Shown here one piece after another: positions 1-64,000 of a stretch of DNA of 64,000 bases. The position numbers and the translations under genes were made by a program. The stretch is from IMG/VR virus record IMGVR_UViG_3300045003_000080, positions 32,001 to 96,000 of that record; one strand, written 5' to 3'. The notes under the pieces are model-generated. The model worked only from the letters and a program-made list of their open reading frames with translations, did no database searches and was not told the origin of the DNA. Source of the stretch: a virus. How positions within the stretch are numbered: position 1 is the first letter of the stretch; every line of letters begins with the position of its first letter.

Positions 1-26
1 CCTCCGGTTGACTCGTCTCCCCGGAG

Positions 27-233
27 GTGCTGGTGCCGGACTTGACGTATCTCTTCACGATCCGGCAGATCGCCGAGTTCTTCGACGTCCCAGCCCAGCC
101 CCTGTACCTGGCAGCCTCACGGGGGAAGGTACCCCGGTACGGGCGACGCGGCGACTACCGGTACGACCTCGAGGATTTCTACCCGTTAATACAGGGCCTC
201 GCGCGGCGTCTCGCCGATCTTGACAGCGCATGA
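27..233 (+). CDS. Small excisionase/MerR-like HTH DNA-binding protein
   Basis: FTIRQIAEFFDVPAQPLYLAASRGKVP...YRY matches the Xis/HTH_17 pattern; start may lie upstream of window. Confidence 0.6.
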   Translation: MLVPDLTYLFTIRQIAEFFDVPAQPLYLAASRGKVPRYGRRGDYRYDLEDFYPLIQGLARRLADLDSA

Positions 234-248
234 CCACACGTTGATAAT
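220..248 (+). promoter_or_regulatory. SigA/HrdB-type promoter
   Basis: TTGACA(220-225)-N17-GATAAT(243-248), upstream of small ORF and first tRNA block. Confidence 0.7.
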
Positions 249-286
249 TTCTGACTGACCCCGTGTGCCTTGTCCCGGGAGGCGTC

Positions 287-511
287 ATGCCTGTGCGCGC
301 CTCGAAAGATGGCCGGCTGCCCTGGGGTGTCGTGGACTGGTCGCACGCACCGATGGCTCGGATGGGGATCTCCGGCCTGTGTGTGCACTGTGGGGAGCCC
401 GCGTACCTTCGCCACCCGTTGACGAACCAGCCGTGTCACAAAGTCTGTGACGACGTGTATGATCGTCATACACGGCAGGTTGCCCGAGCGGCCAATGGGA
501 GCGCGCTGTAA
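287..511 (+). CDS. Small Cys/His-rich hypothetical protein
   Basis: GGAGG RBS before ATG 287; CxxC...CHxxC; 3' end runs into tRNA-Tyr. Confidence 0.4.
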   Translation: MPVRASKDGRLPWGVVDWSHAPMARMGISGLCVHCGEPAYLRHPLTNQPCHKVCDDVYDRHTRQVARAANGSAL

Positions 512-554
512 ACGCGTCGCGAAAGCTACCCAGGTTCGAATCCTGGACCTGCCA
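474..554 (+). tRNA. tRNA-Tyr(GTA)
   Basis: GGCAGGT/ACCTGCC acceptor, loop CTGTAAA, long variable arm, GTTCGAATC; no encoded CCA. Confidence 0.95.
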
Positions 555-555
555 C

Positions 556-626
556 GTCCGAGTGGCCGAGAGGCAAGGCAGCAGCCTGCAAAGCTGCGTA
601 CGCGGGTTCGAATCCCGCCTTGGACT
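556..626 (+). tRNA. tRNA-Cys(GCA)
   Basis: GTCCGAG/CTTGGAC acceptor, GCAGC-CTGCAAA-GCTGC arm, U73. Confidence 0.95.
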
Positions 627-631
627 CCCCT

Positions 632-706
632 GGGCGTGTAGAGCCAACTGGTAGAGCAGCGACGCTTAAAACGTTGTGGTTGCCGGTTCGAATCCGGCCG
701 CGCCCA
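632..706 (+). tRNA. tRNA-Leu(TAA), short variable arm, weak D-stem
   Basis: GGGCGTG/CGCGCCC acceptor, CGACG-CTTAAAA-CGTTG arm, GCCGG-TTCGAAT-CCGGC T arm. Confidence 0.85.
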
Positions 707-707
707 C

Positions 708-1277
708 ATGAACACCCTGACAGCGAACATCAACATCGCGAAAGCACTCGCGGCCAGTGAGCATCCCTACGCGCGCGGCAAAATCATCAGCGACGACCCG
801 AACGCCCCCAACGGCGCCGGCTCGCCCGAAGGTATTGACTACGTCATCCTGCCCGACCGGTCCGTGCAGTGCAGTGTCGGCTGGTCCCCGCACGTCCAGG
901 ACGGCGTCATCACTCACTTCTACCAGGACGACAACCAGGTCGAAGGCATCCTCTACGACGTCCCCGAGTTGAACCACCACCCCACCGTCCTAACCAACCT
1001 GCCCGACGGCTCACCGGTGCGCGTCGACAGGGACATCGCCCACATCCTCAAGGCACTGTGGGCGCAGGGCGTCGAAACGTTCGCGTCCTGCCAAGGCGGC
1101 TGCCCCGGTGACGGCAGGCCGGCGAACCTCGCGATGATCGGCTACTACACCTGCGACGAGAACACGGTGCGCGAGTTCTTCAAAGACTTCCCGTACGCCG
1201 AGTTCGAGGATGGCGGCTTCAACACCCGGTTCGTCTGGTTCCAGACGCCCCTCCCGTGCCCGGCGTGCACCCCATGA
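708..1277 (+). CDS. Hypothetical protein with TYW3-like motif
   Basis: Good codon usage; VDRDIAHILKALWAQGVETFASCQG motif. Confidence 0.6.
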   Translation: MNTLTANINIAKALAASEHPYARGKIISDDPNAPNGAGSPEGIDYVILPDRSVQCSVGWSPHVQDGVITHFYQDDNQVEGILYDVPELNHHPTVLTNLPDGSPVRVDRDIAHILKALWAQGVETFASCQGGCPGDGRPANLAMIGYYTCDENTVREFFKDFPYAEFEDGGFNTRFVWFQTPLPCPACTP

Positions 1278-1325
1278 ACGGCGCTGGGCAGAAGTATCAC
1301 ACCCCGCGATAGTACGATCCGACGT

Positions 1326-1973
1326 ATGGATGACTTTCCCCGCCTCGAACTACGCACCAAACGCCTCATCCTCACCACCGACGCCGCCCACCTGCTCGAA
1401 CTGGCCGAACTCGCACGCGCCGGCATCCACGACCCCGAAGTACAGCCCTTCAGCACCATGTGGACCGACGTCACCCCCGACGAGCGCCTCGAATCAGTCA
1501 TCGACTGGCACCGCACCCGACGCGAAACCTGGGACGAAAACGACTGGACCCTGCCGTTCTTCGTCCTGCACGCTGGCGCCGTCATCGGCACCCAATCCAT
1601 CAGCGCCGACAACTTCGCGATCCTGCGCACCGTACGCACCGGATCATGGCTCGGACAACGCCACCAGGGCCAAGGGTTCGGCACCGAAATGCGCACCGCC
1701 ATCCTGCACTTCTCGTTTGTCCTGCTCGGCGCCTACTACGCCATGACCAGCGCCCACGACAACAACGCCGCATCCAACGGGGTGTCACGGAAACTTGGCT
1801 ACCGGCACAACGGAATCAGCCGCGTCGTCGTACGGGGCGGCCCCGTCACCGTGCGGCACTACATCATGACGTACGCCGACTGGGAAGGCCGCGAATCGGA
1901 CATCGCCATCGAAGGCGACCTCAACGCGCTCACACGCGCATGCGGTGTCCCCCCCCACGGCACCCTACGATGA
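1326..1973 (+). CDS. GNAT acyltransferase, RimJ/RimL family (Rv0802c-like)
   Basis: GIHDP..PF..W, TGSWLGQRHQGQGFGTEMR, NAASNGVSRKLGY motifs. Confidence 0.9.
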   Translation: MDDFPRLELRTKRLILTTDAAHLLELAELARAGIHDPEVQPFSTMWTDVTPDERLESVIDWHRTRRETWDENDWTLPFFVLHAGAVIGTQSISADNFAILRTVRTGSWLGQRHQGQGFGTEMRTAILHFSFVLLGAYYAMTSAHDNNAASNGVSRKLGYRHNGISRVVVRGGPVTVRHYIMTYADWEGRESDIAIEGDLNALTRACGVPPHGTLR

Positions 1974-1977
1974 TCGT

Positions 1978-2238
1978 GTGCGCGTAGAACAACACCATTA
2001 CATCTCCACCGCCTGCCAACACGGCATCCACACCCGGTGCGCCCGCACCTGCAAATTCTGCGACGCACCCTGCCGATGCGGCTGCGACCACGACGAACGC
2101 GACGACGAGGAACTACATGAAGCGCTCGCCCGGTTCCTCTGGGAAAACGACGCCTGGAACGACCTGACCTCGCACCCGCGAGAACTCGCCGACCAGATCG
2201 TCGGGTTCCTGTGCCGCATCCCCCCGTCCTGCCGGTAG
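1978..2238 (+). CDS. Cys/His-rich hypothetical protein
   Basis: HYISTACQHGIHTRCARTCKFCDAPCRCGCDH; GTG 6 nt after TACGAT. Confidence 0.6.
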   Translation: MRVEQHHYISTACQHGIHTRCARTCKFCDAPCRCGCDHDERDDEELHEALARFLWENDAWNDLTSHPRELADQIVGFLCRIPPSCR

Positions 2239-2246
2239 GAGGATGC

Positions 2247-2438
2247 GTGCGCCTGATCGTCACCAACGGCGCCCAGGCAGTCGACATCACCGTCAAAGGC
2301 GGCGGCGTTAAAGCATTGATACGAGCCGAGAAGGTCGCGCGCCGACTCATGCGGCAATCCGCGAAGACGGCTGCCACCACCCAGCCGTTCGGGTTCACCG
2401 TCCGCTCCGACACCGCACTCGCCGACACCGACGAATAA
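2247..2438 (+). CDS. Small hypothetical protein
   Basis: AGGAGG RBS before GTG 2247. Confidence 0.6.
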   Translation: MRLIVTNGAQAVDITVKGGGVKALIRAEKVARRLMRQSAKTAATTQPFGFTVRSDTALADTDE

Positions 2439-2440
2439 GT

Positions 2441-2469
2441 GTGACGACCCCCGGGATTCGTGGTATAAG
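2441..2469 (+). promoter_or_regulatory. Promoter for peptide + tRNA operon
   Basis: GTGACG-N17-TATAAG with extended -10 TG. Confidence 0.55.
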
Positions 2470-2499
2470 AGTGGTGTCAGTTCCTTCCAGAGGAGCGCA

Positions 2500-2664
2500 G
2501 TGACACCACCCACCCCTACCGAGGCTGCCGTGATCACGCGGATCCCGGACGTGCTGGGGCAGCCCCTCGGCAAGCCGACGCCCGCCACTGCGGCGATCCG
2601 CGACAGGATCCTGCAGAAGAAAAGCACCGAAGTACCAGTCGCCGCCTTCCAATCGTCGATCTAG
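2500..2664 (+). CDS. fxsA: FxSxx-COOH (FxsA-like) peptide 1, 54 aa
   Basis: AGAGGAG RBS; MTPPTPTEAAVITRIPDVLGQPLGKPTPATAAIRDRILQKKSTEVPVAAFQSSI*; below ORF-track cutoff. Confidence 0.85.
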   Translation: MTPPTPTEAAVITRIPDVLGQPLGKPTPATAAIRDRILQKKSTEVPVAAFQSSI

Positions 2665-2672
2665 AGGTTGAC

Positions 2673-2852
2673 ATGTCAGCCGCCACCGAAACCCCCATCC
2701 CGTCGCAGGTCGTCGACCTGCGCCAAACGCCGCTCCGCCAACTCGTCAGCGACCGCGAACCCGGCAAAGCGGCCCGCGACGCAGTCGCACGAATCGCGCC
2801 CCCCGACCAGACATCAAAGGTCCCAGTCGCCGCCTTCAACTCATCCCTGTAG
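2673..2852 (+). CDS. fxsA: FxSxx-COOH (FxsA-like) peptide 2, 59 aa
   Basis: GAGG RBS; MSAATETPIPSQVVDLRQTPLRQLVSDREPGKAARDAVARIAPPDQTSKVPVAAFNSSL*; below ORF-track cutoff. Confidence 0.88.
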   Translation: MSAATETPIPSQVVDLRQTPLRQLVSDREPGKAARDAVARIAPPDQTSKVPVAAFNSSL

Positions 2853-2861
2853 GAGCCGCAC

Positions 2862-3068
2862 GTGACCACCCTCGACGAAACCCCCGTCGCCGCATCGTCG
2901 ACCGAAGAGATGTGGGGCACGCCGGAAACATGGCGAATGCCAGACGCGGGCGACACGCCTCTCGGCCAAGCTGGCACGGGAGAACAGCGTGACGCCGTCG
3001 CGCGACTCGTCCGGAAAGACAAGGGCAGCAGCGCCGTCCCGGTCGCCGCGTTCAACGCCTCACTGTAA
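2862..3068 (+). CDS. FxSxx-COOH-like peptide 3, 68 aa (FNASL variant)
   Basis: AGGAG RBS; ...MPDAGDTPLGQ...RDAVARLVRKDKGSSAVPVAAFNASL*. Confidence 0.8.
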   Translation: MTTLDETPVAASSTEEMWGTPETWRMPDAGDTPLGQAGTGEQRDAVARLVRKDKGSSAVPVAAFNASL

Positions 3069-3078
3069 ACAGCACAAC

Positions 3079-3152
3079 GGGCCTATAGCTCAACCCGGCA
3101 GAGCACCTGCTTTGCAAGCAGGGGGTTCGGGGTTCAACTCCCCGTGGGTCCA
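3079..3152 (+). tRNA. tRNA-Ala(TGC)
   Basis: G3:U70 pair, CCTGC-TTTGCAA-GCAGG arm. Confidence 0.95.
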
Positions 3153-3228
3153 CGGGACGGTGCGGCCACGCTCCGGGAGCAGACGCCGCGCAAGCGGCCC
3201 CACGAGCTGCTGAAATGTGGGTGGCAAC

Positions 3229-3303
3229 GCCCTGTTAGCTCAGCCGGCCGAGAGCGGCTCCCTCGTAAGGAGCAGGTCCGGGGTTCGACTCCCCGACGGG
3301 GCT
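3229..3303 (+). tRNA. tRNA-Thr(CGT)
   Basis: GCTCC-CTCGTAA-GGAGC arm, GGTTCGACT T loop. Confidence 0.93.
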
Positions 3304-3356
3304 CGTGGTACTGTAGGATTACATCAAGCGGTGAGGGCGAAAGCCCGGCCGCCCGG

Positions 3357-3430
3357 TGCGGGGTGGCGCAGCTCGGTAGCGCGAAGGGCCCATAACCCTT
3401 GTGTCGCAGGTTCAAATCCTGCCCCCGCCA
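3357..3430 (+). tRNA. Initiator tRNA-fMet(CAT), C33
   Basis: 1:72 mismatch, three G-C pairs closing loop CCCATAA. Confidence 0.9.
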
Positions 3431-3449
3431 CTAAGGCGCCGTCCCTCTT

Positions 3450-3523
3450 GGCCCGTGGGGATTCAACGCCGACAAAGCCTGAGGTCCGAACTCAGTGCGC
3501 GCCCCGCAAGGGGAAACGGGCCT
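3450..3523 (+). ncRNA. tRNA-like element (anticodon-like CCG, GNRA hairpin replacing T arm)
   Basis: 7-bp GGCCCGT/ACGGGCC stem, CTGAG-GTCCGAA-CTCAG arm, CCCC-GCAA-GGGG. Confidence 0.45.
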
Positions 3524-3529
3524 GCCAAA

Positions 3530-3604
3530 CGGAACGTGGGGTAGCCCGGCCGCCCGCCAGCTTTGGGAGCTGGTTCTACGCAGGTTCGAATCCTGCCGTT
3601 CCGA
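3530..3604 (+). tRNA. tRNA-Pro(TGG)
   Basis: CGGAACG/CGTTCCG acceptor, CCAGC-TTTGGGA-GCTGG arm. Confidence 0.93.
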
Positions 3605-3618
3605 CAACAACTTGATAT

Positions 3619-3693
3619 GGCCCTATAGCCCAATTGGCAGTAGGCGACGGTCTGAGGGGCCGTACAGTGCAGGTTCGAGTCCTGCTAGGGCCA
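3619..3693 (+). tRNA. tRNA-Leu(GAG), short variable arm
   Basis: ACGGT-CTGAGGG-GCCGT arm; GGCCCTA/TAGGGCC acceptor. Confidence 0.9.
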
Positions 3694-3694
3694 C

Positions 3695-3767
3695 GCTGAT
3701 GTGGCCCAGTCGGTAGGGCGTCTCCTCGCCATGGAGAAGGTCACGGGTTCGATCCCCGTCATCAGCT
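3695..3767 (+). tRNA. tRNA-Gly(GCC), C33
   Basis: TCTCC-TCGCCAT-GGAGA arm, U73. Confidence 0.9.
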
Positions 3768-3771
3768 CTAT

Positions 3772-3846
3772 GGTCCCGTGGAGCAGCTTGGAGTGCTCGA
3801 CTGCCCGTCAAGCAGTAGGTCGCGAGTTCGAATCTCGTCGGGACCG
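3772..3846 (+). tRNA. tRNA-Asp(GTC), C33
   Basis: ACTGC-CCGTCAA-GCAGT arm, G73. Confidence 0.92.
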
Positions 3847-3862
3847 CTCTACACTGGTTGAT

Positions 3863-4063
3863 ATGGCGAACTTTTTTCATCACGCTGGGGATGTCCTGCA
3901 CGAGGCCCTGCATTCGCTTGGCGACGAGTTCGACAAGGTGTTGGCGGAGCTTAGGCGCGCTGAGCAACCGGCTGTGCACGATGCGGAAGCGGCTGTTGGT
4001 GAGGCTGTGAAGGCTGCTGAGACTGTTGCAGAATCGGCAACTTCGGGTGTCGTCAACAAGTAG
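3863..4063 (+). CDS. Small helical hypothetical protein
   Basis: ATG 7 nt after TACACT; MANFFHHAGDVLHEAL... Confidence 0.6.
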   Translation: MANFFHHAGDVLHEALHSLGDEFDKVLAELRRAEQPAVHDAEAAVGEAVKAAETVAESATSGVVNK

Positions 4064-4085
4064 ACGCCATTAGTACTATGGCGCT

Positions 4086-4502
4086 ATGGGACCACTCTTC
4101 ACGGGTGACGTGCCCGTGCTACTCGACGTCGACCTTGACCCCGATCAACGGCAACTAGTTGCCAAGGTGATCGGCGACATGCCACCAGCCGATTGGTTGC
4201 GCGGGGTGATTCTGCGTGCCGCACTGTGGCAGGTAGCCGTCCGAGAGTTGCGCGAAGGCGACCCGCAACGCCACGACTGGACGTCGGAGAATCTGCCGAC
4301 GTGCCTTGTCGAGATCCTTGACGCCCAGGCGGGGAAGCTTCATTCGCCCGGTGGCGCGGTGCGCAGGTGTCTCGCGGATATCCTCAACGTGTACGACGGG
4401 ATGATGATCTACGACGACGGTGTTGCTGAGGCGCACGAAGAGATGTGGCGGGGGAGTCTGAGCACGAGCGAGTTCGTCGACGCGAAGGCGCGCCGGCCGT
4501 GA
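4086..4502 (+). CDS. Hypothetical protein
   Basis: ATG 6 nt after TACTAT; GTGA-coupled to next gene. Confidence 0.65.
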   Translation: MGPLFTGDVPVLLDVDLDPDQRQLVAKVIGDMPPADWLRGVILRAALWQVAVRELREGDPQRHDWTSENLPTCLVEILDAQAGKLHSPGGAVRRCLADILNVYDGMMIYDDGVAEAHEEMWRGSLSTSEFVDAKARRP

Positions 4503-5062
4503 GTGACGGCTTGTTGTTCGTCGGTGTCGACGGGGTGTTGAACCCTTGGGACGTGCCGCGAGGCCGCGAGCTGCCTGGTTATGAAACGTTCTACCGGTAT
4601 CGCGAGTTCAACCCGGGTGGTTATACCGCTCCTACGGTGTGGGGGCTTGGCCCGGTGCAACGTGGCGGTACGCGTGTGCGGTTGAACCGGGAACACGGCT
4701 GCATGTTGCGTGAGGTTGCGGAGCGGTGGAGTCTGGAGTTGGTGTGGGCGACGTGGTGGGGGGATGACGCGCCCCGGTTGATCGCGCCGGTGCTCGGGTT
4801 GCCGGAGATGCGGGTGGTGCCTCTTTATCCAGGCACGAACCGTCCTGGCGAGAATTGGAAGCGTTGGGCGGTGAACTCGTTCGCGGATGGTCGGCCTTTC
4901 GGGTGGTTGGATGACGAGTTCGGTGCCGGTGACTATGTGTGGGCGGCGAACCGGCAGTTGAAGAAATGCATTCCGACGTTCGTGTGGAATGTGGATCCCA
5001 GGGAGGGTTTGACGTGGCAGGCCGTTAAGATGGTCGACACGTACTTCTGGGGCCTGTCGTGA
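4499..5062 (+). CDS. HAD-family phosphatase (HAD_SAK-like), first Asp replaced by Gly
   Basis: LFVGVDGVLN, LVWATWW, WK, WLDDE, VDPREGLT motifs. Confidence 0.8.
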   Translation: MSDGLLFVGVDGVLNPWDVPRGRELPGYETFYRYREFNPGGYTAPTVWGLGPVQRGGTRVRLNREHGCMLREVAERWSLELVWATWWGDDAPRLIAPVLGLPEMRVVPLYPGTNRPGENWKRWAVNSFADGRPFGWLDDEFGAGDYVWAANRQLKKCIPTFVWNVDPREGLTWQAVKMVDTYFWGLS

Positions 5063-5397
5063 GCGGCGAGGGGAAGCTCGTTCGGGATGGCGTTGCAGGG
5101 GTTGTGGGGGAGCGCGGTTTGGTGCCGGTTTTCCGGCATGCGCGTAGCGATGATGAGCATGGGCGTCTGCTTCGGTTGAAACTCGTTGAGGAGGTCGGTG
5201 AGGCTGTTCTTGCAGGTCCGGAGGATCTGCTTGAGGAGCTTGCGGATGTGGTTGAGGCGTGCTTGGCGCTGGCCGATCTCCATGGGTTTACGCCTGAGCA
5301 GGTCTTCGACGAGACCGATAATAAGCGTGCTCGTTTGGGTGGTTTTGGCGCTGGAACGGTTCTGTTTTGGCGTGATACTTGCAATAACATTACGTAA
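5059..5397 (+). CDS. MazG-like nucleoside triphosphate pyrophosphohydrolase
   Basis: KLVRD...KLVEEVGE...EELADVVE...KR..LGGF. Confidence 0.85.
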   Translation: MSGEGKLVRDGVAGVVGERGLVPVFRHARSDDEHGRLLRLKLVEEVGEAVLAGPEDLLEELADVVEACLALADLHGFTPEQVFDETDNKRARLGGFGAGTVLFWRDTCNNIT

Positions 5398-5414
5398 TAT
5401 CGTACACTGCGCGC

Positions 5415-6068
5415 ATGACAACCCTCCAAACCTCCGATGCCCCACCAGCATCCGGAGATGACAACACGTTGGTGCTCCCGCACCACATCGACTTCCGCGC
5501 CACCATGCACACGGTCTGGAAGCAGCTACGCGACAAGGCCAGCACCGAAGGCGAACCCTACGAACACAACGGTGTCAATGGGTTCAGCTGGAAAGGCCAC
5601 TTCGTCGCGATCGTCAGGGCCGCCTACCCCGAGCACGACGCCATGAAAATCCAGATCGCCATCGGCGCGCCCATAAAGAAGCTCGGAGTCGTCGCCAAGC
5701 TTCGCGGTGGAGGCGCAGCAGGCGCAGTGCCTGCCGAGTGGTGGGTCGCCGACAAGTGGCCCGAGGGCGAGCCGACGACACGCTGGGACGACGACGAGTC
5801 GGAGTCAGAAGTCGAGGCCGAGACCGCCACCACGCCAGTGCCGGCTGTAGCCGCACCGGCCGCCCCGGGTGGCACCTTGGACGAGCTGACGCGCATGCTC
5901 GCCGCACACATCAACAACAAGGCGCGCGAGAAGACGGAAGGCGCACGCAAGGGCCTGGTCGAGCTGCGCAACAGCCTCGAAGACACGCGCGACAGGATCA
6001 ACGACACGATCAGCGAAATCGACGCGATGATCGAAGACCTCGACGCGCAGGACGGCGACCCGCGATGA
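5415..6068 (+). CDS. Hypothetical protein, C-terminal coiled coil
   Basis: ATG 6 nt after TACACT; paralog of next gene. Confidence 0.75.
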   Translation: MTTLQTSDAPPASGDDNTLVLPHHIDFRATMHTVWKQLRDKASTEGEPYEHNGVNGFSWKGHFVAIVRAAYPEHDAMKIQIAIGAPIKKLGVVAKLRGGGAAGAVPAEWWVADKWPEGEPTTRWDDDESESEVEAETATTPVPAVAAPAAPGGTLDELTRMLAAHINNKAREKTEGARKGLVELRNSLEDTRDRINDTISEIDAMIEDLDAQDGDPR

Positions 6069-6709
6069 CCACGTGCAACACGCAGACCCCACTGCCCCCC
6101 CTGCCGAGCGTCCCGAGTGAGAACTACCAGGCCGCGACGGTGCACGTGTGGGCTACCATGCGGGCAAGGGCCACGACGCCGCGCGAGCACGGCAAAGTGC
6201 CAGGGTACGTAGTCGACTACTCGCTGGTGGAGACCATCCGGGACCTGTGGCCGGAACTGCGCAAGCGTCAGAAGGAACTGGCTGCCGCGCAGGGTTACAT
6301 CGGCCTGCAGCTCAAGAGCACACACCGTGCGGCGTTCCTGGACCGGCGCTCTGGCCAGTGGTGGGTTTCCGCCACCTACGACGGCTCACCCGAACAGCCC
6401 GCGCCTGCGCCCGAGCTGGCGCCTGTCGTCGAAGCCGCGCTCCCGGCGCCGGTCGCCAAGGCCGTACCCGAGCCGATCGTGGCGGGCCCGGCGCCTGCCG
6501 TGTCGCCCGATCTCGATTTGGCCGAGCTGCTCGGGCCGATAGTGGAAAAGATCGGTGGCGACCTGAGGGCGAAGAACGCGGTGCTGAGCGCGGCGCTGGC
6601 GGAGGAGAAATCCAAAAACGATGCGCTGCGCAAGTGGATCAGGGAGCTTGTCGATGAGCAGCGCTTGCACGCCCAGAAAGGCGAAGAGATCCTCGAACTC
6701 ACCGCCTAA
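6065..6709 (+). CDS. Hypothetical protein, C-terminal coiled coil
   Basis: ATGA overlap with previous gene; shared N-terminal domain. Confidence 0.75.
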   Translation: MTTCNTQTPLPPLPSVPSENYQAATVHVWATMRARATTPREHGKVPGYVVDYSLVETIRDLWPELRKRQKELAAAQGYIGLQLKSTHRAAFLDRRSGQWWVSATYDGSPEQPAPAPELAPVVEAALPAPVAKAVPEPIVAGPAPAVSPDLDLAELLGPIVEKIGGDLRAKNAVLSAALAEEKSKNDALRKWIRELVDEQRLHAQKGEEILELTA

Positions 6710-6760
6710 TACTTATATACGACTGTTGCTGCGTGCTCGTGGGGAACGTACCCTGCGAGC

Positions 6761-7237
6761 ATGCCCGTGCTTGTCACTCTCACGCCCACCGAGTCGCGTG
6801 CCGCGATCCTGACCGGTGCGGAGCGTCAAATCGACGCGCTCACGCGCGGCCTGCGCGACCGGGCGGGCACGAGTGACGACACGTGGACACTGCATATCGA
6901 GGGCGCGGCCGGCGAGATGGCGGCAGCGAAAGCGTTGGGCCGCTACTGGCAGATGCCTGTGTCGACGTTCAAAAAGGGCGGCGATGTGGGGGAGTTGCAG
7001 ATACGCACCCGCTCGCAGCACAACTACGATCTGATCGTGCGCGACGACGACCGCGACGGCGACCTTTTCGTGCTCGTCACGGGGCGTATTCCCCGGTTCG
7101 CTGTACACGGGTGGATACGGGGTGGGGATGCGAAACGCGCTGAGTGGCGCAAGCAGTACGACGCACACGAGCCGGCGTTTTTCGTGCCTCAGGGGGAGTT
7201 GCGCCCTTTGGTGGAACTGGAATCGCCGGTGAGGTGA
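6761..7237 (+). CDS. Phage protein, possible PD-(D/E)XK nuclease fold
   Basis: GAAGEMAAAKAL...DVGELQIRT pattern. Confidence 0.5.
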   Translation: MPVLVTLTPTESRAAILTGAERQIDALTRGLRDRAGTSDDTWTLHIEGAAGEMAAAKALGRYWQMPVSTFKKGGDVGELQIRTRSQHNYDLIVRDDDRDGDLFVLVTGRIPRFAVHGWIRGGDAKRAEWRKQYDAHEPAFFVPQGELRPLVELESPVR

Positions 7238-7479
7238 GGGCGGGGGCCCCTGCGCCTGCGAATTACGCCGGTCCCTCTCGGCGTGTGCAGGGACCCCCGA
7301 CAGTCACATGGTAGCAGAAAAGGCGCAGGCCCCCGTGTGGTTCGACGCGGCCGGCAAGCCTACGTCGCACAGGGGCCCTCGTGCATCAGCCAGGCAGGCT
7401 GCAACGGAACCAAGCACACAGTAACACAGAACGTCCGCCCCGTTCGCAGGGCGGTTCTCCGTGATGGAGATACGGCGAG

Positions 7480-7815
7480 ATGCCATCAGAACGAATCACC
7501 AAATCGCACGCCGACGACCACATCGACATGGTTGTCGGCTGGGGCAAAGGGCTCGGCGGCGACTCCCTGAACGGCCCGCTCACGCCCTACGTGCGGCTAT
7601 TCCCATGCATCGCGCCAGTGGTGCGTGACGAAGTGACGTACAAGGTGCGTGGCGGCGTCTATGTGCAACCCGATAGGGAGGACGCCCACCTGCTGGGCCT
7701 AGAACCGGGCGAGGGCGTGGGACCGGCGCAGATGCGCCTGAACCGCGCGCAGGTCAACCGCCTCATCCGTGTGCTTCGAAAAGCACGCGACCAGGCGTTC
7801 GGCCGCGACGAGTAG
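7480..7815 (+). CDS. Hypothetical protein
   Basis: GGAG upstream; followed by terminator. Confidence 0.6.
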   Translation: MPSERITKSHADDHIDMVVGWGKGLGGDSLNGPLTPYVRLFPCIAPVVRDEVTYKVRGGVYVQPDREDAHLLGLEPGEGVGPAQMRLNRAQVNRLIRVLRKARDQAFGRDE

Positions 7816-7819
7816 ACGC

Positions 7820-7871
7820 CGAACACCCCCACCCGTGCGTGGTTCTGCCAGGCGGGTGGGGGTGTTCGTTT
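7820..7871 (+). terminator. Intrinsic terminator
   Basis: 16-bp IR CGAACACCCCCACCCG/CGGGTGGGGGTGTTCG followed by TTT. Confidence 0.7.
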
Positions 7872-7928
7872 GGACTTGGCGGGGCTGTCATCCGCCACTG
7901 CGAATGGTAACACTTATTCGGGGGGTGT

Positions 7929-10250
7929 GTGGGGCTACCGGGAAACGTCAACACCATCACCGTCACCGGCTCGTACTACGACTTTCAAGGCAACCCCCTG
8001 GCTGGCAGCGTCACGTTCATCGCATCAGCCGGCCCGCTCGCTGACCCCGGCGCACCCGCGTTCCTGAGCCCGGTCACCGTCACCGCGACCCTCGTGAACG
8101 GCAAATTCAGCACCGTCCTGCCGTGCACCGACAACGCGACGCTGTCTCCGAACGGGTTCGTGTACACGGTCATCGAAACGCTGCCCGGCACGTCCCGGTC
8201 ATACATGATCTCCCTGCCGCACTCGCTCGGTTCGAGCGTCGATCTGGCGACCGTCGCCCCCGTGACCACGCTGCCGACAGTGTCCCCATACGGGGTCCTC
8301 GCGCTTAACAACACGTGGACGGGAACGAACACCTTCAGCAGCCCGGTGGTACTCGGCACGACCACGATCGCGACCCCCCCCGGAACCACGACCGTGTTTT
8401 TGCGCGGCGACGGCACGTGGCAGGTCGCGGGTGTGCAGATCGCCGGCGACCTGGGCGGCAGCACCGGCAACCCGCAAGTGGTCTCCACGCACTTGTCGGC
8501 GCCGCTCCCGCTCGCGCAGGGTGGCACGAACGCGGCGAGCGCGAGCGCGGCACGCACCCAACTCGGCGTCGCCTACGACACCACGCCAGCCGACTACCAG
8601 CCCGACGGTGTCGCGGGCGCCGGAGCGAACGGCCTGGTCGCCGACTCCGGACACATCCACCCGCTCCAGGCGCACCAGTTCAACGTCAAAGCGTACGGCG
8701 CCAAAGGCGACGGGAAGATCGTTCACGACGGGGCGATGACCGCGTCCAGCGCGACCCTGGCGTGTACGACGTCGACCCCGTTCACGGCCGGCGACGTCGG
8801 CAAGAGCATCATCGTGCGCGGCGCCGGCCCGACGGGCGTCACCACGCTGGTCACGACGATCTCCGGGTTCACCGACTCCGGGCACGTCACCCTCGCCGCC
8901 AGCGCGTCGACCACCGTGTCCGCCACGATCGTGGCCTGGGCGACCGACGACACGGCAGCGTTCAAGCAGGCTGTCAACGCGGCGACGACGTTCGCGCAGG
9001 CGTCCCCGGCCGGATACGCCGAAGTCGTCGGCGTCCCCGGCATCTACGGGATCTTCGGCGCGCTGGTCACCGGTGGGTCGACGTTGGGCAACGCACAGAT
9101 CCCGTTGCCGATCGTCGCCACGACCGTCAACAAGGTGACGCTCGTCGTCAAGTGCCTGGAGTCGGCGACGGCTGCGACTGGGGCGCACTGGCAGCAGACA
9201 CAGTTCCAGTCCACCGCGATGACGCTGCTGTCGGGTGGGGTGTTCGCCAGCTCGGGCGCGCAGGGCTCCTCGGTCACGGCAGCCGGGAACCCGGCGATCA
9301 TCGGTGGGCCGACCCAGCCGAATCACTACGGTGATTCAAACCTGGTGTATTCGAACATGAACGCCGTGTTGCAGAACGTCACCCTGGTCACGCCCCTGTC
9401 GGCGTCGGGGTGGAACTACTGTGGCGCCGACTTCTCGGGGCTGAGCCAGGCCACGATCCGGGACGTGAACGTGACGGTCACCGGCACGTACGTCGCGAAC
9501 GACTTCAACAGCCCGGCGAACCTCGCTAGTGGTTTGTCTAAAGGCATTTTGATGCCCGCGAACGGCAACAACGACATTTGCGATATTCAGAACTTGTCGG
9601 TGTGGGGCGGCTACACCTGGGCGCTTTTCGCTACCGAGCACACAGTGATCCGTAACGCCCGGCTGCTGTACTGCTGGAGCGCTCTGACAGCCGTCGGCAA
9701 CTATTTCAACAGCGTCAGCGCGGGCCACGCGATCTACGGCGACCAGATCAGCGTCGAAGGCTGTATCTACAACATTTACATACTCGGGCAGGGTGCGTCC
9801 GGAATCGGCCCCTACCTGGACATTGCCCAAATGGACACGGAATCGCCCGCGCCCCGGCTGCGCGACGACAACTCCGGCGCTCTGGCCACCGCTCAGGGCA
9901 CCGTCAAGTTAACCGGCTTGTACACAGCGTCTTCAATCCAGACCGACGCCGCGACCACGCTGCAGATCATCAACGGCCAGCAGCCGCCCGGCGTCGTCAC
10001 CGCCCCGACGTACACGCTCGGCACAGCGTTCCAGAACACATTCTGGCGGCCTGCCACCGTGATCCTCGCAGGCGGCACCGTGACGTTCGTGAAGATCGGC
10101 GCGACCATGGGCGGCCCGTCGGCGCCGACGATGAACACGGTGTGGACCGGGGCGCTGTCCGGGACGCTCACTGTGTCGCTGCCCCCGGGCGGCTGGCTGG
10201 AAATCGACGGCAGCGTGAAACCGACCACCAACACGTGGATCCTCAGCTAG
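7929..10250 (+). CDS. Fibre/tailspike protein with pectate-lyase-3-like beta-helix
   Basis: FNVKAYGAKGDG...DDTAAFKQAVNAA split by an inserted domain; Thr/Gly-rich. Confidence 0.8.
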   Translation: MGLPGNVNTITVTGSYYDFQGNPLAGSVTFIASAGPLADPGAPAFLSPVTVTATLVNGKFSTVLPCTDNATLSPNGFVYTVIETLPGTSRSYMISLPHSLGSSVDLATVAPVTTLPTVSPYGVLALNNTWTGTNTFSSPVVLGTTTIATPPGTTTVFLRGDGTWQVAGVQIAGDLGGSTGNPQVVSTHLSAPLPLAQGGTNAASASAARTQLGVAYDTTPADYQPDGVAGAGANGLVADSGHIHPLQAHQFNVKAYGAKGDGKIVHDGAMTASSATLACTTSTPFTAGDVGKSIIVRGAGPTGVTTLVTTISGFTDSGHVTLAASASTTVSATIVAWATDDTAAFKQAVNAATTFAQASPAGYAEVVGVPGIYGIFGALVTGGSTLGNAQIPLPIVATTVNKVTLVVKCLESATAATGAHWQQTQFQSTAMTLLSGGVFASSGAQGSSVTAAGNPAIIGGPTQPNHYGDSNLVYSNMNAVLQNVTLVTPLSASGWNYCGADFSGLSQATIRDVNVTVTGTYVANDFNSPANLASGLSKGILMPANGNNDICDIQNLSVWGGYTWALFATEHTVIRNARLLYCWSALTAVGNYFNSVSAGHAIYGDQISVEGCIYNIYILGQGASGIGPYLDIAQMDTESPAPRLRDDNSGALATAQGTVKLTGLYTASSIQTDAATTLQIINGQQPPGVVTAPTYTLGTAFQNTFWRPATVILAGGTVTFVKIGATMGGPSAPTMNTVWTGALSGTLTVSLPPGGWLEIDGSVKPTTNTWILS

Positions 10251-10258
10251 GAGGACTC

Positions 10259-10459
10259 GTGGCCGACGCGCACGCACGGCAGCCCACCAGTATCGAGGTG
10301 TTCGCGGTCGTGACCCGCGCCGACGGCACCGTCCAGGACCAGGGCCTCGTGTCCGCGACATACTCGTGGCGTAAACCGATCAAGAAACTGCTGTGGCCCC
10401 TGCGTAAACGACAGGCGGACCGGCGCATCAAAGCCTTCAACCCGGAACGTGAGGAGTGA
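10259..10459 (+). CDS. Small virion-module protein
   Basis: AGGAGG RBS; AVVTRADGTVQD. Confidence 0.65.
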   Translation: MADAHARQPTSIEVFAVVTRADGTVQDQGLVSATYSWRKPIKKLLWPLRKRQADRRIKAFNPEREE

Positions 10460-10465
10460 ACCCGG

Positions 10466-11089
10466 ATGGCAGCCGTCCTCACAACCAAAGGGCGCGACAT
10501 TCTAACCAATCGTATTAAAGCCGGTGGCACTGAGCCGCTCAACGTCGGCTGGGGCAACAATCCAAACACATTGACGGCTGCGAACACGGACGTCGCCCTG
10601 TTCAAACCGGCAGCTGAAGCCCGCGTCGCGGGCACCTCGACGCAGCAGACGACGACCACCACCAACGACACATATCAAGTGGTTGCGACGATCACCTCGT
10701 CCTCGGGGCAGACGATCGCGGAGGTCGGCCTGTTCGACTCGACGAGCGTCCCGTTCTCCACGACCTGGGCGACAGCGCCGACGACGACATCGGGCACCAC
10801 GGGCACGTTATCGGCGTCGTACACCCCGGCGAACAACACGTATATCCAGTCTCGTACTGAGGTCATGCAGGTCACGGCCGGTACGGGGACCACGAGTGTG
10901 ACGGTGGTGCGGGCGGCGAACGGGTCGACGGCGACGACGAGTTCGAACGGTGACACCACGACGAGCGGGAACGTGCCGGGCAGCTCGACGATCACGGGCG
11001 GGAGCATGTTCCTGCACGCGGACCACGGCGCCAATACTTTGAATAATGGTGATAGTATAACTTATACGATCAAAATCAGCTTCTCGTAA
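10466..11089 (+). CDS. Virion structural protein (tail-associated type)
   Basis: VLTTKGR...GWG...DVAL...IAEVGLFD; related to 37803..38330. Confidence 0.75.
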   Translation: MAAVLTTKGRDILTNRIKAGGTEPLNVGWGNNPNTLTAANTDVALFKPAAEARVAGTSTQQTTTTTNDTYQVVATITSSSGQTIAEVGLFDSTSVPFSTTWATAPTTTSGTTGTLSASYTPANNTYIQSRTEVMQVTAGTGTTSVTVVRAANGSTATTSSNGDTTTSGNVPGSSTITGGSMFLHADHGANTLNNGDSITYTIKISFS

Positions 11090-11101
11090 CACGGGGGGCG
11101 T

Positions 11102-11800
11102 GTGGCGATCGCGTTCGACAACACCGGATCAGCCTTCAGCAACGCCGCCACGAGCCTTTCGATTGACATCACGGCAGCCGCCACCGGCGCCTGGGTGTAC
11201 GCGTATTTCCAAATCGGTGGCTCGGAACCCAACGGTGTGACCCTGGCCGGCTGGAACAAACTCATCGACCAAAACGAGCCCAATAGCGGGTCACATTTCG
11301 CCATGTTCCGGCGCGTGAAACAGTCCGGCGACACCACGTTCTCGGCGAGTTTCCAATCCTCGCAATCGGTGGTGGCCGCCTGGTCCAGTTACACGGGTTT
11401 GAATTCGGACGTCCCGGATGAGGGTTTCCAGGGAGCGTCGCAGCAGTCGACGACCTCCTCCTACACCACGCCCACCGGCACCCCTGTGGATAACACGAGG
11501 TGGGCGCTCGCTGCCGTGGGCGCCCGGTCTACCGTCAGCGCCGAAACGTGGACAGCGCCCGCGTCACTCACCCTGCGCGTCCAGGCAGTGAACACGGCGT
11601 CACGCTGGGACCCAGTCGCGATCGCGGATTCCAACGGGGCTGTGGCCGCGTCGGCGCAAAGTTACACGTTCACACTCTCGGCGTCTGAGGCGCATGGTGG
11701 CAAGGTTCTGGGTTTCCTCGTTCCGTCTACGGCGACGGACCCCGCTTATCCGCCCCCGATTTTCGAACGGCAGGCCCTTCCGCGTGCCGCAACCTGGTAG
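11102..11800 (+). CDS. Putative virion beta-sandwich protein
   Basis: Ser/Thr/Ala-rich, two internally similar halves, operon context. Confidence 0.65.
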   Translation: MAIAFDNTGSAFSNAATSLSIDITAAATGAWVYAYFQIGGSEPNGVTLAGWNKLIDQNEPNSGSHFAMFRRVKQSGDTTFSASFQSSQSVVAAWSSYTGLNSDVPDEGFQGASQQSTTSSYTTPTGTPVDNTRWALAAVGARSTVSAETWTAPASLTLRVQAVNTASRWDPVAIADSNGAVAASAQSYTFTLSASEAHGGKVLGFLVPSTATDPAYPPPIFERQALPRAATW

Positions 11801-11808
11801 GGAGGGGT

Positions 11809-12306
11809 GTGGCAGGTCTTTATATCGCCACGACGGGCGCGATGGCGACGACGGCTGCGAGCGTGAAACTGGCAACGGGTACGTCGATTAAGACGCTGTT
11901 GCAGGTGGCTTCGTCTGCGACGCGGCCTTTGTTTGTCGTCGAGTGGGGTATTTCTTTCGACGGTAATACGGCGCAGACCCCGATCGAGTGCGAGCTGATT
12001 CAGACGGATGTGGCGGCGACGGTGACGGCACACGTCGCAGCAGGTGTACAACCATACGATGACCCCAATGCTCCGGCGAGCACCGTCACGTTGGGCACGG
12101 CAGCCACCGGCTACAACGCGTCCGGCGAAGGCTCGACCACCACCACCCGGTACGCCGACCTGCAGCTTGTGCCGCCCACGACGCAGTACATCAAGCAATG
12201 GCCCCTTGGGCGCGAGTTCCAGTTGCCCGTGTCGAAGTTCCTGAGGGTGAGGGTGACGGCAGCGAACACGGTGAACGCGTACGCGTACGTCATATGGCAG
12301 GAGTGA
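11809..12306 (+). CDS. Putative virion protein
   Basis: GGAGG RBS, beta-rich, operon context. Confidence 0.65.
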   Translation: MAGLYIATTGAMATTAASVKLATGTSIKTLLQVASSATRPLFVVEWGISFDGNTAQTPIECELIQTDVAATVTAHVAAGVQPYDDPNAPASTVTLGTAATGYNASGEGSTTTTRYADLQLVPPTTQYIKQWPLGREFQLPVSKFLRVRVTAANTVNAYAYVIWQE

Positions 12307-12329
12307 CAGGGCCCTGATACGGGGGTTGT

Positions 12330-13283
12330 GTGTCGAGGTTCTTCCGCTCCCACCCGTCGAGTTTCCCCGGGCACACGGCTGGCGCGCACGTCCTGATCGG
12401 CACCCCGATCGTGAGCGCGGGGGCGCAGAACTTCAACGTCACCGTCACCGCCACGTCCACCTCGTCGGCGACGCTGACCCGGGCGATCGCCAAGACTCTC
12501 AGCTACGCCAGCACGTCGATCACGACGGTGACGCGCGGCGTTGCCACGACCCGGACCGCCAGCAGCTCCGGGGCGCCGACCCTCATCCGCAACGTCGGGC
12601 TGACACGCAGCTACGCTTCGACCAGCGCCGTCACCCTGGCGCGCGCGCTCGCGTTGACGCGCACCGTCGCGGCCTCCTCGTCGGCGACGCTCACGCGCGC
12701 GCTCGCATTCACCCGCACGGCGACGTCGACGTCGACCGCGACATTCACGCGCGGCGTGGGCGTGGTGCGTTCGTACGCGTCGACCAGCACAACCAGCCTG
12801 ACGCGCGCTCTCACGAAGACGCTCACCCTCGCGGCGACGTCGACCGGGTCGACGCTGCGCAACGTCGGCAAAACCCTCACCGGGTCGTCGACGTCGACCG
12901 GGTCGGCCGCGTTCGCCCGCGCCTACTTCCGCACCCTGACCTACGCCGCGAGCAGCACGGCCAGCCTGACGCGCGCCGCATCGCTCACCCGCGCCTACGC
13001 GGCAGCCGGCACCGCCAGCGCTGGGCGGGCCCTGGCGAAAACCCTGACCTGCGCGGCGTCGGGCACGGCGTCGTTCACACGCGGCTACGGCAGGATCCTC
13101 ACGGTCGCGGTGTCGTCACTGGCGACACTGATCCGCGTCGTCGTCCCGAAACCCGTCCCGGTCCGTATCCGCACCTGGCCGCCCCAGGCGAAATGGGTCG
13201 CGTGGCCGGCGTTGACGGTGTGGCGTGTCGCGGCCCCGGTCGCGAAATGGCTGTCGCAGCCTCCGATGAGCGACGACACGTAA
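12330..13283 (+). CDS. Repeat-rich fibre-like protein (~17-aa repeats)
   Basis: Many degenerate TRAxxxTLTxAxTSTAxL repeats. Confidence 0.7.
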   Translation: MSRFFRSHPSSFPGHTAGAHVLIGTPIVSAGAQNFNVTVTATSTSSATLTRAIAKTLSYASTSITTVTRGVATTRTASSSGAPTLIRNVGLTRSYASTSAVTLARALALTRTVAASSSATLTRALAFTRTATSTSTATFTRGVGVVRSYASTSTTSLTRALTKTLTLAATSTGSTLRNVGKTLTGSSTSTGSAAFARAYFRTLTYAASSTASLTRAASLTRAYAAAGTASAGRALAKTLTCAASGTASFTRGYGRILTVAVSSLATLIRVVVPKPVPVRIRTWPPQAKWVAWPALTVWRVAAPVAKWLSQPPMSDDT

Positions 13284-13293
13284 GGGGGGCGGC

Positions 13294-13611
13294 ATGTTGC
13301 AGCTCTCCTCGCTCGCGACCGCCTACGTGCGCATCCCCGTGTACGCGGATCAGCTCGGCGTCGTGGTCGACCCGTCGGCGTACACGGTGACGATGGCGTT
13401 CATCTCCGGCCCGTTGAATCCGGGTGCGGGAGATTGGAAGACGGCGTCGTGGACGACGACGGCGCAGGGCCAGCACGTCGCCCAGTGCCTCGTCGGACCC
13501 ACCGGGGGCACGATCACCCTCACGGCTGGGTTGACATACAACGTGTGGATCCAGATCGCCGCAACCCCCGAAACAGTGATCATCAACACCGGTCAGATGC
13601 AGGTGGTGTAA
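13294..13611 (+). CDS. Small Ig-like virion protein
   Basis: W..A.W...CLVGP.GG...YNVW pattern common in actinophage structural modules. Confidence 0.7.
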   Translation: MLQLSSLATAYVRIPVYADQLGVVVDPSAYTVTMAFISGPLNPGAGDWKTASWTTTAQGQHVAQCLVGPTGGTITLTAGLTYNVWIQIAATPETVIINTGQMQVV

Positions 13612-13763
13612 ACGACGGTGGCCCGGCCCTGTTTGCCCAGGACCGGGCCGGTAGTCCGTGCCACCGGTTGGACGATGCACGGACTCTAAGCGCGGCCCGG
13701 AAGGCGACACAGGCGGAGCTTAGGACGTGGTGTTCGGGTGTCGAGTCCCTAAGCACCACCATT

Positions 13764-13858
13764 AATCATACAGCACTGGGGCCGCTCCCACTGACGAAGG
13801 AGCGGCCCCAGGCGGTGCCCGGAGGTCTCACGTCTGGGCACCGGAAATCATACAGCAC
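13764..13858. repeat. 13-bp direct repeat AATCATACAGCAC flanking two hairpins
   Basis: Copies at 13764-13776 and 13846-13858. Confidence 0.75.
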
Positions 13859-13871
13859 GTGGGGGTGTGTG

Positions 13872-14552
13872 ATGGACGAACCGGTGACGCTCGACGCGCT
13901 GATGCCACGTCGGCGCCTGAAGAAAAACACCGACGTCGACGAACTACCCGACCCGACCGACAAGGCTCCCCGTCCGGCCCTGGACGAGCTGGCCCGGGTG
14001 TACCGGGACGCCGAAGCCCTCGAACTGCGCGCGAAACACTACACGTACGACCAGATCAAAGACGCCCTCGACTACGACAACGTCGAACAGGCCCGCGAAG
14101 CCAGCCGGCGCGCCTCCGAACGACTGCGCCTCCTCCATGAGGACGATCAAGAGGCTGTCACCCTGGAGCTGGCCCGCTACGACGCGATGGCGCGCAAACT
14201 CCTGGAGATCCTGGAACGCAAACACTACGTGATCTCCAACAGTGGCCGTGTCGTCGAAGACCCGGAAACCGGGGCGCCCCTGATCGACTCGGTCGCGGAG
14301 ATGCAAGTCATCGACCGGCTCACCACCCTGAGCAAAGAACGCCGCAAGATCCAAGCCCTCGACAAACCCTCAACGACAAGGGTCGAAGTCCACACGGTCG
14401 ACGAGTTCGACCGGGAGATCGAGCGCCTTTTGGGAATCCTGGCCGACAACACCCGGCCCCCACGCCAACTACCCCCGGCACCGGAGCCGACGGTGACGGC
14501 TGAGCAGATCGTCGACGCGGAAGTCGTCGAAGAGGCCACCGACTCCGAATAG
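13872..14552 (+). CDS. Terminase small subunit (HTH)
   Basis: ALELRAKHYTYDQIKDAL HTH; directly upstream of TerL. Confidence 0.75.
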   Translation: MDEPVTLDALMPRRRLKKNTDVDELPDPTDKAPRPALDELARVYRDAEALELRAKHYTYDQIKDALDYDNVEQAREASRRASERLRLLHEDDQEAVTLELARYDAMARKLLEILERKHYVISNSGRVVEDPETGAPLIDSVAEMQVIDRLTTLSKERRKIQALDKPSTTRVEVHTVDEFDREIERLLGILADNTRPPRQLPPAPEPTVTAEQIVDAEVVEEATDSE

Positions 14553-14560
14553 GAGGCGCG

Positions 14561-16084
14561 GTGACCGTCAACTATGGTGAACCGGACGAGTGGCGCACCT
14601 GGTCCAAAGAAGACAAAAAACTGTTCATCGAACGGTTGCGCGCGAAAGCGGCCGACCGCGACGAGCGCCCCTACTACCGGATGGCGCGGCCCAAGCAGCT
14701 GCCCCCCGACCACCCGCGCCACCACTTGCCGGACGCGAACGGGTTCTCGTGCGGCTGCGACGGGGTCGACGACGACTGGGTGATCTACCTGATCATGGCT
14801 GGTCGTGGCCTGGGCAAGACGTGGACGGGCGCGAACTGGCTGGTCGCGCAGGCGCTTCGGTTCCCGAAAACGGAGTGGGGTGTGTTCGCCCCGACGTTCG
14901 GCGACGTCCGCAAGGTGTGTATCGAAGGCACTTCCGGGATCCGGGCGGCGTTGCGCGAGGGTGAGGAGAAGCAGTACCGGCGCAACGAGCTGCAGATCGT
15001 CCTGTCCAACGACAGCGTGATCTACGGGTATTCGGCTGACCAGCCCGAGCGTGTGCGTGGCGCGAACTTGTCAGGGGCCTGGTGTGATGAAATCGGGAGT
15101 TGGCGGTATTACGAAACATGGTATGAGGGTTTAGTCCCGGCCCTGCGTATCGGCGAGAAGCCCCGGGTCCTGGCCACCACCACCCCCCGCCCCACCCGGC
15201 TGCTGCGCGACCTGATGGGCCGGGGCGACGGCACCGTCCACGTCACACGCGGATCAACCTGGGAAAACGCCGCCAACCTGTCCGGCACCGCCCTCGCTGA
15301 GCTGAAACGCCGCTACGAGGGCACCCGGCTGGGCCGACAGGAACTCGAAGGCGAACTACTCGAAGACATCGAAGGCGCCCTCTGGTCACGCAGCATGATC
15401 GACGAAGCCAGGGTGCGACAGGAAGACGTCCCCCAGCTGCTGCGCGTCGTCGTCGGCGTCGACCCGGCCGTCACCGGCTCGGAAACCAGCGACGAGACCG
15501 GGATCGTCGTCGTCGGCGAAAGCCTCGACGGCCACGCCTATGTCGTCGGCGACTACTCCGTGAAAGGCTCCCCGGACACGGCGATGCGCCGGGCGGTCGC
15601 CGCCTACCGCGAACACCAGGCCGACTGCCTGGTCGCCGAGGTCAACCAGGGCGGGGACTACATCGGGACTTTACTTCGCACTGTTGACCCGAACATCCCG
15701 TACCGGCAGGTGCGCGCCATGCGCAACAAGCAGGTGCGCGCGGAACCCGTCGCCGCACTGTACGAACAGGGCCGGGTCCACCACGTCGGGGTGTTCCCGG
15801 AACTCGAAGACCAGATGGTGACCTGGCTGCCCGGCAGCCGCCAGTCCCCGGACCGCGCCGACGCGTTGGTGTGGGCGTGTAGCGAGTTGCGCGGCCTGGG
15901 CACCGGCGACTGGCACGACGCGTACGGGATCGTCATCTGCGAGGGCTGCGACCACCGCTTCATGAGCGAACTGCACCCGCACGTGTGCCCCAGGTGCCGC
16001 ACCCGGTGGACCCAGCCCGACCCGCCACCGCCACCCCAGCAGCAGGAACCCATCGACGAGGGGAACGTGTCCTATGGCGGCTGA
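14561..16084 (+). CDS. terL: Terminase large subunit
   Basis: Walker A MAGRGLGKT, Walker B WCDE, TTTP, nuclease VGVDPA and SPDRADA; C-terminal CxxC..CxxC. Confidence 0.97.
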   Translation: MTVNYGEPDEWRTWSKEDKKLFIERLRAKAADRDERPYYRMARPKQLPPDHPRHHLPDANGFSCGCDGVDDDWVIYLIMAGRGLGKTWTGANWLVAQALRFPKTEWGVFAPTFGDVRKVCIEGTSGIRAALREGEEKQYRRNELQIVLSNDSVIYGYSADQPERVRGANLSGAWCDEIGSWRYYETWYEGLVPALRIGEKPRVLATTTPRPTRLLRDLMGRGDGTVHVTRGSTWENAANLSGTALAELKRRYEGTRLGRQELEGELLEDIEGALWSRSMIDEARVRQEDVPQLLRVVVGVDPAVTGSETSDETGIVVVGESLDGHAYVVGDYSVKGSPDTAMRRAVAAYREHQADCLVAEVNQGGDYIGTLLRTVDPNIPYRQVRAMRNKQVRAEPVAALYEQGRVHHVGVFPELEDQMVTWLPGSRQSPDRADALVWACSELRGLGTGDWHDAYGIVICEGCDHRFMSELHPHVCPRCRTRWTQPDPPPPPQQQEPIDEGNVSYGG

Positions 16085-16268
16085 CGCCCCGTACACCTGG
16101 CTGAAACTCAAGTACCGCACACAGCGCACGGTCAAGCAGAACAAGAGCACCGCGACGACCGGGGTGTCCCGAAAGACCCACACCGTCAAGCAGCCCACGC
16201 AGCCGGCACGCCCGATGATGCTCGTCGTCGACGGTGGGACGGGAAGGCGTAGGTGGGTTCGTGACTGA
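16074..16268 (+). CDS. Small basic hypothetical protein
   Basis: Overlaps TerL stop and next start. Confidence 0.45.
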   Translation: MAADAPYTWLKLKYRTQRTVKQNKSTATTGVSRKTHTVKQPTQPARPMMLVVDGGTGRRRWVRD

Positions 16269-16431
16269 CCAGGTCGATCCGCTCCAGGACGGGGCGCCGA
16301 CGCCGTTGATGCAGGGCGCTGCCGTGATGCACGAGAGCTTCAAAGCCTACGTGGCTGCCGGGTTCACGGAAGCTCAGGCGATCGCGATCGTGACGCAATT
16401 ACTGATCGCCGCAATGAAGTCACAGGGCTAA
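16261..16431 (+). CDS. Small actinophage protein
   Basis: HESFKAYVAAGFTEAQA motif. Confidence 0.7.
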   Translation: MTDQVDPLQDGAPTPLMQGAAVMHESFKAYVAAGFTEAQAIAIVTQLLIAAMKSQG

Positions 16432-16440
16432 CATTCATCT

Positions 16441-17097
16441 ATGGAACATCCGCGTGGAACGGTGGCACAGATGGTGCACGACTTCGTCGACCTGGAACGA
16501 CGCGTCAGGGAACTGGAGAACGCGATCCGGGACGGCGACGCCCGCCTGAAAGCCGCCTACACGCCCACCCCGGCCAAGGACCGCGACAGGGGCGAATACC
16601 TCGACCAGCTGAACGAGCTGTACGAGAAGCTCGCCGCCAAACGCGCCGCGATGAACCTCACTCGCACCACCGACGAAGCCGAAACAGTCGTCGAAACCAG
16701 CGTCAAGGTCAAGACGAAGCCAGCGAAGTGGGCGGACGTCACCCCGCCAGCCGAAGTGAACGAAACCTACAAGTACGACCGGCTCACCGCCTACCAGGAC
16801 CCAGGACTGTACACCGTCACCTGGGAAGACCCGGAAAGCGGCGTGAAGGTCACGTCCGTGCCGAGCCGTTCCCTCACCGACGCCCGAGCCAGCGCCAAAG
16901 CCCTGTACGAAGTCGCCCTGGCCGAACACTTCAAATCGTTCAAACCGGCCTACTGGTTCACGGTCAACGAGTTCAAGCGGCTACGCGCGCAGACCTACGC
17001 CAACCACAGCGAGTGCATGCGCGCTCTGCACTCCACCACCTCCTACGAGCGCGCGTTGGCGTGGCTGCTGAACAGGGATGTGAAACTCAAGGCATGA
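16441..17097 (+). CDS. Hypothetical coiled-coil protein
   Basis: ATG 6 nt after TAACAT; strong codon bias. Confidence 0.7.
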   Translation: MEHPRGTVAQMVHDFVDLERRVRELENAIRDGDARLKAAYTPTPAKDRDRGEYLDQLNELYEKLAAKRAAMNLTRTTDEAETVVETSVKVKTKPAKWADVTPPAEVNETYKYDRLTAYQDPGLYTVTWEDPESGVKVTSVPSRSLTDARASAKALYEVALAEHFKSFKPAYWFTVNEFKRLRAQTYANHSECMRALHSTTSYERALAWLLNRDVKLKA

Positions 17098-17570
17098 ACG
17101 AGCGGCCCCGGTTCGCGGACATCGAAGCGCTGCGTGTCGGGGTCGCTGCCGCCCAACGTATCCCCAAGGGCGGGGCGGAGCGGCGCCGGCTACGCGACCG
17201 GGCGGGCGTCTCGCTCGCGGACCTCGCCGAGTTGGTTGGGGTCTCCGCGCAGACGCTGCTTCGGTGGGAACGCGGCGAGCACGTCCCGGCCGTGCACGCG
17301 GTCGCCTACGCCCAGGCCCTCGACGCGCTCACCCCGCCCGAGTCGACTGAGCTGACGGCTGAGGACCGGGCGGACATCCGGGCCAAGTTCCAGGCCGGGC
17401 AGGGCTGCGCGCACTGTGGCGGCTACCACGTCCACGCCTGCCCCCGCGTCAAACGGTTCGCGTTCCACACCAACGAGGCGATCGCAGAGGTCGAGTTCTG
17501 GCCCGACGGGAAATGGCCCACCGGTTCGATCATCTGGCCCGAAGACGTCGTCGACCCGGACGACGAGTAG
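17094..17570 (+). CDS. XRE-family HTH protein with C-terminal CxxC-H-C motif
   Basis: LRDRAGVSLADLAELVGVSAQTLLRWERG; CAHCGGYHVHACPR. Confidence 0.85.
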   Translation: MNERPRFADIEALRVGVAAAQRIPKGGAERRRLRDRAGVSLADLAELVGVSAQTLLRWERGEHVPAVHAVAYAQALDALTPPESTELTAEDRADIRAKFQAGQGCAHCGGYHVHACPRVKRFAFHTNEAIAEVEFWPDGKWPTGSIIWPEDVVDPDDE

Positions 17571-17609
17571 CGCGGCATCGCGACAATTGAATACACGGGG
17601 GGCGACGGT

Positions 17610-20600
17610 ATGGCGGGGAATGCTCGTGCTGTGGCGCGTGCCGCCCGCGCCGTGGGAAGCGGTGTCGCGTCGGGCAACGCGCCGGGCGGTTTCGGGGGAG
17701 TAGCCAGCACGGTGGGCACCCTGGGCACCACCCAGAATCCGTCGCCCCTGATCAGCTCGTATCAGCAGTGGACACAGGGGCGCCCTTACGGGATCGGGCT
17801 GCCCCGCGACCCGGGCACGTTCTTGGCCGGCGCGTTCGGACCGTTGACGCCGATCGAGCCGGTGGGTATCGACGCCCCGGACCCGAGCACGGGGCGGCCT
17901 GAGCCGCGCAGGTATACGTATTTGCCCGGCTGGAACATGCCGGTCGGCGAACCGGGCTCCGAGGGTCTCAAGCTCGCCCCATTCGCCGCTTTGCGTTCCC
18001 TCGCCGACCAGTACAGCGTCGCCCGCGCGTGTATCAATGTTCGCAAGCAGGAGATTCTGGGCTTGGAGTGGGACATCATGCCCACCCGCGACGCCGAGAA
18101 GAAAATGCGTGGACGCCCGTCCCTACACAAGGATTTCCAGGAGCGCCGCGCCGAAGCAGTCGCTTTCTTCCAGAACCCTGACCCGGGCAAGTACCGGGGC
18201 TACTCGGCGTGGCTGTCGGCGCTGCTCGAAGACGTGTTCGTGATCGACGCCCTGACGGTCTACTTGCAGCCGACCCGTAAGAAGGGCAAGGGGCTGCTCG
18301 GCTCCGACTTGGGTGCGCTGTGCCTGATCGACGGCTCGACGGCGCGCCCCCTGCTGGATATCCAGGGTGGTACGCCTCAGCCTCCGAATCCGGCGATTCA
18401 GATTTACAACTACGGTGTGCCCAGGGTCGATCTGATGACGGCGATCGACGGCGCCGAATACAACGAGATGAAAGAATCTCTGCTGGCCGAGTACCGCTCC
18501 GACCAGGTGCTTTACCTGCCGTACACGCCACGCACCTGGACGCCTTACGGCTTTTCGCTGGTGGAGAAGGCGCTGGTGCCGATCATCGCCGGATTGCAGC
18601 GCCAGCAGTACCAGCTCGGCTACTTCTCAGAGGGTTCAATTCCAGGAGTGTTCATCAGTTCGGGTGACCCGAACGCGACCCCGAACCAACTGCGCACCTT
18701 GCAAGATGCTTTAAATGCAATGGCTGGCGACCCGATGTGGAAGCACCGCATCATCGTCATCCCAGGTGGCAGCCGCATCGAACCGATGCGCCCGACACCG
18801 CTCGCCGACGCGTTCGACGAGATTGTCATGAACCAGGTACTCATGGCTTTCGATGTGATGCCGATGGAACTCGGCATCACCCCCCAGGTCGCCGTCACAC
18901 CCAGCCCTGGTGCGGCGAACCAGATGGCGAAAGCATCCGCGCAGGTCAACCAGCGTAAAGCCCTGCGCCCCCTGCTGATGTGGCTCAAGCAGACCCTGTT
19001 CGACTACGTCCTCCAGGTCGTATGTGGACAGGATGATATGCAGTTCATGTGGGCCGGGCTCGAAGAGGGCCAGGAACGCGAATCGTTGATCGACAACCTC
19101 ATCGACCAGGTCGGCCACGGCATGATGAGCATCGACGAAGCGCGCGTCGAGATCGGGGAACAGCCCTGGGGTCTGCCCCTCACCTCCGACCCGGTGTGGG
19201 CGACACAGATGGGCGTCGTCCCACTCGGCTCGATCGACCCGCTCACCGGGCGCCCGGCCGCAATGCAACCGATGCTCCCCGGGCAGGCCGGCCAGGCCGG
19301 TGGCACGGGGGCACCCGGCATCCCAGCGCCGGGCGGCGTCAACCAGATCCAGGCAGGCAACATCGTCGCGTCGCAGAAAGAGCCGTCGCCGGCGAAACCC
19401 GTCGCCGACGCACAGGACCAGGCGCGCGCCAACCAGGCCACCGGCACCCCGTCGCACACGCAAAACGCCAACACCCCGATGAAACCGACGAATGTCAAAG
19501 CCGCGATGCGGGAACTGTCCCTGATCAAGGCCCGGCTGGAGAAAGGGCGCAGCGTCGACGGGTGGCGGTACGACTTCGTGCCCCCGCATGTCGCAGCCGA
19601 ACTGGCCGAGAACATGCAGTCGATGGACTGGGTCGAAGCGATCGGCAAAGCGCGTGCCCGGTTGGCCGGGATCGCGGACGCGGACCGGCGCGACCAGGTC
19701 GTGGCACCCATCGCGAACCGGGTCGCCTCGCGGCTCGGCGCCCTGGCGCGCGGCGTGAAGGACGGCTCCGAAAGCCGGATCGCGATGATCGACGACGGCA
19801 CGCAGGTCATGCGCGACGGTCTTCGCGAAGCGATCCTCGCCGGCGCGCGCGACGCGTTGTCGCGGCCACGCGCGCACTCGACGAAGGCCGACGATGACGA
19901 CGACGAAGCCGAACGGGACATCGACGCGATCCTGTCCGGCCCGTACGGCGACTACCTGACCGGCCTGGCCGATCAGCGCGCAGGAGACCAAACCAACTTC
20001 CTGACAGGGCTACTGCAGGATGTGCTGGTCGCCGGGCTGATCCAGGACATCCTCGACGCGCTCGGCTGGCGGTTTGACCTGTACGGCGACCAGGCGTACG
20101 AGGCGTACAACATGGGCTACGGCCTGTCACTGTTCGCCGACAATCCCGACCAGTGGATTCAATGGCAGACCACCAGCGCCCAGCCGTGTGTGCTGTGCGC
20201 GGCCCGTGACGGCAACACGTACAACGCCGACACGCTGCCCGGCTGGCCCGGCGATGGCGGATTCGGTGGCACGTCCGTGTTGTCGGCGTCGGGCACCGGG
20301 ATCTGCATGGGTGGTCCACGCTGCAAATGCATCCTGATCGCCGTCTCCGACGGTCAGGTCGCGGTCGGCACGAACACGCAGGGCGACGAGGAGCCGGGCA
20401 CGCTCGGCCGGGTGATCGCGGCAGCAGTGCGCGCCTACCAGGCCGGGACCCGTGCGTCGAAGGGTGCGCAGGAGATCACCCACCATGATCACGGCGACCA
20501 CCACACGCCGGACATCACCCACCACGTGTACGCGTACCTCGCCCGCCACTACCCGGCCAGCGAACTGGAATGGGTGAAGAAAGCGGTCTGGCGCGGCCCG

Positions 20601-20993
20601 AGCCATGTGCCACTCGAAGACATCAGCATGGCGCACCGTGAAGGCGGCGCCCGCAACCCCGACAAGGTGCGGCTGATCGCCCACGCGATCGCCGACGGGC
20701 ACAAACTCGACCCCATCGTCCTGGTAAGCGAACCCGGCCACGACCAGTATCAAATCGCCGACGGCTGGCACCGCACAGCAGCCATCAAACAGTCGGGCGG
20801 CAAGAGCGCACTCGCGTTCATCGGGAAACTGCCCGACGACTCGTTCAGCGCAGCCGCGATGGGCCGATCCAAGCTCAACAAGGGCACGGACGTGGTCGTC
20901 GACCTGCGCAGCACGACGGTGATGAGCGACGCGGACATCGCGGAGTTGGCACGCAAGATCGGCAAACGCCTGGGAGACGCATCAGGAGGCTGA
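17610..20993 (+). CDS. Portal protein fused to MuF-like and ParB/Srx-like domains
   Basis: Portal core (YGFSLVEKAL, YFSEGSIPG, SIDEARVEIG); W.T....C..C.ARDG...C.G..RCKC; PIVLV...IADGWHR. Confidence 0.9.
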   Translation: MAGNARAVARAARAVGSGVASGNAPGGFGGVASTVGTLGTTQNPSPLISSYQQWTQGRPYGIGLPRDPGTFLAGAFGPLTPIEPVGIDAPDPSTGRPEPRRYTYLPGWNMPVGEPGSEGLKLAPFAALRSLADQYSVARACINVRKQEILGLEWDIMPTRDAEKKMRGRPSLHKDFQERRAEAVAFFQNPDPGKYRGYSAWLSALLEDVFVIDALTVYLQPTRKKGKGLLGSDLGALCLIDGSTARPLLDIQGGTPQPPNPAIQIYNYGVPRVDLMTAIDGAEYNEMKESLLAEYRSDQVLYLPYTPRTWTPYGFSLVEKALVPIIAGLQRQQYQLGYFSEGSIPGVFISSGDPNATPNQLRTLQDALNAMAGDPMWKHRIIVIPGGSRIEPMRPTPLADAFDEIVMNQVLMAFDVMPMELGITPQVAVTPSPGAANQMAKASAQVNQRKALRPLLMWLKQTLFDYVLQVVCGQDDMQFMWAGLEEGQERESLIDNLIDQVGHGMMSIDEARVEIGEQPWGLPLTSDPVWATQMGVVPLGSIDPLTGRPAAMQPMLPGQAGQAGGTGAPGIPAPGGVNQIQAGNIVASQKEPSPAKPVADAQDQARANQATGTPSHTQNANTPMKPTNVKAAMRELSLIKARLEKGRSVDGWRYDFVPPHVAAELAENMQSMDWVEAIGKARARLAGIADADRRDQVVAPIANRVASRLGALARGVKDGSESRIAMIDDGTQVMRDGLREAILAGARDALSRPRAHSTKADDDDDEAERDIDAILSGPYGDYLTGLADQRAGDQTNFLTGLLQDVLVAGLIQDILDALGWRFDLYGDQAYEAYNMGYGLSLFADNPDQWIQWQTTSAQPCVLCAARDGNTYNADTLPGWPGDGGFGGTSVLSASGTGICMGGPRCKCILIAVSDGQVAVGTNTQGDEEPGTLGRVIAAAVRAYQAGTRASKGAQEITHHDHGDHHTPDITHHVYAYLARHYPASELEWVKKAVWRGPSHVPLEDISMAHREGGARNPDKVRLIAHAIADGHKLDPIVLVSEPGHDQYQIADGWHRTAAIKQSGGKSALAFIGKLPDDSFSAAAMGRSKLNKGTDVVVDLRSTTVMSDADIAELARKIGKRLGDASGG

Positions 20994-20994
20994 T

Positions 20995-21792
20995 TTGTGC
21001 CTCACCTGCGGTTGCGGCTTACCGAACAGCTCCCATCATGATCCACGCCATTTCATCCTTCCGGAGCTGGTCGCGGCTGCTCAGGCAGCCGGGATCAGCC
21101 CGGAGGAAGCGGCCGACAACGTACCCCGGACGTTGCGGTCGGCGTTGGGTGATCCTGCGCACGCGTTCGCGTCCCAACTCACCCTGCCGACGATCGTATT
21201 CGACGTCGACGACACGTTGGCGTTCACCGTCGAAGCCGAACTCGTCGCCCTCAACGCCACCTTCGACGAGAACTACTCGATCAGTGATGTCACCGACTAC
21301 GACTGGGACCTGAACCTGCCGAAAAAGCAGCGCAAATGGCTCAGCGACCAGCACCAGCAGCCCGACCTGCACGAGAACCTCGCCCCCGACTGGCGGGCGA
21401 TCGACACCGCGCAGCTCGCGCAGAAACTCGGCTACCCCCTCTGGGTGGCTACCGAACGCCCACCTCAGTTGCAGCGCACCACCGTCACGTGGCTTGAACG
21501 GTGGGGTTTGCAGCCCGACGGCGTCGCCGACGTGGGGCCCGGCAACAAACCGTTGTGGATGCACAAGTGGTTCGGCCCCGACTCGCCGGCGATCCTCATC
21601 GACGACAAACCGGTAGCCGAGTACCTGATCCCCGGCCCCGGAATCGAACTGTGGGCGCCCCCGGTGTGGACGCGCCGTTTCCCACCCCAGCCGGGCGTGA
21701 CCCGGCTCGAATCCTGGCAGCAGGCCCGCGACCTGCTGATTTCGTTCTTTGATGCCCCGGCCCCCTTAGAGGCGGGCACCGTCTACTCGTAA
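20995..21792 (+). CDS. 5'(3')-deoxyribonucleotidase-like HAD protein
   Basis: IVFDVDDTL, T.R, K, LIDDKP; N-terminal CxxCxC. Confidence 0.8.
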   Translation: MCLTCGCGLPNSSHHDPRHFILPELVAAAQAAGISPEEAADNVPRTLRSALGDPAHAFASQLTLPTIVFDVDDTLAFTVEAELVALNATFDENYSISDVTDYDWDLNLPKKQRKWLSDQHQQPDLHENLAPDWRAIDTAQLAQKLGYPLWVATERPPQLQRTTVTWLERWGLQPDGVADVGPGNKPLWMHKWFGPDSPAILIDDKPVAEYLIPGPGIELWAPPVWTRRFPPQPGVTRLESWQQARDLLISFFDAPAPLEAGTVYS

Positions 21793-21801
21793 GGGAGCTG
21801 T

Positions 21802-24441
21802 GTGGCGAAGCTGCTCGACGCCGCCAACGACGAAAAGGTTCATGTCAGCTTCGATATCACCAAGTTCGAGGATGACGCCGACGGCAATCTGGTGGTCTAC
21901 GGCAAGGCCACAGACGGTTCCGTCGACACCGACCAGCAGATTGTCGACCCGGAATGGTCGGCCAAGGCCATCAACGACTGGCTGAACGACGGGGGCACGC
22001 TCCGTGTGCAGCACTCGCCGAAGCTATACCCGGCTGGGCGTGGCCTAGAGGTCGAGACCACTCCGAACGGCCACTATGTCAAGGCGCTCGTGGTCGAGCC
22101 GACCGCGCAGCGTTTGGTGAAGTACGGCGCTCTGCGTGCGTTCTCGGTGGGCATTGCGCACCCGGTGATCGAACGTGACATGTCCGGGAAGGCCCGGGGC
22201 GGCATCATCCGGGGCAACGACAAGACGTCGATCTGTGAGATCAGTCTGGTCGACTCGCCAGCGAACAAGAACTGTGGCTTCACGATCGTGAAGTCGGAGG
22301 ATTCCGACGCGCCGTGGGAGTTCGGCGACCTCGACGCTCTGCTGGAGAAGAACGTGAGGACGCAAGTCGCCAAGGGCCAGCCGGAAGACCGGCAGGACAC
22401 GCAGGAAGCCGGCGAAAACGAGGACGAGGCGAGCGAGGGCAACGCCGACGACCCGGACTCCGACGAACCTCAGGGCCCTGCGTCCAAGGGCGCGGAAGCG
22501 GATTGGCGTGCGGAGCGTCACGCCTGGTTGCAGCGTGAACCGAAGCGCGGCGACGCAGCCGACGGCACCCAGTTCTTGGCCAAACGCGCGGCGTGGCAGC
22601 GCTGGTGGGCTGAGGGTGAGCAGCAGGGCCTGACCGACGACGGCTACCCGACGTGGGCGGCCAAGCGGGACATGGACCCGAATGTCGGTGGCGGCACGGA
22701 CCGCGACAAGATCCCGGCCGAAGATTTTGCCGGTAAGGACCGGTCGTTCCCGATCGTCACCCCGGGCGACGTGTCTGACGCGGCGTCAAGTCTTGGACGT
22801 GCAGGGGCGGGCAACTACTCGACCGACCAGATCAAGTCGAACATCATCCGTATCGCCCGGCGCAAGGGGCAGGCGTTCGTCGACGCCCTCCCGGACGCGT
22901 GGAAAGACGGTGGCACCGGCGCGGACAGCGACAAGGCCGCGAAGCCGAAGGCGAAAGCGGTCCAGTGCCAGGACTGCAACACCTACAACAAGGGCGGCAG
23001 CACCAAGTGCAAGGGGTGCGGCAAGCCGATTGGCGACGACGCGTCGGAGAAGCAGCCTGCTGAGAAGCTTGACGTGACCGACGGTGTGGCGAAGGCGGGT
23101 GGGAAGACCTGCCCGAAGTGCTCCAAGGTGTACCACGCCGACAGCAAGATCAAGTTCTGCAAGAAGTGCGGCACGAAGCTGCCGGCCGGGTCGACGAAGA
23201 TGGACGAGGCCGACGCGGAGAAGACGCGCCGCGCCCTGCCAGCCGACACCCGCCCAGCCGGCACGCACCGTGAACCGGACGGCACCAGCACGATCGAGGT
23301 GCTCGAACCGCAAGCGGGTCTGGGCACCGACCCCGACTCGACCCCTGACAAGGTGCCCGCGTCGGTCAAGTCGGCCCCGTCGTACGCGGTGGTGCGCGCC
23401 CACGACGCCCTGTGCGCCGCCTACCACGCCGACGACGTGCTCGCCGTTTACCCGACCCTGAAGTCGATCACCGACGCGGTCGACCCCGGCTACTGGGAGA
23501 CCCTGGCAGCCGAGAAAGCCGAAACGGGCGACGTCAAAGGCGCGAACGAACTCGTCGCACTCGCCAAGGCGGCCAAGGCCCTGAAGGCTGAGGATGCGGA
23601 TCTCGTCGCCGACGCCCGCATGGCCCTGTACAAGTCGTTCACGTCGATGTATCCGACAACGAATATCAAGCCGTCGAGCGACGCGGTGCGGCCCGGCATG
23701 TTCAACCGGCCGTACATCTCCACCGGGCACGCCCCGCTCAACGCCGGCTCGTCCGGACCGAGCGTCAACGTGCCACCATCCACCCACGTCCCGGAACCAG
23801 GCGACTTCACCCGGGGCCCCCTGACGGCTGGTGAGCAGCGCCCGTCCCCGGGCAACAAGGCAGCAGCAGGCGGCAACAACCCGACGGGCAGCGTCGACAC
23901 GGGCGCCGTGCGCACGTACTACGCGGCCCGAGCCCGTGACGCCGCCCACAACATGCTGGCAAACCTGCACGACAGCATCGCTGTGCGCTACCCGGACACC
24001 TGCGTGCTCGCCCCGGCGAACGCGGCCATGCCATCCCGGATGGGCGCCACGAACGTGCCCGCGCACGCCAGCGTCGCCGCGACCAAGCCCGCACCGGGCG
24101 AGAAGAACGAGGTCGCGGACCTCGTCAAGTCCCTCGTCGCCGAGCACACCAGTGCACTGCGCGACGAGTACGAAACCCAGATCACCGCACTCAAAGCAGA
24201 GATCAACGAATTGGGCAAGCAGCCCGACCCGGCCCAGGCCCCACCAAGGGGAGCGGTCAGGAAGGCAGTCGAGGCCGACGCCACTCCCGTGGAGAAGGCA
24301 GCCGTCGACGCCCAGCGTGCCGAGAAGGCAGCCCAGGAACGCGACGCCTACGTCGCGTACCTCACGTCCATGACCCAGTCGGGTGACCCGACGGTGCGGC
24401 AGGACGCCGAAGCCGTCCTTCTCAAGTACCTGACTCCCTGA
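21802..24441 (+). CDS. Prohead protease/scaffold fusion with zinc ribbons
   Basis: VYGKATDGSVDTDQQIVD, VQH, AFSVG, EISLVDSPAN (HK97-type); C-terminal coiled coil. Confidence 0.88.
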   Translation: MAKLLDAANDEKVHVSFDITKFEDDADGNLVVYGKATDGSVDTDQQIVDPEWSAKAINDWLNDGGTLRVQHSPKLYPAGRGLEVETTPNGHYVKALVVEPTAQRLVKYGALRAFSVGIAHPVIERDMSGKARGGIIRGNDKTSICEISLVDSPANKNCGFTIVKSEDSDAPWEFGDLDALLEKNVRTQVAKGQPEDRQDTQEAGENEDEASEGNADDPDSDEPQGPASKGAEADWRAERHAWLQREPKRGDAADGTQFLAKRAAWQRWWAEGEQQGLTDDGYPTWAAKRDMDPNVGGGTDRDKIPAEDFAGKDRSFPIVTPGDVSDAASSLGRAGAGNYSTDQIKSNIIRIARRKGQAFVDALPDAWKDGGTGADSDKAAKPKAKAVQCQDCNTYNKGGSTKCKGCGKPIGDDASEKQPAEKLDVTDGVAKAGGKTCPKCSKVYHADSKIKFCKKCGTKLPAGSTKMDEADAEKTRRALPADTRPAGTHREPDGTSTIEVLEPQAGLGTDPDSTPDKVPASVKSAPSYAVVRAHDALCAAYHADDVLAVYPTLKSITDAVDPGYWETLAAEKAETGDVKGANELVALAKAAKALKAEDADLVADARMALYKSFTSMYPTTNIKPSSDAVRPGMFNRPYISTGHAPLNAGSSGPSVNVPPSTHVPEPGDFTRGPLTAGEQRPSPGNKAAAGGNNPTGSVDTGAVRTYYAARARDAAHNMLANLHDSIAVRYPDTCVLAPANAAMPSRMGATNVPAHASVAATKPAPGEKNEVADLVKSLVAEHTSALRDEYETQITALKAEINELGKQPDPAQAPPRGAVRKAVEADATPVEKAAVDAQRAEKAAQERDAYVAYLTSMTQSGDPTVRQDAEAVLLKYLTP

Positions 24442-24465
24442 CACGACAACCCCGAAAGGGCTTGT

Positions 24466-26274
24466 GTGACCGTTACGTACGACGCCCCGTCGCCACAAGC
24501 GGTGACGGCCGGGCTGGTGGCTGACGCCTCCAACTTCGAAACCCCGAACCAGATGCTCGCCGGTAAGATGCCGGCGCTTGTCAAGGGCATGGGATACGCC
24601 CGCCCAGGCGGGAACGCCATCACCCAGGACGACGACAAGATTTTCCAGCAGTCGATGCGCGCCGAGATGGCGCTCACCAAGGCTGTTCGGACTGGTCTGA
24701 ATGATCCACAGTCAGTTATCAAGGGCCTGTCTCCGGACTTCTCGAACCAGTTCGGCGCGTTCCTGAGCAACACCCCGCAAAATTACGCGATGCAGAACAT
24801 GCTCGGGCAGCTGTCCGGGCAGATCAGCGACTTCATCGGCCGTAGCATCACCCTGACGAGCCCACTTTCGACCGGACTTGTCCCTTTTGACCTCGTTGCC
24901 CCTTCGAGGTTGATCTATCCTGTATATTCGCCTATTCGCAACAAACTCCCACGTGTTCCTGGCCAGGGCACGTCGCGCCGGACCAAGGTGCTCACCGGCA
25001 TCTCCGGCAGCCAGACTGGTGCTTCTGGCGGTAAGTTCCTCGACCTGGGCATCCCGGAGCTTGTCTCCAACACGTCCAGCATGCAGAACTGGCCATTGAA
25101 CCTCCCCGGAACCGGTGTTCAAGACTCTCTAGACCTGAATGTTCCTTACCGTTTTTGGGGACTTACTGAAAGTTTGTCCTGGCTTGCCCAGTTTGCGGGT
25201 CAAGGGTTTGAGGATATTTCAGCCCTTGCTAATCTCATCCTGCTTCAGGAGTTCATGCTCAGCGAGGAGGCCGCGCACCTCGCAGCCACCTCCACGAACC
25301 TGGGCACCCCAAGCAACCCGACGCTGACCGCACGGTCAGCGAACTCCGGCGAGACCGCATTGTCGGGCGTTACCACCAACGTGTTCGTCAAGGTGAGTGC
25401 GCTCAACTGGTTCGGTGAGACCGCGACCCAGGCGTCCGGCGCATCCGTCGCCTGGTCGTCCGGCCAGGTCGTGGACGTCGCGATCTCCCCAGTCGCTGGC
25501 GCGATGTGGTACCGGATTTATGTCACCACTGGTGCATCGGCAGGTACGTACTACCTGATGCAGGACAACGTCGGGGGCTTGAACTTCACGCTCCAGGGCG
25601 CGCTGCCAACGTCCGGCACCAACCCGGCGACGGGTGACACCGGCACCGGCAACGGCAACCGGCAGGAAGGCATCATCCCGGTTGTCGCCGGCCACTCGCA
25701 GGGCTCCAACCAGGTGTACCCGGCCAACTGGCAGGGTGGTTACATCAACCAGGCGCTCGGCGACACCCTCCACATCACGAACATCAACACGATGTTGCAG
25801 GGCTTGTGGGATGGCGTGGGCAGCTTCCGTGCCGACCCGGTCGAGCTGATCGGCGAGGGCGGCGACCTGATGCGCCTGAGCAACGACATTGTGCAGTCTG
25901 GTACGACCACTGCTTACCGTCTGTTCATTGAGCAGGCTGACGTGGCCGGAGTCCGGGCCGGGGCAGCCGTGTCGGAGTTCCAGAACCCGATCACTCGCAG
26001 CATGGTCAAGCTGTTGGTTCACCCGTGGCTGCCTCAGGGCACCCTGCTCGCGATGAGCTACACGCTCCCGTTCGCGTGGAGCAACGTCGCGAACGTGTGG
26101 GAGTTCGTCACGGTCCAGGACTATTTGTCCATTTCGTGGCCTGTAGTGGATGCGTCCTTTAGGTACAGCATGTTTATGTATGGGGCACTTGTGGCGAACG
26201 CCCCGCAATATTGCGGGATCCTTCAGGGCATTCAGAAGTCTGACCGTTCCGGCTCGACCGGCACCTGGTCGTAA
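24466..26274 (+). CDS. Major capsid protein with inserted FN3/Ig-like domain
   Basis: Position after protease; PIRNKLPRVPG, VHPWLPQG; followed by hairpin. Confidence 0.88.
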   Translation: MTVTYDAPSPQAVTAGLVADASNFETPNQMLAGKMPALVKGMGYARPGGNAITQDDDKIFQQSMRAEMALTKAVRTGLNDPQSVIKGLSPDFSNQFGAFLSNTPQNYAMQNMLGQLSGQISDFIGRSITLTSPLSTGLVPFDLVAPSRLIYPVYSPIRNKLPRVPGQGTSRRTKVLTGISGSQTGASGGKFLDLGIPELVSNTSSMQNWPLNLPGTGVQDSLDLNVPYRFWGLTESLSWLAQFAGQGFEDISALANLILLQEFMLSEEAAHLAATSTNLGTPSNPTLTARSANSGETALSGVTTNVFVKVSALNWFGETATQASGASVAWSSGQVVDVAISPVAGAMWYRIYVTTGASAGTYYLMQDNVGGLNFTLQGALPTSGTNPATGDTGTGNGNRQEGIIPVVAGHSQGSNQVYPANWQGGYINQALGDTLHITNINTMLQGLWDGVGSFRADPVELIGEGGDLMRLSNDIVQSGTTTAYRLFIEQADVAGVRAGAAVSEFQNPITRSMVKLLVHPWLPQGTLLAMSYTLPFAWSNVANVWEFVTVQDYLSISWPVVDASFRYSMFMYGALVANAPQYCGILQGIQKSDRSGSTGTWS

Positions 26275-26282
26275 CCCGTTCC

Positions 26283-26313
26283 GGCAGCCGCCCACACCAC
26301 GTGGGCGGCTGCC
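26283..26313 (+). terminator. Hairpin after capsid gene
   Basis: GGCAGCCGCCCAC-ACCAC-GTGGGCGGCTGCC. Confidence 0.6.
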
Positions 26314-26334
26314 CGTTCCATGTAAGGGAGCTGT

Positions 26335-26643
26335 GTGACCGCACCTGCCGGCACGCTCGCGTACCGCACTTATGTCACTCTCAGCGCTGCCGGGAACAGC
26401 AACGGCGACGCGACCACCATCAGCAACGCCTTCAACGGCGTGATTTACCCAGCTGTGTCGGGTACTGCCGCGACCGCGTCCGCTTCGGGCGCCGTGGTGA
26501 CGATCTACTGGCCAGATTCGACCATCAAGATGGCCCGCGAGCTGGTGCGTGACTTCGTCGCGCAGCAGATCGTGGGCATGGCGGCGAGCCTGAACGCTGC
26601 CGTCACGAATATTCAGTGCTTCACCGAGATCAACATGTCGTAG
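26335..26643 (+). CDS. Virion-module hypothetical protein
   Basis: AAGGGAG RBS; operon context. Confidence 0.65.
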   Translation: MTAPAGTLAYRTYVTLSAAGNSNGDATTISNAFNGVIYPAVSGTAATASASGAVVTIYWPDSTIKMARELVRDFVAQQIVGMAASLNAAVTNIQCFTEINMS

Positions 26644-26694
26644 CCGGGCGGCCCCCACGGGGGTCGTTCCGCTTCTCGCGGAAGGGGCACACTC

Positions 26695-27222
26695 GTGCCA
26701 GATAGCGCTTTTAACGCGCAGGGCACCCCGGTTGCGGGCGGCTACGCGCAGCCGGGCCCGGGTATCACGGAAGAACTCGTTGTTCTCGGCGACCGGTCAG
26801 GCAACTCCTATGTGTCGACGGGGACGTCGGGGACGACGACGTACCTGGGCACGTCGGCGTATCGGGATTCGATCATCACGGTGCAGAACGGTGGTAAGGC
26901 CACTGCGCCGACTGCCGCGACGGTGCTCGCGACCGTCACCCCGGGCACTGCCGGCAAGTGGGAGTGCACGATCACGCTCGCGGTGACCGGTACGACGGTC
27001 GCGGCGACCGACTCGAACAATTTCGCGATCAACCAGACGTCGACGGCTGTGATCAGCCCCGTGCCGTTCCCTGTCAACGGCACCACTGGGTCTACTGCGA
27101 TTGTCACTCAGACGGTGGTGCTGAACCTGTCGGCTGCGGACACGGTGAACGTGACGGCGATCGCGAACGCCACGGCCAGCAGCATCTATTCGGCGTCTGT
27201 CGTCGCTCGCCGGGTGGGTTAA
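26695..27222 (+). CDS. Putative decoration protein (C1q/beta-sandwich-like)
   Basis: Thr-rich beta pattern; VLNLSAADTVNV. Confidence 0.6.
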   Translation: MPDSAFNAQGTPVAGGYAQPGPGITEELVVLGDRSGNSYVSTGTSGTTTYLGTSAYRDSIITVQNGGKATAPTAATVLATVTPGTAGKWECTITLAVTGTTVAATDSNNFAINQTSTAVISPVPFPVNGTTGSTAIVTQTVVLNLSAADTVNVTAIANATASSIYSASVVARRVG

Positions 27223-27225
27223 ACC

Positions 27226-27501
27226 ATGACGGTCGGCAGTCAGCAGTATTCCGTGTCGACCACTGCCGTGCTCATCGGCAGCGCGCCGGCCTCGTCCCAG
27301 GTGGGGCCGGTCGGTGCGCTGCTGGTGCTCGCGGACGCGACGGTCGATGCGTATGTGGGCGGCGCGAATGTGTCGTCCACCAATGGGATGAAGGTCACGC
27401 ATGCAGTGACGGCTCCCGTGCCGATCACCCTGTACCCGGGCGACACCGTGTACGCGATCACCGCGTCGGGCACGGCGACGCTCGGGGTCCTGCAAACGTA
27501 G
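27226..27501 (+). CDS. Small beta-rich virion protein
   Basis: YVGGANVSSTNG...GDTVYAI motif. Confidence 0.7.
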   Translation: MTVGSQQYSVSTTAVLIGSAPASSQVGPVGALLVLADATVDAYVGGANVSSTNGMKVTHAVTAPVPITLYPGDTVYAITASGTATLGVLQT

Positions 27502-27509
27502 GGGGTTTG

Positions 27510-27782
27510 GTGTCGAAGATCGCGCTGCCTGACGGGTGTATGGGGCTTGATTTCGCGGACGGGACTCGGGTCGACGCGGATGGTCGGGGCCGGGTGGACG
27601 TGCCCGAGTCCTACGCCCGGCAGATCGGCAAGTCCTGGTACGGGTCGGCCGGTGTGATGGCCGGCGGCGAACGGTTCAGTTTCGGGACGAAGAAAAGCCG
27701 GCTGTGTCGCCCCTGTAAACGCGCGTGGAACGCGTGGTCGGAAACCTGCCCCCGGTGCGGGGCTGAAACGACGGAGGAATAG
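27510..27782 (+). CDS. Small zinc-ribbon protein
   Basis: CRPC...CPRCG. Confidence 0.65.
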   Translation: MSKIALPDGCMGLDFADGTRVDADGRGRVDVPESYARQIGKSWYGSAGVMAGGERFSFGTKKSRLCRPCKRAWNAWSETCPRCGAETTEE

Positions 27783-28229
27783 ATGACGGCGTATGCGCCG
27801 ACGGATGTGCGCGCGACCAGTGCGGTCGCGGGCGGTTGCGGTGAGGGTCACCTGGTCGAGCCTGTCGCGGGTGGTGGGCGCGGGGTGACGTGCGCCCTGT
27901 GTGAGCCGGGGCTGCTGAAGTTGTGGGGGTGGGCGGGTTCACCCGAAGGGGTGAAGCTGACCCCGGATGAGGTCGCGGTGCTCGAAGACTCCAAAGCTCA
28001 GGGGCTCGCGGCGCAGGCTTTGGCCGCTAAAGCAATCGGGGAGAGGCTTGCGGCGACGGTTCTTTCGGACGCGATCGCGCCTGCCTCGTCTGTGGCGGCG
28101 TCGCCGGAGAGCGTCTCGAAGACGGACCTGGCGAAGCTGATCGCGCAGTTGGACCCGGCTGAGCGTGACGAGCTGCTCAAGGGCGTGGGTGTCAAGCGCG
28201 GCCCTGGTCGCCCACCGAAGACGGCGTAA
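27783..28229 (+). CDS. Hypothetical protein with C-terminal AT-hook-like motif
   Basis: GGAGG RBS; KRGPGRPPK. Confidence 0.7.
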   Translation: MTAYAPTDVRATSAVAGGCGEGHLVEPVAGGGRGVTCALCEPGLLKLWGWAGSPEGVKLTPDEVAVLEDSKAQGLAAQALAAKAIGERLAATVLSDAIAPASSVAASPESVSKTDLAKLIAQLDPAERDELLKGVGVKRGPGRPPKTA

Positions 28230-28405
28230 TGGGTCGGCCTGGCGGGCTGTGTGCGCTGTGCGGTGGTCCTCAGCGTGGGCGCGCCGGGCGTCGCGCGGAC
28301 ATCGTCGCGTACTGCCAGGCGTGTGGTGCGGGTGTGTGTACCCGGCATGTGCGTTTTTCGGACGGCCGGTGGGTGTGCGCGAGGTGTGAGCGCAACGGTC
28401 AGTAA
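28229..28405 (+). CDS. 58-aa zinc-finger protein (not in ORF track)
   Basis: TAATG coupling; MGRPGGLCALC...YCQACGAGVCTRHVRFSDGRWVCARCERNGQ. Confidence 0.7.
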   Translation: MGRPGGLCALCGGPQRGRAGRRADIVAYCQACGAGVCTRHVRFSDGRWVCARCERNGQ

Positions 28406-28475
28406 GCGCCGATTTGAGCGTTACAGAAAAAGCGAGGCGTATCGCCTCCCCGGCCCGAGGAGGTGATGCCACTAT

Positions 28476-29450
28476 ATGCCTGTCTACAGTCCTACAGACA
28501 CTCCGGTCTCAGGGCCTGGAACTCCCTACGTGACTCCCGCAATGCTGCGTTCAGCAGCAACAGGCATTTCTTAGTCCTGGAAGACGATAGGTGGGGATGG
28601 GACGACGGCGCCGTCGGCGCAGCAGCAGTACGCGGAGCAGCTGAACATCTGTCACCGGGCGTCGTCGGTGGCGTCTGGGTATGTGAATCAGCCGCTTCAC
28701 GCGACGATCGACACTGAGCAGCTCACCGGGCCTGGCACGTTCCGGTTTCAGTTGGAGAACGGGACGGGTCGGGCGTGGTTGTTGTTGTCGCGGTCGCCGG
28801 TGACCTCCGTGCTCGGGGGGCAGATCACGCCGGCTGCCGCGTTCCCGCCCCAGTGGACCGCGTTGGCGGCGAATCAGTTTCGTATCGCTCAGCCGGTGAT
28901 CGGGGTGTATGGGACGACGTCGCCGGGTGGTTCCGGTGATGGCGGGCAGGCGGTGTATCTGGCGCCGGGCAATGCGACCTGGTTGTTCGGGCGTAACGCA
29001 TACGACGTGCAGGTCACGTATATCAATGGTTGGCCGCACACGTCGTTGACGGCGCCGGCGACGGCTGGCGCGAGGTTGATCACTGTGGATGACTGTACGG
29101 GGTGGGGGCCCCCGGCCGGGATGAGTAGTGGTGCGACCGGCACCTTGTACGACGAGGGGCAGCAGGAGGTGGTGACCTGTGTCGCGGCGTCGGCGACGTC
29201 GGGGCCGGGTGTGTTGTCGTTGGCTGCGCCCTTGAACTACGCGCACTCGTATGGGGTGTTGTGTTCGACGCTGCCTGGGTCGATTCAGCAGGCGACGATC
29301 TACCTGGCGGTGGCGCAGGCGTTGGCGCGTGGCGCGACGGCGACGAGCGTGCAGGCGATTCCCGGGTCGATGGTTGGTCAGGGTGCGAACATGAAGGATT
29401 TCGAGGACGCGGGCAAGCGGATCTTGCACACGTACCGGCGCGTCATCTAA
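28476..29450 (+). CDS. Head-tail adaptor with in-frame TAG at 28572-28574
   Basis: GGAGGTGA RBS; TPYVTPAML...TGIS*SWKTI...ASSVASGYVNQPL...ILHTYRR. Confidence 0.75.
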
Positions 29451-29460
29451 GGGGGCGAAG

Positions 29461-29964
29461 ATGCCCCTGCAGTCGATGCAGCAGTACCTGAGGAACTTGT
29501 TGGATCAGACGCCTCTTCCGCTCGGTGAGGGTGTGCTGACGGCGCAGATCACGCCCCCGGATCCGGGGGACGGCATGGTGCCCACCGTGTACATCTGGGG
29601 GTCGGTGGCGCAGGAGCGGCGCCAGTCGATGCCCCGGGCGCAGCCGGGCCTGTATTCGACGGGCGGCTTCAAGACGATCGAACACAAGATCGATCTGTGG
29701 TTGGTGTGGTACGGGTACGCGGACGACGCCCTCGCGGACTCCCAGTTCCCGGCGATGATCGACACGGTCACAGCCGTTCTTCGTAACACGTTGATGCCGG
29801 TGTACAACGTCGTCGACCCGGTGTCGGGCGCGGGCTCCTCGATCCTCGCGATCGGGGAGAAACTCGAATGGGATTACGCCCCCGTTCATTCGACGGCTGA
29901 CCAGCGCATCCTGCGCTACGTCGCGAAGATCACGTGCACGGTCGAGGAACTTCTCCAGGCTTAG
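29461..29964 (+). CDS. Tail terminator/neck protein
   Basis: Position and size. Confidence 0.65.
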   Translation: MPLQSMQQYLRNLLDQTPLPLGEGVLTAQITPPDPGDGMVPTVYIWGSVAQERRQSMPRAQPGLYSTGGFKTIEHKIDLWLVWYGYADDALADSQFPAMIDTVTAVLRNTLMPVYNVVDPVSGAGSSILAIGEKLEWDYAPVHSTADQRILRYVAKITCTVEELLQA

Positions 29965-29971
29965 GGGGCGT

Positions 29972-30442
29972 GTGGCCGACCCGATGCTGCGCCACACCAT
30001 CACCGGGGACTCCGGTGCGATCACCCGGATCCAGAAATTCCAGGCGATCATGGCGATGGTCGCGTGGGCGGACCGGTGGGGCCCAGTCGTCGCGGCCGAG
30101 CTGCGCCACGAGGCGCCCGTGCAGGGCCGGTACAAGCCGGTCACCGGGGGAGCGCTGCGCGACTCGATCAAGTGGGAGCGGCGCAGCGCGTTCGGTGGGG
30201 TCGCCCTGGTGTTCCACACCGATGTCCCGTACGCGAAATACGTGCTCGAAGGCACACCCGCGCACTACATCCCGGCCTCGAAGGAATGGCTGCGCTGGGA
30301 GGACTTCTCCGGCGTGCAGTGGCGCCACTTCGGCGTGAACCACCCGGGAGCGGCGAAAAACCCGTTCTCGCGCCGTGTCGCGGACCGGGTGGTGCCCGAG
30401 ATGGCCGATTCCCTTGCCGAGATGTTCAGACAGGAGCTTTGA
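29972..30442 (+). CDS. HK97 gp10-like tail completion protein
   Basis: AP...GALRDSI...YAKYVLEGT.AH.I...VNHPG...NPF. Confidence 0.85.
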   Translation: MADPMLRHTITGDSGAITRIQKFQAIMAMVAWADRWGPVVAAELRHEAPVQGRYKPVTGGALRDSIKWERRSAFGGVALVFHTDVPYAKYVLEGTPAHYIPASKEWLRWEDFSGVQWRHFGVNHPGAAKNPFSRRVADRVVPEMADSLAEMFRQEL

Positions 30443-30443
30443 C

Positions 30444-30704
30444 GTGCCTTCCAAGACGCGCGCCGTGCCCGCCCCCGACGCCGAGCCTAACGACACCGAG
30501 CTGAGCGACACGGCGCCGGATCCGGACGCGTATGTGCTGCTCGACTACACCGGCGACCCGTTCGTGATCAACCCGTACGGGGAGTTGCGCGCCGGCGACG
30601 TCGTGGCGGCGCGCCCGCACCTGGTGCCAGGGCTGCTGGCGGGCGGGAGTTTCGCCGTCCGCTCGGATCCGCGCCCTGACGCGGAGCAGATCCGCACCCC
30701 GTAA
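30444..30704 (+). CDS. Small hypothetical protein
   Basis: AGGAG RBS. Confidence 0.55.
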   Translation: MPSKTRAVPAPDAEPNDTELSDTAPDPDAYVLLDYTGDPFVINPYGELRAGDVVAARPHLVPGLLAGGSFAVRSDPRPDAEQIRTP

Positions 30705-30735
30705 CGCCATAACGCTATGCATGTAAAGGAGCTGT

Positions 30736-31956
30736 GTGCCAACTACTGTTGTCGAGCGTTATGGCTCGTTGTCCGCTACGGGGGTTGCGAAGGAGGCCAC
30801 GTTCGGGACGCCCGTGACGCCTCCGACGGGCGGTTTCGTTCCGATGACGGGCAACGAACTTCAGCTTGACGTGGGCCTGTTCAGCCCGAAGGTGATGTTC
30901 GGGCAAAGGGATCTCAACACTTTCCCACTCTATGGGCAATACAAGATCGCTGGCGCGTTGAACGCGCCTTTGTTCCCGACGAACGGGGCATCGCTGATCG
31001 CGGGCGCGATCGGCCCGGACGCGCAGGCCGGGTACGGGGTGACGGGCACGTCGGGGTCGGGGTCGACGACGCTGAACGGTGGCGTGAGCGCGGGAGCGAC
31101 CACGATCGTCGTGACGTCGGCAGCCGGGTTCTCGAACAACCAGGTCATCCAGATCGATGTGAACAACACCAGCACGCCAACGACTGCCGAATGCCGCAAG
31201 ATCACCAACATTTCGAGCAACACGCTCACGCTCGACAGCGCGCTGGGTTACGCGCACCTGACCGGTGTCGCCGTGATCGGGGTGATCGCCCCGTACACGC
31301 ACTCGATCCAGCAGGCCAACACGCTTAGCTCGTTCACCGTCGAAAAGAACCTGGGCGGGTTCGAGTCGCTGCAGTTCGCCGGCTCGCGTATCAATAAGTT
31401 CAATATCTCGACGCAGAACGGTGACACGGAGGCGACGTTCAGCGCCGACCTGGTCGCGAAGTCCAGCGCGGTGCTGGTCACGCCGACCACGATCTCGATC
31501 ACGAACGAGAACCCGTTCGTATTCGCTGAGGCGACCGTCAGCCTGTTCTCGCAGAACGTGCTGCAGGCCACCGACTTCTCCATGGACATCGAAAACGGGC
31601 TCGTCAGCACGTATACGTTCAACTCCAGCCACAACCTGCAGTTCCTCACCCCGGTCACCCGGCGCGTGTCCGGCAAGGTCGACGTCGTCTTCACGAGTCT
31701 CGACGACGCGACGTGGGGCTACTACACGGCGATGGTCAACGGCACCAACGGCGCCCTCACGTTCACCCTCGCGCACCCCTCCTCGGGCGGCACGATCGTG
31801 TTCACCCTGCCGAAGGTGTACCTGAAGCTCGCGACCGACGCCGTGAAGATGGAAGGCGTCATCATGACAAGCCTTTCCTATGAGGCGTTCCTGAACCTGT
31901 CCACGCTGCAGACGATCTCCGCGACGGTCACCGACTCCGCGTACCTGCCCTTCTAA
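30736..31956 (+). CDS. Major tail tube protein with inserted beta domain
   Basis: AKEATFGTPV, SFTVEKNLG, FSMDIENGL, RRVSGK. Confidence 0.9.
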   Translation: MPTTVVERYGSLSATGVAKEATFGTPVTPPTGGFVPMTGNELQLDVGLFSPKVMFGQRDLNTFPLYGQYKIAGALNAPLFPTNGASLIAGAIGPDAQAGYGVTGTSGSGSTTLNGGVSAGATTIVVTSAAGFSNNQVIQIDVNNTSTPTTAECRKITNISSNTLTLDSALGYAHLTGVAVIGVIAPYTHSIQQANTLSSFTVEKNLGGFESLQFAGSRINKFNISTQNGDTEATFSADLVAKSSAVLVTPTTISITNENPFVFAEATVSLFSQNVLQATDFSMDIENGLVSTYTFNSSHNLQFLTPVTRRVSGKVDVVFTSLDDATWGYYTAMVNGTNGALTFTLAHPSSGGTIVFTLPKVYLKLATDAVKMEGVIMTSLSYEAFLNLSTLQTISATVTDSAYLPF

Positions 31957-31970
31957 AACCTGGAGCGCCA

Positions 31971-32507
31971 ATGGGTTTCCTCGACGATTTCGCGACGCCC
32001 TCGACCCGGGTCGACCTGACCCCCGCCGACCATCCGAAAGGCCACTACTGGGCGACCGTGCAGGCCCTGCCCGGCGCGCAGAAAGACCGGGTCGAAGCCA
32101 AACGCATGCGGATCTCGGCGACCGCGAGTCCCGGCAAAGCGGCGCAGGCCGCGCAACTGGCGAAGGTTCGGGCGGCGAAGGCCCGCATGGGCCTGGTCGA
32201 GGAGGAGCCGGCCGATGAAACCGACGCCGGGGTGACCACGTCGATCGCGGTCGACCAGGCCGCGTACCGCATGGAGCTGCTTACCCACGCGGTCGTGGAG
32301 TGGAACCTGACCGACGAGCGTGGTGCGGCGCTGCCCCTGGCCCCGGAGGCGGCGAAACGCGCGAGCCTGGAACGGTTGCCGGCGCGTTTCTACGACCAGC
32401 TCGTCGACGCGGCCGAAGCCCTGATCAACGACGATGCGGCTGAGCGCAGCCCTGAGGCGGAGGCGGAGTTTCGGGGCGGCGCTGAAACGAGCAGCCCACT
32501 CGGGTAG
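31971..32507 (+). CDS. Tail assembly chaperone
   Basis: AVVEWNLTDERG; between tail tube and tape measure. Confidence 0.85.
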   Translation: MGFLDDFATPSTRVDLTPADHPKGHYWATVQALPGAQKDRVEAKRMRISATASPGKAAQAAQLAKVRAAKARMGLVEEEPADETDAGVTTSIAVDQAAYRMELLTHAVVEWNLTDERGAALPLAPEAAKRASLERLPARFYDQLVDAAEALINDDAAERSPEAEAEFRGGAETSSPLG

Positions 32508-32799
32508 GAGCAGCCACCCGATCGCGGTCGAGTGCTGGACCCGGGAAAGCCTGTGGACCAGGTTCGGGCTCACGTTGGAGGCGGCGTGGGCGCTGTGGAC
32601 CCCGGGCCGGTTCCGCGACGTGATGCGGTTCTTGGAGATCCAGGCCAACGTACAGAACTCCCGTTCCTCTTCGTCGACGGACCCTGACGTCACTCAGGCG
32701 ACATTCGAGTATCTGCGCCGACAACGCGATGAAGCGGGGGGCGGCGACGGTGGCGACCGACGAGATCACGATCCTGCTGCTGCTGGAAGCGGTGGATAA
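32470..32799 (+). CDS. Frameshift extension of tail chaperone (+1 frame)
   Basis: Open +1 frame with no RBS of its own overlaps the chaperone end; candidate shift GAG TTT CGG at 32466-32474. Confidence 0.6.
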   Translation, partial: FGAALKRAAHSGRSSHPIAVECWTRESLWTRFGLTLEAAWALWTPGRFRDVMRFLEIQANVQNSRSSSSTDPDVTQATFEYLRRQRDEAGGGDGGDRRDHDPAAAGSGG

Positions 32800-35700
32800 A
32801 GCCTCCGGTGTCATCGGCAAGATCGGGCAGGCGTTCACGAATCTCGGCGACACGCTGCAGAAGGCGTCGGACATCTCCGCGCGCACGGCTGAGGAGCAGG
32901 CGGCCCTCGACGATCAGGTCACGGCGTCGACTGCCGCCTGGACTGAGGCGACGAATCTGCAGACCGACGCGCAGATGCGGCTGAGGGCCGCGAACGAAGC
33001 GGTCCAGGAAGCCCAGGCCCAGGCGGTCGAGTGGGCGCGCATCCAAATGGACACCGAAAAGGAACTCGCAGGTGTCACCAGGGCCCTGACGGAGGAGGAG
33101 CAGTTCTCCGCGAAGGTCGTCGAGGAGTCGTTCGCTGCCGCGACCGAAGCGGTCAAGGCTGCGACGACGGTGCAGATCGAGGCGCTCGACGCGTTGCAGG
33201 CGGCGCAGACAGAAGTCGCGATCAGGTCGCAGGAGATGGCGGCTGCCGAAAGCGCCGCGTCGAGGGAGACCGGGCTGGGCGCTGCCGCGCTCGGGGGGCT
33301 CAAGGTCGCGGCTGCGACGACCGCGATCGGGGTCGGCGCCGTCGCGTACATGAGTACGAAGGCTGCCGCGAACTTCCAGTCGATGACAACCACCTTGGCC
33401 ACCTCAGGTGGCGAGATGGACAAGACGGGCGCGCTGCTGGCGACCGTGCGCAACGGCATCCTGAACCTCGCGCAGTCCACGGGTACCGCCACCGATCAGC
33501 TCACCAAGGGCATGTACATGATCGGCAGCGCCGGGTTCACCGGCGCGAAGGGCTTGGAGGTGTTGCGCGCAGCTGCTGAGGGCGCGAAAGCGGAGAACTC
33601 GGACCTGGGCACCGTTGCCAACGCATTAACAACGGTGATGCTGGACTACGGCAACCAGATCGACAAAGGCCCTGTCCAGGCGATGAACCTGATGATTGCC
33701 ACGGTGCAGCGCGGCAAGATGACCACACAGGATTTCGCTGGGAGCCTCGCGTCGATCCTCCCGATCGCGAACTCGGCTGGGCTCAAGTTCGCCGAGGTCG
33801 GTGGCGCCCTGGCGACCATGACGGCGTCGGGTATGACAGCGCAGCGCGCCACCGATGACCTTTCGAATTCGGTCAGGGCCCTGCAGAAGCCTAACAACGT
33901 CGCCATCCAGTTGATGCAGCAGATGGGCATTGACAGCAACAAGCTGGTGATGGACCTGGGCAAGAACGGCCTGACCGGGACCCTCAATACCCTGTTGCAG
34001 GCGATCGCCGCGCACACCAAGGGTGGCCAGGTTCTGCTGAACACCTGGTACACGTCCGCGTCGGCTGCTGCTGACCTGAAAACCATGATCGCGTCGATGA
34101 CCCCGGCCATGCAGGCTCTGGCGAACGGGTTCCAAACCGGTTCGCTGACCGCGAAGCAGTTCCGTGACGACCTGTACCAGCTTTCCCCGCGACAGCGCGA
34201 TGTGATGATGCAGTTCGAGTCGCTCGCGAACAAGGCCGACGGATTCAACCAGCAACTCAAATTGGGCAACCCGGCTGCAATCACATTCAATAACGCGCTC
34301 GGGACGATGATGGGCGGGGCGACCGGGCTCAACACGGCTCTCATTCTGTCGGCGAATAACGGCAAAACGTTCGCGAACAATGTTGCGGCGATCGGCGCTG
34401 CCGCGCAGAACACCGGCACGGATGTCAACGGTTGGAGTCTGATTCAGCAAAACTTCAACCAGCAGCTGTCGCAGCTGAAGGAGACGGTGCAGGTCGCGGC
34501 GATCCGGATCGGTACGGCGTTGCTGCCGGCGGTGACGAAGATCGTCGAGTGGATCGCGAAGGTGATCCAGCCGATCGCGGAGTGGATCAGCCATCACCAG
34601 AAGCTCTCGGCCGTCATCATGATCGCCGTTGGGGTGCTCTCCACGCTGCTGGTGATGCTGATCAGCGCCGTGAAAATTTTCAAGGAAGTCAAGCTCGCCA
34701 TCGAAGGGCTCGGAGTCGCGCTCGATTTCCTCGCGGACAACCCAATCATCCTCATCATTGCCGCGATTGCGGTCGCCGCGTATCTGATCATCACTCACTG
34801 GTCGACGGTGAAGAAATGGCTTGAGGAGTTCTGGGGCTGGATCGTCAAGGTCGCGAAGATCGCCGCCCATTATTTTGTCCAGGCGTGGAATGAGTCGGTC
34901 GAGACGCTCAAGCGCGTCTGGGGCGATATCAAGAGGATATGGGACGACACGGGCGGTAAAGCGGTCACGTGGATCAAGGACCAGTTCGAGAAGATCGCCG
35001 AGCCGATTAAAAAGGAATGGGACCACATCGTTTCCGACCTGGAGTCGATCTGGGGTTCGCTCACCGAAATCTGGAACGGAACCGGCGGGAAACTCGTCCA
35101 CCTTATCTCGGCGCACTGGAAAGCGATCTCGGATTTCACGAAACTGATCTGGCAGGGCATCTACACGATGATCAAGGTCCAAGTCGACATCATCGTGCAG
35201 ATCCTGAAAGTCGCGTGGGAGCTTATCTCAAGCGCCGTGAAAGTCCAGTGGGACCTGATCAAGGGGATCCTGAAAACAGCGTGGGATCTCATCTACGGCC
35301 TCATCAAGGGCACCCTCGATGTGATCATCGGCGTGTTGAAAGCCGCGTGGGATATCGTCGTGGGGATTTTCCGGGCCGTGTGGGACATCATCAAGGTCGT
35401 TATCAACACGGCCCTGGACTACATTAAAGACGTCCTGAAGTTGTTCGCGGACCTCGTGACCGGCCAGTGGGGCAAACTCTGGAACGACGTGAAGAAGATC
35501 TTCACGGACCTGTGGAACAACATCAAGGATTTCTTCGTCAACATCTGGCACGATATCGAGGACACCGCGTCGAGCGCGGTCAGCAATGTGTGGAACGGGT
35601 TCGTCTCCGGCACGAAGGCCGCCCTCGGCGGTATTACGAGCGCGATCACCGACGTCTACAACACGATTAAGAACTTTTTCGCCGACGCCTACAACTGGCT

Positions 35701-36160
35701 GATCGACGCCGGCAAGGCGATCCTGAATGGTTTCGTCGATGGCGCGAAGTCCGTGTGGAACGACGTGACATCGTTTTTCGGCGGGTTCGGCGACTGGATT
35801 GCGAAGCACAAGGGCCCGATCGAGGTCGACATGAAGCTGCTGGTCCCACACGGCCAGGCGATCATGAAGGGGTTGATGGACGGGTTGCAGGCGCAAATGC
35901 CCGCGCTGCAGGCGAAACTGGGCCAGGTCACCTCCACCGTGACCGCGTCGGTCAACCCGGTGCTGCGCACCTCCGGCGCGCTGTCCGGGTTCGGGTCGGC
36001 GCCCACGTCGGCGTCGACGCAGCCACAGATCGTGATCACGAACGATCTGCGCGAGTCGCGGATCATGTCGGACCGGGACATGGACATGCTCACGCAGAAG
36101 ATCGGCAATCGGCTCGCGACGCAGCTGCTGCCTGCCGGTGGTGTACGCATCAGGTCATAG
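32750..36160 (+). CDS. Tape measure protein
   Basis: TP901-like core and 11-aa Trp-periodic repeats. Confidence 0.97.
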   Translation: MATDEITILLLLEAVDKASGVIGKIGQAFTNLGDTLQKASDISARTAEEQAALDDQVTASTAAWTEATNLQTDAQMRLRAANEAVQEAQAQAVEWARIQMDTEKELAGVTRALTEEEQFSAKVVEESFAAATEAVKAATTVQIEALDALQAAQTEVAIRSQEMAAAESAASRETGLGAAALGGLKVAAATTAIGVGAVAYMSTKAAANFQSMTTTLATSGGEMDKTGALLATVRNGILNLAQSTGTATDQLTKGMYMIGSAGFTGAKGLEVLRAAAEGAKAENSDLGTVANALTTVMLDYGNQIDKGPVQAMNLMIATVQRGKMTTQDFAGSLASILPIANSAGLKFAEVGGALATMTASGMTAQRATDDLSNSVRALQKPNNVAIQLMQQMGIDSNKLVMDLGKNGLTGTLNTLLQAIAAHTKGGQVLLNTWYTSASAAADLKTMIASMTPAMQALANGFQTGSLTAKQFRDDLYQLSPRQRDVMMQFESLANKADGFNQQLKLGNPAAITFNNALGTMMGGATGLNTALILSANNGKTFANNVAAIGAAAQNTGTDVNGWSLIQQNFNQQLSQLKETVQVAAIRIGTALLPAVTKIVEWIAKVIQPIAEWISHHQKLSAVIMIAVGVLSTLLVMLISAVKIFKEVKLAIEGLGVALDFLADNPIILIIAAIAVAAYLIITHWSTVKKWLEEFWGWIVKVAKIAAHYFVQAWNESVETLKRVWGDIKRIWDDTGGKAVTWIKDQFEKIAEPIKKEWDHIVSDLESIWGSLTEIWNGTGGKLVHLISAHWKAISDFTKLIWQGIYTMIKVQVDIIVQILKVAWELISSAVKVQWDLIKGILKTAWDLIYGLIKGTLDVIIGVLKAAWDIVVGIFRAVWDIIKVVINTALDYIKDVLKLFADLVTGQWGKLWNDVKKIFTDLWNNIKDFFVNIWHDIEDTASSAVSNVWNGFVSGTKAALGGITSAITDVYNTIKNFFADAYNWLIDAGKAILNGFVDGAKSVWNDVTSFFGGFGDWIAKHKGPIEVDMKLLVPHGQAIMKGLMDGLQAQMPALQAKLGQVTSTVTASVNPVLRTSGALSGFGSAPTSASTQPQIVITNDLRESRIMSDRDMDMLTQKIGNRLATQLLPAGGVRIRS

Positions 36161-36177
36161 AGGCACGGGGGTGAGCG

Positions 36178-37575
36178 GTGCCGATCTCACCCCCGAGCCT
36201 GACGCTCACGATCACCCCGCCGGGTGGTTCGCCGGTGAACTACACCAACAATCTGGCGTGGGCGGGCGCTGACGGACAGTTGCAGATCTCGCAGAATTTC
36301 GGGCGGCAGGGCGACACCGCGAGTTTGACACTCGTGGATGAGTTTTCCGGGACGCCGAATTTCTACATCCCGGTGATGAGCCAGATCAAACTGTTCGACA
36401 ACACGGCGAACGTGACGCTTTTCGCAGGCGTTGTCAACGACCCGACACAGCATGTGAGCAGCCCGAACCGCAACGAGTGGCAGTTACAGTGCACTGATTA
36501 CACCTTTTATGCGGATAATGCGATTGTTCATGGTACGTTCGTCGGGCAGACCGTCGACCAGATCGTCATCTCGCTCACCGCGCAAGCCAACTGTGGGATC
36601 TCGGCCGCGTCCACCGCGTCCGGCGGGTTCGTGCGCACCGGCCCACAACTCGCCAACTTCGTGCTCAACTACACGACGCTGAGCCAGGCGTGGCGCACCC
36701 TCGCGATCCTCGCCGGATCGTCAACACCCTACGGCTGGTACGTCGACGAAAACCGGGCACTGCACTTTTTCGACTCCTCCACCGCCTTGCCCTCGGGTGT
36801 CACGTTCACCACCACCCCGACCACGTTCGGCTCCACCACCGAGGGCCACATCGCCCTGGACGGACAGAACGGGTGGGAGATCGACGGCACCTCCATCCAC
36901 AACAGGATCCTGGTACAGGGCGCCTACCTGACCAAGTACTACGGGTCGACGAACAACGCGCCCACCGACACCTGGCGCGCCGACGGACACCAGGGCGCGT
37001 GGGCGCTGCGCTACACCGCGACCAGCCAGCAGGTCTCCGCCCCGATCCTGCACGTGAACGGCGTGAAGACGAGCGTGACGGTGGTCGTCGCCGGCACCGT
37101 TCCCCCCACCGGCGTGTGGACCGCGCAGCAGAACGCCAACGGCCAATGGTTCCTGGTCGCGCCCTCGACCCCGTCGGCAGGCACGCTCCTGCAAGCCTGG
37201 TACAACTACCAGACCCCGGTGATCGCGCAAGCCCAGTCCACCGCGTCGCAGGCCACATACACAGGCCCGAACTCGGGTGTTTTCGCCGAATACATCAACG
37301 ACACCAGCGCCACGACCGTGCCGATGGCTCTGGCGAGGGCGCTTCGGGAACGCAACGAGTACGGGTTCGCGGCTGAACGCTACACGTTTACAACAACGGA
37401 AGACTTCCTGGGGCACGTGCGCGCCGGACAAACATGCACGATCGTCAACCAGTTCCTGCGCGATTTCGACAGCAACACCTGGGGCGTCAACGACACGTTC
37501 ATCATCGTCGCCAACACGATCTCGTTCACTGGTGGCGGCTACCGCACCGCGCAGATCACTGCCATACGCGTGTAA
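36178..37575 (+). CDS. Tail tip/hub protein
   Basis: Follows TMP; LFAGVV, CTDY, WYVD...LHF, NRILVQG. Confidence 0.8.
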   Translation: MPISPPSLTLTITPPGGSPVNYTNNLAWAGADGQLQISQNFGRQGDTASLTLVDEFSGTPNFYIPVMSQIKLFDNTANVTLFAGVVNDPTQHVSSPNRNEWQLQCTDYTFYADNAIVHGTFVGQTVDQIVISLTAQANCGISAASTASGGFVRTGPQLANFVLNYTTLSQAWRTLAILAGSSTPYGWYVDENRALHFFDSSTALPSGVTFTTTPTTFGSTTEGHIALDGQNGWEIDGTSIHNRILVQGAYLTKYYGSTNNAPTDTWRADGHQGAWALRYTATSQQVSAPILHVNGVKTSVTVVVAGTVPPTGVWTAQQNANGQWFLVAPSTPSAGTLLQAWYNYQTPVIAQAQSTASQATYTGPNSGVFAEYINDTSATTVPMALARALRERNEYGFAAERYTFTTTEDFLGHVRAGQTCTIVNQFLRDFDSNTWGVNDTFIIVANTISFTGGGYRTAQITAIRV

Positions 37576-37584
37576 GGGGGCGAG

Positions 37585-37812
37585 ATGGCTGCCGGGTCGG
37601 GTGTGTTCCGTCCTTATACGTTCGTTGATGTTCTCGGGACTATCAACCAGCAGTCGACGCAGTCGTCCAGCACCACGCAGATCGACGGGGTCGGGTTCGT
37701 CGGCGAGTCCGACGAGACGATGACCGGCGCCGACAGCGCTACGGACCTGTTGCAGACGGCTGCGATGAGCGTGTGGGACACGGCGCTGTGGGGGTCGGTC
37801 GCGTGGAGTTGA
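37585..37812 (+). CDS. Small tail protein
   Basis: C-terminal WD...WG...WS. Confidence 0.7.
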   Translation: MAAGSGVFRPYTFVDVLGTINQQSTQSSSTTQIDGVGFVGESDETMTGADSATDLLQTAAMSVWDTALWGSVAWS

Positions 37813-38330
37813 ACGCCGGGGACCGTGTGGGCCTGCGCGGTCGGCTGAAACTGACGGTGGTGCGCCCGGACGGGTCGGTGCGTGAGCAGCGCGAGGGCGA
37901 CAACGTGGTGTGCACCACCGGATACACGGCGATTACGTCAGCGTTGGTGTGGTCGGGGATCCAGGACCAGGCCACGAACCTGGGCGTGACCAGCCCCACC
38001 TACCTGACCCCCCTGTACGGGGCGGTCGGATCCGGAACCGGAACCGTGCTGAAATCCGACACGGCGCTTCAGGCGGAACTGGGGCGGCAGGTCGTGGGCG
38101 CGGGCGCGTCGTCGCCGGCGTCGGCTACCGTCCCGGCGCAGACCACGTGGCTGTTTTATTTCGCGTCCCCGACGGTGACCTGGACGGTCGCCGAAGCGGG
38201 TGTGTTCGCGAATGCGACCTCTGCGATCAACTCCGGGTCGATGCTGGACCACTGGAGCTTCTCGCCGACGATCACGGTGCCCACCGCCGACTCGCTGATC
38301 TTGCAGGTCTCTTTCCAGTTCGGCCCCTAG
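37803..38330 (+). CDS. Tail-associated structural protein
   Basis: NVVCTTG...AVGSGTG...DTALQAELGR...EAGVF. Confidence 0.8.
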   Translation: MELNAGDRVGLRGRLKLTVVRPDGSVREQREGDNVVCTTGYTAITSALVWSGIQDQATNLGVTSPTYLTPLYGAVGSGTGTVLKSDTALQAELGRQVVGAGASSPASATVPAQTTWLFYFASPTVTWTVAEAGVFANATSAINSGSMLDHWSFSPTITVPTADSLILQVSFQFGP

Positions 38331-38340
38331 AAGGAGCGGC

Positions 38341-39087
38341 ATGGCGACGGCGAGCTGGTTGGCGGCCTCAGCCGGGAACGCCGCGAACGCCGGGCAGATC
38401 AACCAGTTCCTTGGCACCCACTCCTCGACGTGGACGTACGCCGGCACCCAGCGAGCGGCGCAAACCACCGGCTCTGGCGCGTACCAGTCCTCTGCCGGGA
38501 TGTACCTGGCGCAGAGCTTCACCACCGGTTCCGGTCAGACCACGCTCGGGCAGGTGTGGCTGCAGCTAAGCACGGTGGGCGGTTCGCCGCTCACCCCCCT
38601 GATCGGGACTCTCGCGGTGTCGCTGTACCCGAACGGCGCACCCACCGGGACGGCCCTGGCCTCGACCACGCTGGCCGAGCAGTACGTCTACACCGCACCG
38701 TTCTGGGTGCGTGTTCCCCTGGTCGCCTCGGGGTTGACGCCGTCGACGACGTACCAGATCGTGACGGCCCCGGCCGGTGCGGGCGGCCACTACTACACCT
38801 GGCAGCAGTCGAACCAGACATCCGGGGCGTCCGCGTCCCCGGACGGTGTCACTTGGTCGGCGCAGACGTTCGGGTTGATGTACCAGGTGTTCGACGACAC
38901 CCCGGGCAGTCAGCTGCAGTTGCTCTACGACGACGCCGGCGCCCGGTGGGTGAGCTTCACCTATGACAGTTTCGGGCGTATCGCGACGTTGACGGAGTAC
39001 TGCGTCGCCCAGAACCCGGCCGCACCGTTGGCGTCTGCCACGCGCACGTTCACCTACACGCAGGGTGTTTTGACGGGGGTGGCGTAA
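38341..39087 (+). CDS. Tail protein, paralog 1
   Basis: QINQFLGTH, AQSFTTG. Confidence 0.8.
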   Translation: MATASWLAASAGNAANAGQINQFLGTHSSTWTYAGTQRAAQTTGSGAYQSSAGMYLAQSFTTGSGQTTLGQVWLQLSTVGGSPLTPLIGTLAVSLYPNGAPTGTALASTTLAEQYVYTAPFWVRVPLVASGLTPSTTYQIVTAPAGAGGHYYTWQQSNQTSGASASPDGVTWSAQTFGLMYQVFDDTPGSQLQLLYDDAGARWVSFTYDSFGRIATLTEYCVAQNPAAPLASATRTFTYTQGVLTGVA

Positions 39088-39089
39088 CG

Positions 39090-41663
39090 ATGGGGTTCCT
39101 GGTCGGGTACGTCACGCCTCAGGACTATGGGGCGAGCGGCAACGGCACCAGCGACGATCTGGCGGGTGTGCAGGGCGCGATCAACGCTGTGCAGAGCGCG
39201 GGTGGCGGCACCGTCTTTTTCCCGGTCGGCACGTACCTGGTGTCCGGGATTCCCACGATCACCGGGAGCGGTATCAGTATCCGGGGCGCCGGCTGGTCCT
39301 CGGTGATCAAGCTCGCGACCTCCGCGCTCAACGCGAGTGGCACAACGATCGGGTTGTGGGTCAACGGGGGCAGCAATGTGTTGATCGAAGAACTCTGTGT
39401 CGATGGGAACTTCGCGTCGATCGCGAAAGACGGGGGTCAGGTCGTCGCGAGCACGACGTTCGGGTCCAGCGCGCTGGGCGCCGCGATCGTCACCGCCCCG
39501 ACGCAGGGAACCACTGAGACGTGGACGGTCAACGCGGCTGCCGCGACCGCGACCAGCGCGTATGCCGGTATCCCGTTCGTGTTCCAGGTCAATTCCGAAG
39601 AGGTCATCTGCACCGGGGGGCAGGGCACCACGTCGTGGACGGTAAGGCGCGGCTTCAACTCCACGACGACGGCGACGCACAGCAACGGCACGTCGATCAC
39701 GAACACGCAGGGCACCCTGTTCGACACGGTGATATCCACCTACGGTATCAACTCGCCGAAAGACTACCTGCCCTCCACCTACGCCGGTGGCATCGACCCG
39801 ACGACGTATCTCAAGCAGCGCATGCCGATCCGGATCACCGGCGCGTCGAACGTCACGGTGCGCAACTGCCTGATCCAGAACTCGATCTCAGCCGGGATCC
39901 TGGCTGACGCCGCGTCGGTGAACGGTTGCACGGACGTCCTGGTGACGAACAACAGGGTTAAATTAACCTGGGACAACGGCGTCTACTGCCATCAGGGCGT
40001 CCAGTACGCGACGGTCGCGAACAACGAAATCAGCGACACGACATACAACGGTGTGTCTGCCGTGTACAGCGACCACATCCTCGTGACCAGCAACAACATC
40101 CGCCTCGCGGGCCCGTCCTACGCCGACAGTGGCGGCGTGCAAATCAACGGGTCGAGTAACTGCGAGGTCATGGGCAACCTGATCGACCAGTGCCAGTTCT
40201 ACGGCGTCGAGGCCCTCTCCACAGTGGAAACGAACATCACCGGGGGCGCGGGCGGCAACCAGGTGTGGGCGTCGAACACGATCATCGCGAACAATTCAAT
40301 CACCGGATGTCATGCTGCCGACTTCCCGACGCACACCTCACCCGGGGTGAATGTGTTCGGCGCGTCCAACACGGCGATCATCGGCAACACCATCGACAAC
40401 TGCGACTACGGCGTCAGCATGGGCAGCAAATCATCGCTCACCCAAATCCTGAACAACCGCATCACCCGGTCCACATCACTTGGTATCAATGTCGGTAACA
40501 GCGCGGACGTGATCGGCACGATCATCCGGGGCAACCTGATCGCGTACGGCAAGTCGCATGGTGTGTTCGCGAACGCTCCGACGCGGATCGAGGGCAACAC
40601 GATCACCGCGAACGGGAGCGGTGGCACCGGGATGGGTGTCAACCTGTCGTCGCCGCCCACCGGCATCCCCAACAAGATCGACTGGGTGCTGAACAACACG
40701 ATCACCGGGAACGCCGACAGTGGCCTGTACGCCAACGCCGGCTCCGGGAACATCGCGTACGCGCAAGGCAACCTGTTCAGCAACGACCAGTTCGTGCTGT
40801 TCAACGACGCGTCGATCACGTTCAACTCGACGACCATGACGTCCGCGACCGCGTCGTTCACCAACTCCGACGTCGGCCTGCCGATCGTGCTGATGGATCA
40901 GGGCTCCGGTGGTGTGACGACCGCGACGACGGTCGCTTCGGTCACGAACTCCACCACGATCGTGCTCGCGTCAGCCGCGCAGGCCACCGAAACCGGGGTC
41001 ACGTTCTGGATCGGGCGCGGCGTGGCGAGCTACACCGACGGGTCGACGACGAACGCCGCCAGCAGCGTCCTGACCAGTGCGACGGCAGGGTTCACCTCGT
41101 CGGATGCGGGCAAGCTCATCGTGCTGTTGTCGCAGTCGCTCACCCCGAGTGTGCTGTTCGTCGGCACGATCGCGAGCTTCACCAACTCCACGACGGTCAC
41201 CCTGTCCGGGCCGGCCGGGTTGATCTCCGCCTGCACGTTGATCATCAACAGGAGTAACGCGCAGCAGGTACGCGGCATCAACAACGGATCAGGGCTCTGC
41301 ATCGACAAGAACAACATCGTGTGGGGTATCCCCGAAGTATTAACGGGTGGAAACACGTTCAACTTGCAGGCGCGTGACCGGTGGGAGGTGTACGACGCGG
41401 CGACCACCCTGGACCGCACCGCCCGGTACGTCGCCTACGTCGCGCTCACGGCTGCGCGCACCCTCACCCTCGCCGACGCGACCACCGTCCCCCCCGGCGC
41501 CCTGGTCGTGATCAAAGACGAGGCGGGCACAGCCGGCAGCAACACGATCACGGTCGCGACCCAGAACTCGCAGACCATCGACGGCGCGTCCACGAAAACG
41601 ATCACGTCGAACTACGGGCTGCTGCGCCTGACCCCGTCGGCCGCGCAGTGGTTCACCACGTAG
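39090..41663 (+). CDS. Tailspike with right-handed beta-helix
   Basis: DYGASGNGTSDDLAGVQGAI...TVFFPVGTY; many I.NN.I repeats. Confidence 0.88.
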   Translation: MGFLVGYVTPQDYGASGNGTSDDLAGVQGAINAVQSAGGGTVFFPVGTYLVSGIPTITGSGISIRGAGWSSVIKLATSALNASGTTIGLWVNGGSNVLIEELCVDGNFASIAKDGGQVVASTTFGSSALGAAIVTAPTQGTTETWTVNAAAATATSAYAGIPFVFQVNSEEVICTGGQGTTSWTVRRGFNSTTTATHSNGTSITNTQGTLFDTVISTYGINSPKDYLPSTYAGGIDPTTYLKQRMPIRITGASNVTVRNCLIQNSISAGILADAASVNGCTDVLVTNNRVKLTWDNGVYCHQGVQYATVANNEISDTTYNGVSAVYSDHILVTSNNIRLAGPSYADSGGVQINGSSNCEVMGNLIDQCQFYGVEALSTVETNITGGAGGNQVWASNTIIANNSITGCHAADFPTHTSPGVNVFGASNTAIIGNTIDNCDYGVSMGSKSSLTQILNNRITRSTSLGINVGNSADVIGTIIRGNLIAYGKSHGVFANAPTRIEGNTITANGSGGTGMGVNLSSPPTGIPNKIDWVLNNTITGNADSGLYANAGSGNIAYAQGNLFSNDQFVLFNDASITFNSTTMTSATASFTNSDVGLPIVLMDQGSGGVTTATTVASVTNSTTIVLASAAQATETGVTFWIGRGVASYTDGSTTNAASSVLTSATAGFTSSDAGKLIVLLSQSLTPSVLFVGTIASFTNSTTVTLSGPAGLISACTLIINRSNAQQVRGINNGSGLCIDKNNIVWGIPEVLTGGNTFNLQARDRWEVYDAATTLDRTARYVAYVALTAARTLTLADATTVPPGALVVIKDEAGTAGSNTITVATQNSQTIDGASTKTITSNYGLLRLTPSAAQWFTT

Positions 41664-41679
41664 ACGGGCGGGGGGCGCG

Positions 41680-42405
41680 ATGGTGAACTGGGTCGCCGCG
41701 TCGAGCGGCTCCGCCCCGTTGGCAGCGCAGATCAACCAGTTCCTGACCACCCACGCGTTCACGGCTGTGTACACGGGCGCCGAGCAGGATCATCAGGCCA
41801 CAGCCGGCTCCGGCGCCGTGGACTCCAACAGTCTGTACATCGCGCAGAAGTTCACCTCTGGCGGCACATACACGTCCGGGCGGGTCGTGCTCACCCTCGC
41901 GGTGACTGGGACGCCGGCGCCGTGGTCGTTGTCTTTGCAGTCAGACAACTCTGGGGCGCCGTCCGGGACGATCCTGGCCGGCCCGGTCGCGGTCCCCAAC
42001 GGGTTCGTGCCCGCCAGCGCCGCGACCGTGTCGATTCCCCTGCCGGGCGCGTCGATCACGTCGGGCACCGTGTACTGGATCGTTGCGCACGCGGCCGGCG
42101 ACGTGTCCAACTTCTACGCGTGGAGCAAATCGAACCAGGCCACCGGGGCGTCGACGTCGGCGAACGGCAGCACCTGGTCGGCGCAGGCGTACGGGTTGCT
42201 GTTCCAGGTGTGGGACTCGACGATCGTCACCCCCATGGTGCACACCTGGGAAGACTCGGCCGCAAGGTGGACCACCCTCGCGTACAACGCCCAGTCCACC
42301 CCGTCGAAGATCAGCGAGTACACCGTCGCGCAGGCCGCCAACGACTACGTGTCCAGTGTGCGCAGCTTCACCTACACCAACGGGCTGCCGACCTCGATCG
42401 CGTAA
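41680..42405 (+). CDS. Tail protein, paralog 2
   Basis: QINQFLTTH, AQKFTSG. Confidence 0.8.
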   Translation: MVNWVAASSGSAPLAAQINQFLTTHAFTAVYTGAEQDHQATAGSGAVDSNSLYIAQKFTSGGTYTSGRVVLTLAVTGTPAPWSLSLQSDNSGAPSGTILAGPVAVPNGFVPASAATVSIPLPGASITSGTVYWIVAHAAGDVSNFYAWSKSNQATGASTSANGSTWSAQAYGLLFQVWDSTIVTPMVHTWEDSAARWTTLAYNAQSTPSKISEYTVAQAANDYVSSVRSFTYTNGLPTSIA

Positions 42406-42414
42406 GGAGAGCCG

Positions 42415-44733
42415 GTGGCCACCACGAGCACCCCCCAGTGGGCGGCGCGCCACGACGGGATCCTGGGCCAGGCCGACGCCACCGCCCGCGCAGCCGACAT
42501 CAACCAGCTGCTCGGCACACACAGCGACAGCCCGGTCTACCAGGGCAACCAGATCGTCACCCCCACCGGACAAGGCGGCACCGACTGGGCGCTCGCGTTC
42601 GACACCCTCGACATCGACCAGCCGTTCACCATGTCCGGAACCGCCATCGGCCGGGTGACCATCCCTGTCCTGCCGGTCGGCAACGGAGCCGACCTGGTGG
42701 TGTCCCTGTGCAACGACAACTCCGGCAACCCGGGCGCCGTCATCACCCGCACACGGGTACCCGCGACGTGGATCAACCAGCTCGCAGCCGTAAACGGCAT
42801 CACCGGGCCCAGCGTCCAGCCACCTTCGACGCAGTACACGAACAATGCGCTGGCCGTCGCCCAGTTCAACGCCCTACACCAGGGCACGAGCACGAAGAAG
42901 GGATACGCCCCCCCGGCAGCTACGTCGGGTGGACCGTCGTCCGGTGCGATGAACACGGCTTACGGTAACTACCTGATCTTTGTCGGTGGCGTCATCAACG
43001 CAAACACTGCCGTCAGTGGCGTATTCACTATCCCCTGCGACACGGCTGGCAACGTCGGGGCGGGCATCCCACAGCCCTCGCTCGTCACCCCGAACGACGG
43101 CTCCTGCGGTCTGGTCGTTAGTACGGAGGCGCCCGACGGGAACCTCTACGTCGTCATGACCGGTGGGGCGACGACGTTCAATGGCTCACCCACAACGGCC
43201 ACATACACCGCACAGTTCGATGCCTCGTCGGGTTCGATCTCAGCCTGGTCAGCGCAGGCAGCACTGCCTCAGGCCCTTCAATGGCACGTCATGGCGGCGT
43301 GGAATGGGTACGTCTACACGGTCGGTGGCGGCAGCGCCGGGAACGCGGTCTACTACGGGCAACTGCAGAACGGGCAGATCACCGCGTGGAACACCGGCCC
43401 GTCCCTGCCGCAGGCGGCCACGTTCCTGTACGCGACGGCGATCAACGCGTTCTTGTTCGCGATCGGTAACGCTGGCGCCGGTACTCAAACGAACGTGTAC
43501 TACGCCCCGATCAACTCGGACGGGTCGCTCGGCTCGTGGCAGAACGGCCCGTCACTCCCCTCGTACGGCTGGACCGGCATCCCCGCGCTCAACGCGGACA
43601 GCTACGGCATCGTCGCGCAGATCGGCACGACCCACCTCATGACGCTGGGCGTGTCCGGGAACGGCCCCGACATCGCGTGGCAGGTGTTCACCGAGCCCGC
43701 CCCGTTCGGGGGTGGCTTGTTCTCCGTGCTGGTGCCGGTGACGTCGGGGCAGTGGCAGTTCTACACCCTGTACGGGTCCACGTACCTCACTGTGCCGATC
43801 TACCTGACGCCCCGGATCTCGGTGCCCCTGCCGGCGACGGGCCTCACCAATAGCGCGACGTACCACATCCTGTTGCAGCAGCCGAACGGCAGCACAGCCG
43901 ACTACCTACGCACCAGCGTTGACCTGGACGCGCTGCCTGGGAATCCGACGCTGAGGACCAGCCCGAAGAACACCTGGACGTGGACGGCGAATCCGACGGC
44001 CGGAACCGCGATCCCGATCGGGATCTACGACAACAGCAACGGCACCGCTAACGCGAACGGCGCGACGGGCAACAACGTGGTGTGGCACACGTGGCAGGAC
44101 AACGGGGCGCGGATCACGACCCTGGTGCGGGCCACCACACCGGACCAGAGGCTGATCGGGATCTGCGAGTCGACGGTGAACCCCACGGCCCTGAACAGCA
44201 ACACCGGGTTCGAGACGACGATCTCGCCGTGGACGACGGGCACCGGGACGCTGGTGCGCAGCAACACGCAGGCGTATGAGGGCACGTGGTCAGCGCGGAT
44301 GACGCCGAACGGCACGAGCGCGAATGTGTTTTTCCAGTCGGAGAACCTGCCGTGTGTGCCCGGGGTGTCGTACACGGTGACGATGTGGGTGTACGCCGTC
44401 AACACGATCACCAGCAACTTCTCGGCGACGTTGTTTTGGTACAACGCTGGCGGGACGTTCATTTCCGAGTCGGACAACCTGGTGAGCATCCCGGCGAACA
44501 CGTGGACGCTGGTGAGTAACACGTTCACCGCGCCAAGCGGCGCGTATCAGCTCTCGATCAATCCGCGCCAGTCCGGCACGCCCCCGGTCGGCAACGTCTT
44601 CTACGTCGACAACGCGTGGGCGTATGAGACGTCCGGTGGCGCCCCGAACGCGACGGTGTCGCAGGTCACGTATGCCGGCACGTGGCCGGGGTCGGCGATC
44701 TGGCCTGCGACCGGCGTCACCCGACTCGCGTAG
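42415..44733 (+). CDS. Receptor-binding protein, paralog 3, with Kelch-like propeller and CBM4/9-like domain
   Basis: DINQLLGTH; YVYTVGG..W..GPSLP repeats; NTGFET..W...AYEGTWS. Confidence 0.8.
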   Translation: MATTSTPQWAARHDGILGQADATARAADINQLLGTHSDSPVYQGNQIVTPTGQGGTDWALAFDTLDIDQPFTMSGTAIGRVTIPVLPVGNGADLVVSLCNDNSGNPGAVITRTRVPATWINQLAAVNGITGPSVQPPSTQYTNNALAVAQFNALHQGTSTKKGYAPPAATSGGPSSGAMNTAYGNYLIFVGGVINANTAVSGVFTIPCDTAGNVGAGIPQPSLVTPNDGSCGLVVSTEAPDGNLYVVMTGGATTFNGSPTTATYTAQFDASSGSISAWSAQAALPQALQWHVMAAWNGYVYTVGGGSAGNAVYYGQLQNGQITAWNTGPSLPQAATFLYATAINAFLFAIGNAGAGTQTNVYYAPINSDGSLGSWQNGPSLPSYGWTGIPALNADSYGIVAQIGTTHLMTLGVSGNGPDIAWQVFTEPAPFGGGLFSVLVPVTSGQWQFYTLYGSTYLTVPIYLTPRISVPLPATGLTNSATYHILLQQPNGSTADYLRTSVDLDALPGNPTLRTSPKNTWTWTANPTAGTAIPIGIYDNSNGTANANGATGNNVVWHTWQDNGARITTLVRATTPDQRLIGICESTVNPTALNSNTGFETTISPWTTGTGTLVRSNTQAYEGTWSARMTPNGTSANVFFQSENLPCVPGVSYTVTMWVYAVNTITSNFSATLFWYNAGGTFISESDNLVSIPANTWTLVSNTFTAPSGAYQLSINPRQSGTPPVGNVFYVDNAWAYETSGGAPNATVSQVTYAGTWPGSAIWPATGVTRLA

Positions 44734-44740
44734 GAGGCGT

Positions 44741-45199
44741 GTGGCGACAACGTTCGAGGCACTGCTGCTTGCGCAGGTGAATTTTGTACTCAATCCGCCA
44801 CGTTTCCGGGGTTCGATCCTGTCGGCGACCGCAATCTCCGTGAGCACGAACATCCCTTATTCCACGATCAGCGAGGACTCCTACGGTGGCTGGAATTCCA
44901 GCAACCACTACTGGGTCGTGCCGGTCGCGGGGCTCTACCACGTAACGATTCAATTCAAATGGAGTGGCACGCCAAGCGCGGCACCATCCCCGGACCTGGT
45001 GAAAACCGGCACGAACGCGCTGAACGGCCCGAACGCGTCGGCCACGACCGCATCGACCGGCGTATCCATTTCGGGGCTCGTTCGGTGCAACGTGGGCGAT
45101 CAGCTCGCCGCGCAGACACAGGCCGCCAGCAGTGGTTTCACCACAATCGCCGACCCGTCGGACAACAATTTCATGGAAATTTTCTTCGTTTCGTTGTGA
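44741..45199 (+). CDS. C1q-like fibre tip protein
   Basis: DSYGGW...VPVAGLY...VRCNVGD. Confidence 0.7.
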   Translation: MATTFEALLLAQVNFVLNPPRFRGSILSATAISVSTNIPYSTISEDSYGGWNSSNHYWVVPVAGLYHVTIQFKWSGTPSAAPSPDLVKTGTNALNGPNASATTASTGVSISGLVRCNVGDQLAAQTQAASSGFTTIADPSDNNFMEIFFVSL

Positions 45200-45211
45200 C
45201 GGCTCCTGCTG

Positions 45212-45469
45212 TCACCGCGTCCACGGGTCTCGGCGTATTCCGATACGAGCGCGCACTGCTTCGTAGAGCCAGTACGACCACACGGGCCAGTCGTATGGCT
45301 CGGGGACGGGACGGCTTGAGGACCAGCCGACGAGAGGCGGCATGATCAGGGCGAGCGCGACAAGGGGGAGGCACGCCGCGCCGAACACGGCAGCCGACGT
45401 TGTCGCGCTGGCGAGCAACGTGCCCCACAGGGCGAGGAACACCCGGTGTGCGGCGAGGCACTTTCGCAT
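45212..45469 (-). CDS. Small membrane protein antisense to the late operon
   Basis: AAGGAG RBS; two hydrophobic segments. Confidence 0.55.
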   Translation of the reverse strand: MRKCLAAHRVFLALWGTLLASATTSAAVFGAACLPLVALALIMPPLVGWSSSRPVPEPYDWPVWSYWLYEAVRARIGIRRDPWTR

Positions 45470-45559
45470 GGCTGCTCCTTCCCTTCGATTCATTCGCACG
45501 ATAACACCGAGACGCCGAGATCACCGCGTTTTGTGACAACTCATACGGGGGGTGACGTG

Positions 45560-46045
45560 GTGACTGACGCTGTCCATATCGAGCGCCGCACTCTTCATGA
45601 GGCGGTCGCCTATCCGCCACATGCCCCCCGTGAAACGGATCCGCACTATGGCGTCTTCCGTCACGCCCAACACCACCTCATCCACGTGCTCGGTGTGCCG
45701 TGCTGGATCGGTGGGGCGACGCTGGCGCAGATCAAAGCCGGGCTGTCGCCAGCCCATCGCTGCCACGGGGCGACGCAACTCGAAGCGCATCACGCAGTCG
45801 CCGAGTTCGCTGGCCTTTCGGAGATCGACTGGCAGAAGGTCGCCAAGGACTTTCCATTAGCAGGGATCCATTCCGACGAGGATTTCCTGAATTTCGCAGA
45901 GTCGGAGGGCGGCCTCATGATCATATGCGACAAGCATCATCGCGGGCCGAATCACGGAATTCATGCCATTACGTACCCGGCGTGGCTGCTCGACCGGTAC
46001 GCCCGCGACGACTACGAGTTCCTACCCGATCCGGCCGCCACGTGA
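45560..46045 (+). CDS. HNH-like protein
   Basis: LEAHH...IICDKHHRG...GIH. Confidence 0.65.
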   Translation: MTDAVHIERRTLHEAVAYPPHAPRETDPHYGVFRHAQHHLIHVLGVPCWIGGATLAQIKAGLSPAHRCHGATQLEAHHAVAEFAGLSEIDWQKVAKDFPLAGIHSDEDFLNFAESEGGLMIICDKHHRGPNHGIHAITYPAWLLDRYARDDYEFLPDPAAT

Positions 46046-46407
46046 ATCTTTTGCGTCGGCTGCCCCGGTGGTTGCGTGTCGCGTTGCTCGGCGCGAATTT
46101 CGCGGCGTCGCTCGGGGTGCTGGTCAACTGGTGGCTGGCCGTGTGGCCGAATCTGGCGGCAGCCTGGTTTCAGACCTCTGCGATAGTCGCGCTCGCGATG
46201 CCGCTCAGTGTGTGGGTTGGGCGCGTGCTCGACACCCATCACGACCGGGTGGCGGCGCACCAGGAACGCGAGCACGCGGCGACACGGCAGCACGTGGAGG
46301 AGCGGCTGGCCACGCACGCTGCTGCACACGACGAACGCATGGCAGTGATCTCCGACCAGATCGCGGCGTTGCACGCGAAGCTCGACCAGCCGGGAGGTAC
46401 GCCGTGA
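46042..46407 (+). CDS. Membrane protein (holin candidate)
   Basis: Two TM segments plus helical tail; coupled to endolysin. Confidence 0.65.
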   Translation: MNLLRRLPRWLRVALLGANFAASLGVLVNWWLAVWPNLAAAWFQTSAIVALAMPLSVWVGRVLDTHHDRVAAHQEREHAATRQHVEERLATHAAAHDERMAVISDQIAALHAKLDQPGGTP

Positions 46408-47450
46408 CCGTCACCTTTGGGATCGATATCGCGTCGTACGAGGCGGGGGAGGTGCTCAGCGAGGTCCATAGCGAGGGGTTCACTTTCGCGTATGTGAAAG
46501 CGACTCAGGGCACGAGCTACGTTGACCCGTACTTCGCGGGGTGGGCGGCCGGCCCAGGCGGCCTGATCTTCATCCCGTACCACTACGTCACCACCGAGGA
46601 CCCGGGGGCGCAGGCACGGTTCTTCCGGAGCGTTGCCGGGCCGGTGCCGGCAGTGATGCTCGACGTGGAGCAGGGCGCGCCCACGACCGGCGCCGGGGTG
46701 CTCGCGGTGATCGACGCGTTCACGGTGCTCGGCTACGTCGTCGACGTGTATCTGCCTCGCTGGTACTGGGCGCAGATCGGGTCACCCGATATGACGACGT
46801 GGCCGGTGCGTAACCTCATCGCCAGCGACTACCCGAGCACCCAATCGGGGTACGCCTTCGACCTGTACCCGGGCGACGACTACAAGGGGTGGGCGGCGTA
46901 CGGGAACAAGACGCCGGCGATTCTACAGTTCACCGACGCCGCCAAGGTGGGCGGGCAGCTCGTCGACGCGAACGCCGCGTCAGCGTCGGCGCGGTTCCTG
47001 ACCCTACCGCCACCAGCGCCCCCGGTCGTCTCCGACGTGCCCCCCGGGTGGGCGGCAACCGTCGCGACGGTGCAGGCGCAGCTCAACCGGTGGCCGTTTT
47101 CTCCGGTGCTCGTCGTCGACGACGTGCTGGGCCCGAAAACTGACGCAGCCGTCAGGGTGTTTCAACACGCAGCCGGGATCACCGTGGACGGGATCGCCGG
47201 CCCGCAAACCGTGCGCCGGGTCACCGCCTGGTACGACCCGACCCGGCCACCCCTACAGCAGGGCGCGACCGGGTCGGCTGTGTCGTGGTTGCAGGCGGAG
47301 CTGAACCGGACGATCAGCGCCGGGCTCGTCGTTGACGGCGTGTTCGGACCCGTGACGCTTGCAGAAGTCGACCGTTTCCAGGCGGTGCGGGGCCTGGTCG
47401 CCGACGGGCTCGTTGGCCGCATCACAAACGCTGCCGTGCAGATCCCTTAG
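46404..47450 (+). CDS. Endolysin: GH25 muramidase plus two PG-binding domains
   Basis: GIDIASY, YVKATQG, LDVE, ILQFT; DG..GP.T repeats. Confidence 0.93.
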   Translation: MTVTFGIDIASYEAGEVLSEVHSEGFTFAYVKATQGTSYVDPYFAGWAAGPGGLIFIPYHYVTTEDPGAQARFFRSVAGPVPAVMLDVEQGAPTTGAGVLAVIDAFTVLGYVVDVYLPRWYWAQIGSPDMTTWPVRNLIASDYPSTQSGYAFDLYPGDDYKGWAAYGNKTPAILQFTDAAKVGGQLVDANAASASARFLTLPPPAPPVVSDVPPGWAATVATVQAQLNRWPFSPVLVVDDVLGPKTDAAVRVFQHAAGITVDGIAGPQTVRRVTAWYDPTRPPLQQGATGSAVSWLQAELNRTISAGLVVDGVFGPVTLAEVDRFQAVRGLVADGLVGRITNAAVQIP

Positions 47451-47471
47451 CCGACACGTGGGAGGAAACGT

Positions 47472-47921
47472 GTGCGTGGTCGTCGCCTGCAAGGGCTTGG
47501 ACACATCTTTCGGCAACAACCGTACGAGGTCGCGTTCGCGCTCGCGTGTTTGAGCGCGCTGTGGGCGTTGCGCGCAGGCAGTGGCTCGGGTGCGGTGGCC
47601 CGGGTCCTGCCGCATTGGGGTTTGGTCGCGACCGACCTGGTGCTCGCTGCTGGTGGCGCGTTGACCCTGTTCGGGCTGGTGGTGGCCGGGTCGACGCTTG
47701 ATGATGTGCGCCGGGTTCTGGGGCGCCGGGTGGAGCAGGGCGGCCAGTTCCTGATCGCGGGTGTGTTCGCGGCGACGGCGATCGTGGTGTATTCGCTCGG
47801 GTCGGTCGGCACGGTCCCGGGTGCGGTGTATACGGCGCTCGCTGCTGCGTCGGCGACCCGGGCTGCGATGATCGGGCACACGTTCGCGCAGGCCGGCCGG
47901 GATCGGACGGACCTGGGATGA
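47472..47921 (+). CDS. 4-TM membrane protein (holin candidate)
   Basis: GGGAGG RBS; hydrophobic helices. Confidence 0.7.
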   Translation: MRGRRLQGLGHIFRQQPYEVAFALACLSALWALRAGSGSGAVARVLPHWGLVATDLVLAAGGALTLFGLVVAGSTLDDVRRVLGRRVEQGGQFLIAGVFAATAIVVYSLGSVGTVPGAVYTALAAASATRAAMIGHTFAQAGRDRTDLG

Positions 47922-48352
47922 ACGCCACAGAGTTGAGCGCCTATGCGGCGCTGATCCTTGCGGTTGTGAGCGCCACGATGAGTGTGTATAGGGGTTGGCG
48001 TAAACGGATTCAGGACGCTGCTCAGCAGCCTTTTTTGGTGGGTAACGCGGCGATCGAGGAAGCGCAGACGGCTTTACGCCTTAAGAATGACAGGTTGGCG
48101 GAACTCACCGAGTCGGAGGCGCGGCTGCGTGTCGCCCTGGCGGAGGCGAAAGGGACGGCTGAGGCGCAGCAGCAGCAGATCGTCGAACTCCAGTCGCGGC
48201 TGTACCAGGTGGATGCGACGAACCGGGAGTTGCAGGTGCGGGCGGAGGCGGCTGAGCGTCGGGAGCAGGAGCAGGTGTCGCGTATCGCGACGTTGGAGCG
48301 TGATATCGCGGATTTGCGGGTGAAGCTCGCGCTGCAGAACCCGGGCTACTGA
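47918..48352 (+). CDS. TM-anchored coiled-coil lysis accessory protein
   Basis: N-terminal TM then long heptad pattern. Confidence 0.7.
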   Translation: MNATELSAYAALILAVVSATMSVYRGWRKRIQDAAQQPFLVGNAAIEEAQTALRLKNDRLAELTESEARLRVALAEAKGTAEAQQQQIVELQSRLYQVDATNRELQVRAEAAERREQEQVSRIATLERDIADLRVKLALQNPGY

Positions 48353-48377
48353 GCACGCTGTAAGTGGGCTGGTTACC

Positions 48378-48401
48378 GTGCCGGGGCCGTAGCCCCGGCA
48401 C
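48378..48401. terminator. Hairpin between late operon and array B
   Basis: GTGCCGGGGC-CGTA-GCCCCGGCAC. Confidence 0.7.
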
Positions 48402-48405
48402 CCCT

Positions 48406-48490
48406 GCCAAGCCGTGCCCGGCCATGCCCCGCCAAGCCGCGCCGCGCTCTGCCGAGCCCAGTCCTGCCACGCTGGGGCGGGCCCCGCCAC
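48406..48490 (-). repeat. 5-nt-period array B, 17 units (GGY-NN on minus strand); candidate guide RNA
   Basis: Plus strand gccaa gccgt gcccg gccat gcccc gccaa gccgc gccgc gctct gccga gccca gtcct gccac gctgg ggcgg gcccc gccac. Confidence 0.9.
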
Positions 48491-48511
48491 GTCGCGATCT
48501 AGTGCACTCAC

Positions 48512-48540
48512 ATTGTACTAACGTGCGTGGCCATGTTCAG
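48512..48540 (-). promoter_or_regulatory. Promoter candidate for array B
   Basis: Minus-strand TACAAT (48517-48512); CTGAAC 17 nt upstream. Confidence 0.55.
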
Positions 48541-49085
48541 ACCCTCTGATCAAAGCGTGTTTCAAGGCGTTCGAGCCGGGCCAGGATCTCGGTGCGTTCT
48601 TCGGCTGTGCGCTCGTTTTCGCCTCGGATCGCGGTGACTGCCGTTTCGAGGTTTCGCTGGCGGACGTCCAGGCTGCGAATGGCGTCAGCCTGACGCTGGA
48701 ATGCGGCAGCCACTACTTCCAGTAGGTTACGCACTCCCGGGTCGGCCCCCGTTAGGTCGACCCGGGTAGCGACTTCGTGTCCTTCGCGAACTGCAAGGGC
48801 GGCGCGGCCTTGTTGCTTGCGGGCGAGCCGTAGGTGACCTACCGCGTCGACGACGCGGTATCCCTTGTCACGTACAACCTCTATCGCGTGGTGGTCCTGT
48901 TGTAACAACTCCCGTTTGGCCCGGCGCATCGGCCCTTGGATCGTGGGCCGGTCCCGAATTGGGTCCACGCCCAGAGCATCCCCGAGCGCCTCGTAACTCA
49001 GCACCTCGTTGACAGGAGTCTCTCGCAGAAGGTCATAGATGATGCGCCAACGCGCCAGCTCCCCGGTGGCTTGGAACGGGGACAT
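48537..49085 (-). CDS. Winged-HTH plus coiled-coil protein, partner of RAMP-like gene
   Basis: TGATG coupling; LSYEALGDALG...VVRDKGYRVV. Confidence 0.8.
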   Translation of the reverse strand: MSPFQATGELARWRIIYDLLRETPVNEVLSYEALGDALGVDPIRDRPTIQGPMRRAKRELLQQDHHAIEVVRDKGYRVVDAVGHLRLARKQQGRAALAVREGHEVATRVDLTGADPGVRNLLEVVAAAFQRQADAIRSLDVRQRNLETAVTAIRGENERTAEERTEILARLERLETRFDQRV

Positions 49086-49675
49086 CACCGGTACTCGATT
49101 TCCGCCACGTAGGTGCCATTCTGTGGGCGCCAGTCGCCCAGTCCCACGTAAGCGCCAGCAGTGTCGGCGATGCGCTCGATTTCGTGCTTGTCAAGGACGG
49201 ACGGATCGAACTGGCCCTCGACGTCGGTCGCCCACTGCGAGAAGCGGGCGCGGCATCGAACGGTCCGTGCGCTGTTGACTTTCACCACCTTGACGAACCG
49301 GAAGTTCTCGTTTTCCCAGAGCTTTTCAGGGTCGCGCGACCCAGGGTACGAAATCGGGTTGACGACGGTGTTGATCAGAAGGCCCGCCTTGACCTTCTCG
49401 CCTAGCTTGTGTTTCTTCGCGCCGTCGTAGAGCGAGCGCCATATGTTTTCCCCCGGCAGGTATGGGCCAGCGTCCGGGTCAGTGTAGAGCGAGCCTAAGA
49501 ACTCAAGGTAGGCGATCTCCTCGTAGTTTTCCTCAGTCTTCGACCGCTTTGACGTGCGGGCTTTAAGCGCCTTCGCGGCCGGGTCGAGGGGGTTGGCGAG
49601 TCGGCCATTGTGCATCAGGAGCTGGCGCGTGCCTTCAATGTGGAGCGTGAATTTCTGCGTTTGGAATGTGTGCAT
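49085..49675 (-). CDS. Stand-alone Cas7/RAMP-like protein (196 aa)
   Basis: FTLHIEGTRQLLMHN, PYLPGENIWRSL (cf. Csm3/Cas7 PYIPGSSLKG), C-terminal Gly loop GLGDWRPQNGTY. Confidence 0.75.
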   Translation of the reverse strand: MHTFQTQKFTLHIEGTRQLLMHNGRLANPLDPAAKALKARTSKRSKTEENYEEIAYLEFLGSLYTDPDAGPYLPGENIWRSLYDGAKKHKLGEKVKAGLLINTVVNPISYPGSRDPEKLWENENFRFVKVVKVNSARTVRCRARFSQWATDVEGQFDPSVLDKHEIERIADTAGAYVGLGDWRPQNGTYVAEIEYR

Positions 49676-49703
49676 GGGTGAGCCATTCGTCGGGATTAGT
49701 GTT

Positions 49704-49808
49704 GCCCCGCCTTGCCAAGCCACGCTAAGCCGGACCTTGTTCTGCCAAGCCGAGCCTAGCCGTGCCTAACCTAGCCGGGCCGGGCGTTGCCTGGCCAGGC
49801 CGCGCCAG
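49704..49808 (-). repeat. 5-nt-period array A, 21 units (GGY-NN on minus strand); candidate guide RNA
   Basis: Plus strand gcccc gcctt gccaa gccac gctaa gccgg acctt gttct gccaa gccga gccta gccgt gccta accta gccgg gccgg gcgtt gcctg gccag gccgc gccag. Confidence 0.92.
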
Positions 49809-49839
49809 GTGCTGCCCACCAGAGCTGTGGGCTAGAAAG

Positions 49840-49868
49840 ACGATAGCGTGGACCGTTTGTTCATGCAA
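49840..49868 (-). promoter_or_regulatory. Promoter for array A and RAMP operon
   Basis: Minus-strand TTGCAT-N17-TATCGT. Confidence 0.6.
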
Positions 49869-49973
49869 ACACGTAGATAAATCATCTGATAATACAGCGC
49901 GATGTTGAGTAGAACGGCAATGCATTGTTTTGCTGGGTGGTGCGAGTGATCCACATGTGTTTACAATAAGCAC

Positions 49974-50171
49974 ATGGATACTATTGTCACGCGGCGCAGT
50001 GGCACTCCCGACGAAGCCGTCGAGGTCGCCATGTTCTCCGACGGTGTCGCTTTGCTCGACACGAAACAGGGCGGCTCGGGTGCGCTGTGGTTTAACCCCG
50101 CCACGTTCGCCCAGTTCGTCCGCGACGTTAAAGAAGGCAAATACGATCCGGTTCCGTCCGTTAATGGCTAA
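49974..50171 (+). CDS. DUF397 (BldB-like) protein
   Basis: RRS...VEVA...VALLDTK...L.F....F..FV..VK.G; ATG 6 nt after TACAAT. Confidence 0.8.
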   Translation: MDTIVTRRSGTPDEAVEVAMFSDGVALLDTKQGGSGALWFNPATFAQFVRDVKEGKYDPVPSVNG

Positions 50172-50219
50172 GGCGCCGTCCCACCCCCACGGGGGTCGGG
50201 GCGGCGCCTTTTTCGTTTT
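50170..50219 (+). terminator. Intrinsic terminator
   Basis: AAGGCGCCGTCCC...GGGGCGGCGCCTT followed by T-run. Confidence 0.8.
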
Positions 50220-50223
50220 CCCG

Positions 50224-50742
50224 CTAGTTCGCACCCACGGGCACGGCAACGCGCTTGGGGGACACGGGCCGGGTTGCCATGTAATGGGCGAAAACCCACA
50301 GGCCCATAGTGCCGATACTTCCGATCACGCCAGCCACCAGCCGATTGGGCGACGGGACGGCGAGGGTGTGGATGGGGTAGAGAAACTGGGCCGTGACGGA
50401 CAGGACAACGAAGGCCGCGTAGAGGATGTCCAACGTGATGGCGGCGCGGGCCCAGCCCGGACGCACCACGAGCATGCCGCTACGACGGGGAGCCCGTACG
50501 GCCTTGTCGACGAAGTCAAGGGGATCACGGCCCCCTCGCGCAGCACGAGCCCCCGTGTAGACGACAGCGAGCGCGGCGAAGCAAGCCAGTATTGCGAGCG
50601 GAGCCGCGAATATATGCTGGATCAGGCCCAAGGTCGCCGCGACAGCCATGAAGAGGTGCGCGTAAGCACACCAACGGTGCGGGCACATGCGGGTGGGGGA
50701 GTGGCGGTGCTCGGTGATGGTCAGCTCCCTTCCGGTCGGCAC
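50224..50742 (-). CDS. Membrane protein
   Basis: About four hydrophobic segments; start uncertain. Confidence 0.6.
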   Translation of the reverse strand: MPTGRELTITEHRHSPTRMCPHRWCAYAHLFMAVAATLGLIQHIFAAPLAILACFAALAVVYTGARAARGGRDPLDFVDKAVRAPRRSGMLVVRPGWARAAITLDILYAAFVVLSVTAQFLYPIHTLAVPSPNRLVAGVIGSIGTMGLWVFAHYMATRPVSPKRVAVPVGAN

Positions 50743-50758
50743 GCCTATTCGTCGTACT

Positions 50759-51172
50759 TTACCAGCGATCCCAGAGTGCTTGGTGTCGGTGGCGGCCTTC
50801 GGGTTCGAGTAGTTCGTCGAGGTCTTCGCCGGCGCGGTGGAGTTTGGCGGCGTCGCGGGTGTATTGGCGGGCTGCTGTGCGTAGGCCGCCTTCGAATTGG
50901 TTGGACCATGAGCGCCAGCCGCGTAGTCCTCCGTGTCCCCAGGTGTAGGGCCAGCCGCCCCAGTCGGGGGTGCGGTGGGCGAGGAGCTGGGGGACGCGTT
51001 TGCAGCCGGCGTAGTAGCGGAGGTCGTAGATGACGTTCGAGATGATCCGTTCGTCTTCAGCGAGCCCGTCGCTGTTGATGTTCTCGCCGCGCCGCCACCA
51101 GTAAGCGGGGCGGATGCGGGTGGTGCGGACGTTCCAGTGGTTGTATGGGGTGTGGTTGACGCTGCGTGCCAT
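50759..51172 (-). CDS. Hypothetical basic protein
   Basis: GAAAGGG RBS; RHRHQALWD C-terminus. Confidence 0.65.
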   Translation of the reverse strand: MARSVNHTPYNHWNVRTTRIRPAYWWRRGENINSDGLAEDERIISNVIYDLRYYAGCKRVPQLLAHRTPDWGGWPYTWGHGGLRGWRSWSNQFEGGLRTAARQYTRDAAKLHRAGEDLDELLEPEGRHRHQALWDRW

Positions 51173-51259
51173 GGTTGGCCCTTTCGGGGCGGCCGGTGTT
51201 TCCGGCTCGGCCCCTAAGGCGGGTGGCACTGTTTCATGTGAATCATCCTATAGTCATAC

Positions 51260-52195
51260 TCATGCGGCGAGGTGGGCCACGCCGTACGGACCACCGATCG
51301 CCGACGACAGGCCCGACCACAACCGACGCGGCCCGCCCACACTCGCTTCGGGGTACGACGCCGACACGTCGAACAAGTCGAGATCCAACACCACCCACGA
51401 ATCCATCGGGTCGTAATCCGGGTGGAACATCGGCTGATCGCAGTCCAACCCGATCACCCGCATCGTCGCGCCAGACGGGGCAAGCCGCACGTCCTGCTCG
51501 TATGGGTAGTGCAGATGCCCGTGAACGAGCAGCGTGGGCGTCACCAGGTCGGCGATCTGCTGAATCCGAACCTGGTTGCGGTAGCACTCCACCGGCTGCT
51601 TATACGTCCACCCGGGCGGCGTCGACCCGTCCGGCTTGTCGTGCGTCAAGAGCACGTCGACTCGGGTCCGGTCGCGCAGCACCCGCTCGAACTCCTCGTC
51701 GCTCGCCTCCTCCTCCGGGAACCACAACGTCCCGGACGCGTCGACGTTGACGTAGCGCAGCCCTGAGTTGCGCAGTTCGAGCGCGAGCTTGTGCGCCTGG
51801 TGTTCCTCGTCCAGGCGCATGAACTTGTCCACCGAATAGGCGCCACCGAACGCGAGGAACCGCTTGCTGCCCCACGTCCACCGGTGACCACGAGGCGCAT
51901 ACCGAAGGTTGGGGCGACAGATCAGGAACCCCTCACTGTCGACGCAGTCGCCGTACTTCTCCAGCACCAACGACGTCTTGTCGTGGTTGCCGTCCAAGAA
52001 AAACACGGTGACCCCGGCCGCCTTCGCGGCCCCGTCGACGTCGTCGAAGAATCTGACGCCCTTCGCGGCGTGCTCCCACGCGCCAAAGTCCCCGACGACG
52101 AACACGATCGAGATGCCGCGTTGAGCAGCCATCCGGATCAGGTACCGCACATGCTTGATGTTGCCGTGCGTGTCGCCGGCGAGCAGGATCCTCAC
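51260..52195 (-). CDS. Calcineurin-like metallophosphoesterase
   Basis: GDTHGN, GDFG, DGNHD, THD, HGHLH. Confidence 0.92.
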   Translation of the reverse strand: MRILLAGDTHGNIKHVRYLIRMAAQRGISIVFVVGDFGAWEHAAKGVRFFDDVDGAAKAAGVTVFFLDGNHDKTSLVLEKYGDCVDSEGFLICRPNLRYAPRGHRWTWGSKRFLAFGGAYSVDKFMRLDEEHQAHKLALELRNSGLRYVNVDASGTLWFPEEEASDEEFERVLRDRTRVDVLLTHDKPDGSTPPGWTYKQPVECYRNQVRIQQIADLVTPTLLVHGHLHYPYEQDVRLAPSGATMRVIGLDCDQPMFHPDYDPMDSWVVLDLDLFDVSASYPEASVGGPRRLWSGLSSAIGGPYGVAHLAA

Positions 52196-52419
52196 GACGG
52201 CCCCAACCCGAACGCCCGCACTCGGTCGCACGAGAGAAGACCAGCCGCGAGCAGGTCGTCGCGCACCCCCGCCATGTAGTCGGGCTCCACCGATTCGAGG
52301 TACGCGTACACCTCGTCCATCAACGTCTCAGGCACAGGCTCGCCCGGATGCTCAAGGTGGTGTTCGAGTAGCCGCATCAGCAGCCAGTTCGCGTCTACGC
52401 GGCGTGGACGGCGAGCCAT
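52192..52419 (-). CDS. Small hypothetical protein
   Basis: Overlaps both neighbours. Confidence 0.5.
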   Translation of the reverse strand: MARRPRRVDANWLLMRLLEHHLEHPGEPVPETLMDEVYAYLESVEPDYMAGVRDDLLAAGLLSCDRVRAFGLGPS

Positions 52420-53093
52420 TCCAGCCCCTTGTCGGTGATGGTGTAGTCATGGCGACGCGGCCCCCCGTTTGGGGTCAGCACGTCGCCGAACTCGCCCCGA
52501 AGCAGCCCGTGTCTGGCGAGCCGGTCCAGGACGTTCGCGAACGACGACGTCGGCCGGGAGTGCAACGCCGACGCCTCCGACACGCTCATCACGACCCCGA
52601 CCGGGTCGGCGAACGACGCGAGCGCTTCCCTCGCGATCGGGGTGAGCGGAAGATCAAGCACGCCGTGTTCACCCGGCCACCGGTACACCAGTTGCGGGCG
52701 CAGCAGCTGGGCGACACCGCCCGTGCCCACGGCGTAACGCCACGGGCGCCCGTCGCCTTCGACGCTCGTGGCTTCAATGAACCCCTTGAACGAACGGGTG
52801 GGGAACTCTTCGCCGATCTCGTTGAGCTGCTCCAGCATGCCGGGTGCGGCGTAGGGTTCGCTGGTGCGGGGGACCAGGGCGACGGCGTGGTTGTACACAA
52901 CCGGGCCGTTGCGGTTGCGGCCGGCTGTTTGACGCATCTGGAACACGACGTGGACGTCCGGGTCGTTCAAGGTCGCACGGAACCGGCTTTTGTCAATGCG
53001 TGGACGGGGAATCGGGGGGACGATCAGGATCGCGCTGCTGTGTAGCGCAGGCGCCAGCTCGACGTCCGGGAGGGTTTCACAACTCGTTGTCAT
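52395..53093 (-). CDS. Hypothetical protein with C-terminal wHTH-like segment
   Basis: LDRLARHGLL...YTITDKG. Confidence 0.55.
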   Translation of the reverse strand: MTTSCETLPDVELAPALHSSAILIVPPIPRPRIDKSRFRATLNDPDVHVVFQMRQTAGRNRNGPVVYNHAVALVPRTSEPYAAPGMLEQLNEIGEEFPTRSFKGFIEATSVEGDGRPWRYAVGTGGVAQLLRPQLVYRWPGEHGVLDLPLTPIAREALASFADPVGVVMSVSEASALHSRPTSSFANVLDRLARHGLLRGEFGDVLTPNGGPRRHDYTITDKGLEWLAVHAA

Positions 53094-53237
53094 GGCGGCT
53101 TCGGGAGAGAAGGGAATATGCGTAGGCGGCCCCGTGTGAGAGACAGCTGGGGCCGCCTACAGGGTTTCGCATCAGGAGCTGGCGCGTCATCGCAGCGCAC
53201 CGATTGAATATTACACTGGTACTTGCGTGTGTGCACG

Positions 53238-54245
53238 TCACGGGGGTGCGTGTACCCACGGGGCGGCGCCGGTGCGCCATGCGGCGAGCGCGTTCGGGTC
53301 GTCGGCGAGTGTCCAGTCGGCGCGTTTGCCCTGCGCAAGCCCGTAGTCGAAGTACACCACGCCGACAACACGTTTATCCGCGAGAGCACCGGCGAGCAGA
53401 GCCGCGACCCACGTTGCCTTTGACGGGCCCGGCTGCGCACCCGTTTCGACGATCAACACGTTGTCGTTGGTGAAACGGGCGATCTGCTGCTCGGTGCGCC
53501 CGAACAGGGTCGGCCACGAATCCTCACCCAGCCGCCCGGTCCAGTACCCGACCAGGCCCACCCACGTCACGTACGCGTCCCCGGGCCAGTACGGGGCGAG
53601 CGCCACATCAGGCACGGGGTTGATCACGTTCGGCGTCCACACCCAGATGACGTTGTTCGCGCCGACTTTGCCGAACAGGTCGTGGATGTGGCGCCACGCC
53701 GCGACGAACGCCTGGGGGGATTCGGCTTGGGTGCCCCAGGGCTGCCAGTTGCCGTTGAACTCGTGGGCGAAACTGACCACGACCGGGTCCCGGTAGGCGG
53801 CGACCGCGTCGGCGACCCGGGTCAGATACCCATCCTGGGTTCCGGACGCGATCGTTTCGAAACGCGTCTGGTCCGGATCCCAGTTCACCAGGGTCAGCGC
53901 CCCGTCCGCCTGGAACGTGTCGACTGACCAAATCGGGAACGGCTGCCCCCACCCCAGGTACAGTTCCGCGATCTGGGGCGACGTCCCTGTTTCCTGCGTG
54001 AACGTGGCGTACGGTCCCCACCCGGTGCCGGGTTCGGCGACCCCGAGCAGTCGGCGAAGCGGATGCGTCACGGTCGACGGGACCGGGGGCGCCGGCGAGA
54101 TCGTGGGCGGCAGCGACGTCCACGTCGACGCCCCGGGTACCCCGGGCGTGAGGGCCTGGTGGCTCAGGTAGTACAGCCATACGACCGTGACGACGCCGAA
54201 CACGGCGAGCACGGCGCCGACTGCTTTCTGTTTGCGTGTCGTCAT
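53238..54245 (-). CDS. Membrane-anchored GH26 glycoside hydrolase
   Basis: FAHEFNGNWQPWG, WVWTPN, YWPGDAYV, IVETG. Confidence 0.92.
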   Translation of the reverse strand: MTTRKQKAVGAVLAVFGVVTVVWLYYLSHQALTPGVPGASTWTSLPPTISPAPPVPSTVTHPLRRLLGVAEPGTGWGPYATFTQETGTSPQIAELYLGWGQPFPIWSVDTFQADGALTLVNWDPDQTRFETIASGTQDGYLTRVADAVAAYRDPVVVSFAHEFNGNWQPWGTQAESPQAFVAAWRHIHDLFGKVGANNVIWVWTPNVINPVPDVALAPYWPGDAYVTWVGLVGYWTGRLGEDSWPTLFGRTEQQIARFTNDNVLIVETGAQPGPSKATWVAALLAGALADKRVVGVVYFDYGLAQGKRADWTLADDPNALAAWRTGAAPWVHAPP

Positions 54246-56248
54246 GGCGTCGGGGAGGGTGGTGGGGGAGTGGTGGTGATCACGGGCGGGTTCGTGACTG
54301 TCGGTGCGGGGGTGGTGGGTATCGCGAGGGCAGTGGCGGTCGATGGGGATGTGGTGGGTGTCGTCGCGGGCGCGCTCGACGCTGCCGACGCCGGGTGGCT
54401 GCTGGGGCCCGGTTTCGCCGAGCGGGTGATCGGCGCCGCGACCAGCACCGGCGCTTTGCTGTAGGTGCTGGGTGACATGGACGGCAGGACCACGCGGGGT
54501 GCGGAGGTGGCTGCCAACGTCGGGGGTGCGATCTGTGCGACCTGGGGTACGGTCGGCAGCCCCGGCCCACGCCCGGTGAAGATCACCGCCAAGCCGATGG
54601 TCACGGCGACGACGAGGAACCCGGCCGCGACGACCGGCAACGGGGGCAGGTGGTAGCGGTGATCGTGTCGCGCCGAGCGCACGCGGGGGATCGTGGTCAC
54701 GGTGGTGTCGGTGGACGCCGGCAGGCGCATCGTGTCGGCCAGGCTGAATGCGGGCACTGGTTCAAGCGGGTTGGGGTGGGTGTCTTCCGGGTCGTCCGGT
54801 GGCGCTGTCCATGTGACCGACGCGAGAACCTCGCCCGGGATGGGCTTTCGGTGTTTGTCCATGCCGACTTCCACTTTCTTGCGCGTGCCCCAGTCGTTGT
54901 TGGCGCAGGTCAGCATCCCGTAGACGCGTAGCGGGCGCAGCACCAGCAGCGACCACAGCCACGAGAAGGGGGAGAGTAGGAACGTGTCGAGCTGGTAGAG
55001 AGGCGACTGATCCGAGCGCGCCACCAACAGCGAACGCACATTGCTCAGGTACGCGCTGAAGATCGCGGCCGAGAACGCCGACAGGCTCAGCCGCCCGTGC
55101 GTGGGCAGGTACAGGAACACGTATATATAGGCGGCGCTGGACACGGGCAACTGCCACCAGTTGATCAAGTTGATCCACCAGCCGTAGGAACGCACCGGCA
55201 GGTAGCGGGCCCGCCAGATCGACCGGATCGTGGAACCACGCATCCACCGGATCCACTGGCGCGTGATCGCGGACACGTTGTCGTGGTACTCGGTGAACTG
55301 GAACGCGCTCATCTGCTGGACGGCTTTGCCCCGCCCCAACGCGTACAACGTCAACAACGAATCGTCGGAGTAGCTGACCTCACGCCCCATGAACGTTTCA
55401 GCGACGTACGCGTCCACGGTTTCCCACAGAAGCTTGGCCCGGTAGCCGGCGAACGTGCCCCGATTGACCAGGACGTTGCCCCCGGTGACGTTCAGAGCGC
55501 AGCACTGCACCATCTGCCAGACCAACTGCCGCATCCCGTTGATCCGGGTGAGCACGTTCACGGCCTGGTTGCGGGCGAGTTCCACGCCCGCGACGGACTG
55601 CACGAGCCGGTCGTAGAACGGGATGAGAATCTGTTCGATCGCGCGCCGTTCCAGGACCGTGTCGGAGTCGAGGGTGAGCACGACCCCGTCGCGCACCGAG
55701 CGGAACGTCCACGCCTGCGCGGTGCGTTTCCCTTTCTGCGCCATCAGCACCCAGTTGAATTCGATGCGCCGACCCTTGAACTTCGGCTCCCAGAAGCTAC
55801 GTAGCTCCTCGTAGTTCGCGCCCCCGTCGGTGCACCCGTTGATGACGACGTCGACCCGGTTCGGGGGCCTGACCTGGTGGAACAGGGCGTACAGCACCCG
55901 GTCGACGATCTCGCGCGACTCGTTGAACAACGGGATGTTCACCGTGACCGGCAGTTTGTCGAGGTACTCGCGTTTGCGGGCGGTCATGGTGAACGGCCGG
56001 TCGAGCCACGCGAGGATCGTCTGGTGGGTCGCGGCGAGCATCAGCACGGTCCATAGCAGCGCCTGGTGGTCGTGTCCGTGCAGCGCGAGCAGATCCTGTC
56101 CGGCCCGGTATGTGAACCACAACACGATGATCAGCAGCGAGAGCCACATCGCGACCGGGACGCGGCGTCGGCGCAGCCGAGCGGTCGGGATCTTGTACCC
56201 GTCGGCGCTCAGCGCCGCTTCTTGGGTGAATGTCATCTGTGTCGTCAC
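54242..56248 (-). CDS. Processive GT2 glycosyltransferase (hyaluronan/chitin synthase-like) with Pro/Thr-rich tail
   Basis: IPLFNE, GKR, DSDT, SDDSLLT, QWIRW; multiple TMs. Confidence 0.92.
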   Translation of the reverse strand: MTTQMTFTQEAALSADGYKIPTARLRRRRVPVAMWLSLLIIVLWFTYRAGQDLLALHGHDHQALLWTVLMLAATHQTILAWLDRPFTMTARKREYLDKLPVTVNIPLFNESREIVDRVLYALFHQVRPPNRVDVVINGCTDGGANYEELRSFWEPKFKGRRIEFNWVLMAQKGKRTAQAWTFRSVRDGVVLTLDSDTVLERRAIEQILIPFYDRLVQSVAGVELARNQAVNVLTRINGMRQLVWQMVQCCALNVTGGNVLVNRGTFAGYRAKLLWETVDAYVAETFMGREVSYSDDSLLTLYALGRGKAVQQMSAFQFTEYHDNVSAITRQWIRWMRGSTIRSIWRARYLPVRSYGWWINLINWWQLPVSSAAYIYVFLYLPTHGRLSLSAFSAAIFSAYLSNVRSLLVARSDQSPLYQLDTFLLSPFSWLWSLLVLRPLRVYGMLTCANNDWGTRKKVEVGMDKHRKPIPGEVLASVTWTAPPDDPEDTHPNPLEPVPAFSLADTMRLPASTDTTVTTIPRVRSARHDHRYHLPPLPVVAAGFLVVAVTIGLAVIFTGRGPGLPTVPQVAQIAPPTLAATSAPRVVLPSMSPSTYSKAPVLVAAPITRSAKPGPSSHPASAASSAPATTPTTSPSTATALAIPTTPAPTVTNPPVITTTPPPPSPTP

Positions 56249-56378
56249 GTCTGCTCCAGTTCTTTACCGCGACGGAACCCGAACTTCGCGACGAGAGCGC
56301 CGACGACGCAGGACAGGAAACTGCCCCCCGCGACCAACACGTCTATCACCTGTTTGTGATTCAGGATCAGTGCCAGTT

Positions 56379-57896
56379 TCATGGTGTCCCCCCTGCGTGC
56401 AGTGGTGACGGATCAAGCTGCCACACCGTGTAGGGCGCGCCGGAGCCCAGGGTGTCCGGTGGCAGCTGCGCGATCGGTGTGTAGTCCCGGAATTCGCGGA
56501 TCGCTGCGGTGACGACGCCGTCTTGCGGTTCGGCGCCGTCGAGGATGATCTCAGCGAACGCGCGGTGGCGCACGGCGTCGGTCAGGGCGGCGTTCCCGGT
56601 CAGGGACTGCCCGGTGGCCGGGTCGGTGTAGGTGTACGACGCGGCTTCTTTCCACTGCAGCGACGACACGTCCCCGACGTAGTATGCGGGGATCGCACTG
56701 TGGTCTTCGAGCAGGTACCGGTCGGTTCCCGGGTGTACGACCCCGGCGAGGGCGGTGATGAACGCCGGGTTCTCGTGCGGCCAGTCGACCAGGGCGCTCG
56801 CTTGGGTCGCGGTGAAACCGATCAGGATCGCAAGTCCTGCTGTGGCGAGCACGGTCGCGCGCCACCGGTGCGCACGCACGACCGGCCACAGTGCGTGCGC
56901 GGCGACGATCACCCCGAACCAGGCGCCGAATACCACGTGTTTGTGCAGGGACACGGTGGTGCCGATCCGCGCTTGGTTGAGCGGGGCGAGGGTGACGGCG
57001 ACCGCGAGGGTGGCGGCGAGCAGGGTGACCGGTCCGAGTTTGTGGCGCAGGCCCGCGACGGCCACGCCGATGACGGCGAGCACGACGACGACACCCACCC
57101 ATTGCCACGCGAGGTGTAGGACGAGCCCGGAGGGTTGGCCCATTCCGGGTTGTCGGCTGCCCCTGGCGACGGTGGTGTATGCGATCCCGGTCCAGTATTT
57201 CGGGCCGGCCAGCAGCAGTGCGGCGCCCATGATGACGGCGACGCAGGATGCGTAGCGGATCGCTGCTTTCCATGCGTTGACGTGGTGCGCGCCCTGTAAC
57301 GCGGGTGCGAGCGCCGCGAGGGCGATCACGACCGGGTCGTAGAGCGCTGTCGCGTATTTGGTCGCGTTGGCCAGTACCAGCAGCACCGGTGAGGCGATGA
57401 ACAGCCGGATGTTCGCTGCGAGGGATTCGTCGTAGGGGCGTCCGACAGCGAGTGTCGCGGCTGCCGCGAGCAGGAACAGCGCCATCGGGTCGTAGGTGGC
57501 GAACGCGGAGAGGAACTGTGTGCCGGCCAGTGACGCGAACAGCGCTGTCGCGAGGGTCGCTTCCGGGGCGCCGAACAGGGTTTTGGTGGTGCGGTACAGC
57601 AGTATGGTCGCGCCGAGCACGAACCCGAGGCCGAGCAGTCTTGCGGCGAGCAGCCCGCCCAGCGAGTCGGCTAGTGCGCCCAGGGGCGGGTACACGGCCG
57701 GGCTGCCGGAGAAGTACAGGGGGTAGTCCTGTACCACCGAACCGTGTAGCCAGTGCGCGAGCATCTGATGCCCGGAGTAGAGGTAGAGGGCCTCGTCGCC
57801 GAACGCGGAGTCGGCGTGCAGGAGCCGGAACGAGAGGGCGACTTGGACGGTGAGGATCGCGAGCAGGGGCCAGGGAAGTCGGCGCAGGGCGGTCAT
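56379..57896 (-). CDS. GT-C membrane glycosyltransferase (ArnT/PMT-like)
   Basis: DEALYL, YPPL, ATYD, ATKY; about 11 TMs. Confidence 0.88.
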   Translation of the reverse strand: MTALRRLPWPLLAILTVQVALSFRLLHADSAFGDEALYLYSGHQMLAHWLHGSVVQDYPLYFSGSPAVYPPLGALADSLGGLLAARLLGLGFVLGATILLYRTTKTLFGAPEATLATALFASLAGTQFLSAFATYDPMALFLLAAAATLAVGRPYDESLAANIRLFIASPVLLVLANATKYATALYDPVVIALAALAPALQGAHHVNAWKAAIRYASCVAVIMGAALLLAGPKYWTGIAYTTVARGSRQPGMGQPSGLVLHLAWQWVGVVVVLAVIGVAVAGLRHKLGPVTLLAATLAVAVTLAPLNQARIGTTVSLHKHVVFGAWFGVIVAAHALWPVVRAHRWRATVLATAGLAILIGFTATQASALVDWPHENPAFITALAGVVHPGTDRYLLEDHSAIPAYYVGDVSSLQWKEAASYTYTDPATGQSLTGNAALTDAVRHRAFAEIILDGAEPQDGVVTAAIREFRDYTPIAQLPPDTLGSGAPYTVWQLDPSPLHAGGTP

Positions 57897-58183
57897 TCGG
57901 CGTCCTGCCCTTTCTCGTCGGTGGTTTCCGGTTCGGGTTCACCCGGGGGGTACTGGTTGTAGGTGCCGCATTCGCACTGCCAGACGCTCTGCGCGACGAT
58001 CTCCGGGGGCACACCCCGGGTGATGATCACGCCGCACAGGAAGCACTTGGTGACCAAGGGCACTGCGTTGTTGGTCTCGTTCTCGCACAACGGGCCCCGG
58101 TGCATCTCGCCGTGCACGACGATGGTGTGCCTCTCGGCGAACTCGCTGCTGACGGCTCTGAGCGCGACCACTTGCATGTTCAC
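57893..58183 (-). CDS. Small zinc-binding protein
   Basis: CFLC...WQCECG. Confidence 0.55.
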   Translation of the reverse strand: MNMQVVALRAVSSEFAERHTIVVHGEMHRGPLCENETNNAVPLVTKCFLCGVIITRGVPPEIVAQSVWQCECGTYNQYPPGEPEPETTDEKGQDAE

Positions 58184-58533
58184 CGGTTGTCGTCCTTCCC
58201 GATGTACTCGTCGAGCAGTTCCGAGTAGCCGTCGATGGTTTCCGTCAGTTGCCCGGTACGGAACAGTCGCGCTATCTGCGCCGCCATGTCGGGGCCCGCC
58301 TCGTCGAGAACCGCGTCAAGTTGCTGTCGTGTCGCGTCCAGGACGGCTTGGCTGTGTGCGCGGCGCCACCACAGGGGGCGCCCTTCGTACAGGGCGTAGA
58401 TGGTCAGGACGGCGCTGCCGATGCCGGCCAGGCGGGCGGTCGTGGCGTCGTGGCGTAGCGCGGCGATCGTGGCGGTGAACGCGAAGGCGATTCCCGGTGT
58501 GAACACGTCCAGCCGCCCGAGTAGCCGCCTCAT
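58180..58533 (-). CDS. Small membrane protein
   Basis: Coupled overlaps; two TM segments. Confidence 0.55.
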   Translation of the reverse strand: MRRLLGRLDVFTPGIAFAFTATIAALRHDATTARLAGIGSAVLTIYALYEGRPLWWRRAHSQAVLDATRQQLDAVLDEAGPDMAAQIARLFRTGQLTETIDGYSELLDEYIGKDDNR

Positions 58534-58766
58534 TGCGGCCCCTTGCGGTCGATGTGGGTGGCGCTGTAGGCGAGGTCGCCGGCTGCTGCGACGACGAGCA
58601 TATACACGGGCCAGGGCAGGTCGGCGATCCATGCGAATCCCCAGCCCAGGGCGATGGCGCACAGCATGAGGGCTATGCCGGCGTGGTCGCCGGTGGTGGT
58701 GTGGGCTTTGTGGGATGCGGGTTTCGGCAAAGGTGTTGATACATTCCGCGCGTGCGGAACCCCCAT
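58530..58766 (-). CDS. Small membrane protein
   Basis: GGAGG RBS; two TM segments. Confidence 0.5.
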   Translation of the reverse strand: MGVPHARNVSTPLPKPASHKAHTTTGDHAGIALMLCAIALGWGFAWIADLPWPVYMLVVAAAGDLAYSATHIDRKGPQ

Positions 58767-59091
58767 GGCGTGTTCCTCCCCCCTCAACCTGTGGTCATGG
58801 GTGTGTTGCGGCGTGCGGATTCGACGTCGTGTTCTAAACGCATGGAGTCGGTGAATTCGGCGCACAACCGTGCGACTGGCTTCATACCAGCTCCCCCCTT
58901 TCGCGCTATACAATTATGTCAAGCCGTTCCCCAGTGCACGCCGGGAGCGGCGTGGTTGCGGGGAGTGAGCGCCCCCACGTTACTGCTGACGGGGCGTCAC
59001 GGAACCCCTTGTGACAGATTCGTCACACAACTTGCGCGGGAATGCCAATCGGGGCCGCCTTCATGTGCGAAGCGACCCCGACCGGCTACGC

Positions 59092-60000
59092 TCAGTGCAA
59101 CACCGACAAGGGCTTGGGGTAGCGCTGTGGCGCCCTGCCACCAGCCGCAAACCGAATGTATTCGACGCGCCTGCCGACGCGGTAGTGCTCCCACGCCACG
59201 AACACCCATGCGAGCCGAAGCCAGGTGGGCACCCGTTCCTTCGTGGCCCGCTTGTTCTCCAGCACCTGCCTGAGCGCGTACACCGGGTCGCCCCGCTTGA
59301 TGTCCTGCCCGTCGATGAGGCGCTCCAGAAAATCCACGCTGTCCTCAGCGTCGACCTGGTCGAGCACGTACGCGGCGAGCATGCCGGCGCTGGCCGGGAT
59401 GCGGGTGGCGCGGTAGATCTGCCAGCCGCGCGTCTGCAGGTCCGGGGCCAGGGGTTCCAGGCGCTCCTCCCACAGTTCCAGCAGCTCCGGCACCGACGGG
59501 TTGCCCTTGCTGCCGCCTTGGGCCTCGCGCAGGTCCCCGTCGTACATGTCGTACTCCCACATCAGCCGTGTCCAGGCGGCCAGGTTGCGGGTGTCGCCGT
59601 GTCCGGCCATGCGCAGCTCGTCCGCGAGGGTCCGCTTGCGCCCGATGTCGATGGTGCGCCGCACTTTGGGGTCCAGGCCGCGCACGATGATCACGGGGAT
59701 CGAGAATTCGGCTTCGCCTTCGGCTTGTAGCAACTCGTTGGCGCGGATGAACGCGTGGACACGGTGTTGGCCGTCGAGGAACCTGCCGTTCACGTCGAGC
59801 CGAAGGGTGTCGCCGTTGAACAGCCACCTGTCGCCGAGCAGGTTGCGCACGTGGCGCTCGACCTCTTCGAGGCTGACGCGCCTGTTGGCGGCGTTGGCGT
59901 CGATCAGCTCGCGGGCGAGTTTGACGGTGAGGCGTTCGGTGGAGTGGGTGACGCCGACCGTGCTGATGGGTTCGGGCCTGGCGCATGAAGGTGTGGCCAT
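59092..60000 (-). CDS. ParB-like (DGQHR) domain protein
   Basis: NRR...W.FNGD....D.NGRFLDGQHR..A...ID.G..R. Confidence 0.88.
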   Translation of the reverse strand: MATPSCARPEPISTVGVTHSTERLTVKLARELIDANAANRRVSLEEVERHVRNLLGDRWLFNGDTLRLDVNGRFLDGQHRVHAFIRANELLQAEGEAEFSIPVIIVRGLDPKVRRTIDIGRKRTLADELRMAGHGDTRNLAAWTRLMWEYDMYDGDLREAQGGSKGNPSVPELLELWEERLEPLAPDLQTRGWQIYRATRIPASAGMLAAYVLDQVDAEDSVDFLERLIDGQDIKRGDPVYALRQVLENKRATKERVPTWLRLAWVFVAWEHYRVGRRVEYIRFAAGGRAPQRYPKPLSVLH

Positions 60001-60232
60001 AGTTGTTCCTGGTGATTGGTGTGACGAATGTGATCGATGTGACGCACGGCACCGTACGCGCGCAGTCTTATCATGTCAAGTTGACGTGATAATCGGACCA
60101 GGTACGGGGCTGTTTCGCTCTACTCCACGCGTTGACGAAACGCAGCAACACAACTCGTTGACGCTTGACAGCGTAAGGGAGCCGTCGCTAGCTTCATAGG
60201 CAGCCCTATTTATTAAAGGAGGACGCCGCCCA

Positions 60233-60739
60233 ATGGAGACACCCGTCGTCGTCAAGCCGTACGTACGCAGCTACCGGCTCGCGACCATCGGGGACTTCCA
60301 AACCTGGCACGGCGACAGGAACCGGCAGAACGCCCACATCCGCACCAAGAGGCCCTGGTTCCCCCCTGCGCTGCAGGTCGTGGGCGGCAGAACCCCGGTA
60401 TGGCACGCACGCACTGCCGCACTCGCCCACCTGAACCACGGCTTCGACCTACCCGGACTGCCCGAGGCCGTGCGGGAGCTGCTTGACGGCGACGACTACG
60501 ACGTGCCCGCCCTGTGCGGCAACCTTGAGATCGGCGAATGGCTCGGCTACGCCCGTGGCAGCGTAACCTATCTCACCCAGTTGGAATGGTTCATCCTGCC
60601 CTACGACACCGTCTCCGCGAAAAGCTCGATCCCCGCATACGTCGAAGCGGACGCGATCGCGGTCCTCATGGAGCACGGGAAACTGTCCGACGAGGCGATC
60701 GAAACCCTCAAAGCGCAGGGCAAACTACCCAAAGACTAA
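60233..60739 (+). CDS. Tandem AlpA/Xis-like HTH regulator
   Basis: AAAGGAGG RBS; two HTH-like halves ending FPPA..GGRTPVW and FILP..SIPAY. Confidence 0.6.
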   Translation: METPVVVKPYVRSYRLATIGDFQTWHGDRNRQNAHIRTKRPWFPPALQVVGGRTPVWHARTAALAHLNHGFDLPGLPEAVRELLDGDDYDVPALCGNLEIGEWLGYARGSVTYLTQLEWFILPYDTVSAKSSIPAYVEADAIAVLMEHGKLSDEAIETLKAQGKLPKD

Positions 60740-60741
60740 AC

Positions 60742-60771
60742 GGGTCCCGTGTCGGCGCCGACACGGGACCC
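60742..60771. repeat. Perfect 30-bp palindrome between convergent genes
   Basis: GGGTCCCGTGTCGGC|GCCGACACGGGACCC. Confidence 0.8.
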
Positions 60772-60848
60772 TGACGTGCCGCTCCAGCCCAAGGGGGGGT
60801 GGACCCGTGCGGCACACACCCGTCGGAGACTCAGTCTCGACAACGGGA

Positions 60849-61349
60849 TCATCCCTGCAGGGTAGCGTGCAACGCCGCGACCACGCCAGCGACACCCACA
60901 CGCCGACGCGCCAACGCGAGCCCAAGGGTGCGCGTCACGCCAGCGTCCAGGCCGTGCCGGGTCGCGGCGTCGTCGACGCGTTCGAGCATCGCCGCCAGTT
61001 CGGCGCGCACGGTCAGCACGTGGCGGCGTTCGTCCAGGCGCATGCGCCGACTGGTGTCGGCTGCGACGCTGGCCAGGGTGGCGCTCAGGGCGCGCCGCAG
61101 CCGCATCAGCTGCTCGGGGTCGTACCAGCGCCAGCGCAGTGCGCGCCATGGCGTCGGCCGGGCGCGCAGCAGGTGTTCGTCGTCATCGTCGTCGGTGTAG
61201 AAGACCACCGGGTGGTTGTCCGCGAGGCGTTCCATCAACGCGTTGGTTCCGTCGTCGCGTAGTTCGGCGAAGAACGTGCGGGTGACGTGCTGCCCTTTTA
61301 GGGGTGTGGCGTGCAGTTGGAGGATCGGGTCGGAGCATGCTCCGGGCAC
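60849..61349 (-). CDS. Hypothetical protein (start uncertain)
   Basis: Codon bias in the 3' part. Confidence 0.45.
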   Translation of the reverse strand: MPGACSDPILQLHATPLKGQHVTRTFFAELRDDGTNALMERLADNHPVVFYTDDDDDEHLLRARPTPWRALRWRWYDPEQLMRLRRALSATLASVAADTSRRMRLDERRHVLTVRAELAAMLERVDDAATRHGLDAGVTRTLGLALARRRVGVAGVVAALHATLQG

Positions 61350-61592
61350 AATGGGTTGACTCCTTTGTCGGGGCGCTGTGGCCCCAGGGGCGAGCTGTCA
61401 TTGGGTGTACGGGACATGTATGGCCCCTGGGGTTGCCCGGTGCCGCAACATCTTCGGGTAACGCACGTGGTACGGGCGCCGGGCGCGCCTGAATGTGTTG
61501 ACGTGTTCGACGTTAACGCGTTGTGGTGCGTGTGCGCAAGGAAAACCCGGAAAACAAATTGACGTGATTGCCGGGTGCGATAACGTGCCGCC

Positions 61593-61784
61593 ATGACAGA
61601 ACAGGACGATTCCCTCGCCGGCCTCATCCCCCAGGTCGAGGTCTGGCCGGCCGACGCCTACGACCAACTCGCCGCACAGCTCGGCGAACCCGCACAGCCC
61701 GTCCCCGAACTGGTGGACCTGTTCGCACGCGACCGCACCCGGGCCGCGATACAGCGCCTCGACGACGTCGTGGACCGGCAGTGA
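61593..61784 (+). CDS. Small hypothetical protein
   Basis: TTGACG-N16-TAACGT-N6-ATG. Confidence 0.65.
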   Translation: MTEQDDSLAGLIPQVEVWPADAYDQLAAQLGEPAQPVPELVDLFARDRTRAAIQRLDDVVDRQ

Positions 61785-62257
61785 GCGCCGACGTGTACCT
61801 GTATTTCTTCCCGGCCGACACCCCAGCCGACGTGTATACGATCCCCACGTACAACGGGCCCGGCTGGTGCGATCGCCATGCCGAGTTCTGGCACCGCGTC
61901 CACGACACCACCACCGGCGAGCTGTGTATCGGGCAGGGCAGTGGCGAACTGGACGAGACGCCGGGTTCTGAGTACTGCCCGGCAGCCGTGTGGTGGACGC
62001 GCCGCTACACCGACGACCGCCCGATCCTCACCCCGGCGCTCGCCAAAGCGATCACCGTCGCTTTCAACTACCCGCACACCAGCAGCTACGAACAGATCGA
62101 ATACCGTCAGCTGACGCGTGCAGACCCTTACCGATACGGCAGACGCAGGGGCCGTTTCTTCGAGGCGCAACGTGGCGGGGGAGTGGCGAAGGCGCGCGAG
62201 GTGAAGCGGGAGCTGGCTGCGCACATCGGCGACCGGGTTGTGCCGTACGTGATGTGA
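61781..62257 (+). CDS. Hypothetical protein
   Basis: GTGA coupling. Confidence 0.65.
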   Translation: MSADVYLYFFPADTPADVYTIPTYNGPGWCDRHAEFWHRVHDTTTGELCIGQGSGELDETPGSEYCPAAVWWTRRYTDDRPILTPALAKAITVAFNYPHTSSYEQIEYRQLTRADPYRYGRRRGRFFEAQRGGGVAKAREVKRELAAHIGDRVVPYVM

Positions 62258-62345
62258 GACGGGGAGCCGTCGACTGGTCGATGCGGCGACATTGGCCACG
62301 ACGACGGCTCCCCAGACTCCGCCTACGAGAGCGAAGACCCCCAGC

Positions 62346-62675
62346 CTACACGGCAACGGGATGATACGCACCCGTGTCGTCGAGCAACACGAACCCGCGC
62401 CACTTCACCCGCACCGGCACCCGCGAAAGGTCCCTGCCTGGGCGCACGACCCAGCCGAGTTGCCCGGCGCGCACCATGTTGTCGAACAGGTCCGACACGC
62501 AGCCCGCCCCGGCCGTCACGTCGCCGCATACCAGCAGCACGTTCGACGCCGCCTGGGGCCCGGTCTCGCAGCGCATCCACCAGGCGCGCGCCTGCCCGGC
62601 TGTGGGTTTGCCGCACTGTTCGCAGCATCCGGTGCACCGGTTCCACACGGTCGCGCGTAGTTCACGCGGCAGCAC
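62346..62675 (-). CDS. Degenerate HNH-like protein
   Basis: V..R..GCCEQCG...SNVLLVCG....GC...GWVV...P.....G.VLLDD.G; catalytic His absent. Confidence 0.65.
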   Translation of the reverse strand: MLPRELRATVWNRCTGCCEQCGKPTAGQARAWWMRCETGPQAASNVLLVCGDVTAGAGCVSDLFDNMVRAGQLGWVVRPGRDLSRVPVRVKWRGFVLLDDTGAYHPVAV

Positions 62676-63018
62676 GGGGAGATTGCTTTCGCGGTCGCGG
62701 CGTCCCCGGCGCCACGTCCACTGCACGGTACCGCTCCTTCGCCTTCTTATCCGCTTTAGCTGGGGTTCCGACCTGCATCCAGGCGCGGCCCCCCGCGACC
62801 CCCTGGAAACGCTCCTGGCTGGCCGCCCACCGGTAACACTCCTCCTGCACCGGGCACGAACGACACACCCCCACCGCCCACGCCCGCTCAGCAGGCGTAA
62901 GGGTCGCGGCGATGAACGGGCGCGACTGCGCCACCGGCAGCGACCCGCACGCCGCCCGCTTACGCCACTGCTCTCCCCCGAGCGGCGCACCCTCACGTTC
63001 CGGCGCGATCACCACCAT
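62662..63018 (-). CDS. whiB: WhiB-family transcription factor
   Basis: WRKRAAC...VCRSCPVQEEC...GVAGG. Confidence 0.88.
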   Translation of the reverse strand: MVVIAPEREGAPLGGEQWRKRAACGSLPVAQSRPFIAATLTPAERAWAVGVCRSCPVQEECYRWAASQERFQGVAGGRAWMQVGTPAKADKKAKERYRAVDVAPGTPRPRKQSPRAAA

Positions 63019-63027
63019 ACCGTGCGC

Positions 63028-63480
63028 CTACACCCCGGTCTGCTGCTCGTACAGCTTCGCAGCCTTGTACAGGTCGTCGTACTCGCTCTTGTAGGTGTAC
63101 CGCATCCACGCCGCGACACGGCGCGCCCGAAGGGCCCCGATGTTCTGGCGTTTCTTCGTGTCGGCGCCTTCGGGGATCGGGTATTCCTTCTCGGCCTCGC
63201 GCGCGAACGCCTCGTAGTCTGCCTGGTGGCTGTCGCGTAGGATCCGGTTCGCGGTCGAGGTGGCCCGGTAGCGGGCGTTGCGCAGATCCTGCGCGTCGGG
63301 GGTGAGCACACGTGACGAGCCCGGGTCTGTTGGCTGCCGGCTGCGTTCTTTCGACCGGCAGTCCTGGCAGAACCGGTCCCACCGGCGTGTGGTGACGCCC
63401 TGTTTGGTGACGTCCCTGAATGCGAACATGCGCTCAGGTTTCGGTCCGCAACGCATACATGTTCGCGTTTTGTCGTCCAC
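63028..63480 (-). CDS. Zinc-finger hypothetical protein
   Basis: CMRCGPK...FCQDC. Confidence 0.65.
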   Translation of the reverse strand: MDDKTRTCMRCGPKPERMFAFRDVTKQGVTTRRWDRFCQDCRSKERSRQPTDPGSSRVLTPDAQDLRNARYRATSTANRILRDSHQADYEAFAREAEKEYPIPEGADTKKRQNIGALRARRVAAWMRYTYKSEYDDLYKAAKLYEQQTGV

Positions 63481-63530
63481 CCAAACCCCTCTCGCATGTT
63501 CGTGGGTTGTGGCGCAGAATACTGCCGATC

Positions 63531-64000
63531 TTAACTCTGGGCCAATGGTGGCTGCGAATCATGGCGCGTAGACACGCGTCGACGGTCCGCCCCGAGTATC
63601 GCGACCTGCATCTGGCCGACCATTTCTGCCATGCGGGAGGCCACGCGTTCGCCGGTGATCGGGCCGAGTGACGACAACGGGTAGTTACTCGTCAGTAGCG
63701 TCGGTAGGCACCGTTCGTAACGCCCGTTGATCAGCCGGTACACCACCTCCTCCGTCCAGTCCGTCAAATGCCCCGTACCCAGATCGTCCAAAAGTAGTAG
63801 CGGCGCGTCACGCAGCGCAGCCAGATGCGCCTCAGCCTGGGGAAACGGGCGCGAACGCAGCGCCCCGAACAGGTCGGCGAGGTTCGTGGAGCGCCACGCG
63901 TACGCCTTCGTCCCGCTCTCCGCGACCGCGCGCAACGCCCCATACGCCAGATGTGTCTTACCCGAACCGGTGGGCCCCGACAGCATCAGCGACGGGCACG
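63531..64000 (-). CDS. DnaC/IstB-like AAA+ helicase loader (5' end outside window)
   Basis: GPTGSGKTHL, LLLDDLG, TLLTSN, GERVASR. Confidence 0.92.
   Translation of the reverse strand, partial: CPSLMLSGPTGSGKTHLAYGALRAVAESGTKAYAWRSTNLADLFGALRSRPFPQAEAHLAALRDAPLLLLDDLGTGHLTDWTEEVVYRLINGRYERCLPTLLTSNYPLSSLGPITGERVASRMAEMVGQMQVAILGADRRRVSTRHDSQPPLAQS

Follow-up and report, generated by a model that had tools for sequence, protein, structure and literature searches.

Fxs loci occur widely among filamentous actinomycetes. The chemistry of their peptide product, a Phe-Ser cyclophane, is known, whereas their biology is not. The cross-link is formed by MscB, an enzyme of the FxsB family, which joins Phe-C4 to Ser-Cbeta within the F-x-S core of the precursor (PMC11002830). 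Comparative genomics has led to the prediction that a TIR-ParA apoptosis system is linked to the FxsAB peptide; FxsC and FxsT were termed functionally uncharacterized, and it was proposed that the FxsAB product may act against viruses or serve multicellular actinomycetes as a diffusible signal of alert (10.64898/2026.10.19.760177). This preprint was the only one found by literature search to name FxsC, FxsT or FxsAB, and its accessible text, supplementary figures aside, mentions neither a phage-encoded FxsA nor a counter-measure. No paper describing phage-borne FxsA was found either. In a preliminary description of the DNA analyzed here, decoys, mimics or hijackers of a host Fxs system had been regarded as an anti-defence mode not known to have been described.

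The window, a viral DNA stretch of 64,000 nucleotides, contains three short open reading frames (ORFs) for FxsA-like peptides (pep1 to pep3) arranged in tandem between tRNA genes. The preliminary description had reported these ORFs with one ribosome binding site (RBS) each, their C-terminal ends and their setting within a tRNA island, all of which were confirmed at the following positions:

474-707, plus strand: three tRNA genes (Tyr, Cys, Leu; ARAGORN) bounding the accessory island on its upstream side
2439-2499, plus strand: leader before the three-gene block, 61 nt intergenic, with the GAGGAG RBS of pep1
2500-2664, plus strand: pep1, FxsA-like precursor, GTG start, 54 aa, C-terminal end VPVAAFQSSI
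2673-2852, plus strand: pep2, FxsA-like precursor, ATG start, 59 aa, C-terminal end VPVAAFNSSL
2862-3068, plus strand: pep3, FxsA-like precursor, GTG start, 68 aa, C-terminal end VPVAAFNASL
3079-3847, plus strand: array of seven tRNA genes (Ala, Thr, Met, Pro, Leu, Gly, Asp; ARAGORN)

The RBSs of pep1 (GAGGAG), pep2 (AGAGG) and pep3 (AGGAG) lie 6-7 nt 5' of the starts, the intergenic gaps within the block are 8 and 9 nt long, and 10 nt separate the pep3 stop from the tRNA-Ala gene. Besides the tRNA genes, the accessory island that harbors the block carries a gene for a GNAT acetyltransferase, and it is situated away from the replication and structural genes. Identical copies of pep1 and pep3 also occur in a second assembly (67.5-kb contig). 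A single promoter for the block, as initially proposed, could not be confirmed: a sigma-70 scan of positions 1900-4200 yielded 0 sites, and the weak promoter-like TGTGAC-17 nt-TATAAG arrangement spotted by eye within 2439-2499 was not called by that scan.

Pairwise identities among the three peptides are 38-39% on the amino acid level and 56-61% on the nucleotide level. The leader motifs D-x4-PL and A-x(2-3)-R(I/L) were nevertheless found in all three, which bears out the earlier observation of shared motifs despite divergent DNA, and the columns D17, P22, L23, R34, D35 and VPVAAF are invariant in the alignment. The core is constant in protein sequence, yet its codons differ synonymously between the copies.

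When searched with the FxsA family model TIGR04268, as the preliminary description had proposed, all three peptides matched with scores below the curated cut-off of 28 bits (pep1, 21.1 bits, E 2.6e-4; pep2, 21.1 bits, E 2.7e-4, spanning model positions 1-44 of 44; pep3, 17.6 bits, E 3.5e-3), and they were the only matches in the whole phage genome (three matches, seven candidates scored). This model under-calls the clade in question: the FxsA of an Actinocrinis MAG, encoded directly before FxsB, gave no match at E<=0.001, and the cut-off was passed by one of five viral homologues (41.3 bits). A separate HMM was built from 10 cellular FxsB-linked peptides, with the close homologue of pep1 left out. 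It assigned 41.4 bits to pep2 (E 2e-11), the best score among 2389 phage ORFs, 34.2 bits to pep1 (E 3.6e-9) and 30.5 bits to pep3 (E 4.9e-8), whereas the next-best phage ORF reached 8.9 bits. The C-terminal pattern AAFx[S/A]xx was likewise restricted to pep1-3 among the 2389 stop-to-stop ORFs of the phage. The ends of pep1 (FQSSI) and pep2 (FNSSL) fit F-x-S-x-x-COOH, whereas pep3 (FNASL) has Ala at the canonical Ser position to which the family owes its name; since 4 of the 11 FxsB-linked peptides tallied from cells, including that of a second fxs locus in the Actinocrinis MAG, have the core FNASL, this variant falls within the natural range. Pfam and PHROGs scans of the peptides returned no credible family, and a PF21139 match on pep3 (E 0.027) was discarded as spurious. 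A precomputed Pfam annotation assigns pep2 to PF27839, which was absent from the Pfam scan of the peptides. For the SjiA subfamily model NF040585 (cut-off 75 bits), pep2 scored 13.8 bits (E 0.063) and pep1 and pep3 did not match. Judged by profile scores and conserved motifs, pep1-3 are genuine FxsA-family precursors, as had initially been suggested.

The carrier of these genes is a complete tailed phage (Caudoviricetes) with actinomycetes as its likely hosts. Its genome of 119,829 bp has direct terminal repeats (DTR), was rated 100% complete by CheckV, and contains 19 tRNA genes as well as genes for tail fibre and spike proteins and the following phage hallmark genes:

14561-16081: terminase large subunit
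17610-20990: portal
32729-36157: tape measure

The combination of terminase, portal, tape measure and DTR speaks against a plasmid or a fragment of cellular DNA. FxsB, any other radical SAM enzyme, FxsC-N, FxsT and the HExxH hydroxylase are absent from the complete DTR genome; as a positive control, the FxsC-N search gave three matches in the Actinocrinis MAG. The lack of a maturase, at first noted for the window, thus holds for the whole genome, and the search of the remaining genome for a cognate fxsB, fxsC or fxsT, which had been put forward as a check, found none. The three genes are therefore orphan members of the FxsA family without an adjacent fxsB, which together with fxsC and fxsT is the usual neighbor in cellular genomes. 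FxsB was adjacent at 10 of the 11 peptide-bearing cellular loci collected, or at 9 of 10 once the unpublished genome G047 is set aside; loci L034, L035 and L037, with matches inside ORFs of 399-890 aa and no FxsA-like peptide, were not counted. Among deposited phages, a megablast search with positions 2000-5000 retrieved only a 42-nt tRNA-Ala stretch in four Synechococcus phage records, and a tblastn search with pep2 gave no match.

The closest cellular counterpart of pep1 was found in the Actinocrinis MAG, which is only the nearest sampled relative. pep1 shares 88% amino acid identity with this FxsA over its whole length, the leaders taken separately are 87% identical, and on the DNA level the two genes are 86% identical over 157 nt (L004:1158-1325), with the similarity ending at the ORF boundaries. 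The comparison gave a dN/dS of 0.23 at a dS of 0.38, and because of this dS the capture of pep1 was not recent. The purifying selection measured for pep1 acted partly on the host branch. By these sequence comparisons, pep1 is a host-derived copy under purifying selection. The cellular homologue lies directly upstream of fxsB in a locus with the gene order fxsA-fxsB-fxsC-fxsT, whose products were recognized by profile searches with 537 bits for FxsB (which also carries a HExxH domain), 177 and 127 bits for FxsC, and 978 bits for FxsT. FxsC contains a TIR_2 domain and FxsT consists of ParA, TIR_2, NB-ARC and TPR domains, in support of the earlier characterization of FxsC as TIR-like and of FxsT as a TPR/NTPase protein. 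In a comparison with PADLOC, the ParA part of FxsT matched the candidate system PDC-M28B (82.5 bits), and FxsC had no match. A predicted complex of FxsT residues 480-1311 with pep1 obtained no support and was counted neither for nor against an interaction.

The Actinocrinis MAG contains a second fxs locus, and each of the two loci has its own fxsA. That the phage peptides have diversified to cover several host variants, as the preliminary description supposed, is weakly supported: pep1 resembles the FxsA of locus 1 over its full length, but pep3 shares with the FxsA of locus 2 the last 8 residues and nothing more, neither pep2 nor pep3 exceeds 49% identity to any sequence collected, and their leaders lack a near cellular counterpart (best identities 49% for pep2 and 40-44% for pep3). 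An exhaustive search of 1.84 billion representatives with pep2 (E<=1e-3) retrieved only pep2 itself, and a metagenome scan with pep3 gave 596 pattern matches, none of which was confirmed.

A survey of phage genomes for further orphan FxsA genes, also advocated at the outset, was carried out in IMG/VR with DNA patterns, since the peptides are too short for confirmation by alignment; an alignment search of this database had 71 pattern matches and none confirmed at E<=1e-3. HMM-positive FxsA-like peptides were present at 19 of the 34 pattern-matched loci. In the first set, 6 of 11 loci were rejected as chance matches of low GC content or inside long ORFs, and 9 of 23 loci in the later sets were dropped for want of an HMM match. 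The 19 other records thus identified carry one or two FxsA-like genes each, with tandem pairs at L044 and L052/L058, and nine of them are at least 90% complete. FxsB, FxsC-N and FxsT were found in none of the 19, and a viral scan with the host FxsB gave two pattern matches, neither of which was confirmed. By tblastx, real gene sharing between these viral loci and the phage was found only with L012, at the ends of the genomes (44% over 181 aa), the remaining matches being mostly sum-statistic noise.

The phage probably feeds look-alike peptides into the Fxs system of its host. In the fuller form of this interpretation, to which we give an even chance, pep1-3 would be phage-borne, host-derived copies of FxsA precursors that work through the host Fxs module as mimics. 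The peptides would be translated from the tight three-gene operon after infection or in a lysogen, recognized by the host FxsB via the conserved leader (D-x4-PL, RD, A-x-x-R-I/L), and cyclized at the F-x-S/A motif. Because its leader is 87% identical to that of the native substrate, pep1 may be bound or processed by an Fxs component. The products or their precursors may then occupy the part of the host module that handles peptides, namely FxsB and, in all likelihood, the TPR domain that would act as sensor in FxsT (ParA-TIR-NB-ARC-TPR), giving the phage control over the TIR/STAND module. This module would most likely be kept silent, with the host FxsA either supplied or out-competed, and the three diverged paralogues could provide a higher dose and a wider range of FxsB and FxsT variants. 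Such precursor mimicry would resemble the antitoxin mimics that phages make. A decoy or anti-defence function of this kind is plausible; an immune function of Fxs has itself been predicted in a single preprint only. More tentatively, it is conceivable that modified FxsA is the ligand that holds an FxsC/FxsT TIR-STAND suicide module off (or on), and that actinophages repeatedly captured the precursor so that the radical SAM enzyme of the host makes the phage counter-signal, the paralogues forming a broad-spectrum set against FxsB/FxsT variants.

The phage genome encodes a tyrosine integrase (100 bits) as well as a large serine recombinase, which makes lysogenic conversion a serious competitor of the decoy reading, one that the preliminary description had not taken into account. 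The peptide genes would then be morons by which a prophage adds extra or variant FxsA, and the FxsB of the lysogen would make more or different triceptide, protecting lysogen and prophage from other phages without the host being disarmed. This agrees with the position of pep1-3 in an accessory island with tRNA and GNAT acetyltransferase genes, with the classification of two of the other FxsA-bearing records as proviruses, and with the proposal that the FxsAB product is an antiviral or alert molecule (10.64898/2026.10.19.760177). On the other hand, the host already possesses an fxsA at each locus, which leaves the benefit of extra copies unclear, and a 120-kb DTR genome with this complement of tRNA genes is atypical of a quiescent prophage, and we consider such a role rather unlikely; if true, it would mean that phages diversify the peptide output of their hosts.

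The absence of a maturase from the phage, together with the far-diverged leaders of pep2 and pep3 relative to sampled cellular FxsA, would also fit small proteins that act unmodified on another target, with the likeness to FxsA reflecting ancestry only. This appears improbable, as all leader positions conserved across the family and the exact C-terminus VPVAAF-x-S/A-x-x-COOH have been kept in three copies that are otherwise 38-39% identical, which is what selection for recognition by the Fxs machinery would be expected to produce. Several sequence-distinct peptides in one phage, the integrases, and the suggestion that the modified peptide is a diffusible signal of multicellular actinomycetes (10.64898/2026.10.19.760177) could also be accommodated by phage signalling, in which the host FxsB would mature the phage peptides into a diffusible signal sensed by nearby cells or phages, either as an arbitrium-like decision cue or to jam the host alert; however, no phage-encoded receptor, exporter or leader protease was seen, the TPR protein FxsT is absent from the phage, and this speculative scenario is very improbable. 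Although pep1 is clearly of host origin and accessory islands gather foreign DNA, functionless passenger DNA captured from the host chromosome is the least credible explanation in view of the dN/dS of 0.23 at a dS of 0.38, the trimming of the similarity between pep1 and host DNA exactly to the ORF, the three intact and closely spaced (8-9 nt) copies with RBSs, the identical pep1 and pep3 in the second assembly, and the fact that a further 19 viral records also carry fxsA as an orphan.

The recurrent carriage of the precursor alone and the near-identity of pep1 to an FxsA heading a TIR/STAND locus provide independent genomic evidence that this peptide matters in phage-host conflict, and the three natural peptide variants offer an experimental handle, since they could be provided in trans alongside an fxsABCT locus. 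Precursor mimicry, if true, would be a counter-defence dependent on a maturation enzyme of the host, and an example of a RiPP pathway that spans two genomes and is completed by a virus. The ligand and counter-signal version, if true, would represent the first case of RiPP-precursor mimicry as counter-defence.

Among the described systems, the FxsA/FxsB (MscB) triceptides (TIGR04268, TIGR04269) have the leader motifs and the VPVAAF-x-S/A-x-x-COOH core in common with the phage peptides, which differ from them in the phage carrier, the absence of FxsB, FxsC, FxsT and HExxH proteins, the three diverged tandem copies and the sub-cut-off scores. The predicted TIR-ParA systems show the exact architecture of the locus that encodes the cellular homologue of pep1, whereas the phage has the peptide component alone (10.64898/2026.10.19.760177). 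Minviopeptin is a triceptide that is further modified by an NAD+-using enzyme, which illustrates that a tailoring role is possible for NAD+-dependent proteins found next to a cyclophane synthase; however, this enzyme, MicD, is an ART and not a TIR protein, the organism is a Mucilaginibacter, and the paper makes no mention of Fxs, TIR or phage (PMC12912966). By analogy, FxsC might tailor the peptide rather than kill the cell.

T4 Dmd and the phage pseudo-ToxI are phage mimics of labile host inhibitors that counteract toxin-antitoxin abortive-infection systems. The logic proposed here would be the same, a phage copy of a small host component silencing a suicide module, but the mimic would in this case be a RiPP precursor dependent on an enzyme of the host for its maturation, and inhibition of FxsC/FxsT by FxsA is hypothetical. 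The prochlorosin precursors ProcA are numerous and encoded far from their single maturase ProcM. They likewise combine diverged precursors and a conserved leader with one enzyme acting in trans, whereas in the case of the phage peptides the precursors and the enzyme would be split between the genomes of a virus and its host.

The three tandem genes resembling fxsA, which encodes the precursor of an FxSxx-COOH peptide, are carried by a tailed phage whose record comprises 119,829 bp with direct terminal repeats, has a GC of 0.65 and is rated 100% complete; the window covers bases 32001-96000 of it. Tail fibre and spike genes are present in addition to the structural genes listed here.

Features of the phage in window coordinates
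474-707, group of three tRNA genes, on the other side of pep1-3 from the seven-tRNA array
2500-2664, + strand, pep1, 54 amino acids, C-terminus VPVAAFQSSI
2673-2852, + strand, pep2, 59 amino acids, C-terminus VPVAAFNSSL
2862-3068, + strand, pep3, 68 amino acids, C-terminus VPVAAFNASL
3079-3847, array of seven tRNA genes, downstream of pep3
14561-16081, terminase large subunit
17610-20990, portal protein
32729-36157, tape measure protein

The preliminary description had reported three short ORFs with ribosome-binding sites, FxsA-like endings and common leader motifs inside a tRNA island, and all of these were recovered at 2500-3068. The Shine-Dalgarno motifs are GAGGAG (pep1), AGAGG (pep2), and AGGAG (pep3), the genes are spaced by 8 and 9 nt, and the pep3 stop codon lies 10 nt before a tRNA-Ala gene. 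Pairwise identities are 38-39% for the proteins and 56-61% for the DNA, with synonymous codon differences in the core; all copies have the motifs D-x4-PL, RD and A-x(2-3)-R(I/L) in common, together with VPVAAF, which is invariant. The single promoter proposed for the block fared less well: TGTGAC-17 nt-TATAAG can be recognized by eye in the 61-nt gap upstream of pep1, but a sigma-70 scan called no site in 1900-4200. Directly 5' of the block, a 75-amino acid ORF (2211-2438, + strand) matches phrog_23672, a family of unknown function (E 4.8e-6); since this is a conserved phage gene, the block is flanked on the left by phage and not host DNA. About 500 nt 5' of the block lies a GNAT acetyltransferase gene (1326-1973, + strand; PF13302, 52.7 bits), possibly with an accessory or host-takeover role in the same island. 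Just past the tRNA array, a 205-amino acid ORF (4445-5062, + strand) scores 26.1 bits with PF18143 (HAD domain, "Swiss Army Knife" RNA-repair proteins), slightly below the cut-off of 27.5. Together with the 19 tRNA genes of the whole phage genome, this match points tentatively to an island for the repair or replacement of tRNAs, directed against host anticodon nucleases.

Among 5.8 billion proteins, a profile search gave 53 candidates and returned 9 of them, including pep1-3 themselves and a group 83-88% identical to pep1. One member of this cluster (WP_326887919.1) belongs to an Actinocrinis sp. metagenome-assembled genome (MAG), where it heads a complete fxs locus; another is located on a 434-kb contig. 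In a second assembly, a 67.5-kb contig contains pep1 and pep3 in identical form.

First fxs locus (L004) of the Actinocrinis sp. MAG
1158-1325, fxsA
1285-3810, fxsB, radical SAM enzyme (TIGR04269, 537 bits) with an aKG-HExxH hydroxylase domain
3990-5321, fxsC, TIR protein (FxsC_Nterm 177 bits, FxsC_Cterm 127 bits, Pfam TIR_2)
5305-9240, fxsT, KGGVGR ParA ATPase, TIR_2, NB-ARC and TPR (FxSxx_TPR, 978 bits)

Between pep1 and this FxsA, identity is 88% overall and 87% within the leader. At the DNA level, identity is 86% over 157 nt and similarity ends at the ORF boundaries; with a dS of 0.38 and a dN/dS of 0.23, pep1 is an old capture retained under purifying selection. The same MAG carries a second FxsB locus (546 bits) whose FxsA ends in VLVAAFNASL; pep3 matches its last eight residues, the leaders being unrelated. 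The FxsA leaders of the two MAG loci are likewise mutually unrelated, and in the second locus two genes with the FxsC N-terminal domain lie side by side (151 and 148 bits). The best identities of pep2 and pep3 among everything collected were 49% and 40-44%, respectively; no relative of pep2 other than itself was found among 1.84 billion representatives, and none of pep3 in the metagenome scan. The most probable candidate host is Actinocrinis (Actinospicaceae, Catenulisporales) or one of its relatives.

The proposed search with TIGR04268, the NCBIfam model of FxSxx-COOH peptides, matched pep1 (21.1 bits), pep2 (21.1 bits), and pep3 (17.6 bits; E 2.6e-4 to 3.5e-3), all below the curated cut-off of 28 bits; essentially no other NCBIfam model matched, and in six frames the phage genome as a whole had matches at just these three sites. 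This clade is poorly captured by the curated model, since the MAG FxsA directly before the 537-bit FxsB has no match to it at E<=0.001. Therefore, a separate HMM was built from 10 cellular peptides adjoining FxsB, leaving out the close homolog of pep1 and one unpublished genome, and run on all 2389 stop-to-stop phage ORFs of at least 25 amino acids. It recognized pep2 (41.4 bits, E 2e-11), pep1 (34.2 bits, E 3.6e-9), and pep3 (30.5 bits, E 4.9e-8), followed by a best remaining ORF of 8.9 bits (E 0.29). Judged by sequence homology, membership of pep1-3 in the FxsA family is solid. Pep3 has Ala in place of the name-giving Ser, but its FNASL is a natural core, present in 4 of 11 tallied peptides that are linked to FxsB in cells; the cores of pep1 and pep2 also occur among such peptides.

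The lack of a maturase, noted earlier for the window, extends to the complete phage genome, which contains no FxsB, FxsT or HExxH hydroxylase, no radical SAM domain of any kind at E<=1 (control positive in 14 of 14 genomes), and no FxsC N-terminal domain (three matches in the MAG as positive control). The MAG FxsB, FxsC, and FxsT gave no tblastn match in the phage. Cells show the reverse: 13 of 151 genomes of the order of the MAG gave a match, and FxsB adjoins 10 of 11 peptide-bearing cellular loci (9 of 10 leaving out the unpublished genome G047), the eleventh stopping at a contig edge.

A survey for orphan FxsA in other phages, as had been suggested, was also positive. Scanning IMG/VR with four exact DNA patterns (core plus stop codon) yielded 11 + 2 + 14 + 7 = 34 loci, of which 19 encode peptides recognized by the cellular HMM at E<=1e-3; the other 15 were dropped as chance matches. 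Because exact patterns cover only few core variants, 19 is a lower bound. None of these 19 viral records, nine of which are at least 90% complete, contains FxsB, the FxsC N-terminal domain or FxsT. Most have a single copy, with tandem pairs in L044 and in L052/L058; a short metagenome contig (L042) carries a tandem pair and a nearby tRNA gene, and no further three-copy array occurred among the viral and metagenome loci collected. Placement in tRNA islands is recurrent but not general, as a tRNA gene lies within 613 nt of only 4 of the 19. The strongest such case among the other viral records is L058 (an IMG/VR record of 91,445 bp), whose FxsA pair borders 26 tRNA genes in 7.6 kb. Only the phage of L012 shares other genes with the phage studied here, the remaining viral loci having no clear similarity to it beyond the peptide gene, and several independent captures of fxsA by phages are hinted at by these comparisons.

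Since the phage retains the leader and core of a host substrate without the enzyme, pep1-3 presumably must depend on host FxsB, which would process them. Free C-terminal motifs are frequent ligands of TPR domains, and the TPR domain of FxsT is thus a natural candidate reader of the invariant -COOH end, to which it would bind. In F-x-S, MscB of the FxsB family links Phe-C4 to Ser-Cbeta and so forms a cyclophane (PMC11002830; PMC11499958). FxsC and FxsT, termed functionally uncharacterised in a preprint, are predicted there to be a TIR-ParA "apoptosis" module whose action is perhaps coupled to the FxsAB peptide as antiviral molecule or alert signal (bioRxiv 10.64898/2026.10.19.760177). In a short metagenome contig (L039), an fxsA-like gene (366-545) is directly followed by fxsC (801-1049; product 66% identical to MAG FxsC) without an intervening fxsB, a layout that hints at a tie between FxsA and the TIR component, not the maturase alone. 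The selective value of pep1-3 most likely lies in steering the host TIR/STAND module beside FxsB. In the version we prefer, which has about an even chance of being correct, they would replace or out-compete host FxsA and hold the module silent.

Lysogenic conversion by a phage-borne FxsA is the leading rival reading, though a less likely one, and has in its favor a large serine recombinase (25.6 bits, within a 539-amino acid ORF; G000:C1:2473-2757, - strand) and a tyrosine integrase (100 bits; 5230-5766, + strand) near the left end of the phage, outside the window. This pairing, unusual for a 120-kb phage with direct terminal repeats and 19 tRNA genes, suggests a temperate lifestyle. An Fxs-independent role of pep1-3 is improbable, a signaling role still more so, and carriage as neutral cargo the least probable. 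As for the module itself, the minviopeptin pathway shows that tailoring can be the function of an NAD+-using enzyme adjoining a cyclophane synthase (PMC12912966), and by this analogy FxsC might modify the peptide instead of killing the cell.

No description of a phage-borne FxsA was found in the literature searched; supplements and subscription papers lay outside its scope, and absence is thus not proven. With pep1-3 the FxsA family gains new members, whose arrangement is unlike the gene neighborhood that defines the family. What is new at this locus is the diverged three-gene array, the likeness of pep1 (88%, with the leader counted in) to a host FxsA heading a complete fxsABCT locus, and the occurrence of all three core sequences among cellular FxsB-linked peptides.

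What the first reader, a model, noticed from the sequence alone, without database searches (positions are those of the whole stretch)
48378..49868. Candidate non-CRISPR RNA-guided system: solo Cas7/RAMP-like gene flanked by two GGY-NN pentamer arrays
Seen: a self-contained minus-strand cassette right after the lysis genes. Its order is promoter, array A (21 x 5 nt), 196-aa gene, coupled wHTH gene, promoter, array B (17 x 5 nt), hairpin. On the transcribed strand each unit is a near-constant GGY (18/21 and 13/17 units) plus a freely variable dinucleotide, with no indels breaking phase. The two arrays carry different NN series. Established: RAMP/Cas7 proteins have an N-terminal beta strand, a P(Y/F)IPGS-type motif and a C-terminal Gly-rich loop, and polymerise along guide RNA with a fixed nucleotide period; all three motifs are recognisable here. 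Inference: one protomer grips each GGY while the NN pairs spell a non-contiguous target, probably in competing phages or the host. I recall a similar architecture being reported recently as VIPR but cannot verify this here. No cas1/cas2 or CRISPR repeats are present.
Basis: partly seen in the sequence, partly recalled or inferred. Interest (0 to 1): 0.96.

Follow-up and report, generated by a model that had tools for sequence, protein, structure and literature searches.

The report
VIPR RNA-guided system in soil actinophage
This is a real member of the recently described phage VIPR systems: a small Cas7-like protein, a DNA-binding helper gene and two guide-RNA arrays of GGY-NN pentamers, so it is a new example of a known kind.

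Summary
They flank a 196-aa gene and an overlapping 183-aa gene. No other place in the 119.8-kb phage genome comes near this periodicity.

The 196-aa protein matches the solved SUSP1 Vipr protein (PDB 36pp, E 6.8e-31). It keeps the residues that grip the two guanines and folds like Csm3/Cas7 (Z 11.5). The 183-aa protein is a winged-helix plus long-helix protein related to the gene beside SUSP1-type vipr. Same-strand arrays occur in 146 of 166 relatives' loci. Their NN positions carry about 0 bits.

VIPR was published as preprints from April 2026, so this is a new member of a known kind, in a complete uncultivated soil actinophage. I found no target in 2.25 Mb scanned and no RNA data.

Local peculiarities: array A ends 26 nt before the vipr start codon, and array B ends in a plain UACG-capped hairpin. 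Many relatives instead have a covarying tRNA-like tail, which I did not find mentioned in the main texts of the three VIPR preprints or in one library search.

The scan had noted this same stretch before, in another window.

The parts
49702..49816 (-). vrRNA repeat tract A: 23 in-phase GGYNN units (19 GGY). It ends 26 nt before the vipr start codon, and no structured tail was detected.
   Evidence: fold of 49676-49740 has z +0.25; gap compared with relatives
49085..49675 (-). vipr: 196-aa RAMP protein, the effector that binds one GGYNN unit per protomer (by homology)
   Evidence: PDB 36pp_D 'SUSP1 Vipr protein' E 6.8e-31; PHROG 4652 E 2.2e-51; AF2 pLDDT 94.8; Csm3 Z 11.5, rmsd 3.0 over 149 residues; contact residues
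48537..49088 (-). vap (vap1-like): 183-aa winged-helix domain followed by long helices. Its start overlaps the vipr stop.
48512..48539 (-). sigma-70-like promoter match (9 of 12) just upstream of array B, overlapping the vap stop
   Evidence: consensus match only
48404..48488 (-). vrRNA repeat tract B: 17 in-phase GGYNN units (13 GGY). The last unit and the next bases fit the family's usual 3' junction.
48378..48401 (-). 3' tail of vrRNA B: 10-bp G+C-rich stem with a UACG loop and no T-run. It lies between convergent genes.
   Evidence: same tail class seen in L020, L023, L024, L091, L094
49963..49990 (-). nearest promoter-like site on the vipr strand upstream of array A (uncertain)

Best explanation
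The locus is a VIPR (Viral Interference Programmable Repeat) system, most like type II, carried as an accessory cassette by a complete 119.8-kb soil actinophage.

Inferred by homology to the tested SUSP1 and P. fulva systems: the two GGYNN tracts are transcribed as vrRNAs. Vipr protomers assemble along each RNA, one per pentamer. Each GGY is held by two neighbouring protomers, and the NN dinucleotides are presented. The filament binds double-stranded DNA whose sequence matches the NN series with one skipped base per unit, and it blocks transcription there. The winged-helix Vap strengthens the effect. The likely targets are competing mobile elements in the host, such as prophages, satellites or other phages' VIPR loci.

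Shown here: the sequence anatomy, the homology, the conserved RNA-contact residues, the co-occurrence of arrays with the gene across relatives, and the absence of self-targets. Not shown here: transcription, RNP formation and the target.
For: (1) Periodicity far above chance, and unique in the genome.

(2) Vipr homology: PDB 36pp_D, E 6.8e-31, query 10-193 against chain 5-189.

(3) Residues that the cryo-EM paper names as contacts map as follows on the SUSP1-type protein of phage wV8: H17>H22, K33>K38, E71>E76, R138>R142, D177/W178/R179>D181/W182/R183. R142, R183 and P184 are invariant in 166 of 166 relatives' ORFs, and H22 is kept in 163 of 166.

(4) Fold: AF2 pLDDT 94.8. Foldseek's best matches are Csm3 chains (E 8.7e-6). 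In VIA-align all 50 rows shown are Cas7-family chains, with the top at Z 11.5.

(5) In 166 relatives' loci (some are duplicate records), 146 have at least one array on the vipr strand. That is 329 arrays against 9 on the other strand. Unit positions 4 and 5 carry 0.07 and 0.00 bits.

(6) The vap has homologues directly downstream of vipr in 65 of 166 loci by phmmer and 86 of 166 by jackhmmer. Its profile matches the gene after vipr in wV8 with 96.7% probability, E 4.2e-10. The wV8 Vipr matches SUSP1 Vipr over residues 1-195 at E 6e-128.

(7) No 1-nt-skip self-target: the best scores are 57% and 62% of NN positions, within the shuffled-guide null. The discovery paper reports the same for its systems.

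(8) The genome is a viral record with terminal repeats, rated complete. It has no Cas1 or Cas2 match.

(9) The cassette is absent from the syntenic site of the closest relative, G001, as expected of an accessory module.
Against: There is no expression evidence, because no RNA run was listed.

No target reaching 80% NN match was found in the 2.25 Mb I could scan, and the 1-nt skip rule did no better than 0, 2 or 3 skips there.

Array A has no detectable structured tail and no confirmed promoter. The hairpin after B folds only modestly better than shuffles (z -2.13).

Two residues of the pyrimidine pocket differ from SUSP1 (M72>N77, C173>V177).

The type II assignment rests on the vap match and on direct alignability to SUSP1. 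The paper's type tables are in supplements that were closed.
Confidence: 0.9

Rival explanations
1. A decaying or partly inactive VIPR cassette. The genes are intact, but one or both arrays no longer work as guides: array A because it has no tail and sits in the vipr leader, or both because of degenerate units.
For: 3 of 21 and 4 of 17 units are not GGY. No fold signal follows array A (z +0.25). No target was found. No promoter match lies next to array A.
Against: Both ORFs are open and keep the invariant residues. The discovery paper notes that internal degeneracy is frequent in vrRNAs. An upstream array that ends within 40 nt of the start codon is common in the close clade: 16 of 30 loci that have an upstream array. 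So the layout is conserved rather than a local accident.
Confidence: 0.07
2. A working VIPR whose guides are aimed at the host chromosome or at the phage's own gene timing, and not at competing mobile elements.
For: The targets are unknown. I did not test this further. The satellite paper's abstract reports that solo vrRNAs can redirect VIPR to host sites.
Against: There is no match in the phage's own genome above the shuffled null. In the studied clades, 18 of 20 and 48 of 66 vrRNA targets with identifiable hits lie in satellites or prophages.
Confidence: 0.15
3. The pentamer tracts are DNA-level elements (binding sites or a slippage-prone G-rich repeat) unrelated to the neighbouring gene.
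For: None, beyond the lack of RNA data.
Against: Strand bias of 329 to 9 relative to vipr in relatives. Fixed GGY with free NN. Homology to a protein solved in complex with such RNA.
Confidence: 0.01

Closest known systems
Type II VIPR of Escherichia phage SUSP1 and other Felixounavirus phages, and of the P. fulva prophage (bioRxiv 10.64898/2026.04.26.720920, .720927, 2026.10.15.759431)
   Same: The Vipr protein is alignable end to end (64 identical of 191 aligned positions to the wV8/SUSP1-type protein) with the same guanine-contact residues. A vap1-like winged-helix gene follows directly. One GGYNN array lies upstream and one downstream, on the gene's strand. There are no cas1/cas2 genes. 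The system is phage-borne.
   Different: The host lineage is probably Actinomycetota rather than Enterobacteria or Pseudomonas. The arrays have 17 and 21-23 units, against 9-16 reported. The upstream array abuts the start codon (26 nt here, about 110 nt in wV8). The tail is a plain UACG-capped hairpin and not the SUSP1 pseudoknot. There is only one downstream vrRNA. The targets are unknown.
Unannotated homologues in cultured actinophages: Gordonia phage MakoManhole gp78/gp77, Mycobacterium phage LittleE gp34/gp33, Gordonia phage Trine gp41, M. abscessus prophiBWHA-1 gp43/gp42
   Same: 54%, 45%, 40% and 43% identity to this Vipr. The same vipr-vap pair and same-strand GGYNN arrays are present.
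   Different: Their vrRNAs are followed by a covarying tRNA-like element. That element is absent from this locus. The records annotate these genes as hypothetical or DNA-binding proteins.
Csm3/Cas7 backbone subunits of type III (and type VII) CRISPR effector complexes
   Same: Same RAMP fold: Z 11.5, rmsd 3.0 A over 149 of 196 residues to 9g9f_D. Both polymerise along a guide RNA with a fixed period (for Vipr).
   Different: No sequence-model match in Pfam, NCBIfam or PADLOC. There is no CRISPR array, Cas1/Cas2 or other Cas subunit. The guide period is 5 nt, not 6. The target is double-stranded DNA read with gaps.

Membership tests
VIPR system | Vipr protein homologous to characterised Vipr | tested here: met
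   phmmer against PDB: 36pp_D 'SUSP1 Vipr protein', E 6.8e-31, 184 residues aligned
VIPR system | RAMP fold with RRM core, thumb and glycine-rich loop | tested here: met
   AF2 pLDDT 94.8. Csm3 chains top both searches. The G-loop motif G-D-W-R-P at 180-184 has R and P invariant in 166 of 166 relatives.
VIPR system | Residues that hold G1, G2 and Y3 of each repeat | tested here: met
   H22, R142, D181, W182, R183, E76 and K38 match the SUSP1 residues named. M72>N77 and C173>V177 differ.
VIPR system | Tandem GGYNN (YNNGG) units, at least 4, on the vipr strand in the flanking intergenic DNA | tested here: met
   23 and 17 units. Criterion taken.
VIPR system | GGY fixed and NN hypervariable across relatives | tested here: met
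   Over 4140 units from 329 arrays, positions 4 and 5 carry 0.07 and 0.00 bits. The high information at positions 1-3 is partly imposed by my caller. No relative is close enough to align orthologous arrays (best 60% protein identity).
VIPR system | Structured, conserved 3' tail after the repeat tract | tested here: inconclusive
   Array B has a 10-bp hairpin, z -2.13, and the same tail class occurs in 5 relatives' loci. Array A shows no structure (z +0.25).
VIPR system | Adjacent vap accessory gene | tested here: met
   The 183-aa gene overlaps the vipr stop. Its homologues follow vipr in 65 to 86 of 166 loci.
VIPR system | vrRNAs expressed and co-purifying with Vipr | not testable with these tools
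   No RNA run holds the stretch. This needs a bench test.
VIPR system | Natural target matching the NN series under the 1-nt skip rule (at least 80% NN match) | tested here: inconclusive
   None found in the phage's own genome, in 853,283 bases of VIPR loci or in 1,279,071 bases of related phages. Large collections were not searched.
VIPR type II | vap1-type DNA-binding accessory protein | tested here: met
   hhalign of the vap profile against the wV8 gene after vipr: 96.7%, E 4.2e-10, 105 columns. The wV8 Vipr matches SUSP1 Vipr at E 6e-128. Winged-helix topology in the AF2 model. All Foldseek rows are weak (best E 1.4e-3) and most are winged-helix regulators.
VIPR type II | Placement in the type II clade of the Vipr phylogeny | not tested
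   The type tables and tree are in supplements, which were closed. I can only say that this Vipr aligns directly with the SUSP1-type protein (64 of 191 positions identical) and with Pseudomonas phage proteins (39-40%).
CRISPR-Cas (type III Csm3/Cas7) | Match to Cas7/Csm3 sequence families, and a locus with a CRISPR array and other cas genes | tested here: not met
   No Cas family in Pfam, NCBIfam or PADLOC. No Cas1 or Cas2 in the genome. No CRISPR repeat family at gathering score. Only the fold is shared.

The most novel reading that the evidence does not exclude
In this actinophage clade the vrRNA architecture differs from the published type II model in two ways that may matter for mechanism.

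(a) The long upstream guide is part of the vipr-vap mRNA leader. It ends 26 nt from the start codon and has no tail of its own. Vipr filament growth on its own leader could therefore both load a guide and throttle vipr translation (autoregulation).

(b) In many relatives, but not here, each vrRNA ends in a covarying acceptor/T-arm tRNA-like minihelix. That would hand vrRNA 3'-end formation or array processing to host tRNA enzymes (RNase P or RNase Z), or would cap the filament as the SUSP1 pseudoknot does. This locus would then be a tail-simplified derivative that relies on a UNCG-type hairpin.
Probability: 0.3. Interest if true: 0.6.

Novelty: new member of a known kind. Interest (0 to 1): 0.35.

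Why it matters
The kind is already described. The value here is confirmation and range extension. A blind read of raw sequence recovered a true VIPR locus. It sits in a complete, uncultivated 120-kb soil actinophage with no near-identical DNA match in the phage collection searched.

The family is clearly common in phages and prophages of Actinomycetota. That includes cultured Mycobacterium and Gordonia phages whose records annotate these genes as hypothetical or DNA-binding proteins. These would be tractable systems for testing VIPR outside Proteobacteria.

The clade-specific features are the leader-embedded long guide, the simple hairpin tail here and the tRNA-like tails in relatives. They point to untested questions about how vrRNAs are made and capped.

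Tried and rejected
Near-identical DNA search of 47000-52000 against the phage collection: no match.

The search for related loci with the single protein: none confirmed. The alignment query then worked.

Pfam, NCBIfam and PADLOC gave no meaningful hit for Vipr. For vap they gave only a weak Trans_reg_C hit (E 0.077) and a coiled-coil-type JetC hit (E 0.0036).

The vap profile against PDB sequences gave nothing significant (best E 0.023; OmpR-type winged helices at 0.076-0.23).

An Rfam E-value search gave a sub-threshold CRISPR-DR29 match (26.3 bits against a gathering score of 39, E 0.18) over the array B hairpin. I treat it as chance.

RNA evidence: no RNA holder was listed. Only two soil-metagenome DNA runs hold the stretch, and they may be its source.

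Target search: no full-length guide reached 80% NN match in the phage's own genome (best 57% for A, 62% for B), in 166 VIPR loci (57%, 68%), or in three related phage genomes plus 80 terminase-linked loci (57%, 65%). Eight-unit sub-guides reached 81-88% under every skip rule alike, which is chance.

A 9-unit window with at least 7 in-phase GGY in the vipr-less relative G001 (83140-83184) looked like a G-rich chance run, not a solo vrRNA.

The tRNA-like tail model R1 found nothing in the window's VIPR locus. Its best window hit, E 0.08 at 3639-3704, lies among true tRNA genes.

Extending the tRNA-like acceptor stem by two pairs was not supported: 44 of 52 cells unpaired at columns 12-55.

Papers. 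In 720920 I saw the outline, the whole Results, Methods sections 18, 20, 26 and 27, and word finds. In 720927 I saw the outline, sections 5 and 6, and word finds. In 759431 I saw the outline, section 17 and word finds. In 2026.10.21.760802 I saw passages only. All supplements were closed. They may hold the type tables, actinophage loci and tail variants.
Full report
What is there. On the minus strand of the window the order is as follows. A promoter-like site lies at 49990..49963, the only one the scan finds on this strand upstream of array A. Array A follows at 49816..49702, then a 26-nt gap, then a 196-aa ORF at 49675..49085. A 183-aa ORF at 49088..48537 starts with a GTG that overlaps the first ORF's stop. 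A promoter-like site (9 of 12 matches) lies at 48539..48512. Array B follows at 48488..48404, then a 10-bp hairpin with a UACG loop at 48401..48378.

18 of 21 units in A and 13 of 17 in B begin with GGY, with no indel and with different NN series.

The periodicity is not chance. With a 17-unit in-phase count over both strands of the window, the plus strand never exceeds 6. On the minus strand the only clusters of positions with 10 or more are these two places, which reach 14. With a 9-unit count on the whole 119,829-bp genome, the only clusters of 6 or more are again these two.

What the protein is. Pfam, NCBIfam and PADLOC give nothing for the 196-aa protein. PHROGs gives family 4652, of unknown function (E 2.2e-51). 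Against the sequences of solved structures it matches 36pp chain D, 'SUSP1 Vipr protein', at E 6.8e-31 over residues 10-193.

The cryo-EM preprint (sections 5 and 6) names the SUSP1 residues that hold the repeat. H17 and D177 hold G1. R138 and W178 hold G2. E71, M72, R179, C173 and T175 form the pyrimidine pocket. K33 contacts the target backbone. I aligned this protein to the phage wV8 protein, which matches SUSP1 Vipr at E 6e-128. They map to H22, D181, R142, W182, E76, N77, R183, V177, L179 and K38. R142, R183 and P184 are invariant in 166 of 166 relatives' ORFs, D181 is kept in 164 and H22 in 163.

An AlphaFold model built on 32 sequences has mean pLDDT 94.8. Foldseek's best PDB matches are Csm3 chains (E 8.7e-6, TM 0.52). 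In VIA-align all 50 rows shown are Cas7-family chains, with the top at Z 11.5, rmsd 3.0 A over 149 residues. The structure library ends on 8 April 2026 and does not list the Vipr entries.

What the second gene is. Its AlphaFold model (pLDDT 92.1) has the helix-strand-helix-helix-strand-strand order of a winged helix (residues 10-79), followed by two long helices (82-108 and 117-182). No Foldseek row reaches E 0.001. Most weak rows are winged-helix regulators, for example 5dcm_A with rmsd 2.6 A over 75 columns. Homologues lie directly downstream of vipr in 65 of 166 relatives' loci by phmmer and 86 of 166 by jackhmmer. A profile of 23 of them matches the gene that follows vipr in wV8 with 96.7% probability, E 4.2e-10. 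I therefore call it vap1-like. That the wV8 gene is the paper's vap1 is my inference from its position.

Relatives. The protein has 105 database relatives at E 0.001 or better, the best non-self at 60% identity. It matches 128 phage records. These include Gordonia phage MakoManhole (54%), Mycobacterium phage LittleE (45%), a M. abscessus prophage (43%), Gordonia phage Trine (40%), Pseudomonas phages (39-40%) and a large block of Felixounavirus phages (about 34%). In IMG/VR, 454 of 498 candidate stretches encode a relative, and in species-representative genomes 135 of 173 do. The best cellular hits are in Streptantibioticus, Planomonospora, Streptomyces, Streptosporangium, Piscicoccus and Mycobacterium.

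I ran one caller on the 166 fetched loci. Several of these are the same record held in two collections. 146 loci have at least one GGYNN array on the vipr strand: 329 arrays against 9 on the opposite strand, and none overlaps the vipr gene. Arrays have a median of 12 units. Over 4140 units, positions 4 and 5 carry 0.07 and 0.00 bits. The high information at positions 1-3 is partly imposed by the caller. The last unit's NN is AG, AT or AA in 187 of 329 arrays, against 25% at internal units. The next three bases are GGG or GGA in 188 of 329. Array B fits both of these; array A fits only the first.

What is known. VIPR was described in bioRxiv 10.64898/2026.04.26.720920. It reports a phage-borne ancestral RAMP (Vipr), a vap gene, and roughly 100-nt vrRNAs of 9-16 YNNGG units with a structured tail. 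DNA is recognised through the NN dinucleotides with one skipped base per unit. Silencing can be reprogrammed, natural targets lie in satellites and prophages, and seven types are defined. The companion structures show one protomer per repeat and a gapped R-loop triplex. A third preprint shows that SUSP1 needs VIPR to grow on satellite-bearing hosts. A fourth recovers VIPR arrays with a language model. This locus meets every sequence-level criterion, so it is a member and not a new kind. None of 'Actinomycet', 'Streptomyces' or 'Mycobacteri' occurs in the main text of the first preprint. 'Actinobacteri', 'Mycobacterium', 'Gordonia' and 'Streptomyces' are likewise absent from the third. The supplements were closed.

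Context. The window belongs to a viral record of 119,829 bp with direct terminal repeats, rated complete and held by soil-metagenome runs. Its terminase finds no close cultured phage, but it does find an IMG/VR relative at 86% identity (G001, 115.5 kb). G001 has no vipr. In G001 the endolysin-like gene and the DUF397 gene lie about 58 bp apart, whereas this phage has two small ORFs and the VIPR cassette between them. A more distant relative, G002 (terminase 66%), carries a 48%-identical vipr-vap pair elsewhere in its genome. The cassette therefore behaves as an accessory module. The genome has no Cas1 or Cas2 match, and the window has no CRISPR repeat family at threshold.

Targets. Under the published rule there is no self-target. 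The best scores are 26 of 46 for A and 21 of 34 for B, within the range of 100 shuffled guides. Nothing reached 80% in 853,283 bases of VIPR loci, or in 1,279,071 bases of G001-G003 plus 80 terminase-linked loci. In those scans the 1-nt skip did no better than the other skip rules. I did not search large collections, because that needs a typed, altered sequence.

Local peculiarities. Array A ends 26 nt before the start codon. In the close clade (phmmer score of 180 bits or more), 16 of the 30 loci with an upstream array have a gap of 40 nt or less. Among more distant loci only 5 of 37 do, and their gaps cluster near 110-130 nt, as in wV8. So the upstream guide is probably part of the vipr leader in this clade. 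The consequences, processing or autoregulation, are inference.

Array B's tail is a simple hairpin. The same class, a hairpin closed by a UNCG-type loop right after the last unit, is seen in L020, L023, L024, L091 and L094.

Side finding in relatives. 61 of 328 arrays are followed, mostly 25-40 nt downstream, by a T-loop-like motif. Only 125 of 6640 random 70-nt windows have one. I aligned 52 of the 53 distinct stretches. The alignment shows a 5-bp acceptor-like stem, a linker with a near-invariant GG, a 6-bp stem closing a 7-nt T-loop, and an unpaired purine. 96.7% of cells pair, against 61.5% in shuffles (0 of 500 shuffles reach it). 176 cells have changes on both sides, against 47.5 in shuffles. 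The covariation score is 0.869, against at most 0.182 with slid partners.

A covariance model built from this alignment finds 89 matches in 38 of 98 loci, all on the vipr strand. It finds 3 matches in 67 further, mostly proteobacterial, loci. It finds none at this window's VIPR locus. ARAGORN called no tRNA at these elements in the six loci scanned, and Rfam matched no family to them in the nine loci searched.

'tRNA' does not occur in the main texts of the three VIPR preprints. No paper in the library holds both 'vrRNA' and 'tRNA-like'. The elements were selected by the loop motif, so the loop itself is not independent evidence; the stems are.

Verdict. The kind is already published, so this is a new member of a known kind. 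Interest is modest for the locus itself and somewhat higher for the clade-level vrRNA architecture.

Noticed in passing
L002, L003, L004, L005, L008, L009, L012-L015, L017, L019, L022, L028 and others (for example L014:2224-2285, L003:2373-2434): vrRNA arrays of many actinobacterial-type VIPR loci end in a covarying tRNA-like minihelix: a 5-bp acceptor-like stem, a GG linker, and a 6-bp stem with a 7-nt T-loop. These loci include Mycobacterium phage LittleE and Gordonia phages MakoManhole and Trine. The model finds 89 matches in 38 of 98 loci, all on the vipr strand. I did not find this in the main texts of the VIPR preprints.
   Followed up: yes
window 47472-49900, compared with G001 (L249, about 10700-11250): The closest relative phage (terminase 86% identical) lacks vipr. 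Its endolysin-like and DUF397 genes lie about 58 bp apart, so the VIPR cassette and the two small ORFs before it are an insertion/deletion difference.
   Followed up: partly
L005:3081-3373 (Gordonia phage Trine): The annotated CDS gp40 (locus 3097-3900) overlaps a GGYNN array (3140-3209) and three tRNA-like tail matches (3081-3143, 3202-3264, 3311-3373). At least its 5' part is probably non-coding vrRNA.
   Followed up: no
L007:2250-2307 and 3643-3700 (Escherichia phage wV8): The record's 'DR_4' direct-repeat features lie at or next to the GGYNN arrays (2327-2391 and 3587-3656). The conserved vrRNA tail region was apparently annotated as a repeat in that record.
   Followed up: no
relatives' loci, all 329 arrays: The 3' junction of the arrays is semi-conserved. 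The last unit's NN is AG, AT or AA in 187 of 329 arrays (25% at internal units), and the next three bases are GGG or GGA in 188 of 329.
   Followed up: partly
window 49974-50171 (+): A 65-aa DUF397 protein (Pfam E 2.7e-6) is transcribed divergently from the VIPR cassette. A homologue (64% identity) is kept in G001.
   Followed up: no
window 474-706 and 3079-3846 (+): Ten tRNA genes in two clusters, all at or above the Rfam gathering score.
   Followed up: no
G001 83140-83184 (+), in L253: A short G-rich run in the vipr-less relative, with at least 7 of 9 in-phase GGY. It looks like chance and not like a solo vrRNA.
   Followed up: partly

What the first reader, a model, noticed from the sequence alone, without database searches (positions are those of the whole stretch)
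48378..48540. Array B looks like a stand-alone small RNA whose NN series reads as codon positions 1-2 of a protein
Seen: TACAAT about 20 nt upstream on the minus strand and a 10-bp hairpin just downstream define a roughly 130-nt transcript. Plus-strand dinucleotides in order are AA GT CG AT CC AA GC GC CT GA CA CT AC GG GG CC AC. Inference: if one target base is skipped after each pair, the target is AAnGTnCGnATnCCnAAnGCnGCnCTnGAnCAnCTnACnGGnGGnCCnAC. Read as codons this is [K/N]VR[I/M]P[K/N]AAL[D/E][H/Q]LTGGPT, with no possible stop and resembling the RIPxxAL end of excisionase-type HTH proteins. Skipping the wobble base would make targeting insensitive to synonymous escape. I saw no match by eye within this window.
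Basis: inference. Interest (0 to 1): 0.8.

Follow-up and report, generated by a model that had tools for sequence, protein, structure and literature searches.

The report
Phage VIPR guide RNA gene

Summary
Array B is real. It has 17 NNGGY units on the minus strand (48406-48490), 13 with canonical GGY. A TGAACA-N16-TACAAT promoter-like site precedes it and AGGGG plus a 10-bp UACG-capped hairpin follows it. With array A it encloses two minus-strand genes. The first is a Vipr protein: profile E 5.9e-58 to PDB 36pp 'SUSP1 Vipr protein', a Csm3/Cas7-like fold, and all 8 published RNA/DNA-contact residues conserved. The second is a winged-helix-like accessory protein.

This is a VIPR locus as described in 2026 preprints: GGY/NN vrRNA, one target base skipped per NN, skipped base usually at the wobble position.

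Its own test did not pass. I found no target above background in the phage's own genome, IMG/VR, GTDB species genomes, JGI metagenomes or 401 genomes of the family of a Streptomyces hit. These searches were limited to exact seeds and the host is unknown.

This scan has already noted VIPR in at least 477 other genomes. Verdict: an ordinary new member of a known kind.

The parts
48534..48539 (-). Candidate -35 hexamer TGAACA; it overlaps the vap stop codon
   Evidence: TGAACA-N16-TACAAT, 9 of 12.
48512..48517 (-). Candidate -10 hexamer TACAAT of the array B vrRNA
   Evidence: This is a consensus match only; the transcription start (about 48505) is inferred.
48491..48505 (-). Inferred short 5' leader before the first repeat
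   Evidence: inference from the -10 position.
48406..48490 (-). vrRNA repeat tract (array B): 17 NNGGY units, 13 with canonical GGY. Units 10-17, next to the tail, are all canonical.
48378..48405 (-). vrRNA 3' tail: AGGGG, then a 10-bp GC-rich hairpin with a UACG loop (48401-48378). It lies 26 nt past the stop of the convergent + strand gene 47918-48352.
   Evidence: 'RGGG + hairpin' tails also follow arrays in L005, L031, L032 and L034. There is a sub-threshold Rfam CRISPR-DR29 match (26.3 bits against a gathering score of 39).
48537..49088 (-). vap (vipr-accessory protein), 183 aa: N-terminal winged-helix-like domain plus long C-terminal helices. Its start overlaps the vipr stop.
49085..49675 (-). 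vipr, 196 aa, a RAMP (Cas7/Csm3-like) protein
49704..49818 (-). Upstream repeat tract (array A): 23 units, 19 canonical. It ends 28 nt before the vipr ATG and has no hairpin tail.

Best explanation
Array B is the gene of a VIPR guide RNA (vrRNA) of a soil phage with 65% G+C.

Shown: the locus has the published VIPR parts. These are a Vipr RAMP protein, an accessory DNA-binding-type protein (vap), and GGY/NN pentamer tracts on the same strand upstream and downstream of the genes.

Inferred from the family: the RNA is made from its own promoter or cut from the vipr-vap transcript. Vipr protomers polymerise along it, one per repeat, starting near the 3' hairpin tail. Each GGY is flipped into the protein and each NN is presented. 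The filament binds double-stranded DNA whose sequence matches the NN series with one base skipped after each pair, and it silences transcription there. The likely target is a gene of a competing phage, prophage or satellite, read at codon positions 1-2. Which gene that is remains unknown.
For: Vipr identity. A profile of 43 homologues hits PDB 36pp 'SUSP1 Vipr protein' at E 5.9e-58 over 189 of 191 positions. The single sequence hits it at E 6.8e-31. The AlphaFold model has pLDDT 96.1. Foldseek returns 86 PDB chains at E<=0.001, and the top ones are Csm3/Cas7 RAMPs. All 8 residues that the cryo-EM paper names for GGY, skip-base and non-target-strand contacts are conserved: H17/K33/R39/K82/R138/D177/W178/R179 correspond to H22/K38/R44/K87/R142/D181/W182/R183 (alignment, residues).

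Arrays. All 22 related loci examined (6 GenBank phages, 16 IMG/VR contigs) carry NNGGY tracts next to vipr on the gene's strand, and the NN differ among them.

Tail, vap and self-targeting. The array is followed by a tail of the 'RGGG + hairpin' kind. Vap has full-length relatives beside vipr in 7 IMG/VR loci (36-50% identity) and in Gordonia phage MakoManhole (E 3e-10, annotated 'DNA binding protein'). The model shows a winged-helix-like N-terminal domain. There is no self-target in the phage genome, as the discovery paper reports for its own guides.

Mechanism. This comes from the papers read.
Against: No target was found for this guide at the 1-nt skip in any search. The reversed-pattern control gave a similar number of hits: 7 against 12.

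Four of 17 units have a degenerate GGY (GCC, AGC, GAC, AGC). Seventeen units exceeds the 9-16 stated in the paper, so the 5' third may be decayed or not part of the guide.

The tail is a plain hairpin, not the SUSP1 pseudoknot. No U-tract follows it and the terminator scan finds nothing. The RNA as a whole folds no better than shuffles (z -1.42). Expression and ends are untested, because no RNA run was listed.

The window's Vipr is only about 34% identical to SUSP1-type proteins, so transferring the 1-nt rule is an inference. The paper does apply the rule across types III and V.
Confidence: 0.85

Rival explanations
1. Array B is a decaying or orphaned vrRNA gene. It still looks like a guide but no longer directs silencing of anything, or only its eight 3'-proximal units do.
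For: 4 of 17 units have a degenerate GGY, all within the 5' nine units. No target was found. Bases 3-15 of the tract can pair as a small hairpin, by my reading, and part of this appears in the MFE structure.
Against: The discovery paper states that internal degeneracy of vrRNAs is frequent. The eight units next to the tail are all canonical. In SUSP1 the subunits nearest the 3' end (8-12) were resolved in every class. A promoter-like site is kept. The failed target search is weak evidence because the host is unknown and the searches needed exact seeds.
Confidence: 0.1
2. Array B is a decoy or competitor vrRNA. It loads Vipr, its own or a rival's, and diverts it to harmless or repeated sites rather than silencing a rival gene, as shown for satellite solo vrRNAs in E. 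coli.
For: The third preprint shows satellite-encoded vrRNAs that redirect Vipr to host REP elements (abstract and passages). No gene target was found here.
Against: This RNA sits inside a complete vipr-vap locus, not solo. No repeated host or phage sequence matching it was found, though no host genome is known.
Confidence: 0.04
3. The tract is not an RNA gene. It would be a DNA-level element (protein-binding iterons with half-turn spacing), or merely a GC-rich spacer and bidirectional terminator between convergent genes.
For: The hairpin lies 26 nt after the stop of the convergent + strand gene. The 5-bp period equals half a helical turn (my inference). This was my first thought, along with a TRAP-like RNA-binding ring.
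Against: The strand-specific NNGGY tract next to vipr is conserved in 22 of 22 loci across Actinobacteria-, Pseudomonas- and Escherichia-type phages while NN varies. For the homologous SUSP1 locus, small-RNA sequencing and co-purification show that the tracts are RNAs bound by Vipr.
Confidence: 0.01

Closest known systems
Type II VIPR system of Escherichia phage SUSP1 (Vipr + vap1 + vrRNAs; PDB 36pp; bioRxiv 10.64898/2026.04.26.720920 and .720927)
   Same: Homologous Vipr with all 8 named contact residues. The layout is a two-gene vipr-vap operon with pentamer GGY/NN tracts upstream and downstream on the same strand, and a structured 3' tail after the tract. The system is phage-borne and has no self-target.
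   Different: The Vipr proteins are only about 34% identical. GGY is GGC here rather than mostly GGT. There is one downstream vrRNA rather than three. The tract has 17 units. The tail is a bare 10-bp UACG hairpin instead of a pseudoknot. Vap is only weakly alignable to the SUSP1-type vap (E 0.03). The VIPR type could not be assigned, because the type tables are in supplements that are closed.
VIPR loci of actinobacterial phages (Gordonia phages MakoManhole and Trine, Mycobacterium phages LittleE and prophiBWHA-1, IMG/VR loci L019-L025)
   Same: These have the closest Vipr proteins (40-58% identity) and the same vap family. They use GGC-rich NNGGY tracts, and the upstream tract runs up to the vipr ribosome-binding region.
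   Different: In 8 of those loci the tracts end in tRNA-like acceptor/T-arm minihelices: 20 elements, with 10 of 11 pairs showing compensatory changes. The window has none. Its only T-loop-like matches are in real tRNA genes or unrelated places.
Class 1 CRISPR-Cas backbone (Cas7/Csm3 filament on crRNA)
   Same: RAMP fold with G-loop and thumb. The protein polymerises on a guide RNA and flips bases out periodically.
   Different: There is no CRISPR repeat-spacer array, no cas genes and no adaptation module. The guide information is split into dinucleotides with a 5-nt RNA period and a 3-nt DNA period. The Rfam CRISPR-DR29 match on the tail is below threshold.

Membership tests
VIPR system (Vipr + vrRNA) | An adjacent gene for a Vipr RAMP protein | tested here: met
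   (E 5.9e-58 to PDB 36pp).
VIPR system (Vipr + vrRNA) | Residues that bind GGY (H17, R138, D177, W178, R179), the skip-base backbone (K33) and the non-target strand (R39, K82) | tested here: met
   8 of 8 are conserved in the alignment. H22, R142, D181 and R183 are invariant or at least 90% conserved among 43 homologues.
VIPR system (Vipr + vrRNA) | A tandem YNNGG/GGY-NN pentamer tract on the gene's strand. The paper requires at least 4 units for calling and reports 9-16 as typical, with GGY conserved and NN variable. | tested here: met
   17 units, 13 canonical. Enrichment is shown. NN differ among 22 related loci. The length is one unit above the stated range.
VIPR system (Vipr + vrRNA) | A structured, conserved 3' tail capping the tract | tested here: inconclusive
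   AGGGG plus a 10-bp hairpin is present, and similar 'RGGG + hairpin' tails occur in L005, L031, L032 and L034. No close relative with the same tail was available to show conservation. The tail is not the SUSP1 pseudoknot.
VIPR system (Vipr + vrRNA) | A vap accessory gene next to vipr, predicted to bind DNA in types II, VI and VII | tested here: met
   A coupled 183-aa gene. Its homologues sit beside vipr in 8 other loci. The model shows a winged-helix-like domain, and the Foldseek rows are wHTH regulators, but all at E>=0.001. Pfam hits are below cut-off.
VIPR system (Vipr + vrRNA) | The tract is expressed as a roughly 100-nt RNA that co-purifies with Vipr | not testable with these tools
   No RNA run was listed.
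VIPR system (Vipr + vrRNA) | A natural target obeying the 1-nt skip rule (at least 80% NN match) | tested here: not met
   Best matches were 22 of 36 in the own genome, 24 of 36 in the held loci and in IMG/VR, 26 of 34 (76%) in a Streptomyces genome and 25 of 34 in metagenomes. In 401 genomes of that Streptomyces hit's family there were 3 hits against 1 control hit. Coverage was limited to exact seeds of 16-24 read bases. In the paper only 20 of 41 SUSP1-clade vrRNAs had identifiable targets.
VIPR system (Vipr + vrRNA) | No self-targeting of the source contig | tested here: met
   at gaps 0, 1 and 2 all scores lie within the shuffled-NN null. The gap-3 hit is the array itself.
CRISPR-Cas | A repeat-spacer array and cas gene set | tested here: not met
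   No Rfam CRISPR family reaches threshold. The tandem-repeat scan shows only the period-5/10/25 tract here. Only one RAMP gene is present.
TRAP-type RNA-binding attenuation (triplet repeats with 2-3 nt spacers wrapped on a protein ring) | A TRAP-fold ring protein and a leader tract regulating a downstream operon | tested here: not met
   The neighbouring protein has a RAMP fold. The resemblance was recalled from memory and dropped.

The most novel reading that the evidence does not exclude
Array B is a working 17-unit guide with its own promoter and a minimal UNCG-hairpin tail. Its NN series reads codon positions 1-2 of an excisionase-type helix-turn-helix gene (…VRIPxxAL…) of a rival prophage or satellite of an actinobacterial host, so this phage would immobilise a competitor by RNA-guided silencing of its excision function. 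The E. coli satellite recombinase case would be its parallel. With the tRNA-like tails of its relatives, the hairpin tail would show that the vrRNA cap is freely exchangeable.
Probability: 0.15. Interest if true: 0.4.

Novelty: new member of a known kind. Interest (0 to 1): 0.22.

Why it matters
The finding adds one more natural VIPR locus, in a 120-kb high-GC soil phage. The locus shows architectural variation: a GGC repeat, 17 units and a bare hairpin tail.

It also shows that a reader working from sequence alone arrived at the published one-base-skip, wobble-blind rule. The class, its mechanism and the escape-proofing argument are already in print as 2026 preprints, and this scan has met the class in at least 477 genomes. 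The practical value is therefore annotation, not discovery.

Tried and rejected
Early ideas, dropped. I considered a TRAP-like ring protein wrapping a triplet-repeat RNA, partition or iteron DNA sites for the wHTH protein, two-tier G-quadruplexes, and a Rho-utilisation tract.

Target searches for array B at the 1-nt skip, all negative or at background. NN are numbered 5' to 3' on the RNA.
- Own genome, gaps 0-3, with 200 shuffled-NN nulls each.
- 229,519 bases of held loci, including 22 VIPR loci.
- IMG/VR NN7-18: 0 hits.
- IMG/VR NN10-17: 12 loci, best 24 of 36. The reversed-pattern control gave 7 loci.
- IMG/VR NN5-12: 54 loci. JGI metagenomes NN5-13: 22 loci. Together these gave 76 sites, best 25 of 34.
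- JGI metagenomes NN8-17: 0 hits.
- GTDB genomes NN7-18: 0 hits.
- GTDB genomes NN9-17: 6 loci, best 26 of 34 in a Streptomyces contig. Six seed hits make one further matching dinucleotide unremarkable.
- 401 genomes of that Streptomyces hit's family, NN6-17 with up to 3 mismatches: 3 genomes against 1 for the control.
I ran no public-collection controls at gaps 0, 2 or 3.

Array A. NN4-13 in IMG/VR gave 0 hits. The last 7 NN in the window gave 0 hits.

Reverse test. 58 guides from related loci scanned against this phage genome showed nothing clear. The best was 18 of 22 for a short guide.

Other negatives. No RNA holder was listed for 48300-49900, so expression was not examined. The papers' supplements are closed, so type tables, target lists and tail figures that may bear on type assignment and on tRNA-like tails were not seen.

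Full report
**What is there.** The + strand at 48406-48490 is a run of 17 GCCNN pentamers. On the minus strand it reads NNGGC. Thirteen units carry a canonical GGY; units 3, 4, 6 and 9 have GCC, AGC, GAC and AGC. The periodic pattern is far above chance: 26 matches against 2.63 expected, with 0 of 100 shuffles as high. Ten of the matches lie in this array and 14 in a second array at 49704-49818. These are the only two arrays with 6 or more GGY units in the whole 119,829-base genome, which is 65% G+C, and both are on the minus strand.

A TGAACA-N16-TACAAT promoter-like site lies on the minus strand at 48539-48512, overlapping the stop codon of the upstream gene. After the last unit come AGGGG and a 10-bp hairpin, GUGCCGGGGC-UACG-GCCCCGGCAC, at 48401-48378. 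No T-run follows, and the terminator scan lists nothing. The roughly 130-nt transcript is an inference.

**Surroundings.** The window is phage DNA. It holds ten tRNA genes, an endolysin at 45963-47450, and the genome is held as a virus record. Between the two arrays lie two coupled minus-strand genes. The first is a 196-aa protein at 49085-49675 (phrog_4652, E 2.9e-51; no Pfam family). The second is a 183-aa protein at 48537-49088 with only weak winged-helix hits.

**Related loci.**
- tblastn finds the 196-aa protein in 128 phage records. They include Felixounavirus, Pseudomonas phages, Gordonia phages MakoManhole and Trine, and Mycobacterium phages LittleE and prophiBWHA-1.
- A protein search finds 105 relatives, none with a functional name.
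- In all 22 related loci that I examined (6 GenBank phages and 16 IMG/VR contigs), NNGGY tracts lie beside the gene on its strand, and their NN differ.
- In the AT-rich Escherichia phage wV8 the unit is NNGGT.

**Identity.** A profile of 43 homologues hits one PDB entry, 36pp 'SUSP1 Vipr protein', at E 5.9e-58. The single sequence hits it at E 6.8e-31. The AlphaFold model (pLDDT 96.1) matches Csm3/Cas7 RAMPs in Foldseek, with 86 chains at E<=0.001.

The literature search then found the VIPR preprints.
- From 10.64898/2026.04.26.720920 I read the Results, the Discussion and methods sections 20, 26 and 27.
- From 10.64898/2026.04.26.720927 I read Results part 1 and passages.
- From 10.64898/2026.10.15.759431 I read the abstract, outline and passages.
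- From 10.64898/2026.10.21.760802 I read passages only.

These papers describe phage-borne loci of a Vipr RAMP, an accessory vap gene, and vrRNAs of 9-16 YNNGG repeats with a structured 3' tail. One Vipr protomer binds per repeat, GGY is sequestered, and NN pairs with DNA while every third target base is skipped. The skipped base usually falls on the wobble position, which blunts synonymous escape. Targets are competing phages, prophages and satellites, and binding silences transcription.

All 8 residues that the structure paper names are conserved here: H17, K33, R39, K82, R138, D177, W178 and R179 correspond to H22, K38, R44, K87, R142, D181, W182 and R183.

The 183-aa protein belongs to a family found beside vipr in 7 IMG/VR loci (36-50% identity) and in MakoManhole (E 3e-10). 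It models as a winged-helix-like domain followed by long helices. Structural matches are to wHTH regulators, but none is better than E 0.001. This fits the 'predicted DNA-binding' vap class. Homology to the SUSP1-type vap is not established (E 0.03).

**How it most likely works.** By membership in this family, array B is a vrRNA gene. Vipr would coat the RNA starting from the tail-proximal end; in SUSP1 the 3'-proximal subunits are always resolved. The eight units next to the tail are all canonical here. The 17 NN would specify a 50-bp DNA site read as NNx. These steps are inferred, not shown, for this locus.

I scored the NN series at gaps 0-3 on both strands against shuffled-NN nulls.
- In the phage's own genome the 1-nt-skip best is 22 of 36, against a null mean of 22.4. 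The only strong hit is the array itself at gap 3.
- The held loci, including rival VIPR loci, gave 24 of 36, inside the null range (maximum 25).

Public collections allow exact patterns only, so I used seeds of 16-24 read bases and scored how far each hit extended.
- Two 24-base seeds and one 20-base seed gave 0 hits.
- The 16- and 18-base seeds gave 12, 54, 22 and 6 loci. None extended above background: the best were 24 of 36, 25 of 34 and 26 of 34.
- A reversed-pattern control gave 7 loci against 12 for the real pattern.
- In 401 genomes of the family of that Streptomyces hit, allowing up to 3 mismatches in 24 read bases, there were 3 hits against 1 for the control.
- Array A seeds also found nothing.

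The host is unknown, the searches could not tolerate mismatches, and in the discovery paper only 20 of 41 SUSP1-clade vrRNAs had identifiable targets. The negative result is therefore weak. The resemblance of the decoded peptide to excisionase-type HTH proteins was not tested.

**Differences from the described systems.** The tract has 17 units, one above the stated range, and four are degenerate. The paper notes that internal degeneracy is frequent. The tail is a bare UACG-capped hairpin rather than a pseudoknot, and it also lies just downstream of the convergent gene's stop. The upstream array has no tail and runs to 28 nt before the vipr start. The VIPR type could not be assigned without the closed supplements.

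**Novelty and score.** The class, the rule and the wobble argument are in print. This scan has noted VIPR in at least 477 other genomes, and first-reader notes on this genome already call the cassette a RAMP-plus-pentamer system. This is a new member of a known kind and of low interest.

Noticed in passing
L001 1648-1697, 2981-3030; L002 2245-2294, 2380-2429, 3701-3750, 3844-3893; L003 2376-2425; L004 3088-3137, 3209-3258, 3318-3367; L019, L020, L022, L023 (two to three each): In 8 related actinobacterial-type VIPR loci the pentamer tracts end in tRNA-like minihelices: an acceptor-like stem plus a GGTTCRANNCC T-arm. There are 20 elements, and 10 of 11 predicted pairs show compensatory changes. 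Before aligning I dropped 4 of 24 regex hits by eye because they lacked the stems. ARAGORN calls none of them a normal tRNA and Rfam lists none. 'tRNA' occurs 0 times in the main text of the three VIPR preprints, and 'tRNA-like' 0 times in the fourth paper. This scan has already noted such tails in at least 8 genomes. The window's own array has no such element.
   Followed up: partly
window 49676-49818 (minus strand); also L019, L020, L021, L024, L025, L029, L030, L033: The upstream tract (array A) ends 20-45 nt before the vipr start codon and has no hairpin tail, here and in 8 relatives. It would therefore lie in the vipr mRNA leader. Vipr binding there could feed back on its own translation. 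This is inference only.
   Followed up: no
L002 (Mycobacterium phage LittleE, record 24726-25888): The vipr-vap pair with its arrays sits in reverse orientation between the tape measure gene and tail genes. That looks like a self-contained inserted cassette.
   Followed up: no
L006 2250-2307 and 3643-3700 (Escherichia phage wV8): The record's annotated direct repeats 'DR_4' flanking the gene pair coincide with the conserved vrRNA tails.
   Followed up: no
window 48368-48404 (minus strand): The tail hairpin gives a sub-threshold Rfam match to CRISPR-DR29: 26.3 bits against a gathering score of 39, E 0.0067. This is probably just a GC-rich hairpin.
   Followed up: no
L042 1150-1199 (Streptomyces sp. 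contig): This was the best partial 1-nt-skip match of array B: 26 of 34, with the ten tail-proximal NN exact. It is in frame with a 150-aa minus-strand ORF. It is below the 80% threshold and expected by chance among six seed hits.
   Followed up: partly
window 49930-50171: A DUF397 gene (65 aa, Pfam E 2.7e-06) lies on the + strand just beyond array A, beside overlapping promoter-like sites on both strands at 49960-49990.
   Followed up: no
L031 4196-4300: A 15-nt periodic GCGGC-GCCGC-CGGGC run is picked up by my pentamer detector about 1.1 kb beyond vipr. It looks like a different (possibly coding) repeat, not a vrRNA.
   Followed up: no
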